Assembly: GCA_043816965.1 (NCBI GenBank)
Contig: JBDRHK010000055.1
Span: 1-32,595 of the forward strand
Direction of reading: 5' to 3'
Source of the DNA: Candidatus Iainarchaeum sp.
GTDB lineage: Archaea; Iainarchaeota; Iainarchaeia; Iainarchaeales; JAFCCJ01
DNA length: 32,595 bases
Shown here in pieces: positions 1 to 32,595 of this stretch; the stretch's first letter is position 1, and each line of letters starts with the position of its first letter. The position numbers and the translations under genes were made by a program. The notes under the pieces are model-generated. The model made no database searches. It had not been told where the DNA came from and worked only from the letters and a program-made list of their open reading frames with translations.

Positions 1-15
1 TAAGCAAAATACAGA

Positions 16-3000
16 TTAAATAGGGATTGCCCTATCTGATTGCCTTTTTCTTATTATTACAAATGCGACCGACAATGCAACCATAAACACCAGCAAAAGG
101 AGCAGGCTTTCAGGGAGTGAGGGCAAATTCAGCAGTCCGCCGCCATCCCCGCCCAAATCCACATTCAGGACATTTCCCTGTGCAGTGGTGGTAACCTTTC
201 CATCTTCTCCTACCCTTGTGTCAAACCCTAACTGCTTAAAGGCATCAATTAACGGCAGGAGCTGCGCATTTTCAGCATACCAGAGGCCGTTGTCAGGATC
301 ATAGTAGAACGCACCATTCCTTCCCTGCGCAGATGTTAAGGTTTCAGGGGTGCCGTCATTGTAGGTTATAGTTGGAACCCCATTCTCAGCACTGAAATCA
401 ATAGTATGCTCCTTGCCGGTCTCGTCGGTGAATTTTATTCCTGTGGGTGTGTTCACCACCTCACCCACAAAGTCCTTTACTTCGCCAGTTTCCTTGTCAA
501 TAACCTTCATATGGTCATTGCAGTCCTCGTCTGAGTAAAGCACAAACCTTTTTGTTGCGGTGTCGAAAACCTGGAATGGCCCAAGATGCTCCAGAGACTG
601 GTTGAAATTATCCACCTTTGCCTGGGCGAAATCACTATCTGGATCTGCCTTAACCTCCAAATCTATTGCCGGCTCCTCACATTGAGTTTCAGGGTTTGTG
701 GAGGTTGTTAAATTGGCCTTCAATCCATCGGCAAGATTCTGCAGGAGGATTCCCCCCTCATGGTGCTTCAGCCAGATCAAAAAACAGCCATCGTCCTTAA
801 CGACAATTGTGCCGTTCTTAAACTCAATTGACTCAAGGCTCCCGACATCAGGGAAACCGTCACCTGAACCGATAAGCTCAACATCCTTGTTTGCCTTAAT
901 AATAACTCTTGAATTCTCGCCAGGGGCAACCCTTCTTGGGATTCCCTCTGCAACAATCTGGCTGTTAAGCAGAGATATGCTTGGGTGGGAGTCTGTGCGG
1001 ATTGATTCTGCCCTGCCAAATGCCTCTGAAAGCTCATCAGAATCCAGTGGAAGGCCTGTCTGTGCCTCAACACCGCCCTGGATACAATCCAAAAGGTCAT
1101 CATTCCTCACATATGTTTTTCCATCGGCAGAAATTTCGAAAATTGTGGAATTGGAATCCACCACGCAGACCATTGAAAGGGTTTGTGGAATCTCTATTGC
1201 GGGGATTTTGCCGTTAGGCACCGAAAGCCTGACAGCATCCTCATTGCTGACCAGAACCTTTCCATCAAGGCTTAGTTCGCCCTTCTCATTGTCAAACACC
1301 AATGACTGGCCTGTATCTGTATCGGTAACAACCATCTTGCCCTCTGTTTTGTAGACTGAGGGGCTCATTTCACAATTCGGGCCGCACCAGAAATAGAAGA
1401 GTTTTTTTGATGTTAATCCCCCTGTTGTCTGGCCTTTAAGCTTAAGGGTTGCCTGCACTATGTCATTGTCCTCTGCATTGTTAACAAACTGGTCTATTTC
1501 CTTGCCCAAATCCTCGGCGGCGTCTTTGGTGAAGGAATTGCTGTCCCCGCCAAAGGCGTCCTTAACTGTCCCCCCTAAATTGTCGACAAATTCCGAAACC
1601 TTATCTGTAGAACGTTCCGAGGCACCGGCATTCTTTTCAGCCTCTTTTTTGGCGGCAACAAAGTAATGGACATAATAGCCCTCCTCATCATCGACACAAT
1701 CCTGCAGCTGGGGGGCGATTGCCAGCTGGATTGCGACACTTGTGAAAACCCCGCTCCAAAGGAATGTGGCATAGCTTATTGACTCAAGTGTCACAAGCAA
1801 TCCCCCTACCCCCGCCGTTGACGGGGTTATCTTTTTCAGCACCTTCCCTATATTCAGCCAGCCATCACCAATCGTCAGGTCCTCAAGGGCAAGGGAGCAG
1901 GTTCTCCTCTCATTTTGGGCCTCAACCAAATCAATGGTGTCTCCCCTTTCAGTTTCCCCTGAATCAATTTCCTCTGTCTGGCCTGTGAGGTTTGTATGAT
2001 GGGAGTAGGCAATTATTGTCTGGCCCTTATTCTTTGCGGTTTCAGAGCGGGTGTCCTCCAATATATAGGAGTTAATTTCCTGCGTGGAGGTGAAGTAGGG
2101 TGAGAAGTCCTTCAGGCCATCGCTTTTCAATGTAATTGAGCAATTGGGGCAGTCGCTAGGCCGGGAGAGGTAATAGGCAAGGTTTTCGGTCTCGGAACGG
2201 ATTTCATTTTTAGAAAGCTTGTCATAGAGTTCCTTGAACGGGCCGAAGTTATCCGATACCTGGTCAAGGACAAGTTTGTAGGGGAGCTTATTAAGGACCT
2301 GGACAAAAATATCCCCCTGGTCGCTGCCCTCATTAGCGAAGAAATCCATAAATGCGTCATTGTAAATCGGCTCAGAGCGGTGCAGGAACTTTACCTCAAA
2401 CCAGCTGTCAGGGAGCTGATAATATGAAATGTTCTCAAAACCTGCGCCTTTCTTTGCCCACCAGTACCCATAGGGGATTGCTGTCCATTTAACCCCGCCC
2501 TTAATTGAGAAATAGGTCTTAATCAGCTCATCCTCCTCAGCCATCAGTTTGTCCAGGGCATTCCAATATCCCCTCCCCCCGAAATTCCTTTCCTTAACGG
2601 TATCAAGCATCTGATCAATATTATTGGGAATCTGGTGGATGTTTCTTCCGACCCGTGGATTGGTGATTCTCAGGGAAAATTCCTCGGGGGTTAGTATCTG
2701 TGATTGGGCCCATTGGCCGTCAAACAACTCTGCATTGGTGCTAAGCCTGCCCTGGATAAGCTTCACAGACCCAGGGTTGTATGGGACGAATTCCCCATAG
2801 TCTGTTTTGGCCCATTTATTGCTGAACTGCTTTGCGCCTGCCTGCAGGTTTGAATAAGAAAGGCCTTGCCCTTTTACAGCTGTGCTTGGGTCAAAAGCAT
2901 AAAGAATCAGGTTCCCGACATCATCGGTTTGGTAGGCGACATTGTATTGCGCTATCTCATCAGCCATGCCCTTCCAGTTTCCTGACTCAGAGAATTTTTC

Positions 3001-4476
3001 AAACAGCACCCTCATATGCCTGTGTTCCTTGTATAGGTCAATAATCTCACCAGTGCCCGCATTCCTGATTCCCTTGTTCCAGAATTGGCTTGAGTGGTTT
3101 TTCACCATATATTCGGGCATGTCCATTTTCAGGCCGTCATCAATCCCCATCATCCAGTCAGTGGTTGCCCTTCCATAATCAATAAGTGCGCTCCTTGCGG
3201 CAGGAGTATTGAGGCCTCCCTCAGAAGCTGCCTTATATGCCTCCTTTGCGGCCTTTAAGTTTGCATCCCCTGCCCTTGCAAAGCTTCTCATTTCAGTCAG
3301 GGTTTTAACAAAATCCTTTTTAGCCTGCGGCGATTTTATGTTATCAAGGAACCCGCCTTTCTTGCTCATCTCCCCCCACCAGTCCTGGAATTCCTGAGTC
3401 GTGGAAAGGGTCCAGCCATGGGTATCGCCATCCTTCCCTACGACCATGTCCTGAAACCACTGCCTCCAGCCATTATGGTCTATGCGGTCATGCATCCTGT
3501 GCATGGTGAGGTCCCCAAGGAAGGACTCATGCGTAACCAGCCTCCTCCTGAAGAAGTCCATAAAATCATCCCACTTCTGCCTCGCCCCAAGGGCATTAAA
3601 AATTCCCCTTCTCTTGGTCCAGCCAAACATCTTTGTTGTTGCACCTATGGTTGCCGGGCCAAAACTGCTAAAAACCATCTCAGTGCTGGCATAGGCGTTG
3701 AAGTATTTGTCAAAAACAGAATAGGTGTTTATTACTGAAGAGGGGTTTCCTGAATTGGTCTGCATTTCGGCCTCAAATCCCTCGGCAAGGATTGTGTTGT
3801 CAATCATCCTGCCCTTTTCCCTGCTCAAAGTCTGGTAATCAAATGTTTCAGGGTCCTGGCTCTCAAATTTGCTCCTGAGGTCTGCGTTCTCCTCAGGGGT
3901 CAGCAGCTTGAAATCCTCCTCATCCTTCCAGAACTTCGAAAAATCGGTTGCGACATTTTTCACATTATTGACTATTCCAGCTCCTGAAGTCCTGACAAAC
4001 AGGTTTCCCCCTGTCAAGGCGCAGCTAACATTGTAATCAATATCATTGCACCTTCCTGCCCTCAGAGTGTCCTCAAGCACAATGCCAAAGGCATATGCCC
4101 CGTCAATGTAATTGTTCAGGATGTGGGACATCTCCCAGGGCTCCATTTTCTTGTTCGGCATCTCAGCCTTTACAGCGCTGTTTGAATCGCCTGAAACAAT
4201 TATCACCTCATTGCCCTCCATCTCTTCCCTGTCCTCAATTGCGGGCGCGCCTGAATCCAATTCGGCACCATTAAAGCCACCCTTCACAACATCAAGGATA
4301 TTGTTTGCCTCTTCAGGGGTGAGGGATTTAGGTTCCTCGCAAACAAACTGGTCTATGATTGTTTCACTAACGGCATCTGGTTCAGGGGCACTATCCTCTG
4401 CCTGAAAAGAAACCGTGCTTGCATAAGTAGTGTTAAGAAGAAGGACAATTATCAAAAGGCAAAGGGCTTTTTTCAT
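16..4476 (-). CDS. Large secreted, C-terminally membrane-anchored surface protein (1486 aa), function unknown
   Basis: N-terminal Sec signal peptide (MKKALCLLIIVLLLNTTYA) and GGTGA RBS at 4481-4485. The body is acidic and Cys-containing. The C-terminus is a Gly linker, LPSLPE, a TM helix and an RKR basic tail. Internal hydrophobic/amphipathic segments are present. Confidence 0.85.
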   Translation of the reverse strand: MKKALCLLIIVLLLNTTYASTVSFQAEDSAPEPDAVSETIIDQFVCEEPKSLTPEEANNILDVVKGGFNGAELDSGAPAIEDREEMEGNEVIIVSGDSNSAVKAEMPNKKMEPWEMSHILNNYIDGAYAFGIVLEDTLRAGRCNDIDYNVSCALTGGNLFVRTSGAGIVNNVKNVATDFSKFWKDEEDFKLLTPEENADLRSKFESQDPETFDYQTLSREKGRMIDNTILAEGFEAEMQTNSGNPSSVINTYSVFDKYFNAYASTEMVFSSFGPATIGATTKMFGWTKRRGIFNALGARQKWDDFMDFFRRRLVTHESFLGDLTMHRMHDRIDHNGWRQWFQDMVVGKDGDTHGWTLSTTQEFQDWWGEMSKKGGFLDNIKSPQAKKDFVKTLTEMRSFARAGDANLKAAKEAYKAASEGGLNTPAARSALIDYGRATTDWMMGIDDGLKMDMPEYMVKNHSSQFWNKGIRNAGTGEIIDLYKEHRHMRVLFEKFSESGNWKGMADEIAQYNVAYQTDDVGNLILYAFDPSTAVKGQGLSYSNLQAGAKQFSNKWAKTDYGEFVPYNPGSVKLIQGRLSTNAELFDGQWAQSQILTPEEFSLRITNPRVGRNIHQIPNNIDQMLDTVKERNFGGRGYWNALDKLMAEEDELIKTYFSIKGGVKWTAIPYGYWWAKKGAGFENISYYQLPDSWFEVKFLHRSEPIYNDAFMDFFANEGSDQGDIFVQVLNKLPYKLVLDQVSDNFGPFKELYDKLSKNEIRSETENLAYYLSRPSDCPNCSITLKSDGLKDFSPYFTSTQEINSYILEDTRSETAKNKGQTIIAYSHHTNLTGQTEEIDSGETERGDTIDLVEAQNERRTCSLALEDLTIGDGWLNIGKVLKKITPSTAGVGGLLVTLESISYATFLWSGVFTSVAIQLAIAPQLQDCVDDEEGYYVHYFVAAKKEAEKNAGASERSTDKVSEFVDNLGGTVKDAFGGDSNSFTKDAAEDLGKEIDQFVNNAEDNDIVQATLKLKGQTTGGLTSKKLFYFWCGPNCEMSPSVYKTEGKMVVTDTDTGQSLVFDNEKGELSLDGKVLVSNEDAVRLSVPNGKIPAIEIPQTLSMVCVVDSNSTIFEISADGKTYVRNDDLLDCIQGGVEAQTGLPLDSDELSEAFGRAESIRTDSHPSISLLNSQIVAEGIPRRVAPGENSRVIIKANKDVELIGSGDGFPDVGSLESIEFKNGTIVVKDDGCFLIWLKHHEGGILLQNLADGLKANLTTSTNPETQCEEPAIDLEVKADPDSDFAQAKVDNFNQSLEHLGPFQVFDTATKRFVLYSDEDCNDHMKVIDKETGEVKDFVGEVVNTPTGIKFTDETGKEHTIDFSAENGVPTITYNDGTPETLTSAQGRNGAFYYDPDNGLWYAENAQLLPLIDAFKQLGFDTRVGEDGKVTTTAQGNVLNVDLGGDGGGLLNLPSLPESLLLLLVFMVALSVAFVIIRKRQSDRAIPI

Positions 4477-4490
4477 CTGTTCACCAATTA

Positions 4491-4530
4491 TTCCAGGGAT
4501 AATAAAACTGCTCCAAGGATAATAAAACTA
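4491..4530. repeat. Imperfect 20-bp tandem repeat upstream of the 1486-aa gene
   Basis: ttccagggataataaaactg / ctccaaggataataaaacta, 17 of 20 identical. It lies between an AT-rich TATA-like stretch (about 4537-4551) and the RBS. Confidence 0.8.
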
Positions 4531-4563
4531 ATGCCATTTATATTATATATTTGTTTCCTCAGG

Positions 4564-5100
4564 CTAAAGGCTGAAAAAGATGAGGAAAAAAACACCTACC
4601 CATGACCAGGGAATTATAAAAAGCACAATAACCGCCGTAATAAGCACCATCAGGAAAGTCGCAATCAGAACATTGAGATAACCGCCCTTTGGCCAATTTT
4701 CCTCAAACTTCTCAAGCAGGAACACCCCCACAAACTCTAAGGGAAGAACCAGGATTGTAAGAACCGCAACAACAAGGATATGCCTTATCAGGACAAAAAG
4801 AGTAGAGACGGCCATTTCCAGAAAGCTATTCGCGAAAGCTTCCGGAATTGTGCCAATCTGGGTTTCCCACAGGGAGCTGACAAAGGGGAGAAAGTAAAAA
4901 ACAAAAGTTATTATGAAGAGGAGAATATAGGTAATTACTGCCGCAGAAAGAAACCAGTTCAGTTTGAATTTTTCCGCAATTCTCTTTCTCACATAGATGG
5001 AAATCAGTACCAAAACAAATATGGGGATTGTGAAAATAATGGTGCCTTTCAGCAAATCAACAATTGAGAAAATTATCTTGATAATAATGTCTAATACCAT
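4564..5100 (-). CDS. Hypothetical polytopic membrane protein (178 aa, about 4 TM)
   Basis: ATG start, very hydrophobic with about four TM-length segments, TATA-like box about 21 nt upstream. Confidence 0.8.
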   Translation of the reverse strand: MVLDIIIKIIFSIVDLLKGTIIFTIPIFVLVLISIYVRKRIAEKFKLNWFLSAAVITYILLFIITFVFYFLPFVSSLWETQIGTIPEAFANSFLEMAVSTLFVLIRHILVVAVLTILVLPLEFVGVFLLEKFEENWPKGGYLNVLIATFLMVLITAVIVLFIIPWSWVGVFFLIFFSL

Positions 5101-5150
5101 GGAAAGAATATTTATAAACTAATATAAATAACTTTAGTACGGCGATATTA
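5101..5150. promoter_or_regulatory. Compact bidirectional archaeal promoter region
   Basis: 50-bp AT-rich spacer between divergent ATGs. The aatataaata at 5121-5130 reads as a TATA box on both strands, about 20 nt from each start. A further TTTATAAA lies at 5111-5118. Confidence 0.55.
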
Positions 5151-6980
5151 ATGGGTTTGGCACAGATTGCAATAGATATTCTCCTCGCAGGGTATGTTTT
5201 CTTCAGCTGGACAACCATTGGCTATATTTTTCTTCGGACAGGCTGGCCAAAGATAAGGGTGCTTCCCAAAGAGGTTCGCCTTGGCTGGGCGCTCGTGATC
5301 ACACTTGCACTTAACATAACCATAATAATTTCATCCCTTCTTCTTGCATTTTTGCTTCCCTTCACTTCCTTCCGCGGATATCTTTTGCTGAATTTGATTG
5401 TTTTTTCATTCACAGGGATAGCTGTTCTAACCGCGAGAAGGAAACTGTTTACAGGGAGAACTGTTTCAGTAAGTGTTCCAAAATCTGTCGGCGAAAAAAT
5501 CACCACTGCCGAATCCGGCAAAACAGGCAAACCAAGGAAGGGAGATATCATCATCTCGAAAAAAGGGATGGAAAAACTTGATGAGCTTAGTAAAAGCTTT
5601 GATGCAAAAAGAGCCGCTGAAAAGAAAGTGGCCCTTGAAAAGAGACTGACTGCTGAAAATAAAATTGAAAATTTAATGGGGATGATTCCGAAAAAGGATG
5701 TGCAGGCTGAAATGAAAATGGCTGAACCAAAAGCAGTTAAAGTTGAGGCAAAAAAAGTTCAGGAAAAAGATATGTTAACGGCCGCGCCTCCCAAACCAAA
5801 AGAGGCCGGCATGCCAAAGAAAGAAACGCCAGTAAAACAGGGAGGGGATATTTTCGGAAGATTGAGGGGCATATTTGGCGGTGGGGGGAAAGTTAAATCT
5901 GAAAAGCCTGCTGTTGCGGAATCCAAAGAACCAATGCCCGCAAAAATCGAGGATCCTGTTTTTTCCAGGCCCGCATCTGAAAAGATTGCGCCCGTACCAA
6001 AACCAGAACCGGTGGCAAAACCAGAACCGGCAAAGCCAGGGAAATGGGCTGCGGCAAAACCGGCCGCTGTGAAACAGAAAAAGGTTGTACCTGCCCCAAT
6101 GAAAGTTGTAGATTTTAAACCTGGGAAAATTGATAAAGTTAAAAAGCCGGCTGAAGCCAAATCTGAAAGGCCTGAAGGAGCACTTGCAAGATTGAGGATG
6201 AAGCTGGAGAAAAAAGAGGCCACCCAGGAAACAAAAGAAAAAGATAAAAAAGCAGAAGAGAAGCTATCAGGGATTGAGATTATCGATCTTCCGGCACCAA
6301 AAATTGAGGAAGGCATGCCTGCCCCCTTGCCAGGTCAAAATGAATTTGCCGGGAAAAAGAAAGGCTTGTTTGACAGATTGAGCAATGTGTTAAAGAAACA
6401 GGAAGTAAAGCCCGGACCCATAATAGCTGAGAGCAAAACGCCAAGTGTTATGGAGGCACTCGAGAGAAAAAGGTTAATGCGGGAAAATGCCGGGCAAAGG
6501 GCTGCACAACCCCCAAAACCAGAACAAGGGGAGATTAAGAAAGCTGCTAAAGGGGAAGTGGAGGCTGATATTGCATCTGAGCCCTCCGAGGAAAAGGAAC
6601 AGACCGAAAAGATAATAAAGGACAAGAAAGATGACATTCTAAGAAGCCTGAAAAAAATAATGAATAAGGAACTAGCACCAGAAAGCCCTGAAATAAGCCT
6701 TGAGGGAAAATCAACCAATCCCCTCTGGAAAAACTTCAGGGACGAGGTAAATCTAAAAGCGCGTGGAAAATTACATAAGGCCGCTGCCAGGGAGAAAGGC
6801 ATTGGGTGGAATGATATGGGTGATGTTGAAGAGCTCAGCAAGATGGATGAGCAAATTGAAGAAATAAGTGGTGAGATTTCAAAATCCGATGTTGATGAGG
6901 GCGACCCCCTCTATAGGTTGATGAAACTTTCAGGGGAACTGCCGGATAAGAAAAAGAAAAAGGGGAAGAATGATGTCTGA
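5151..6980 (+). CDS. Membrane-anchored protein (about 3 N-terminal TM) with long Lys/Glu/Pro/Ala-rich low-complexity tail (609 aa)
   Basis: Three hydrophobic segments in the first ~95 aa, followed by a highly charged tail with PKPEP-type repeats and short amphipathic motifs (IFGRLRGIFG, LFDRLSNVL). Confidence 0.8.
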   Translation: MGLAQIAIDILLAGYVFFSWTTIGYIFLRTGWPKIRVLPKEVRLGWALVITLALNITIIISSLLLAFLLPFTSFRGYLLLNLIVFSFTGIAVLTARRKLFTGRTVSVSVPKSVGEKITTAESGKTGKPRKGDIIISKKGMEKLDELSKSFDAKRAAEKKVALEKRLTAENKIENLMGMIPKKDVQAEMKMAEPKAVKVEAKKVQEKDMLTAAPPKPKEAGMPKKETPVKQGGDIFGRLRGIFGGGGKVKSEKPAVAESKEPMPAKIEDPVFSRPASEKIAPVPKPEPVAKPEPAKPGKWAAAKPAAVKQKKVVPAPMKVVDFKPGKIDKVKKPAEAKSERPEGALARLRMKLEKKEATQETKEKDKKAEEKLSGIEIIDLPAPKIEEGMPAPLPGQNEFAGKKKGLFDRLSNVLKKQEVKPGPIIAESKTPSVMEALERKRLMRENAGQRAAQPPKPEQGEIKKAAKGEVEADIASEPSEEKEQTEKIIKDKKDDILRSLKKIMNKELAPESPEISLEGKSTNPLWKNFRDEVNLKARGKLHKAAAREKGIGWNDMGDVEELSKMDEQIEEISGEISKSDVDEGDPLYRLMKLSGELPDKKKKKGKNDV

Positions 6981-7968
6981 GGGGAATATGCCAAGAAGGC
7001 TTAGGCGATTCGAGCGTAGGGGAGAGGATGTGAGCTCCTTTGGAGGGGATAAATGGGGCGCCGAAAAAAACAATGAATCCAAGGGCTGGGGATTTGGGGT
7101 CAGCTCTGTTGAAAAGCCCCAAAAAAGAAGAGGGGGTGATTTGAACAGCGCCATTCAGGCACTTCCACAAAGCAAGAGTGATGAGATTAGCGAAACGATT
7201 TATCAGCAGATTACTTCGGGGGGAGAAATAAAAAAGCAAAGCACAAAGCTTGTCCACAATGAAGTGAAGAAGTTCAGGAAAGAGCATAACCGCTACCCTA
7301 AAGAGACCGAACTTGAGGAAATTTCGGGAAACATATTTGACCAGATAAGGGAGGAGATGGCGAGGGAGGAGATTCTGAAAAGAGACCTCGAAAAGAAACA
7401 AAGGGCCCTGAAAGAGATGAAGGATATGGGTGAGGGCTGGAAAGAAGACCCTGTCCGGGGGATAGGGGATGGTTTTGAAACTCTGGATGGTAGGGAAGAT
7501 AGTGTTAAGGACAGGAGAGACAGGAGAAGGAGGGGCAGATCTGGTGCGCAGGAAAACCCTGAAGACAAAAAGTTCCCCCCAAAGGAGGATTTCCTTGGCA
7601 CCGAAAAAAGGCCCGCCCATCAGGAGGATGCGATTAAAGATTTAAGTGTTGAGGGGCTTTTCGATGAGGGAAATGATGATGATTTGAGCCTTGATGAACT
7701 TGATAAAGTTGGCGGCGGGGAATTGGGTGAAGAGGACCTAACACTCACTGATTTGGAGGGGGATGAGCACATAACCAAAGATGTTGAAACCGATAAAAAC
7801 CGGTGCCCGAAATGCAAAACAAGGACAGACCACATAATATTCTGCTCAGAGTGCGGCCAGGGATTCTGCAACCACTGCGCAAGGGGTATTGAGGTTCAGG
7901 ACGAGGATGTAAAATACACCTGCCCTAAATGCGGAAAGCAGTTTAAGGTTAAGAAAGGGAAGCCCTGA
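6970..7968 (+). CDS. Charged/acidic protein with C-terminal 8-Cys zinc finger (332 aa)
   Basis: Overlaps the upstream stop, suggesting translational coupling. The C-terminus has CPKC-x9-CSEC-x4-CNHC-x14-CPKC after an Asp/Glu-rich linker. Confidence 0.8.
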   Translation: MMSEGNMPRRLRRFERRGEDVSSFGGDKWGAEKNNESKGWGFGVSSVEKPQKRRGGDLNSAIQALPQSKSDEISETIYQQITSGGEIKKQSTKLVHNEVKKFRKEHNRYPKETELEEISGNIFDQIREEMAREEILKRDLEKKQRALKEMKDMGEGWKEDPVRGIGDGFETLDGREDSVKDRRDRRRRGRSGAQENPEDKKFPPKEDFLGTEKRPAHQEDAIKDLSVEGLFDEGNDDDLSLDELDKVGGGELGEEDLTLTDLEGDEHITKDVETDKNRCPKCKTRTDHIIFCSECGQGFCNHCARGIEVQDEDVKYTCPKCGKQFKVKKGKP

Positions 7969-8695
7969 TATCTTCAAGATCCCTGCAACCCCAACCAGTC
8001 TCCTCATCAAAAGTCTCATTAAAAATATCTGACGGAAGCTGCTTTGGGTTCCATACAACTAATTCTGTTTCAGCCGCTATTGTTTTATAATCCCTCTTGG
8101 CCGGATCCTCCTTAGCCAGCAGTATTTTTGAAAAGGATGCCGCAGTATTTCCCACATTGGTCTTGAGTATGTCCTTTTTCCGGTCTGAAACCAAACTGCA
8201 AATATAGTCGATATGTGCAGGGTCTGATGGGGTGACATCTACGGAACGCCCATGCCCAATTGTAAATTTGCTAAGATGAACCAAAGTGAAGGCATATTTC
8301 CTGTCCTCCGAAACCACTATTGTGAAAAAATAGTCATTGGAAGAACTATAAGGGGACATAACTGCATTGATATCATCCGCCAATACCACTATTATTTCCT
8401 CGCTGAATTTTTCATCATCAGAATAATCCTCCTTAACATATGCCAAAAGATAGTCTATTTCCGCACCATACTCGTAAAGGGACTGGGTGGTGTCCCTTGC
8501 GGTGGAACTGTAAAGGATTGTTTTAAGCGCGCTCGCAGTAAACTCGGCATTGAATTCCCTGTTTATCTGCCTCGAGATATTCTCTCCGTAAGTTGCGGAA
8601 AAAACAAACAGGAAAACGCATAGCCCTGAGACTATCAGCAGGAAATACATTGCATCAGTTATTGCCGCCTGCCCTTTTTCCCCTACTCTGCCCAT
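7949..8695 (-). CDS. Class III signal peptide (type IV pilin-like) protein, 248 aa
   Basis: EKG/QAAITDAMYFLLIVSGLCVFLFVF cleavage site plus hydrophobic helix. GGTGGTG RBS. Overlaps the upstream gene's stop. Confidence 0.8.
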   Translation of the reverse strand: MGRVGEKGQAAITDAMYFLLIVSGLCVFLFVFSATYGENISRQINREFNAEFTASALKTILYSSTARDTTQSLYEYGAEIDYLLAYVKEDYSDDEKFSEEIIVVLADDINAVMSPYSSSNDYFFTIVVSEDRKYAFTLVHLSKFTIGHGRSVDVTPSDPAHIDYICSLVSDRKKDILKTNVGNTAASFSKILLAKEDPAKRDYKTIAAETELVVWNPKQLPSDIFNETFDEETGWGCRDLEDIRASLS

Positions 8696-9306
8696 GCAAC
8701 CACCACCAAATGCATTGGCCTAACAACCTTGTTCTGCTGCAGGGCAATTGGGTAAATCCTGTAAACCACATCGCGGTATCTTGAGCCCTCAAATGTAAGC
8801 TCCTCGTCCTTGTCCACATTCGCACACCTGTACTCAGAATCTATATTTCCATCCCCGTCATTGTCATCCTCCGCATTCCCGTTATCATCCCTGTTATTGT
8901 AGCCAACAGGGTCAAGTTCATCATCCTCATCCACATTGTCATTCACAAATTTCAGATTGTAAACATCTATTCCCTGATAATCGACAATGGGATTAGACAG
9001 GCCAAGCTTGAAATATTCCGGCGCAGTCATTGCGTTTGTTAGGCCAGCCACATATTTCATTTTTGTGACAGGCAGTGTGCCGCATTTTTTGCTGAAATCG
9101 TCAGGCCCTGTTATGAAAGAATCGCCCCTCAGAATGCCGGAAATATTTGCCACTGTCAAATCGTTCTCAAAGGACGCGGTCATCTGCCCATATCTCGCAA
9201 GCGCAAAGGAGAATGTGGAAAAGAAAATTATGAGGGCAAAGATAAGCGGGATTAGTGACGGGAGGTCGTCCCCTATCGGACCGATAAAGCCTTTCCTGTT
9301 CAGCAT
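8683..9306 (-). CDS. Class III signal peptide pilin-like protein with Asp-rich DxDxDG insert, 207 aa
   Basis: NRKG/FIGPIGDDLPSLIPLIFALIIFF; purine-rich RBS (GAGGAGGG); acidic segment containing DDNDGDGNIDSE. Confidence 0.75.
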   Translation of the reverse strand: MLNRKGFIGPIGDDLPSLIPLIFALIIFFSTFSFALARYGQMTASFENDLTVANISGILRGDSFITGPDDFSKKCGTLPVTKMKYVAGLTNAMTAPEYFKLGLSNPIVDYQGIDVYNLKFVNDNVDEDDELDPVGYNNRDDNGNAEDDNDGDGNIDSEYRCANVDKDEELTFEGSRYRDVVYRIYPIALQQNKVVRPMHLVVVAWAE

Positions 9307-9947
9307 TTAAACCCCCCCTCCTCTTCAGGCAGGTTTGGGGGATGGACGATTTCGCCAACTTTTGTCTTTGCCAAACCGCAACTGCTGATGCTGCATGGAA
9401 TAACATGCAATTTTGTTATGCCGCCCTCCAATTCCTTGACATAAATCAAGGTGTTTGCCTGGGAAGTGGATTGCGGGTCGATTATTGCCTCTTCTGAATC
9501 CTGCCAATCCCTGGAACATACATCAGTATAATCGCAATTGTCCCAATAATAAAAATTTATTTCAGAATCCATAGTCCTTACAGAAGATGCCGTAATTGAT
9601 TTAGCCTCATCAGGGTCATCAATGTACTCCCTCCTGTCGAACATTGAATAAATCAAATAATCGACAGCTTTGTCATCCACCATTATTTCCTGGGTTGTTA
9701 CCCTCACCACATAGTAATTCTTGCGCTCAAGCACATTTACCGAGGGCCTGAAAACATCATAAACCACCTCGCAGGTTGTGGAGGAGCTTAGTATTGAGGA
9801 GAGTTTTTTGGAGGATTCCCTCAACAGAAGCCTTGATTGGTCGGCCTTAACTATTTCAACCAGCCCGAAGGTGAAGTATGTCACAATTGAAAATATGGCG
9901 ACAACAAATATGAGAAGGTTTATCTTGCTCAGTATGTATCCAAGCAA
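9300..9947 (-). CDS. Signal-anchored pilus-associated protein (215 aa, TTG start)
   Basis: N-terminal hydrophobic helix without a KG/RG leader, followed by a Cys-containing soluble domain. It abuts both neighbours within the pilin operon. Confidence 0.75.
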   Translation of the reverse strand: MLGYILSKINLLIFVVAIFSIVTYFTFGLVEIVKADQSRLLLRESSKKLSSILSSSTTCEVVYDVFRPSVNVLERKNYYVVRVTTQEIMVDDKAVDYLIYSMFDRREYIDDPDEAKSITASSVRTMDSEINFYYWDNCDYTDVCSRDWQDSEEAIIDPQSTSQANTLIYVKELEGGITKLHVIPCSISSCGLAKTKVGEIVHPPNLPEEEGGFKC

Positions 9948-10529
9948 TTAAATCACTTTTTTCCTGTAGACACAAACTATCGGGCTGGAACCATATACAT
10001 TGAACCTGTTTACTAATGTATATCTGCCCTCGGTTATCACATTCTTGTTTTCCCAGCTCCCTTCGGGAATCTCGTACTTGGCATCGTCGCCATCTATCGG
10101 AACAGTCCCATCATCACAGGGGGCGCCATCAGGAAAGGTGGTGGTGGGATTTATTTTCAGGCATACTGTGCCCACCCCATAATATTCCTGATTGTGGAAC
10201 CTCAAAAGATTGCATTGGGTGGATGACCCGCCGCAGTAATGGGAACAGATTATTTCCTCATCAACATATTCAATAACCAGCTTGCTCTCATTTGGGTTGG
10301 GGTTGTAGCATGAAGGCAGCTTGTACTCCACATCAGGATTCTCCAGGCCCTTTGCTGAATTTTCAATGGCAAATTTTAGGTTGGAAAGGGTGTTATGCAT
10401 CTCAAGCTCGCACTGGGTTTTCCCAAATTCCTCCATTGCGAGAAGGCCAATTGCAAGCACAAACACCATTATGATTACTGAAATCATTACCACAAACGGC
10501 GCCGACTCCTGTCCCTTTGAATCAAGCAT
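9948..10529 (-). CDS. Class III signal peptide pilin-like protein, Cys-rich (193 aa)
   Basis: DSKG/QESAPFVVMISVIIMVFVLAIGLLAM; multiple Cys; TTTAAATA box about 23 nt upstream. Confidence 0.82.
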   Translation of the reverse strand: MLDSKGQESAPFVVMISVIIMVFVLAIGLLAMEEFGKTQCELEMHNTLSNLKFAIENSAKGLENPDVEYKLPSCYNPNPNESKLVIEYVDEEIICSHYCGGSSTQCNLLRFHNQEYYGVGTVCLKINPTTTFPDGAPCDDGTVPIDGDDAKYEIPEGSWENKNVITEGRYTLVNRFNVYGSSPIVCVYRKKVI

Positions 10530-10566
10530 AGGAAAGAAAACGCTTTACAAGTATTTAAATATGGCG

Positions 10567-10713
10567 TTATGACGGCTTCCTAACCTGGGTTGCCTGCTTA
10601 AACATTGGCTTAATCAGGGCAATTATAAGCAGTGCGGCGATAGCGAAAACAATAAGCAGGTAAATGGAACTCCATTCGCTCTGCGCCCTTTCCTCATTCC
10701 AAAAAGAAACCAT
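10567..10713 (-). CDS. Mini-pilin (48 aa) with class III signal peptide; absent from the ORF track
   Basis: Hand translation: MVSFWNEERA/QSEWSSIYLLIVFAIAALLIIALIKPMFKQATQVRKPS*. It fills the intergenic gap and has its own TTTAAATA box at 10736-10743. Confidence 0.8.
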   Translation of the reverse strand: MVSFWNEERAQSEWSSIYLLIVFAIAALLIIALIKPMFKQATQVRKPS

Positions 10714-10752
10714 AAATGAAATAGATATAAGGAACTATTTAAATTTGCCTGT

Positions 10753-11283
10753 TTAAGAAGATTCTTCTGTGATTGACACTATGCAGAACCTTGCCGAGGA
10801 TTCATCATCAAAATCAGGGCAATCGTCGGGGTCAAGCTCGTCCGTAAGGCCGTTATCCTCTATGTCCTGCGCTATCTCCTTTCCCCTGCTGCATATTATC
10901 CATAATCCGGTTGCCTGGGTTGTGCTGCCGGTGTACCTAATTGAGCGCGGAAGCACCTCAAACCGGGCATCTTCATCATAAGGCGGCCCCACCTGAACAC
11001 ATACTTGATCCGAACTTAACTCTTGAGTCCCCTCGGCAATTGGCTTTGCCGCAAGTATTGTTTCAGGCTGGAATGTAACTTTCCCTATTTTTTTCGGGAT
11101 TCCAAGCTCATTTACAAGCTTCTTTACATTCTTCTGCGCCTCATCCATCGGGTCTTTGGTAACAAAGAAATCAAGGCCCCCAAGAATTGAGAATAGAATC
11201 ATAAGTATGGAAACGGCAACAACTGCAGCTATCAGAAGCTTGAAAACACTGTATGCCTGTCCTTTTGATTTCATCCGACTCAC
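10753..11283 (-). CDS. Type IV pilin-like protein, paralogue A (176 aa; alternative ATG at 11274)
   Basis: KSKG/QAYSVFKLLIAAVVAVSILMILF; four Cys; alignable end-to-end with 11334..11879; TTTATATA box at 11304-11311. Confidence 0.85.
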   Translation of the reverse strand: MSRMKSKGQAYSVFKLLIAAVVAVSILMILFSILGGLDFFVTKDPMDEAQKNVKKLVNELGIPKKIGKVTFQPETILAAKPIAEGTQELSSDQVCVQVGPPYDEDARFEVLPRSIRYTGSTTQATGLWIICSRGKEIAQDIEDNGLTDELDPDDCPDFDDESSARFCIVSITEESS

Positions 11284-11333
11284 GTTAATAGATAAAACGA
11301 GGATATATAAAAAGGTTTTGTTTGAGGGGGCAG

Positions 11334-11879
11334 TTATACTGATTCTGCAACAATGCCTATTATGCAGACCCTTTCAGATGTTCCCCTGTCAATAATATTA
11401 ATAAATTCAGAACTGCATTCACTGGTGTCCAGCACGGAATCAATGTCAAGGTCTTCCAAATCCTCATTTAGTTCATTTGCCCTGCTGCAAAGCAGTAAGA
11501 TTCCTTCAGATTGTTCTAGATTACCTGAATACCTAATTACCTTCCCCTTAGTAACCACATCAAATCTCTCCTTGTTTGTTGCAGTTTCACCTACCACTAA
11601 GCAAACTTGGCTAGCTCCCAAAGTATCTGTTGCCTCTGCCAGTGTTTTTGAAACAATTGTAGTATCAGTTTGGAACTTAACACTATCAATTTTTTTAGGG
11701 GTTCCAGGAGAATCAATAATGGATTTTAAATTTTCTATAATCTTCTGGGAAGGATCTTGCCCAGGAATCGGCGGTTTAATAATACTCAAAAGAACCACCA
11801 ATATTGCAACTGCAACAATTGCCGCTATCAGCAGCTTGAAAACACTGAATTCCTGCCCTTTTTGATTCATCGAAATCAT
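11334..11879 (-). CDS. Type IV pilin-like protein, paralogue B (181 aa)
   Basis: NQKG/QEFSVFKLLIAAIVAVAILVVLL; four Cys in the same positions as paralogue A; TTTTTATA box at 11903-11910. Confidence 0.85.
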   Translation of the reverse strand: MISMNQKGQEFSVFKLLIAAIVAVAILVVLLSIIKPPIPGQDPSQKIIENLKSIIDSPGTPKKIDSVKFQTDTTIVSKTLAEATDTLGASQVCLVVGETATNKERFDVVTKGKVIRYSGNLEQSEGILLLCSRANELNEDLEDLDIDSVLDTSECSSEFINIIDRGTSERVCIIGIVAESV

Positions 11880-11951
11880 GCTAAATAAGTATGGCGTGGT
11901 GGTATAAAAAGCTATTGTTTTGCTTTGGTTGGGGATTCGATTCAGATGAAT

Positions 11952-12401
11952 TCAGTCAATTTCCTTTGCAAAGGAAATAAAGCAGCCAAAGCCGCATTCA
12001 TCAGGATAACTCCCGAAATCTGAATCATCAACAGGCTCACACACCATATACACATCAGTAAGGTGCCGCCGCGTTATTTCAACAGATTCCGAGTGCAGCA
12101 CAAATATCTCATTCTCAATAGAATCCAGTTCAAGGCAGTCCCCATCAATGCCCATTTTTGCCCCAAGGGCAGAACGGGAATAACTTGTATTATCAAAATA
12201 AATATCCGAGACAATAAGTATCTGCCCATTTGGCTGGTTTGTGGCATCAATAAGGGCGGCATAAAATCTTTCCTTGCTTATGTCTATCTTAAGCTGGTCA
12301 AGGTAGCTTATTGCGCCCAGAATTATTATCAGAATCATCATTGCAAGGATTGCGCCTATAAGGAGCTTGAAAACAGCAAAAGCCTGGCCTCTTTCATCCA
12401 T
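11952..12401 (-). CDS. Type IV pilin-like protein, paralogue C (about 149 aa)
   Basis: DERG/QAFAVFKLLIGAILAMMILIIIL; four Cys; GGTGA RBS overlapping the stop of the upstream membrane-platform gene. The ATG at 12401 is preferred over the TTG at 12404. Confidence 0.82.
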   Translation of the reverse strand: MDERGQAFAVFKLLIGAILAMMILIIILGAISYLDQLKIDISKERFYAALIDATNQPNGQILIVSDIYFDNTSYSRSALGAKMGIDGDCLELDSIENEIFVLHSESVEITRRHLTDVYMVCEPVDDSDFGSYPDECGFGCFISFAKEID

Positions 12402-12405
12402 CAAT

Positions 12406-14700
12406 TCACCCGAAAAGGAATCCGCCCATCACTATGTTTGAAATCATCATGGTTATCACAAATACCGCTATTGCTATCGGGAGAAACCTTGCAAAGTTAA
12501 CCTTGAAAAGGAGGTCATTGTCCTCCTCAATTTTGGAGGTGAAATAAACCATTATAAAGACCAGCTCAAGGATATAAATTCCGACAATAATTATGAATTC
12601 AGTGGGGGTCGCAATCGACTTGAATGATTCGACACTGAAAAAACTTGTAAGGCTTACATCACTAAACCCGCCGCTATCAATTGGCAGGTCATTCTCCAAA
12701 ATGTTGGAGGAGGCAAGTTGAGAAATGGTAACTATAACAATCCTTTGCAGGCTTGTTGTTATTCCCAAAACAATCGGCGCTATAAATATGGACATTGTTT
12801 TCATCATTCCCGTTATGTCACTAACCAAAACCCTGAGATTTTTGTTTACCTTGTCAGCATTTGTAAGCTGGATTGACAGGGAAATCATTGAACGGGCCGC
12901 GACATTAACCCCCAATGAAACAGAATCAACAAGAAGTTTCATCGCCCCCCTAATGACTGAACTTGGATTGTCCTTCAATGCACCATAATTGGGGTCAAAT
13001 ACCGCCGCTTCCAGAGGCATTCCCATGAGGGTTATGTTGTCCAATATCCTCCCGAAAAGATTGTCTGAAATTTTATAATTGGGAAGGAAATTCCTAACGT
13101 GTTTCAGGGCCTCCTCAATCGGCTTGTTCTCTCCCATCCTTGAGGCAATTATGTACAGGGATTCCTTGAATTCTGATTCCATCTGCATTACCTCTTCCTG
13201 AACCCTTTTCTTGTAAATGTTGGTGTAGTAGAAATAGAAAAATATCACAAGGGAGAGGGTGAGCAATATGCCAAACACCAAATTATATGGGGCAATATCA
13301 TTCTCCGACCTCATGAAAAAGATTTTCTCCTCATACCTTACCTGGTCCTCTATGCTATCCGCCGGCACGCCCCTCGCCAGGAGCTGCCGGTAAAGGCTGC
13401 CCTCCTCACTTAGCTCAAAATAAAGCGGGTCGTTGAATTTATTATTCAGCACTTCCTCTTTTGATTTGTCGTACTTTATAAGCTGTGGCTCGTCATCCCC
13501 TATAATGAACCTTGGGGGAAGCCCCTGTGTTGAAAGAAAAACCGAACCAAGGATTCCGATAATTAAAACCCCTGCAATAATCAGCCTTAGGTCAATCAGC
13601 CCTTTGCCAATAACCATCTTCCATTTTGGGGGCAGGCCAGGATAATCATCAGGAATCTGCGGGGGCGCATAGGTAGGGGGCCTTTGGCTAATCAGCTTAA
13701 ATGCGAAAGCAATTGTAACCAGTGGAATCAGGACGTCATAAATGGCAAAAAGAATTAGGGGGTCAGCCATTGGTGCCTGGCTAAATGCAGAGCCGACAGG
13801 GAGGACAATAATCAGGATTAATGGGAGCAAAACACCGAGATAGAAAAGCATTACGGCTGGCTGGTTTAAATCACGCGCATATTGTTCCATCTTCGAACGT
13901 ATTGACGCAAGAACCTCATTCATTGTGTTGTCAAGCATTGCATATCTTTTTGCCTCTGTGTTCTCTATCACTGAGGCCCGGACCATCATCAGCGCCCTCT
14001 TGAATTCCTCGCTGAATTGTCCCCACCTGTATGCCAGGGCATCAAGCGCCTCACTCAAAGTAGAATAAACCCCCAATTGCGTGTCCCAAATCATCTTCCT
14101 GAAATCATTGGCAATCTTTCCCCTGCCATGCTCGGCGGAAAACTCTATTGCCTTCTCAAGGTTGGGGACAAGTTTCATGGACATTATCATATAGCCGACA
14201 ATTTCCGGCACATAAGTAAGGGCTCTAACCTGTTCCTGCTTGGCCTCATTTGAGGGATATGTCTGCACATAATTCACAAGATAAAAGACCGCAACAAGGA
14301 ATGGGACAAAAATGTAAAACAGGTCGAGAAATGGAATCCCCTGGGCAATCTCGCCAACCATCTGGGGAATCGGGGTGAAAAGGAAAATTAGGAAAAGGAT
14401 TATTACTGCAATAATTGCCGAGGCATAAAGTGTGAAGGCAGATGCCGCGGCAAATTCCTCCCCTGTCAGGGGCCATTCAAGGAATTCAACTGCGGCCTTA
14501 TTTTCCTTGTTGAACTGGCCTCCATTTCCAAAGAAGGGAAAGCGGCGGTAGATGCCATGGCAAAAAGAAACAAAGGGATGAACAGCTTTTTTTATGAGCT
14601 TTTTTTCCCCATCCTCAAAATCATCCATTGCCACTGTTATTTTACCATAGAGTTCTCCTGGGCTGCTTTCATTTCTCTGCGGTTTCCTGTTCTTCGGCAA
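12406..14700 (-). CDS. TadC/FlaJ-like (T2SS F family) pilus assembly membrane platform protein with two T2SSF-like halves (764 aa)
   Basis: Polytopic, with two cytoplasmic helical domains (ALTYVPEIVGYMIMSMKLVPNLEKAIEF; EFKESLYIIASRMGENKPIEEAL), each followed by TM helices. Lies 4 nt downstream of a VirB11-type ATPase. Confidence 0.85.
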   Translation of the reverse strand: MPKNRKPQRNESSPGELYGKITVAMDDFEDGEKKLIKKAVHPFVSFCHGIYRRFPFFGNGGQFNKENKAAVEFLEWPLTGEEFAAASAFTLYASAIIAVIILFLIFLFTPIPQMVGEIAQGIPFLDLFYIFVPFLVAVFYLVNYVQTYPSNEAKQEQVRALTYVPEIVGYMIMSMKLVPNLEKAIEFSAEHGRGKIANDFRKMIWDTQLGVYSTLSEALDALAYRWGQFSEEFKRALMMVRASVIENTEAKRYAMLDNTMNEVLASIRSKMEQYARDLNQPAVMLFYLGVLLPLILIIVLPVGSAFSQAPMADPLILFAIYDVLIPLVTIAFAFKLISQRPPTYAPPQIPDDYPGLPPKWKMVIGKGLIDLRLIIAGVLIIGILGSVFLSTQGLPPRFIIGDDEPQLIKYDKSKEEVLNNKFNDPLYFELSEEGSLYRQLLARGVPADSIEDQVRYEEKIFFMRSENDIAPYNLVFGILLTLSLVIFFYFYYTNIYKKRVQEEVMQMESEFKESLYIIASRMGENKPIEEALKHVRNFLPNYKISDNLFGRILDNITLMGMPLEAAVFDPNYGALKDNPSSVIRGAMKLLVDSVSLGVNVAARSMISLSIQLTNADKVNKNLRVLVSDITGMMKTMSIFIAPIVLGITTSLQRIVIVTISQLASSNILENDLPIDSGGFSDVSLTSFFSVESFKSIATPTEFIIIVGIYILELVFIMVYFTSKIEEDNDLLFKVNFARFLPIAIAVFVITMMISNIVMGGFLFG

Positions 14701-14704
14701 TCTT

Positions 14705-16993
14705 TCACTTCCCTAGGTTCTTCACCTTAAGCAGCCTCTTAAGGAGATGGGCATTCATCCAGTTCTTCCACTCACCCAAAGCGGTTTCATAATCAACTTC
14801 CCCATGCTCTTCCAATTGGTCCTCCTTTATGAGCATCAGCTTGTTGTTTGCAATTACTGAATTCTCGGCCTCAAGAAGCATCGGAATATTGTGCTTGTTT
14901 TTCATCTCAACAAGGTAGTTTTTCGCCAAACCGTTCATCCTTATGCTCTGCCACATTTGTTCCATTGTAAGCCCGCTGAAAGAGCTTATCTTTGAGAACA
15001 GCTCGCTCTCTTTTAAGTTATCCTCGAGCAACTCCAAATCATCCTTTTTTGCATTGTAACTCATAAGGTCCAGAAGGGCGTTCTCCTGATCAGGGTCTGT
15101 GGTCCAATGCTTTTTAACCTCTGTAATCTGCACAACCCTCCTATGGCTCCTTAGAGAACCTGAAAACCTTATAGGCCTTGCAACCACAACAATATCTGTT
15201 GCCTTGAATGAGGTATTGGGGACATCCAAATCATTCACAACCCTGTCCCAAACACTGTATGCAGAATCCCCGTGGATTGTACCCATAACAATGTTTCCCG
15301 CGGCACCGACCCTCATTGCCTCATAAAGGACCTTTGCTTCCTTGCTCCTTACCTCACCCAATACAAGGGCAGAATCACCAAGCCTTAAGGCAGTTCTCAA
15401 GGATTCTTCCGGGGAGACCTCGGATTCAGATTTGCTTACCCCTATGGGAGATCTTGTTTTCAGCCTTTGTATGTTGAAGCCTATGTTTTTCAGGTAGGGA
15501 ACAGGAATCTCCAGGGTGTCCTCCTGAACAATTATCCTTGCGTTCTGGAGTATCTCAAGAACTAGGGCAGTCATCAGCGAGGTTTTTCCAGAGCCCCTTG
15601 AGCCTGTTACAAGCATTGTTGCCTGGTTGTCGATGAAGAATGAAATTAGCCCTGCGGCAAGCGGGGGGAGGAAATTAACATCAATGAACTGCGGCAGGGT
15701 CCATGGGGTGACCTTATGGAGGCGGAATGCAAATGCCGTTCCGTCAGGCGCAAGGGGGGGGCCTATTGCCGCAACCCTTGTATCCAAATCAGGGAGGTCA
15801 AAGTCCAAAACAGGATGGGCCTCATCAAATGGCCTTCCGCTCATTGCCCTCATCTTCGAGACCATTGAGCCTGCCTCATCCTCTGTGTAAATCACATTTG
15901 TCTGGCACTGGCCATAATCAGAATGCACAACATATAGCGGCTTCTGCCCTATCGGGGAATCAACATAAATGTCTGTAAGGTTCCTATCAGAGAGAAGAAT
16001 TTCAAGTACCCCATAACCAACAGTATAGCGCGCAACAATCTGGCTAAGCTCAACTATCTCATCCTTCTCCAGATGAATGCTGTTCCCAGTACAGATATCC
16101 CTAATTGTTGATTGATAGACCCTCTCAAAATATTTCCTGCTTTTTGCGATTGTTGAAAGCGACGTCCTCCCTGGGCGGTAGGTTGCAACAACTTCCCTAG
16201 TTTTACTCAGGACAAAGTACTTGTCAGGAGGGAGGGAATATTCAGGGGGGTTTATGAAATACAATCTTTCCGGCTTGTTTGGGTGCTTGAAAATCTGAAC
16301 CGGTGAATCCTTAACCATGTACTCGTCCAGGAGCTCAAGCTTTTCCATCTCATCAAACAGCAGCCTTGAACCGATGAAGCTTGGCTTTACCTGTGCCTCA
16401 AAAAATGTCCTGTATAATTCCCCTGTTTCAGGAACTTCCTCGAGTTTTGAGAGGATTTCCTTCGCGCGCTGAATGAGCTCAGTTGATTCCAGCATCTTCT
16501 TGGTATAAAGAAGTGTTTTCAGGTAAACATCCACATGCTTCCCTGAATCCTTCTCCGCATCATATGCCTGCTTCTCCCTCCTTGTTTCCTGCAGCAGCCT
16601 AATATATGCTGCAAGCGGGTCAAACATCAAAAGTTCATGGGCAATGGTTACAATGGCATCATGCCTTTCCCCAAACTTGGTTTCCCCCTCTATTTTCGCA
16701 TCCCCTAAATGCGAATAGCTCCAGATGCTTTCAACCTCAAATTTCTGGCCAACTGCAGCAATCTCGCCTAGCATCTTTGTCTGCTTTTCCTCATAAACCC
16801 TTTCATAAACCTCTGCAAGTACGATTAAGTCTGCCTCAACCTCCTGCAGAATTCTAAGGACGTGGTTTCTGCATGCCTTGTCATCGGCAACAGAGGTGCC
16901 GTAAATGCAGTCCCTGCAATCAACAAGAAGGTGCCTCTTTCCGCCCTTATCCTTTACAATGTAAGGCCCAACTTCAAATCCGCCAATTTTCAA
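14705..16993 (-). CDS. Type II/IV secretion system (VirB11/TadA/FlaI family) pilus assembly ATPase, long archaeal form (762 aa)
   Basis: Walker A GSRGSGKT, Asp box IIVQEDTLEI, Walker B ALVLGEVR, His box GTIHG. N-terminal CxxC-x11-CxxH. TTG start with GGTGAT RBS. Confidence 0.93.
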   Translation of the reverse strand: MKIGGFEVGPYIVKDKGGKRHLLVDCRDCIYGTSVADDKACRNHVLRILQEVEADLIVLAEVYERVYEEKQTKMLGEIAAVGQKFEVESIWSYSHLGDAKIEGETKFGERHDAIVTIAHELLMFDPLAAYIRLLQETRREKQAYDAEKDSGKHVDVYLKTLLYTKKMLESTELIQRAKEILSKLEEVPETGELYRTFFEAQVKPSFIGSRLLFDEMEKLELLDEYMVKDSPVQIFKHPNKPERLYFINPPEYSLPPDKYFVLSKTREVVATYRPGRTSLSTIAKSRKYFERVYQSTIRDICTGNSIHLEKDEIVELSQIVARYTVGYGVLEILLSDRNLTDIYVDSPIGQKPLYVVHSDYGQCQTNVIYTEDEAGSMVSKMRAMSGRPFDEAHPVLDFDLPDLDTRVAAIGPPLAPDGTAFAFRLHKVTPWTLPQFIDVNFLPPLAAGLISFFIDNQATMLVTGSRGSGKTSLMTALVLEILQNARIIVQEDTLEIPVPYLKNIGFNIQRLKTRSPIGVSKSESEVSPEESLRTALRLGDSALVLGEVRSKEAKVLYEAMRVGAAGNIVMGTIHGDSAYSVWDRVVNDLDVPNTSFKATDIVVVARPIRFSGSLRSHRRVVQITEVKKHWTTDPDQENALLDLMSYNAKKDDLELLEDNLKESELFSKISSFSGLTMEQMWQSIRMNGLAKNYLVEMKNKHNIPMLLEAENSVIANNKLMLIKEDQLEEHGEVDYETALGEWKNWMNAHLLKRLLKVKNLGK

Positions 16994-17102
16994 TTCATAT
17001 CACCATTGCATATTTATGTCCCGTTAAAAACGGGACGACGTATTTCGGTGCAAACGGACGAAACCGTTTCTTCAAATCCGCCAATTTTCAATTCATATCA
17101 CC
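16972..17102. repeat. Perfect 33-bp direct repeat (16972-17004 and 17070-17102) flanking a 65-bp hairpin-containing spacer
   Basis: cttcaaatccgccaattttcaattcatatcacc occurs twice and contains the ATPase RBS and first 7 codons. The spacer has inverted repeats gtcccgtt/aacgggac (17018-17036) and aaacgg/ccgttt (17052-17069). Confidence 0.95.
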
Positions 17103-17209
17103 GCTATGCGCCCAGCATTCATTCCTACCACTACCTAAATCAACCTATATTCCGAAAGAATTAGTCCTATCTTATTATTATATTTTACTAAATTAAAGAA
17201 AGATTACAA

Positions 17210-18094
17210 TTACACTCTTGAGGGGAGTTTGGAATCCCTTTCATTGTTCATATAGATTTTGGTTATGAACAGTGTTTGCAGAAGAAGTGTTAATGCATAA
17301 TATGCAAACATCAGTGGCAGGCCAATTATTATTGCCGCAATAATTCCTACTATGTAATGGACATAGTATAACGCAACAATAATTACTACTGGCACAAGAA
17401 TTATTATTTGGGCAGCAATGCCAATCACCATGCCGACTGCCATAAGGGTAATCAGATAACCAAGATTGCTGAGGAAGTTCATCTTTCCAAGGCGGATTAC
17501 CCTCTTGAAAACCCCGACAATCGATTCCTGCGAAAGCACCGCACAGGGCGCGACCAGCACTATGAAGGGCCAAACTATGATCATAAGTGGAATCATTAAA
17601 ACCATGAGCAACAGCATCCATAGGATGCCGACAATGGGGATTAGCATCGGAATGAAGAGGATGATATAAATTACAAACACAATTAGCCCCAATAAAAGAT
17701 TGACCCCCAAAATTGTCAGATATCTTTTCTTTGTTTTCTGGAAAGATTCCCCCAGAGAACAGTCCCCGGCATTAATGAAGTCAGCAATCGAATTATACAG
17801 GAGCCCCTGAATTATTGGCCCGACAAAAAGCATGACAAGGGTAAGCACAAGAATGGCGACAAGGATTCCAATTGCCAAAAACGAGATAATGGCTGTTTGT
17901 CCGCCCCCTGCCCCCAAAGTTACAATGCCAAATATCAGCCCGCCTATAACCAAAAGGCATGCTAAAATAATCCCAAAAATAATGGCAAGAATAATTGCGA
18001 CAATTTTCCATAATTTTGGCAAAAGAAGGCTGGTCAAAATGAATTTCAGGTCCTTGCTAATTGCATTCAGAAATGCGTCCAATTTCTTTCCCAT
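17210..18094 (-). CDS. Polytopic membrane protein (about 294 aa), hydrophobic family often annotated as glycerophosphodiesterase-membrane-domain/DUF-like
   Basis: About 6-7 TM with the two-fold 'sl.e.f....k..l..lg..ll' pattern. The ATG at 18094 is more plausible than the TTG at 18112. Confidence 0.75.
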   Translation of the reverse strand: MGKKLDAFLNAISKDLKFILTSLLLPKLWKIVAIILAIIFGIILACLLVIGGLIFGIVTLGAGGGQTAIISFLAIGILVAILVLTLVMLFVGPIIQGLLYNSIADFINAGDCSLGESFQKTKKRYLTILGVNLLLGLIVFVIYIILFIPMLIPIVGILWMLLLMVLMIPLMIIVWPFIVLVAPCAVLSQESIVGVFKRVIRLGKMNFLSNLGYLITLMAVGMVIGIAAQIIILVPVVIIVALYYVHYIVGIIAAIIIGLPLMFAYYALTLLLQTLFITKIYMNNERDSKLPSRV

Positions 18095-18130
18095 AGATAG
18101 TTTTTTATTCAAGAAAGGATTAATAACTAT

Positions 18131-19240
18131 ATGTCTGAATTTTTTGCGATTGATGCATTAAGCCCGGCCTTTGACAGAACCATGAAATTCTTCTCCGGAC
18201 CAAATTTACTGATTAAGTGGCTTAAATTTGGATTTATTGTTTTCGTCTTCATGATTCTGAGTGGACAGGGAAGCGGGAGTGGAGGAAACTTCAGCAGCTC
18301 GGATATGAATGGGTTTTCAAATCTATTTTCAAGTCTAATTCCCACTATAGGCTCAGAAATTATCCTTATTGTTATTGTCGGGGCATTTCTAATTTTATTG
18401 ACTATTGGAATTATCGCATTATTGCTGAAAAACACCGCATTCTTCTCAATTCTGGAATCACTAAAATCTGATGATGTGAGGATTATTGAATATGCGATGA
18501 AGAATTTTTTGAAAGGCGTTTATTTCTCGCTGCTTGAAATTGCCGCATTTATTTTAATGCTGCCTTTAATGATTATCGTTGGAGTAACTGCAATGGCAAT
18601 TATTTTCGCATTCATTAATGTATTTATTAGCTTATTAGGCAGCAGCGCTACCCTTGCTTCCACATTCACTGACCCAAACCTATCAGGAATACTCACTACG
18701 CTTTCTGATCCAATTGTTTTGCTTGTACTTGTCCTCCTCTCAATAATCTCAATAATAATTATTATGGTTGTTGGTTACCTCCTCCACCAGTTTGTAAAAT
18801 ACCTTATGTTTATTGAAGGGCTGGGACCCATTGGCGCACTAAGGAAAAGCGTCTCCCTCATACTGGGAAATCTTTTGGAGATAATTATTCTGATGCTTAT
18901 ACAGGTTGTGTTTGTAATCGCACTTACTATCGTGGGATTTGTGATTGGGCTGTTACTTATCATTCCTTTGTTAATCGGATTTTTTATTTTTGTGGCTGTG
19001 TTCGCCATTGCATATTCAGCTTCCCCGATCCTGGGAATTCTGGTCGGCATAATAGGGTTTATTTTGTTCCTTGTGCTTTTGTATATTGTAATTACAATTT
19101 TTTCCCCTCTCTACGCCTTCTTTTTCAACTATAATATGGTCTTCTTAGAAATGCTTTTAGGGAAAGGAAAAGGAATTAAAGGAGTTAATGCAACTAATTC
19201 TGTAAATGCCCGGAAAAGAATGTCCTCCCCAACCGCTTGA
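18131..19240 (+). CDS. Polytopic membrane protein (369 aa), archaeal family with Gly/Ser-rich N-terminal loop
   Basis: AIDALSPAFDRT...WLKFGFIVF...GQGSGSGG followed by about 7 TM and an internal GPIGALRKS motif. Architecture resembles the divergent neighbour. Confidence 0.8.
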   Translation: MSEFFAIDALSPAFDRTMKFFSGPNLLIKWLKFGFIVFVFMILSGQGSGSGGNFSSSDMNGFSNLFSSLIPTIGSEIILIVIVGAFLILLTIGIIALLLKNTAFFSILESLKSDDVRIIEYAMKNFLKGVYFSLLEIAAFILMLPLMIIVGVTAMAIIFAFINVFISLLGSSATLASTFTDPNLSGILTTLSDPIVLLVLVLLSIISIIIIMVVGYLLHQFVKYLMFIEGLGPIGALRKSVSLILGNLLEIIILMLIQVVFVIALTIVGFVIGLLLIIPLLIGFFIFVAVFAIAYSASPILGILVGIIGFILFLVLLYIVITIFSPLYAFFFNYNMVFLEMLLGKGKGIKGVNATNSVNARKRMSSPTA

Positions 19241-19751
19241 CAGGAAAGAGATTTCCAGAAGCGGGAAATTCCTTATTGGCCTTGTTGCATTTTTTGTCCT
19301 GCTTAATTTATTGTTCTCATTAATTCCACTTGAGTGGGTTGAGTTTGTTTTTGCATTTTTAACTTCACTAATATTTTCGGTTTTCGGGGCGCAAAATGAA
19401 CTGGTTTATGGTGAGCCAGTTATAATTCTTCTACATAACTTTCCCCTCCCAATCTCCATCAGCTACTTATGCACAGGCCTGTTGGAACTGAGCATTATTG
19501 TTGCCGCGGTTGCCGCCTCATTCGGAATCAAAATTGAAAAAAGAATTGCGGGAATAATTGCTGCGACAGCAACAATCTTCGCGTTTAATTTAACCAGGAT
19601 TGTTCTCAGCATTGGGATAATTCTTCTCTTTGGTTTGGAGATTGGTGAATTAAGCCACGAGGTCCTTTTCAGGATATTCCTTTTCCTTGTGATTGCCGGA
19701 TTTTACTTCATCTGGTTCAATTGGGCGACAAAAGGCGAGCAAAAGAATTAA
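19206..19751 (+). CDS. Exosortase/archaeosortase family protein (181 aa)
   Basis: Membrane protein with the Cys-Arg-His triad in family context: ISYLCTG, FNLTRI, LSHEV, and a C-terminal FIW. Confidence 0.88.
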   Translation: MPGKECPPQPLDRKEISRSGKFLIGLVAFFVLLNLLFSLIPLEWVEFVFAFLTSLIFSVFGAQNELVYGEPVIILLHNFPLPISISYLCTGLLELSIIVAAVAASFGIKIEKRIAGIIAATATIFAFNLTRIVLSIGIILLFGLEIGELSHEVLFRIFLFLVIAGFYFIWFNWATKGEQKN

Positions 19752-19779
19752 TAATAACTTCCAACTTAGTTTTGAAACT

Positions 19780-22278
19780 ATGGATGAAGCATCTGCAAAA
19801 TTCGAGCTAAAGCCAAACAAAACCGCTTTTGTGTATTTTCGTTTTATTATGGGCCTGGTCGGGGGGCTTATCGGGCTTGTAATTGCTTCAATTATTGTAA
19901 CTTTATTTTTCGGCCCAATTGCTGTTTTAGCAATAGGTGTTTTTGTTTTTCTGTTAATCGCAAAATCAGCAATCAGTTTCATTTCATTAACTGTCCAGTA
20001 CAGGAAAACCCGCTACCTGTTTTTTGAAAATAAAATCATCACAAAAACCGGGGGGATTTTGAGCGAGCGGGAAACCGAGATGGTGATAAGAAACATCACG
20101 CATGTTACCTTGATTAAGCCATTTATAGAAAACAAGATTTTCAAGACCGCAAACATTCTGGTTGAACTTGCGGGAAGCGCCAATGTTGAGGGGCTGCTTT
20201 TCTCAATCGATAAGCCTGACGAACTCTATCAGGGAATTCTCGAGATTATGCAGGTAAATGGTTTCAGCCTGCTGAAAGGGACTTTGGTGCAGAAAGAGAA
20301 GCCGAGCAAAATCGGGATTGTGATGGAAATAATGGGCATGGGCTTCGGGCTTTTCTTCCTTGGCATTTACATCGGCCTGCCGCTTATCAGTTTCCTTGCT
20401 TCGGTTGGCGGAATTGTGCTCCTGCTTGCAGGATTTGCGCTACTCGCAATTGCATTCCTGGCCTTTGCGTTCATCAGGTTCATGAACCTGCTGATGAGAA
20501 CTTACTACATTTACGATGACACAATAGTCTACAACGAGGGCTTCCTCACAAAAGTGAATTCATTCATCCCTATCGAGAACCTTGCTGACTCAGAAATCAC
20601 ACAAAGCCTTTGGGACAAGATTTTCGGATTGTATGATGTGAAAATCAGCTGCCAAGGGGCCACACACGAGATACTTTTCAAGAACATGAAAAACGGGGCG
20701 CAGATGGAGAAGAGCATTGACGGATTAATCGCAAAATCAAAATCATTGGTCGGAACCGGAAAAAAAGTTGGAACTGTCAAGGGCGAGGTTGCGGAGAAAA
20801 AAATCGCGCCGGGGAAGGCGGCTGTGGTTAATATGGATGAATCTTTCACCGCAAAATATAAGATGGATTTTATGAAGTCGTTTATTGGCCCTTTGGGAGG
20901 GGCGATTATTATGTTTTTAATTCTTGCAATTCCCACTTTGGGGCTCACTCTAATCCTGATCCCTCTTTCATTCATTTTCATCGCCATCCCAATCCTCATA
21001 ACTGTCAGCGCAACAACTTTCCAGGTGAAGCCGAAAAGCATGGAGCAGAGGTTTAATTTCCTGAACTCAAGGAATGTTGAATTCACCAATGATAAGATAA
21101 CCGGGGTGCTTATTGTGCGGGACATACTGGATGAATTTTTCAAAACAATGTCAATCCAGTTTTGGTCTATAGGGGCAACGCACAACATTAATTTCTCAAA
21201 CATAAAACGAACTCCTGACTTAGCAGGAAATATTCTCGGAAAATTCGGGATGACTGAGCAGGAGCCAATTTACTCTGTTGGTTCAAATTTTGGGATAATC
21301 GCAATGCTTAAATCCCATCTCTTTGTCCCGTTGCTTGCAATTGTTGGGCTCGCGGCCACGGGAATTATTCTGCTTGCTCTTCCAGGGCTTGAGTTTTTCG
21401 GAATTATTTCAATCATAATTTCAATCGCAATTCTAATTATTTACGCAGGGCTTGTAATCTATAAATACATGTTCTACAAAACAACAAAACTGGAAATTTA
21501 CAAAAATTATGTGCATTATTGCGAGGGAATCTTCAACAAAAAATATTATTACTCGCTATATGACAACATAAAGGACATTAAGACAGTGCAGATTCCATTT
21601 TCAGATTTGGGAACGATTGTGTTCAATGTTGCGGGGGAAATGATTGTGGGGCAGGCTAAGGGCGGTGGATTGCAGAACATGCCAGGCGGCGGGGGCAGGC
21701 CAAATGCAATGCAGGGAATGCTTGCATCCCATAATTTCAAAATCAACTTTGTCCAGGGAATTTCAACAAAAGACGACCTTATTGACATGATATTCCACAA
21801 GCGCCTTACTGCGGCACAGATTAAAAGCATGGAGGCAAACATCAAGGAATCTGATTCGGAAAACCTTGCTATTGCAAAGCCGGCGGTTGCAAACACCCTT
21901 CTCCCGCTGATTGTAATTATGCTTGTGGTGAACACAGTTATTGTCCTGCTCATCGTGGCGATAAGCCCGATTTTAATAATTCCTCTTGTGCTTATTGACT
22001 TGCTTATTTTTGCCTATGCAGTGGGGAGTGTGTTGGTTACCTCATATGCAATCCAGCCCTACCGCGTGGTTGCAAAATCAGGAATTCTGTTCAAGACACA
22101 GACATCAATAATTTTCGGGAAGATCGACCATTTAAGGTCAAGCGAGGGATGGATGAACAAACTTTTCCGGAACGGAAATATCACTGTCCACACCACAGGG
22201 AGCAGCCTGCCTGAAATAACAATCAAGGACATTCCTGCCTACCGGGAATTCTACCAGAAGCTTGAGAAATACTACTGA
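19780..22278 (+). CDS. Membrane protein with five tandem (2TM + bacterial PH, bPH_2/YdbS-YdbT-like) modules (about 832 aa)
   Basis: Five repeats of a TM hairpin followed by T.Y.i....i....G.l.......i...I..v......ifg.g.i.v...G. The ATG at 19780 has a TATA-like box at about 19748-19756 and avoids the overlap implied by the TTG at 19693. Confidence 0.85.
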   Translation: MDEASAKFELKPNKTAFVYFRFIMGLVGGLIGLVIASIIVTLFFGPIAVLAIGVFVFLLIAKSAISFISLTVQYRKTRYLFFENKIITKTGGILSERETEMVIRNITHVTLIKPFIENKIFKTANILVELAGSANVEGLLFSIDKPDELYQGILEIMQVNGFSLLKGTLVQKEKPSKIGIVMEIMGMGFGLFFLGIYIGLPLISFLASVGGIVLLLAGFALLAIAFLAFAFIRFMNLLMRTYYIYDDTIVYNEGFLTKVNSFIPIENLADSEITQSLWDKIFGLYDVKISCQGATHEILFKNMKNGAQMEKSIDGLIAKSKSLVGTGKKVGTVKGEVAEKKIAPGKAAVVNMDESFTAKYKMDFMKSFIGPLGGAIIMFLILAIPTLGLTLILIPLSFIFIAIPILITVSATTFQVKPKSMEQRFNFLNSRNVEFTNDKITGVLIVRDILDEFFKTMSIQFWSIGATHNINFSNIKRTPDLAGNILGKFGMTEQEPIYSVGSNFGIIAMLKSHLFVPLLAIVGLAATGIILLALPGLEFFGIISIIISIAILIIYAGLVIYKYMFYKTTKLEIYKNYVHYCEGIFNKKYYYSLYDNIKDIKTVQIPFSDLGTIVFNVAGEMIVGQAKGGGLQNMPGGGGRPNAMQGMLASHNFKINFVQGISTKDDLIDMIFHKRLTAAQIKSMEANIKESDSENLAIAKPAVANTLLPLIVIMLVVNTVIVLLIVAISPILIIPLVLIDLLIFAYAVGSVLVTSYAIQPYRVVAKSGILFKTQTSIIFGKIDHLRSSEGWMNKLFRNGNITVHTTGSSLPEITIKDIPAYREFYQKLEKYY

Positions 22279-22313
22279 ATTGCCCGCATGAAAATTAACA
22301 TATATTAGATAAA

Positions 22314-22321
22314 TTTAAATA
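22314..22321 (+). promoter_or_regulatory. TATA box of HEPN-MNT operon
   Basis: TTTAAATA ending 22 nt before the ATG at 22344, consistent with a leaderless archaeal transcript. Confidence 0.6.
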
Positions 22322-22343
22322 AACTCAATCAATACTGTTTCTT

Positions 22344-22724
22344 ATGAGGAAAGAAGTTCTGGACTGGCTTAATGCTGCAGAAGATGACCTGGAGACTGCA
22401 AGGATTCTTTTTTCAAAGGAAACCTATTATGCCTGCGCTTTTTACTGCCAACAGGCGGCAGAAAAGGCATTGAAAGCCCTGTACATTTTTAAGCAAAAAA
22501 AGGGAACTGCTTCACACAATTTAATATCTATTGCAAAGGAATTGCATGCGCCCGAAAAAATTCTGGCCGCATCAAAAAGGCTAAACCCCCACTACATCCA
22601 AACAAGATACCCTGATGTGGCAAATGCAATCCCAAAAGAGGCCTATGATGAAGAAATTGCCGAAGAACTATTGGAAAAAGCAAAAGAGGTATTTGAATGG
22701 GGCGAACAGCAAACACACAAGTGA
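22344..22724 (+). CDS. HEPN domain protein (putative toxin of HEPN-MNT pair)
   Basis: WL..AEDDL..A, FYCQQAAEKALKA, HNL and YIQTRYPD motifs typical of COG2250-type HEPN. Confidence 0.93.
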   Translation: MRKEVLDWLNAAEDDLETARILFSKETYYACAFYCQQAAEKALKALYIFKQKKGTASHNLISIAKELHAPEKILAASKRLNPHYIQTRYPDVANAIPKEAYDEEIAEELLEKAKEVFEWGEQQTHK

Positions 22725-23011
22725 TTGAAAACTTTGCCAGAAGGCTTAGAAAAGATTTTAAGGATGCGAAGGTGTTCCTTTTTGGCTCAAGGGCAAGGGG
22801 TGATGATCTGCTTGAATCAGATTATGATGTATTGGTTGTGAGCAGGCAGTTTGAGGGAACCAGATTCTTTGAAAGAACTGAAAAAATGTATGATTACTGG
22901 AACGAGAAGCAGGCCCTGGAGGCATTTTGCTACACGCCGGAAGAATTAAGGCATAAATCCACCCAAATAGGCACGGTAAGGGAAGCAATGAAAAAAGGAG
23001 TAGAGGCATAA
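22697..23011 (+). CDS. Minimal nucleotidyltransferase (MNT, Pol beta superfamily), putative antitoxin
   Basis: LFGSRARG....SDYDVLVV and YTPEE motifs. Overlaps the HEPN gene. GAGGT RBS at 22686-22690. Confidence 0.93.
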   Translation: MGRTANTQVIENFARRLRKDFKDAKVFLFGSRARGDDLLESDYDVLVVSRQFEGTRFFERTEKMYDYWNEKQALEAFCYTPEELRHKSTQIGTVREAMKKGVEA

Positions 23012-23050
23012 TGGGCACATGCCTGAAAAGGCGTATCCGCTCAGCAACAA

Positions 23051-23085
23051 AGGGAAAAGTTAATATAATAAAGAATTATATATAA
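23051..23085 (+). promoter_or_regulatory. Putative BRE/TATA promoter(s) of the giant surface protein gene
   Basis: Purine-rich agggaaaag followed by ttaatata, and a second ttatatataa at 23076-23085. Confidence 0.45.
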
Positions 23086-23133
23086 GTGTGCACTCAAATT
23101 AATCATAATGGGTGAATTGCCTTCGGGGATTTG

Positions 23134-26100
23134 ATGGGTTTATCGGACGCGATAGGGACTTTCTATTCAGGGATTGAGGAGCAGTACTATGCATTAATGG
23201 ACTCTCTCGAGGAAAAGGGCCTGCCTGTTTACAAATTGATTGACCCTTTGGAGGAAAGGGGAATTCCCGCCTTTCCCGCAACAATTGCGCTGATTCTTAT
23301 TGTTCTTGCCCTTGTTTTTGGTTTTTTCTTTGTGGGTGGCTCACCTGAGATTGCGCTTAACCTTAGCATCGAGGACCAGTTTGAGAGTTCAATTAGCGGG
23401 GTTTCCATTGAGGTGAAAAGGGCTGATGGCAGCAATCTTGAGCTTAGTAAAAGCAAGTATGGTGATGGAGACACTATTGATATCGGGCCACAGGGAATTG
23501 GCTCTGAACTTGAGGTTCTGGCAAGCAAGGAAGGCTATGTGGGTTCCAGTACAATGGTTTTAATCGGGACCGAAAAGAAAGAAATCAGGGCTATCCTGAA
23601 GCTTGAAAAAATACTGACCCCAATCAACGCAAAGATAAGGCTTGTCGATGATACAGGAACATTGATTAAAGATGCAAAAGTTGTGCTCCTCTCAGATGAT
23701 GATGAAATAACCTGTACCGACAGCAATAAGGACGGTGTGTTTGAATGTATCGGCATATCTGAGGATGTCGGGGTTATTCTTAAGGTAGAATCCACCAATT
23801 ATGAGACTATTAGCGGGCGGCAGTTAAGTTTCAGCGAAGGGGATGTTGAAACAGTTTCCCTTGTTGCAAAGCCTGATGCAAATGAGGGCAAATCAAATCT
23901 TCTGATAAGGGTTCATGATAAGGCAACCGATGAACTGGTGGAAAACATCTCACTCCAGATATTCAACGGCATTGATGATGCGCTGATTACAAACAGGGAT
24001 TTGGAAGAGGGGGAATTTGCAGAAAGCCTGGATAAGGGAACTTTAGTAAGGGTGGTTGTTTCTTCCGAGGGCTATATTACATATGATTCAAGTGTTGAGG
24101 GGAAAAATATCACCCTCAGGAATGATGAGGAAATAATGGATATTAAGCTCCTTCTTGGGGGGACAAATTTAAGGGTGGCAATAATTGATGCAGACAATCT
24201 TTCACCAGTTCCGGATGCAGATGTCCAGCTTTTTAATGTTAATTCTGAGCTGCTCAACTATCAGAAAACCGGCTTTGGCGGAACTATTTATCTCAATGAT
24301 TTGAATTCAGAGGCAACATATTACATAACCGCATATTCCGGCAGGCACCTGCCCACAAGGCTGGAGATTATACCTCTGCAGCAGACTGATGTGGAGATTA
24401 AGCTTGTGACAAGGACCGCCTCCAACTCGGCGGCACTGAACATAGAGGTCAGGAATTCCGGAGATGAACTGCAGAACAATTCAACACTTAATTTTTATGA
24501 GATGGTTGCTGGCAAGGAACTGCCTTTAGGCATTAAGCAGGAAAAGACTGATGTTTTCGGGAGATATATTGCACAGCTTGCTGTGGGAAAAACCGTTAAG
24601 GTAAAGGCATACCATGAAAGGGAGGGAGGAGAATCTGAAAAGATCATTGCCCCGCTTTCAAATGACATGACAATAAACATGGAAACCATAGAGGGAATGG
24701 TGACCCTTATGCTTACCGATTCCGGGGGAAATCCAATTACCGGCGGGGAACTTTTGATTGAATCTCCCTCCGGGGAAATCCTCTATGATGCAGATGTTAT
24801 TGACGGGGAAATTTACTTTGACCCTAAAGGAAAGGATTATGTTGTTGTGACCTACACCGCACCTGACGGAAGCGAATATGTCGAGGAAATAAATGTTGAG
24901 GGGAAAAATTTAATTGAAATGGTTCTCGGCGGGGCCAAAACCCTTCTTGCCCCTGAAATTAATTTCCTCGGTGTTTTCGACGCCTCTGGGAAGGAAGTTG
25001 GCGGAGTTGTAAAGGGCGAGGATTATTACCTGAAATTTGAGACAATATGGCCTGATGGAACTTACAATGCAGGGGTGCATGTAAGGGTCGGGGATGATTT
25101 TGTCAAGTATGCTGATACTGATGATGTCGGGGTTCTTGGCTTTTCCGCACAGGGCGCAAGGTACTTTTATGGAAGGAGCTATTCACCCCTGCCTGAACCA
25201 GGGTTTGAGGGAATTGATTTCCAGAACATGGGTTCGGCTGGAGAATTCAACAAATGGGTTGAGCTTTATTTCGATTCCGGGAACGGGACAAGGATTGTTA
25301 AGATAAGGGTTCAGGCCAAGGCAACAGCCAATGCAAGTGAGTTTGACGTTCACTACCGCGCCTGGGCAAAAATTGGCGGGGAAACTTATAGAAGCCCGGA
25401 GGATAATGTGTTAGGGGGGGCGATTTACACCGACACAAGGACAAGCCTTTATGCCGAAACAAACACCGAAACCCTGAAGATTTTCGATGAAAGCACAAGA
25501 TGCAACAATGAAATTTGCGCCAATTACAAGTTTGTGAGGCAGGACGGAACAGAATACCTGCCTGAGGAATTCAAGGCAGCCATCAATGAACTATATGCGC
25601 TGGAGATTGAGCTTAACCCCTCTGAAAACACAAATGCAACCATCAAGGCATCCACCTCCCAGACAAATCCAAAAATTGCATTCACTGGTTACGGGATTGA
25701 CTCTTTTGGCGAGTTTCCTGACAACGACAAATTGGACACCTCTGTTGAGGCAAATGATATCAGCGTTCTTGCAAACCGCCCGCTGAGGGCAAGGCTCTTT
25801 TTCAAAACCCAGAAAGTGGAGAGCAGTTCAATCAGCCTGCAGATTATTACTGAGAAAACAGTTGTTGAGGAGAATTTTCACTTCAACATCCACCTTGAAA
25901 GGGATATGGAAATCAGCATATACCCTGAATTTGTTTCCACAGGGGAGAATTTCACAGTAAACCTCAAATCTGAGGACAGTTCCCCAATAACAGATGCCGA
26001 GATAAAAATTACGGGCGAAAGCGGGGAACATCTCCTAACCATTGTGGGAAACGGCACAAACAAAAACGGGTCAGGCGGGAATTACGAGATAAGCAACACT

Positions 26101-29100
26101 TTTGGTGCCGGGAAAATTAATCTGGAAATTACCGCCTCAGGATTCAGGCCTGTCAAGAAAACAATCGAGATTGGAATGGAGGGAATTTTGTCACTCCCGC
26201 CCAAGATTGAGATTGACCTAGAAAAAATTGCCGGAGGGGCAAATGACTCTGCTAAGGAGATTAGTGTGGAGATTGAAAATGCATCCAATGATTTGGTGCA
26301 GGATTTGAGTTATGAAATTGTAAATGATGGGGGTTTCCCTGGAGGTATGGAAATTACTGCCTCAGGAAGCACATCAGTGAACAAGGGTTCAGATTCAGAT
26401 GTCAGGGTTAAGGCATCTTACAATGGTGATGGTGAAAGGGAGTATGGTGAGGCGGAATTGGTTGTTTCAGGAACTGTTTCAGGGAAGTATCTTGCAAGGG
26501 CAACAAGCAGGGTTGTTGTAAGGTACAATCCTGAACTTGAGGACAGCTGCATTGAGCTCAGCAAGGAGAAACTTGTTGTTTACATAGTGGGTGAGGAGAA
26601 TTCATCTGTTGAGGAAACCCTTACAATAAAGAACAACTGCAACCTGAGGGTCAGTTTAATTCCCGAGATTGTTGAAAAGAGGGGTGATGAGAAGATTCTA
26701 ATCGAGCTGAATGAGGTAAGCCTTGAGCCAAGCGGCAGCAAGAGCGGGGGGAGAAACACCGATGAGGCAGAGGTAAATGTCGCAATAACAAACCTGCTCG
26801 CAAGAAATTATCCCCAAAAGAAGAAATACACTTACGAGATTTATTTCAACTCAGATGCCATCACAAAATCCCTTCCTGTCGAGGTTTATGTATGGAACAA
26901 GAGTTTCGCGCTGCAGGTGAACAGGAATATTGAGCTTTGGCTTACCGAAACAGACAGTGGAAAGCCCCCGGTTTCACAGGTTCCGCTTTTTGTCCAGAAT
27001 ATCGGTGAGGCAGACATTGAAAATCTCACTTTTTCAATATCCGCGCAGCACAGCAGGGGAAGTGTTGATGTCCGGGTTTTGCCGCCGATTGATGTCCCTG
27101 TGCTGAAAAAAGGGGCAACGCTCTTCCCCACAAAATGGATAGTGGCAACCGCGATAAGGACTGAAAAAACTACTTTGGCAGATGTCTCGCAGATTGAGGT
27201 AAAGGGCTCAATCAACGGGCAGCAATATGATTTCGGCCCAATCTTTATAACCTCCCATGTTTCCGCCCCTGAATGCCTAAAGGCAAGCACCAATTATGTG
27301 CAATTTGAGGCTCCAACAAGCAAGGCAGGGTCATTGAGTTATCCAATTAAATTAAGGAATACCTGTGCTGAAGAACTGAGGATCAGGGGCATTGACCCCT
27401 TCATGTTTGGCTCGAATAAGATCTATATTGACAAGCCAGATATTTCCCTCTTCCCGGGAGAAGAGGTTGAAATGCTCCTCATACTTGACAAGAGAGAGGA
27501 TTGGCAAACCACTGCACCTGTAAGATTCAAGGCATTTGGCAGCATAAGCCAGGTTTGGATTGATTCAACCCCTATTAATGTTGATATAAAGCTTGGCGTG
27601 TTCTCAACTGAAAAGGGGGCATCAACAGAGGCAGTAACTATGAAAGTCTGCGGGACCGAAACCAATGACAACAAAAAGGGCGAGGAGAAATTGGTTAAAT
27701 TCCCCAGGATTGCAACGCAGGCAAATTGTGATGTCGCATACTGTGATGCGGAATTATTGGCGCAGTTTTTGGCAGACAGGATAGAGTCAAAAGTAAGGGA
27801 TGCCAAGAGGCAGATATCCAATTACAAGGAGGAGGTGATTAACTCCTCATGCAGCCCTTATGAAACTTTCTGCTCCTTCGACGGATTGGGGGTGAGGAGT
27901 GAAATCTTCTATGTGTATTTCCAGAACGACAGTTTAAGCACTGAAATGCTGAGGTCAGCGCTGACGACCAAGGACGAACTGAAGTCTTTTAGGGTAGACA
28001 CTATTATTCCCGGAACTGATTCAGGGCTTTTGATTGGCGGAATCGGAAACCAGCTCTTCCTGAATGATTCATTCCGCGGATGTGGAAGATATAGTGTCCG
28101 CATAACCGGCGCTGCCAATGTCACAGGCAACCACATAGATTCAGACCACATATCTGTGCTGCTTGACCTCCACAGCTCGGAGGCCGAAGGGGGAGCCATA
28201 AGGGAGATGACCGAGCAGTGCGACAACAAGATACAGAATGTCATGAATTTCCTGCCGGTGGATAAATCCTACACAAAAGCTGACCCAAAAGAGAGCTGGC
28301 TTTCAACTGTTGAAACCGAGGATTCAGAGCTTGATGCTTTGGGAGAGGAGGTTGCGAAGGAATTGTTCGGTTCAAAGGACAGGCTTGCAACACTTTCGGC
28401 CGGAAATATTCTTGAGCTGAGGCTGGGAACAGAGCCAGGCTATATCACAAAGATAGAGATGGAAAAGTTTGGCGATGTCGCGAGAAGAAGGGTTTATGCG
28501 AACATAAAGGAATCAGTAGGGGGCGGCGGGGAACTGCAGGCAGAGATTGCTAAGGAGGCCGCAAAGGCTATAGGCCAGCTTTCCGGAAATGAAATTGATG
28601 GCTGCATTTCGCCTGATGAGGACTATTTCCTGATTAAGTCAGCAAAGGAGATAGGAAAGCTCAATATTGAGTCATGCGAAGCAGGCAAATTGGGCATATT
28701 GCCTGAAGCAGTGAATTGCTGCGATTTCAATATTGTTGATGAGGTCCCGGAGATAGTGAATGTTGATATCAGGCTAAAGGAGGAGAGGCAGGGAATTGAG
28801 GAGCCATATATAACAGATGACAAAGGCAATAAAATTAGCGGAGATATTGAACTTGAATTTGAGAAGGATGGGAGGTATTCTGAACAGTTCCAGCTCTGTG
28901 CGGTTGGGAGCAAGCAGGACTTCCAGAACTCGAGGGGAAAGAAGATTGTGATAACTGCGGAATCTGCAACCGACAAGGCAAAGAAGGCGCAGGAGAAAGA
29001 GGTTGAGCTGCAGATTTGCGGAATACATCCAAAAAACCTCCTTGAGAAAATAAGCGCCGCAAAGGAGGGGGAGCATTACTTCACCCCTGTGTGGAAGGGC

Positions 29101-31479
29101 ACTCCTGATGAAATTTCACTGAACAGCATAAGGCTGATGGGCGAGGCAAAGAAGAACAGTGCAGAAGCGGCAAAAATAAGGACAAGCGGCGATAGCATAA
29201 GCGGCAGTTTCATGGATTTAATGAAAAAACCGGAAGTTAAGGCAATGACCTTTGGTTATTTGCCTGTTTGCGGACTTACCACCTTTGCATTAAGCGGAAT
29301 TAAATCACTGGGCGTTTCCTTCTGGCCTGAATTCTTCATGACTTGCGGGCTTCCATATTTCTGGGCAATTGCCGATGAGTTGCCTGTTGCAAGGGATTTC
29401 AAACAAATCCTCCTTAATTCATGGGATACTATCCTGGGCTTCTTCCAGGGCGAGCAGAAAACAATTGCCGAAAGGGCGCAGGATACATCTGCGGCGGGCA
29501 GTGAACTGGACGGGGAATTCTGGGATATTGTTGACGGGGCAATTGTAGGGGTGGGCTCAAGAACTGGCTGGAGATCGGTATCTGCCGGCTGGGACAGCGC
29601 CGAAACCTTCAGCAATGCGAAAGTGGCTAAATCTTTATCTGACAAGATAAGTGACGGAATTATGGATGAATATGTAAACAAGAGGGGGTCATTGAGCGGG
29701 ATTTCCGGAGATACGGCGGCAAGGTCAAAACTTGAAAGCACCCTGCGAACAAAAATGAAGGAATCCCTGGAAAAGGAATTCAAAGCTATTGACTTTGCAA
29801 AAGAGGGGAGTAATGAGCAGGTGAGATTAGCTGTTCAGAAAACTATGGGGGAATTCGGAAGCGACAAAGCACTTGCAGAAGCAATTCTTGACGCAAAGAC
29901 CAAGGGGGTTTTGAACAGCAATGGTGAGGAACTGCTCAAAAAAAGTTCTCGCGAGATAGTTAAAGAGAAGGTCAAACCCGCAGATATTGCAGAAGAATTA
30001 GGAAGCATATATAAGATAGGGGATAAAGTTGGGCCAGCTCCAGCGGACCCTACTGAGGCAAATTTTAATACTTTTAAGAATAACACTATGAATGACTTGA
30101 AAAAGGCATCAGGAGATCTAAAACCTATGAAAGACGCAATTTCAGATAAGATTCTGGAGAGCCTCGATACCCCAGATCTTGTCGATAAGGCAAAGTTGAA
30201 CCAAAAAATTAGCAGAGTAGTGAATAATATTACGCAACAAGATCTAAAGGTAGATTGGGAAATCTTCGATCAAACTGGAAAAAGAATAAAGGGGGTAAGA
30301 GTTGACGGATTGAACTGGCCTACTCCAAATAATCCTATTTTTAATGAAATTGAAATATTGTGGCAAGATCCGGACATGAAAGTGAAATATACTGCTACCC
30401 TTTCAGATGATTCTACCAAAAAAATAATTAGGGAATCTGTTGCTGCAGTTAATAGGGATTTGCATGAAGAACTGGCAAAGGGAATTAAGACAGGGGTTTC
30501 AAAAGGATTTGCATCAGAAGCTTCAGAGGATATTGCTGAAAAGGTATTGGAGAAGTCTAAAAATATTAAAACCGAAAGAGGTTTCTTCAGGAAGCTTTTG
30601 AAAACGCCTTTCACTAAAGAGTTCTGGAAAAATCTGGGGAAGGGGGCATTTACAGGAGCGGTTGCAAATGGTGCCGGGCTCTTTGCTTACGATCAGCTGA
30701 TGAAATACTATGAATCCGGGACAGACACAGCTAAAATTGAAACATTCCTGACCGGAACTGGCGGGGATGATAGGGATAACGATAATGACGGGAAGGTTGA
30801 TGAGGAAATCTGCGACGGGATTGACAATGATGGCGATTCACATGTGGATGAGGACTGTTATGATGTTGAATCTGACCAGCTGTTTGAGAAATACAAGACA
30901 TACTTGGTCGAGATTAAGGCTGATGCCGGGCAGAAAACATACGAGATTGAGGAAGTCACAATGGACAAGGTTCCCTCAGGGGCAAGCTGGCTGCAGACCT
31001 GCAATGATAAATCCTTGGATGAGGCTGCTGAAAATTTCCTATGCACACTTACCCCTGACCCAAATCATGGGCTCTTTAAAGCAGGCGATGCAAAGTACAT
31101 CGAACTTTATTACAAGAGTTACTGTGGGGTTATGGCAGGGGCGCAGAACGATTATGGCGTGCCCGAGGCATTGCTTGTCACTGTCGGAATCTGGAAAAGC
31201 GAGATGGGAACCAAGGGCAAGGACCATATGCTGGGCTGCGATGTCGGAAATCCAAAATCCAAATCACCCGAGGAAAACATAAGATGTGCTGCTGAGGAAT
31301 TGGAGAAAATAATTCCCACTTGTACAGGGATTGATGAAAAGGAAAAAATAAAATGTGTGCTGGAGAAATACAACGATGCCCCGAATAATCTCAAATCCAG
31401 CACGGCTGATTATGCCGTGCTTGTGGAAACCTATTGTGCCTGGCAAAAATTCAACACAGCAGGACTGCAGGCGTGTTAA
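23134..31479 (+). CDS. Giant N-terminally membrane-anchored surface protein (about 2781 aa): carboxypeptidase-regulatory/Ig-like beta-sandwich repeats, helical insert, acidic metal-binding motif, C-terminal SLT/lysozyme-like domain
   Basis: Single TM at about aa 45-68. Repeated i.v.D..g..i..A.V.l....G...GY units. EEICDGIDNDGDSHVDEDC motif. C-terminal YGVPEALL...WKS...PEENIRCAA...KYND. The ATG at 23134 follows GGGGA. Confidence 0.88.
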   Translation: MGLSDAIGTFYSGIEEQYYALMDSLEEKGLPVYKLIDPLEERGIPAFPATIALILIVLALVFGFFFVGGSPEIALNLSIEDQFESSISGVSIEVKRADGSNLELSKSKYGDGDTIDIGPQGIGSELEVLASKEGYVGSSTMVLIGTEKKEIRAILKLEKILTPINAKIRLVDDTGTLIKDAKVVLLSDDDEITCTDSNKDGVFECIGISEDVGVILKVESTNYETISGRQLSFSEGDVETVSLVAKPDANEGKSNLLIRVHDKATDELVENISLQIFNGIDDALITNRDLEEGEFAESLDKGTLVRVVVSSEGYITYDSSVEGKNITLRNDEEIMDIKLLLGGTNLRVAIIDADNLSPVPDADVQLFNVNSELLNYQKTGFGGTIYLNDLNSEATYYITAYSGRHLPTRLEIIPLQQTDVEIKLVTRTASNSAALNIEVRNSGDELQNNSTLNFYEMVAGKELPLGIKQEKTDVFGRYIAQLAVGKTVKVKAYHEREGGESEKIIAPLSNDMTINMETIEGMVTLMLTDSGGNPITGGELLIESPSGEILYDADVIDGEIYFDPKGKDYVVVTYTAPDGSEYVEEINVEGKNLIEMVLGGAKTLLAPEINFLGVFDASGKEVGGVVKGEDYYLKFETIWPDGTYNAGVHVRVGDDFVKYADTDDVGVLGFSAQGARYFYGRSYSPLPEPGFEGIDFQNMGSAGEFNKWVELYFDSGNGTRIVKIRVQAKATANASEFDVHYRAWAKIGGETYRSPEDNVLGGAIYTDTRTSLYAETNTETLKIFDESTRCNNEICANYKFVRQDGTEYLPEEFKAAINELYALEIELNPSENTNATIKASTSQTNPKIAFTGYGIDSFGEFPDNDKLDTSVEANDISVLANRPLRARLFFKTQKVESSSISLQIITEKTVVEENFHFNIHLERDMEISIYPEFVSTGENFTVNLKSEDSSPITDAEIKITGESGEHLLTIVGNGTNKNGSGGNYEISNTFGAGKINLEITASGFRPVKKTIEIGMEGILSLPPKIEIDLEKIAGGANDSAKEISVEIENASNDLVQDLSYEIVNDGGFPGGMEITASGSTSVNKGSDSDVRVKASYNGDGEREYGEAELVVSGTVSGKYLARATSRVVVRYNPELEDSCIELSKEKLVVYIVGEENSSVEETLTIKNNCNLRVSLIPEIVEKRGDEKILIELNEVSLEPSGSKSGGRNTDEAEVNVAITNLLARNYPQKKKYTYEIYFNSDAITKSLPVEVYVWNKSFALQVNRNIELWLTETDSGKPPVSQVPLFVQNIGEADIENLTFSISAQHSRGSVDVRVLPPIDVPVLKKGATLFPTKWIVATAIRTEKTTLADVSQIEVKGSINGQQYDFGPIFITSHVSAPECLKASTNYVQFEAPTSKAGSLSYPIKLRNTCAEELRIRGIDPFMFGSNKIYIDKPDISLFPGEEVEMLLILDKREDWQTTAPVRFKAFGSISQVWIDSTPINVDIKLGVFSTEKGASTEAVTMKVCGTETNDNKKGEEKLVKFPRIATQANCDVAYCDAELLAQFLADRIESKVRDAKRQISNYKEEVINSSCSPYETFCSFDGLGVRSEIFYVYFQNDSLSTEMLRSALTTKDELKSFRVDTIIPGTDSGLLIGGIGNQLFLNDSFRGCGRYSVRITGAANVTGNHIDSDHISVLLDLHSSEAEGGAIREMTEQCDNKIQNVMNFLPVDKSYTKADPKESWLSTVETEDSELDALGEEVAKELFGSKDRLATLSAGNILELRLGTEPGYITKIEMEKFGDVARRRVYANIKESVGGGGELQAEIAKEAAKAIGQLSGNEIDGCISPDEDYFLIKSAKEIGKLNIESCEAGKLGILPEAVNCCDFNIVDEVPEIVNVDIRLKEERQGIEEPYITDDKGNKISGDIELEFEKDGRYSEQFQLCAVGSKQDFQNSRGKKIVITAESATDKAKKAQEKEVELQICGIHPKNLLEKISAAKEGEHYFTPVWKGTPDEISLNSIRLMGEAKKNSAEAAKIRTSGDSISGSFMDLMKKPEVKAMTFGYLPVCGLTTFALSGIKSLGVSFWPEFFMTCGLPYFWAIADELPVARDFKQILLNSWDTILGFFQGEQKTIAERAQDTSAAGSELDGEFWDIVDGAIVGVGSRTGWRSVSAGWDSAETFSNAKVAKSLSDKISDGIMDEYVNKRGSLSGISGDTAARSKLESTLRTKMKESLEKEFKAIDFAKEGSNEQVRLAVQKTMGEFGSDKALAEAILDAKTKGVLNSNGEELLKKSSREIVKEKVKPADIAEELGSIYKIGDKVGPAPADPTEANFNTFKNNTMNDLKKASGDLKPMKDAISDKILESLDTPDLVDKAKLNQKISRVVNNITQQDLKVDWEIFDQTGKRIKGVRVDGLNWPTPNNPIFNEIEILWQDPDMKVKYTATLSDDSTKKIIRESVAAVNRDLHEELAKGIKTGVSKGFASEASEDIAEKVLEKSKNIKTERGFFRKLLKTPFTKEFWKNLGKGAFTGAVANGAGLFAYDQLMKYYESGTDTAKIETFLTGTGGDDRDNDNDGKVDEEICDGIDNDGDSHVDEDCYDVESDQLFEKYKTYLVEIKADAGQKTYEIEEVTMDKVPSGASWLQTCNDKSLDEAAENFLCTLTPDPNHGLFKAGDAKYIELYYKSYCGVMAGAQNDYGVPEALLVTVGIWKSEMGTKGKDHMLGCDVGNPKSKSPEENIRCAAEELEKIIPTCTGIDEKEKIKCVLEKYNDAPNNLKSSTADYAVLVETYCAWQKFNTAGLQAC

Positions 31480-31524
31480 AGGAACAATTATTAATGAATT
31501 AATATATAGTTATTCTGGTTTCCC

Positions 31525-32595
31525 ATGAATCAAAGGGCATTCACATTGTTCACTGCGCTTGTTTCTTTTGTGCTAATTATACTGGTCGCGCTTCTTTTGC
31601 AGGCGATGAGAAGCACTGAGGACAGTTTTATGGACAATATTTCTGACATTGAGGAAAGGGCTGAAATGCAGGCTGTTGCCGACATGGCAAGGGCAGATGC
31701 CCTGCAGGTTGTTAACTTTGTAATAAGGTTTGATTTTGAGACGTGGATTTCGGACAATGTCTATCAGGTAGGGCCTGATGTTGAAAGCTGGGATGACACC
31801 ACCAATTACTTTGCGGAAAGATATCTTGGTGCAGGAGGGGGAACAATCCAGCTGGCAAACAGGATTTCAGTACATATGTCCAGCCTTGTAGATGTAACGC
31901 CTGATGTTAGGGGGTATAAGGTTAGTTTAGTGGCGCCGGATTCAGACCTTATGACACTGCACCTCCAAAAGATTATTGAGGAAGGGAGTGACAGCGGGGA
32001 TTTTTTTGAGGTTATCCAATGCCCTGATGGCAAATTTGATGATTGCCTGGGGACGTTTTATGTCAATCTTGACATGAGCATACTGGATGATTTTGAATAT
32101 GAAGACCTGCCGCAAATAAGGGTGGAGAACACCCTAACAGGAAGGGTATTGCAGGAGCCTGTGCTCCCAAGGGGAAATTTCCGTGTCTATGTTCCATTAA
32201 GGCTGTTCAAGGCGCTTGCCGGGGCCAGGGAGCTTGCGCACACAAGCACCGATGGCAGGGAGGATTATGGATTATTCAGCCCGAGAATCCATAATGAGCT
32301 GGAGGAGATGCGATTGGGGTTTTGTGATTATGGTTATTGCAATCCAAGGACCGATGTTTATGTGGCTCCGGGACAAAAAAACTGGAATACTTTCTGCCCC
32401 CCAAATCCAGCAATTAGTGTTTCAGTAGTTCCAGTAAGCTCAAGAATTGATAGGGGAATTGGGGACGGGAGCTATAATCCTGCAAATCCCCAGTCAATAA
32501 ACTCAGAACTCAGGAAACTCGCAGAGGAAAGGGTGAATTTTATAGCAAACCAGATAGGAAAAGACGTTATAGACAACGACCCTGAATTTTTACTC
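31525..32595 (+). CDS. Large class III signal peptide (pilin-like) protein, 3'-truncated by the window (at least 357 aa); absent from the ORF track
   Basis: Hand translation: MNQRA/FTLFTALVSFVLIILVALLLQAMRSTEDSFMDNISDIEERAEMQAVADMARADALQ..., with the frame open to the window end (...DNDPEFLL). AT-rich TATA-like sequence at about 31488-31508. Confidence 0.85.
   Translation, partial: MNQRAFTLFTALVSFVLIILVALLLQAMRSTEDSFMDNISDIEERAEMQAVADMARADALQVVNFVIRFDFETWISDNVYQVGPDVESWDDTTNYFAERYLGAGGGTIQLANRISVHMSSLVDVTPDVRGYKVSLVAPDSDLMTLHLQKIIEEGSDSGDFFEVIQCPDGKFDDCLGTFYVNLDMSILDDFEYEDLPQIRVENTLTGRVLQEPVLPRGNFRVYVPLRLFKALAGARELAHTSTDGREDYGLFSPRIHNELEEMRLGFCDYGYCNPRTDVYVAPGQKNWNTFCPPNPAISVSVVPVSSRIDRGIGDGSYNPANPQSINSELRKLAEERVNFIANQIGKDVIDNDPEFLL

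What the first reader, a model, noticed from the sequence alone, without database searches (positions are those of the whole stretch)
31100..31479. Lytic-transglycosylase (SLT)-like domain at the tip of an archaeal giant protein, with Lys in place of the catalytic Glu
Seen: AQNDYGVPEALLVTVGIWKSEMG ... SPEENIRCAAEEL ... CVLEKYND ... DYAVLV. These follow the order of SLT/goose-lysozyme family motifs (A..ygvp..ll.ai...ES; dp..Ni..ga.yL; ala.YNaG; Yv..v). The ES motif reads KS: codon AAA at 31195-31197, one transition away from GAA (Glu). The GLMQ motif is replaced by HMLGC. Known: SLTs cleave peptidoglycan, which archaea lack, and accompany secretion and pilus systems. Inference: this is an inactivated glycan-binding module, or a variant using the Glu two residues downstream, placed at the membrane-distal end of the protein. 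It hints at interaction with bacterial peptidoglycan, pseudomurein or other host glycans.
Basis: partly seen in the sequence, partly recalled or inferred. Interest (0 to 1): 0.85.

Follow-up and report, generated by a model that had tools for sequence, protein, structure and literature searches.

The report
Degenerate lytic-transglycosylase domain on archaeal giant protein
The last ~130 residues of a 2,782-residue surface protein of a small DPANN archaeon fold like a bacterial cell-wall-cutting enzyme but carry lysine where the catalytic glutamate should be, so the domain probably binds rather than cuts cell-wall sugar chains.

Summary
The quoted peptides and the AAA codon at 31195-31197 lie in the C-terminus of one ORF (23131-31479, 2782 aa).

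No sequence profile sees an SLT domain: Pfam, NCBIfam and PDB sequence searches found nothing at E up to 10. An AlphaFold model built on 20 homologues (pLDDT 85) matches lytic transglycosylases and goose-type lysozyme (VIA Z 11.0-9.7). Profile-profile comparison with canonical SLT domains gives 91% probability, against at most 5.6% for shuffled controls. It places Lys2689 on the catalytic Glu.

Lys is the rule: 33 of 41 non-redundant family members, with Glu in 2. The Glu two residues downstream is not conserved (acidic in 10 of 41). The GLMQ loop is deleted, not replaced by HMLGC.

The domain occurs in 49 of 196 genomes of one order; the nearest named record is a Candidatus Iainarchaeum MAG. 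Homologous giants in sister lineages end instead in canonical SLT, GH73, CHAP-like, amidase or GDSL modules.

I read it as an SLT-derived pseudo-enzyme kept as a binding module. Large DPANN proteins with murein transglycosylase domains are already published, so this is a new variant of a known kind. Binding and inactivity are inferred, not shown.

The parts
23131..31479 (+). Giant ORF, 2782 aa (P0001). The likely true start is the ATG at 23134.
   Evidence: It is homologous over about 2100-2800 residues to giants of 2657-2946 aa.
23278..23334 (+). The only strongly hydrophobic segment, residues 50-68: a probable N-terminal membrane anchor.
   Evidence: Kyte-Doolittle scan gives a mean of 2.99 over 19 residues. 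The same position scores high in 4 of 4 homologues scanned and 6 of 6.
23638..23862 (+). CarboxypepD_reg-like beta-sandwich, the best of 3 stretches.
   Evidence: Pfam PF13620, E 8.4e-13.
30775..30858 (+). Acidic Asp/Cys-rich repeat (DNDNDGKVDEEICDGIDNDGDSHVDEDC) just upstream of the terminal module.
   Evidence: Read from the translation. Only a weak NCBIfam acid_disulf_rpt hit, E 0.48. Also present in P0004, P0007 and P0026.
30904..30951 (+). Beta-hairpin preceding the domain (model strands 2-8 and 11-17).
   Evidence: AlphaFold model. The hairpin sequence motif is conserved in homologues, including those with canonical SLT ends.
31072..31470 (+). Lysozyme-like (SLT/GH23-type) degenerate domain.
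   Evidence: Model residues 58-190 align to MltF at Z 11.0. The hhalign core 31117-31389 matches SLT at 91%.
31195..31197 (+). AAA codon, Lys2689, at the position of the catalytic Glu of SLT and GH73 enzymes.
   Evidence: Lys in 33 of 41 non-redundant members.
31234..31239 (+). Conserved Gly-Cys (G 38 of 41, C 40 of 41). This is not the GLMQ motif.
31369..31374 (+). Tyr-Asn aligned with the AYNxG motif of SLT. The Tyr is invariant (41 of 41).
31525..32595 (+). Downstream ORF, cut by the contig end. Its N-terminus looks like a prepilin-type signal; the gene is a conserved neighbour of the giant gene.
   Evidence: Its product is 40% identical to the gene directly downstream of the giant in L021 and L022. 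The pilin-like reading is by eye only.
14705..16993 (-). T2SSE-type secretion/pilus ATPase in the same gene neighbourhood.
   Evidence: Pfam PF00437, E 6.4e-17. A 69% identical homologue lies beside the giant gene in L022.

Best explanation
The C-terminal ~130 residues of the giant protein are a degenerate member of the SLT/goose-lysozyme (GH23-type) branch of the lysozyme-like fold. The domain descends from, or replaces at the same position, the peptidoglycan-cleaving module that homologous giants of sister lineages still carry. It has lost the general-acid Glu, which is now a conserved Lys, and the GLMQ substrate loop. It therefore most likely cannot cleave glycan strands as a lytic transglycosylase. 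The conserved fold, four conserved cysteines and invariant aromatic residues suggest it is kept as a non-catalytic module. I propose it binds a glycan, most plausibly bacterial peptidoglycan, at the far end of a membrane-anchored surface protein. Shown here: the fold, the remote homology, the residue at the catalytic site and its conservation, the loop deletion, and the domain swaps in homologues. Inferred: inactivity, ligand binding, and the identity of the ligand.
For: Fold: the AlphaFold model on 20 sequences has pLDDT 85, above 90 over residues 71-180. VIA-align against 48,161 chains gives MltF Z 11.0 (126 aligned, rmsd 3.7), salmon g-type lysozyme 10.4, an Slt 10.4, MltC 10.1 and MltE 9.7. 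By their titles the first 36 rows are almost all lytic transglycosylases, lysozymes, muramidases, glucosaminidases, chitinases or phage/T6SS wall lysins. Foldseek top rows in PDB and BFVD are of the same kinds. Homology: hhalign against SLT gives 91%, E 1.1e-6, 93 columns, with clean controls. Catalytic site: Lys aligns with the catalytic Glu in three separate profile comparisons. Census: Lys in 33 of 41 non-redundant strong members, Gln 2, Glu 2, and Ala, Tyr, His, Asn 1 each. No column other than E89 of the PEALL helix is acidic in 60% or more of members. PDB titles among the matches call the Glu-to-Gln mutants of MltE and Slt 'inactive'. Position: giants homologous to P0001 (E from 0 to 1e-82) end in canonical SLT (G018, G053), a degenerate domain plus SLT (G012), SLT plus GDSL-like (G045), SLT plus Amidase_2 (G043), GH73 (G177) or GH73 plus Amidase_2 (G042). 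A seventh, the 3381-aa G019 frame, carries a degenerate domain, a sub-cutoff CHAP match and GH73. It is tied to the family only by an A1 match (E 1.9e-8); homology to P0001 over its length was not tested. Not decaying: the domain is as conserved as the whole protein, 40% against 38.8% identity to P0004 and 37% against 35.8% to P0007. Y157 and W181 are invariant, and C113 and C129 are present in 40 of 41.
Against: No direct profile hit to SLT: 0 of 20 family members match PF01464 at E<=1. The window's own piece gives 0 families at E<=10. Foldseek E-values are all above 0.001, the best being 0.076. The tool warns that mostly helical models can reach Z near 13 by chance arrangement. The two Glu-retaining members look as much like GH73 (ESGFG/ETGFG): they give weak Glucosaminidase hits, E 4.5e-4 and 0.0036. 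The exact parent family within the lysozyme-like superfamily is therefore not settled. A strongly conserved Lys could mean a new catalytic or regulatory role rather than simple loss. Nothing here tests binding. 24 of the 32 genomes with this domain show no canonical SLT anywhere (hand tally; the genomes are incomplete), so a peptidoglycan-directed lifestyle is not evident in most of them.
Confidence: 0.6

Rival explanations
1. The domain is a vestigial or purely structural cap. It is a dead enzyme domain kept only because it stabilises the end of the giant protein, and it binds no ligand.
For: The catalytic Glu and the GLMQ loop are lost. In the weaker, more divergent relatives the site is highly variable: D 3, E 2, Q 2, and N, V, S, G, T, R 1 each among 13. 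Most genomes carrying it lack any canonical SLT.
Against: The domain is as conserved as the rest of the protein. Lys is fixed in 33 of 41 members, and the aromatic residues Y157 and W181 are invariant. That pattern fits a maintained surface better than a passive cap.
Confidence: 0.22
2. The domain derives from a GH73 glucosaminidase-type module, or from another lysozyme-like family, rather than from SLT/GH23.
For: Glu-retaining members read ITESGFGY and IMETGFGY, which recalls the GH73 ESGxG motif (recalled, not from a call). They give weak PF01832 hits, E 4.5e-4 and 0.0036 in 1 of 20 members. Homologous giants in G177, G042 and G019 carry GH73 modules. GH73 structures appear among the VIA matches at Z 7.2-8.6.
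Against: hhalign against the GH73 alignment gives only 23% over 35 columns, against 91% over 93 columns for SLT. The best structural matches are all GH23-type. The YN and NIxxA motifs align with SLT motifs. SLT and GH73 are themselves linked at 91%, so this is a choice between branches of one superfamily.
Confidence: 0.12
3. The domain is still an active glycosidase or lyase. It would use another acid (for example Glu2691) or the conserved Lys in a new mechanism.
For: This window has Glu two residues after the Lys. Lys is conserved more strongly than expected for a dead site.
Against: The +2 position is acidic in 10 of 41 members and Gly in 20. No other acidic column is conserved apart from E89, ten residues upstream in the PEALL helix. 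The GLMQ loop is missing. I know of no lytic transglycosylase or GH23 lysozyme that works without the Glu (recalled, not from a call).
Confidence: 0.06

Closest known systems
[quoted passage not shown] 2021, PMC8204110; large GH23 proteins of Woesearchaeota, Vigneron et al. 2022, PMC9723730)
   Same: A giant protein of up to ~3000 aa in a small-genome DPANN archaeon, with a lysozyme-like wall-directed module. Homologues of this very protein in the same order carry canonical PF01464 domains at the same end.
   Different: Here the module is invisible to Pfam, has Lys for the catalytic Glu and lacks the GLMQ loop. The passages I read assign the family to Pacearchaeota and Woesearchaeota, whereas the nearest named record here is a Candidatus Iainarchaeum MAG. 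I could not compare with fam00969 sequences themselves. I saw passages only, not the supplements.
SLT domain / family 1 lytic transglycosylases and goose-type lysozyme (GH23; Slt70, MltC, MltE, MltF, GEWL)
   Same: The fold matches (Z 8.4-11.0). The order of helices and of the NIxxA and YN motifs agrees. The site residue sits at the C-terminal end of a helix (model helix 89-100; that the catalytic Glu sits there in SLT enzymes is recalled).
   Different: No Glu, no GLMQ loop, extra conserved cysteines, and no Pfam match.
GH73 N-acetylglucosaminidases (PF01832; FlgJ, AtlA, LytB)
   Same: Same superfamily. The first helix and the catalytic turn align, with Lys on the Glu. GH73 modules occupy the same end in some homologous giants.
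   Different: Only 35 columns align, at 23% probability.
Degenerate wall-hydrolase domains that act without catalysis (dLytM factors EnvC/NlpD; alpha-lactalbumin as a dead c-type lysozyme). Recalled, not from a call.
   Same: An enzyme fold kept after the catalytic residues were lost.
   Different: Different folds or families. Their roles (activating amidases, modifying galactosyltransferase) are established, whereas none is shown here. No literature check was made beyond the searches, which found no paper on degenerate lytic transglycosylase domains (none; one unrelated).

Membership tests
SLT domain (Pfam PF01464; GH23 family 1 lytic transglycosylases) | Significant match to the family profile | tested here: not met
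   0 families at E<=10 for the window's C-terminal pieces. 0 of 20 family members match PF01464 at E<=1. The genome-wide PF01464 scan finds only C81, not this window.
SLT domain (Pfam PF01464; GH23 family 1 lytic transglycosylases) | Catalytic Glu (ES motif) at the end of the catalytic helix | tested here: not met
   Lys2689 aligns with the Glu. Lys in 33 of 41 members, Glu in 2 of 41.
SLT domain (Pfam PF01464; GH23 family 1 lytic transglycosylases) | GLMQ substrate-loop motif | tested here: not met
   The loop falls opposite a gap in the query in the hhalign alignments.
SLT domain (Pfam PF01464; GH23 family 1 lytic transglycosylases) | AYNxG motif | tested here: inconclusive
   KYND aligns with AYNxG. 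The Tyr is invariant (41 of 41), but there is no Gly.
SLT domain (Pfam PF01464; GH23 family 1 lytic transglycosylases) | Cleavage of MurNAc-GlcNAc bonds giving the 1,6-anhydro product | not testable with these tools
   Needs a biochemical assay.
Lysozyme-like fold superfamily (the group holding GH23, GH73, GH19 and GH22) | Lysozyme-like helical fold with a groove between lobes | tested here: met
   Model pLDDT 85. VIA Z 11.0-6.1 to 36 wall-lysin chains before the first unrelated row. Foldseek top ranks agree, though with E>=0.076. hhalign gives 91% to SLT.
GH73 glucosaminidase (PF01832) | Significant profile match | tested here: not met
   No hit for the window's protein. 1 of 20 members at E 0.0036. 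hhalign gives 23%.
Giant DPANN murein-transglycosylase proteins (as described in PMC8204110) | Protein of ~3000 aa in DPANN archaea with a lytic-transglycosylase-type domain | tested here: met
   The ORF is 2782 aa. Full-length homologues carry PF01464 at the same end. The nearest named record is a DPANN MAG.
Giant DPANN murein-transglycosylase proteins (as described in PMC8204110) | Sequence membership of fam00969 itself | not testable with these tools
   No fam00969 sequences or model were at hand, and the supplements were not read.

The most novel reading that the evidence does not exclude
In most of this archaeal order the peptidoglycan-cutting warhead of a giant surface protein has been converted into a non-lytic, Lys-bearing lectin. 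In this reading the conserved Lys contacts an acidic group of the wall polymer, such as the lactyl-peptide carboxylates. The cells would then dock on bacterial walls without lysing them, while sister lineages keep arrays of real hydrolases (SLT, GH73, CHAP, amidase, GDSL esterase). This would give a molecular handle on bacterial partners for a lineage that one paper I read in passages (PMC10936187) describes as reportedly able to live freely.
Probability: 0.25. Interest if true: 0.7.

Novelty: new variant of a known kind. Interest (0 to 1): 0.55.

Why it matters
Large DPANN proteins with murein transglycosylase domains are cited as genomic evidence that some of these archaea attack or attach to bacteria. 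This work shows that annotation misses a larger, Pfam-invisible set of the same giants. The degenerate end occurs in 49 of 196 genomes of one order, against about 6 giant frames with a canonical SLT. In these the warhead is catalytically disarmed but conserved, while relatives swap in other wall hydrolases at the same end. That gives a natural series, from active to disarmed forms, for testing how such proteins work. It also cautions against reading 'SLT present or absent' as a lifestyle marker.

Tried and rejected
- **Single-sequence structure prediction:** useless, pLDDT 41. Only the model built on the alignment was used.
- **Word-index homologue searches:** these found only the protein itself and one further relative. 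The exhaustive search supplied the family.
- **Profile searches of PDB sequences:** they gave only chance rows, haemoglobin at E 1.2 and calmodulin at E 0.12.
- **BLASTP against the genome's own canonical SLT:** nothing below E 1.5.
- **PHROGs:** no match for the window's piece, and three unnamed families at E 0.003-0.083 in single members.
- **ESM Atlas:** 16 of 30 feature hits fall in SLT-carrying clusters at score 0.93, but with only 126 shared features. I treat this as a lead only.
- **Archaeal SSU rRNA:** not found in the 86%-complete genome. Domain-level placement rests on the title of the nearest named record.
- **Read check of position 31195:** not possible. No public run holds more than 0.07 of the sampled words, so no reads were laid. 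The Lys in the same-genus relative and in most orthologues argues against a sequencing error.
- **Division of labour with a separate secreted SLT:** the genome has one on contig C81, but only 8 of 32 genomes with the domain also have a PF01464 match (hand tally).
- **Other wall-directed domains in the own genome:** no Amidase_2, LysM, M23 or GH73 match (genome incomplete).
- **In-frame TGA in three relatives' matches:** this is simply the stop codon near the end of the match, not recoding.
Full report
**What is at the coordinates.** The window holds one very long ORF, 23131-31479 on the + strand, of 2782 codons from a TTG. The database copy is one residue shorter, so the ATG at 23134 is the likely start. 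The codon at 31195-31197 is AAA, Lys2689. The observation as written is correct.

**Sequence profiles do not see an SLT domain.**
- Pfam gives no family at E<=10 for the last 153 or 259 residues. In the whole protein it finds only CarboxypepD_reg-type beta-sandwiches near the N-terminus.
- NCBIfam gives only a weak acidic-disulfide-repeat hit, E 0.48.
- PDB sequence searches with the single sequence and with a family profile return chance rows.
- A PF01464 scan of the whole genome (1.34 Mb, 109 contigs, 86% complete) finds one canonical SLT on another contig and nothing in this window. That gene is a 293-aa protein with ES and GIGQL motifs.
- BLASTP of the C-terminal piece against that SLT finds nothing below E 1.5.

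**The domain has a family.** An exhaustive HMMER search of 1.84 billion representatives with the last 192 residues gave 21 proteins at E<=0.001, 8 of them at E<=1e-10. Nineteen of the 21 match through their C-terminal ends. Twelve of those are giants of 2657-2946 aa. Two (P0019, P0021) match only a short repeat and were left out. I aligned the 20 C-terminal pieces as A1. Full-length comparison shows the giants are homologous throughout: 38.8% identity to P0004 and 35.8% to P0007 over about 2800 residues.

**Fold.** The single-sequence model was poor, pLDDT 41. With A1 the model reached pLDDT 85, and above 90 over residues 71-180. It has a beta-hairpin followed by helices 61-85, 89-100, 123-140, 146-159 and 171-182.
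- Foldseek against the PDB gave no row at E<=0.001. Its best rows were cod g-type lysozyme (E 0.076, TM 0.48/0.52), MltE, a T6SS glycoside-hydrolase effector, MltC and MltF.
- VIA-align against 48,161 representative chains does not depend on Foldseek. It gave MltF Z 11.0 (126 residues, 3.7 A), salmon g-type lysozyme 10.4, an Slt 10.4, MltC 10.1, MltE 9.7, a GH23 chitinase 9.1 and Slt70 8.4. GH73 enzymes scored 7.2-8.6.
- By title, the first 36 rows are almost all wall glycosidases or lysins. The first clearly unrelated row is rank 37 at Z 5.7.
- The tool warns that helical models can reach such Z values by arrangement alone. I therefore weigh the uniformity of the hits, not the Z value by itself.
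- The viral library gave the same kinds of proteins.

**Remote homology and the catalytic site.** I built an alignment A2 of 14 canonical SLT domains from relatives' genomes, all PF01464 matches.
- hhalign of A1 against A2 gives 91% probability, E 1.1e-6, over 93 columns.
- Controls: reversed A2 0.15%; 30 column shuffles at most 0.2%; 30 shuffles of 10-column blocks at most 5.6%.
- The alignment puts VTVGIWKS on xxAIxxxES, so Lys is on the catalytic Glu and Ser on Ser. It puts NIRCAAEEL on NIxxGxxYL and LEKYN on ALxAYN.
- Against an alignment A3 of 15 GH73 domains, A1 gives 23% over 35 columns, again with Lys on the Glu. A2 against A3 gives 91%, as expected for two branches of one superfamily.
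- Against a two-sequence profile of giant-borne canonical SLTs (P0025 and L006), Lys again falls on the Glu. The GLMQ-bearing stretch of about 34 residues falls opposite a gap. The family's conserved Gly-Cys aligns with a Gly-Cys of those SLTs (30.6%, E 5e-4).
The loop is missing.

**Glu or Lys in orthologues.** I searched the 196 genomes of the order with A1. 49 have a match at E<=0.001, nearly all at the end of open frames of 2100-3100 aa. In the phylum sample, 32 of 215 genomes match at E<=1e-10. All 32 are in this order, and 0 of the 19 genomes outside it match.
- I extracted matches from the 30 loci, 18 further stretches and the two full-length canonical giants L021 and L022. I kept those with i-Evalue<=1e-3 that cover the site, which was 42 rows. 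This dropped fragments and hairpin-only matches such as L053, L069-L071 and L022.
- I added the 42 rows to A1. The 62 rows collapse to 54 clusters at 90% identity.
- Among the 41 strong clusters (A1 rows or locus E<=1e-20) the site is Lys 33, Gln 2, Glu 2, and Ala, Tyr, His, Asn 1 each.
- Among the 13 weak, less reliably aligned clusters it is Asp 3, Glu 2, Gln 2, and Asn, Val, Ser, Gly, Thr, Arg 1 each.
- Kin are not independent: many of the strong rows come from a single family, f24, which alone contributes 17 genomes.
- The residue two positions downstream, Glu in this window, is acidic in 10 of 41 and Gly in 20.
- The only column acidic in 60% or more of members is E89 of PEALL. Invariant or nearly invariant residues are Y157, W181, C113, C129, C34, G112, C141 and C152.
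- Lys is therefore a fixed family trait, present also in the same-genus genome, and not a sequencing slip. A read-level check was not possible.

**What the homologous giants carry at this end.** PF01464 scans of relatives hit the C-termini of giant frames. In the lists below, 'sub-cutoff' means a hit below Pfam's curated bit-score cutoff for that family. Frames with homology to P0001 shown (E from 0 to 1e-82):

| Genome | Frame (aa) | C-terminal modules |
|---|---|---|
| G018 (P0025) | 2727 | Same hairpin and Cys segment, then a canonical SLT (REAG, GLMQV, AYNGG; Pfam E 1.5e-14) |
| G012 (P0026) | 2904 | Cysteine-free version of the present domain that keeps FES, a Ser/Asn linker, then a canonical SLT (E 1.5e-11) |
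| G053 | 2735 | SLT |
| G045 | 3466 | SLT plus a GDSL-like hydrolase (E 1.6e-10) |
| G043 | 2922 | SLT plus Amidase_2 (E 3.7e-6) |
| G042 | 2936 | Glucosaminidase (31.1 bits, 27.5, cutoff 30.2) plus Amidase_2 (E 1.2e-16) |
| G177 | 2786 | Glucosaminidase (E 3.7e-9) |

One further frame is tied to the family only by its A1 match (E 1.9e-8); its N-terminal homology to P0001 was not tested:
- G019 (3381 aa): an A1-like degenerate domain, a CHAP match (E 6.9e-5, sub-cutoff), and Glucosaminidase (E 1.3e-11).

The C-terminus of this protein family is thus a swappable site for peptidoglycan-directed modules. The Lys-type domain is the commonest occupant.

**Organism and literature.** The closest named record, 72% identical over the domain, is titled as a Candidatus Iainarchaeum MAG. 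That genus belongs to the DPANN lineage Iainarchaeota. No archaeal SSU rRNA was found in the incomplete genome.

I read the following papers as passages only; no supplements were seen.
[quoted passage not shown] It proposes attachment to or degradation of bacterial walls.
- PMC9723730 reports large GH23 proteins in Woesearchaeota MAGs.
- PMC10936187 and PMC11537232 repeat the point.
- My searches found no paper describing a Lys-for-Glu or otherwise degenerate form. The queries were 'DPANN' with 'lytic transglycosylase'; 'Iainarchaeum' with 'transglycosylase'; 'lytic transglycosylase' with 'lacks the catalytic glutamate'; 'DPANN' with 'giant protein'; 'Diapherotrites' with 'murein'; and 'lytic transglycosylase' with 'pseudoenzyme'. 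These searches cover open-access text only.

**Mechanism.** Shown: the lysozyme-like fold, the SLT-type remote homology, Lys at the general-acid position, loss of the GLMQ loop, conservation equal to the rest of the protein, and true hydrolase modules at the same position in relatives.

Inferred: the single Glu is the only catalytic acid in lytic transglycosylases and g-type lysozymes (established knowledge). PDB titles among the matches call the E64Q and E503Q mutants inactive. The domain is therefore most likely not a lytic transglycosylase. The kept aromatic residues, disulfide-capable cysteines and the fixed Lys suggest a maintained binding surface. The ligand is unknown. Peptidoglycan is the best guess, from the relatives' modules.

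The protein has one strong hydrophobic helix at residues 50-68. It also has conserved weaker hydrophobic stretches near 2036-2086, and a Gly/Ala-rich motif about 100-130 residues before the domain. The domain is the far end in sequence, but its distance from the membrane is not established.

The giant gene keeps a downstream neighbour with a pilin-like N-terminus, and in one relative an adjacent T2SSE-type ATPase. The giant may therefore work with a type IV filament-like machine. This is an inference from gene neighbourhood only.

**Verdict.** It is a new, profile-invisible variant of a published kind of protein, restricted in the genomes searched to one DPANN order. Whether it binds anything is untested.

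Noticed in passing
window 22344-23011 (+): Two small overlapping ORFs directly upstream of the giant gene match HEPN (E 8e-29) and a minimal nucleotidyltransferase (E 3e-12). This pairing is typical of HEPN/MNT toxin-antitoxin modules (the pairing is recalled, not from a call).
   Followed up: no
window 7949-16993 (-): A T2SSE-type ATPase (14705-16993, E 6.4e-17) and a weak T2SSF-like membrane protein (12406-14700, E 5.4e-4) are followed by a run of seven small ORFs of 150-248 aa with no Pfam match. This looks like a type IV filament-like gene cluster. The ATPase homologue (69% identical) lies beside the giant gene in L022.
   Followed up: partly
window 19693-22278 (+): An 861-aa ORF with three bacterial PH (bPH_2) domains (E 2.8e-37). 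It is preceded by two DUF7544-type membrane proteins (17210-18112 on the - strand, 18131-19240 on the + strand).
   Followed up: no
window 16-4476 (-): A second large ORF (1486 aa) with no Pfam family at E<=0.01. L022 also has an ORF of 1463 aa or more two genes downstream of its giant, but tblastn found no similarity between the two.
   Followed up: partly
L038 (G001:C19:7028-7619): In the same-genus genome the orthologous domain is split between two reading frames, a 239-aa frame and a 926-aa frame that overlap at 7350-7408. This is a frameshift or an assembly error. The 115-aa protein P0003 is probably the called fragment.
   Followed up: no
G053:C4 and G177:C47: These relatives carry two or three paralogous giants (2451-2786 aa) in tandem on one contig. 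The window's own genome has a single copy.
   Followed up: no
L066 / L075 (G019:C26:51097-53190): One 3381-aa frame combines an A1-like degenerate domain, a sub-cutoff CHAP/NlpC-P60-like match and a GH73 glucosaminidase. This is the richest wall-hydrolase array seen at this end.
   Followed up: partly
window ~30640-30700 and homologues: A conserved Gly/Ala-rich motif of the form G-x-x-C-G-A-x-x-N-x-A-G-Y lies about 100-130 residues before the terminal domain in nearly all homologues. Here it reads GAFTGAVANGAGLFAY. It is weakly hydrophobic, and whether it is a membrane segment is unclear.
   Followed up: no
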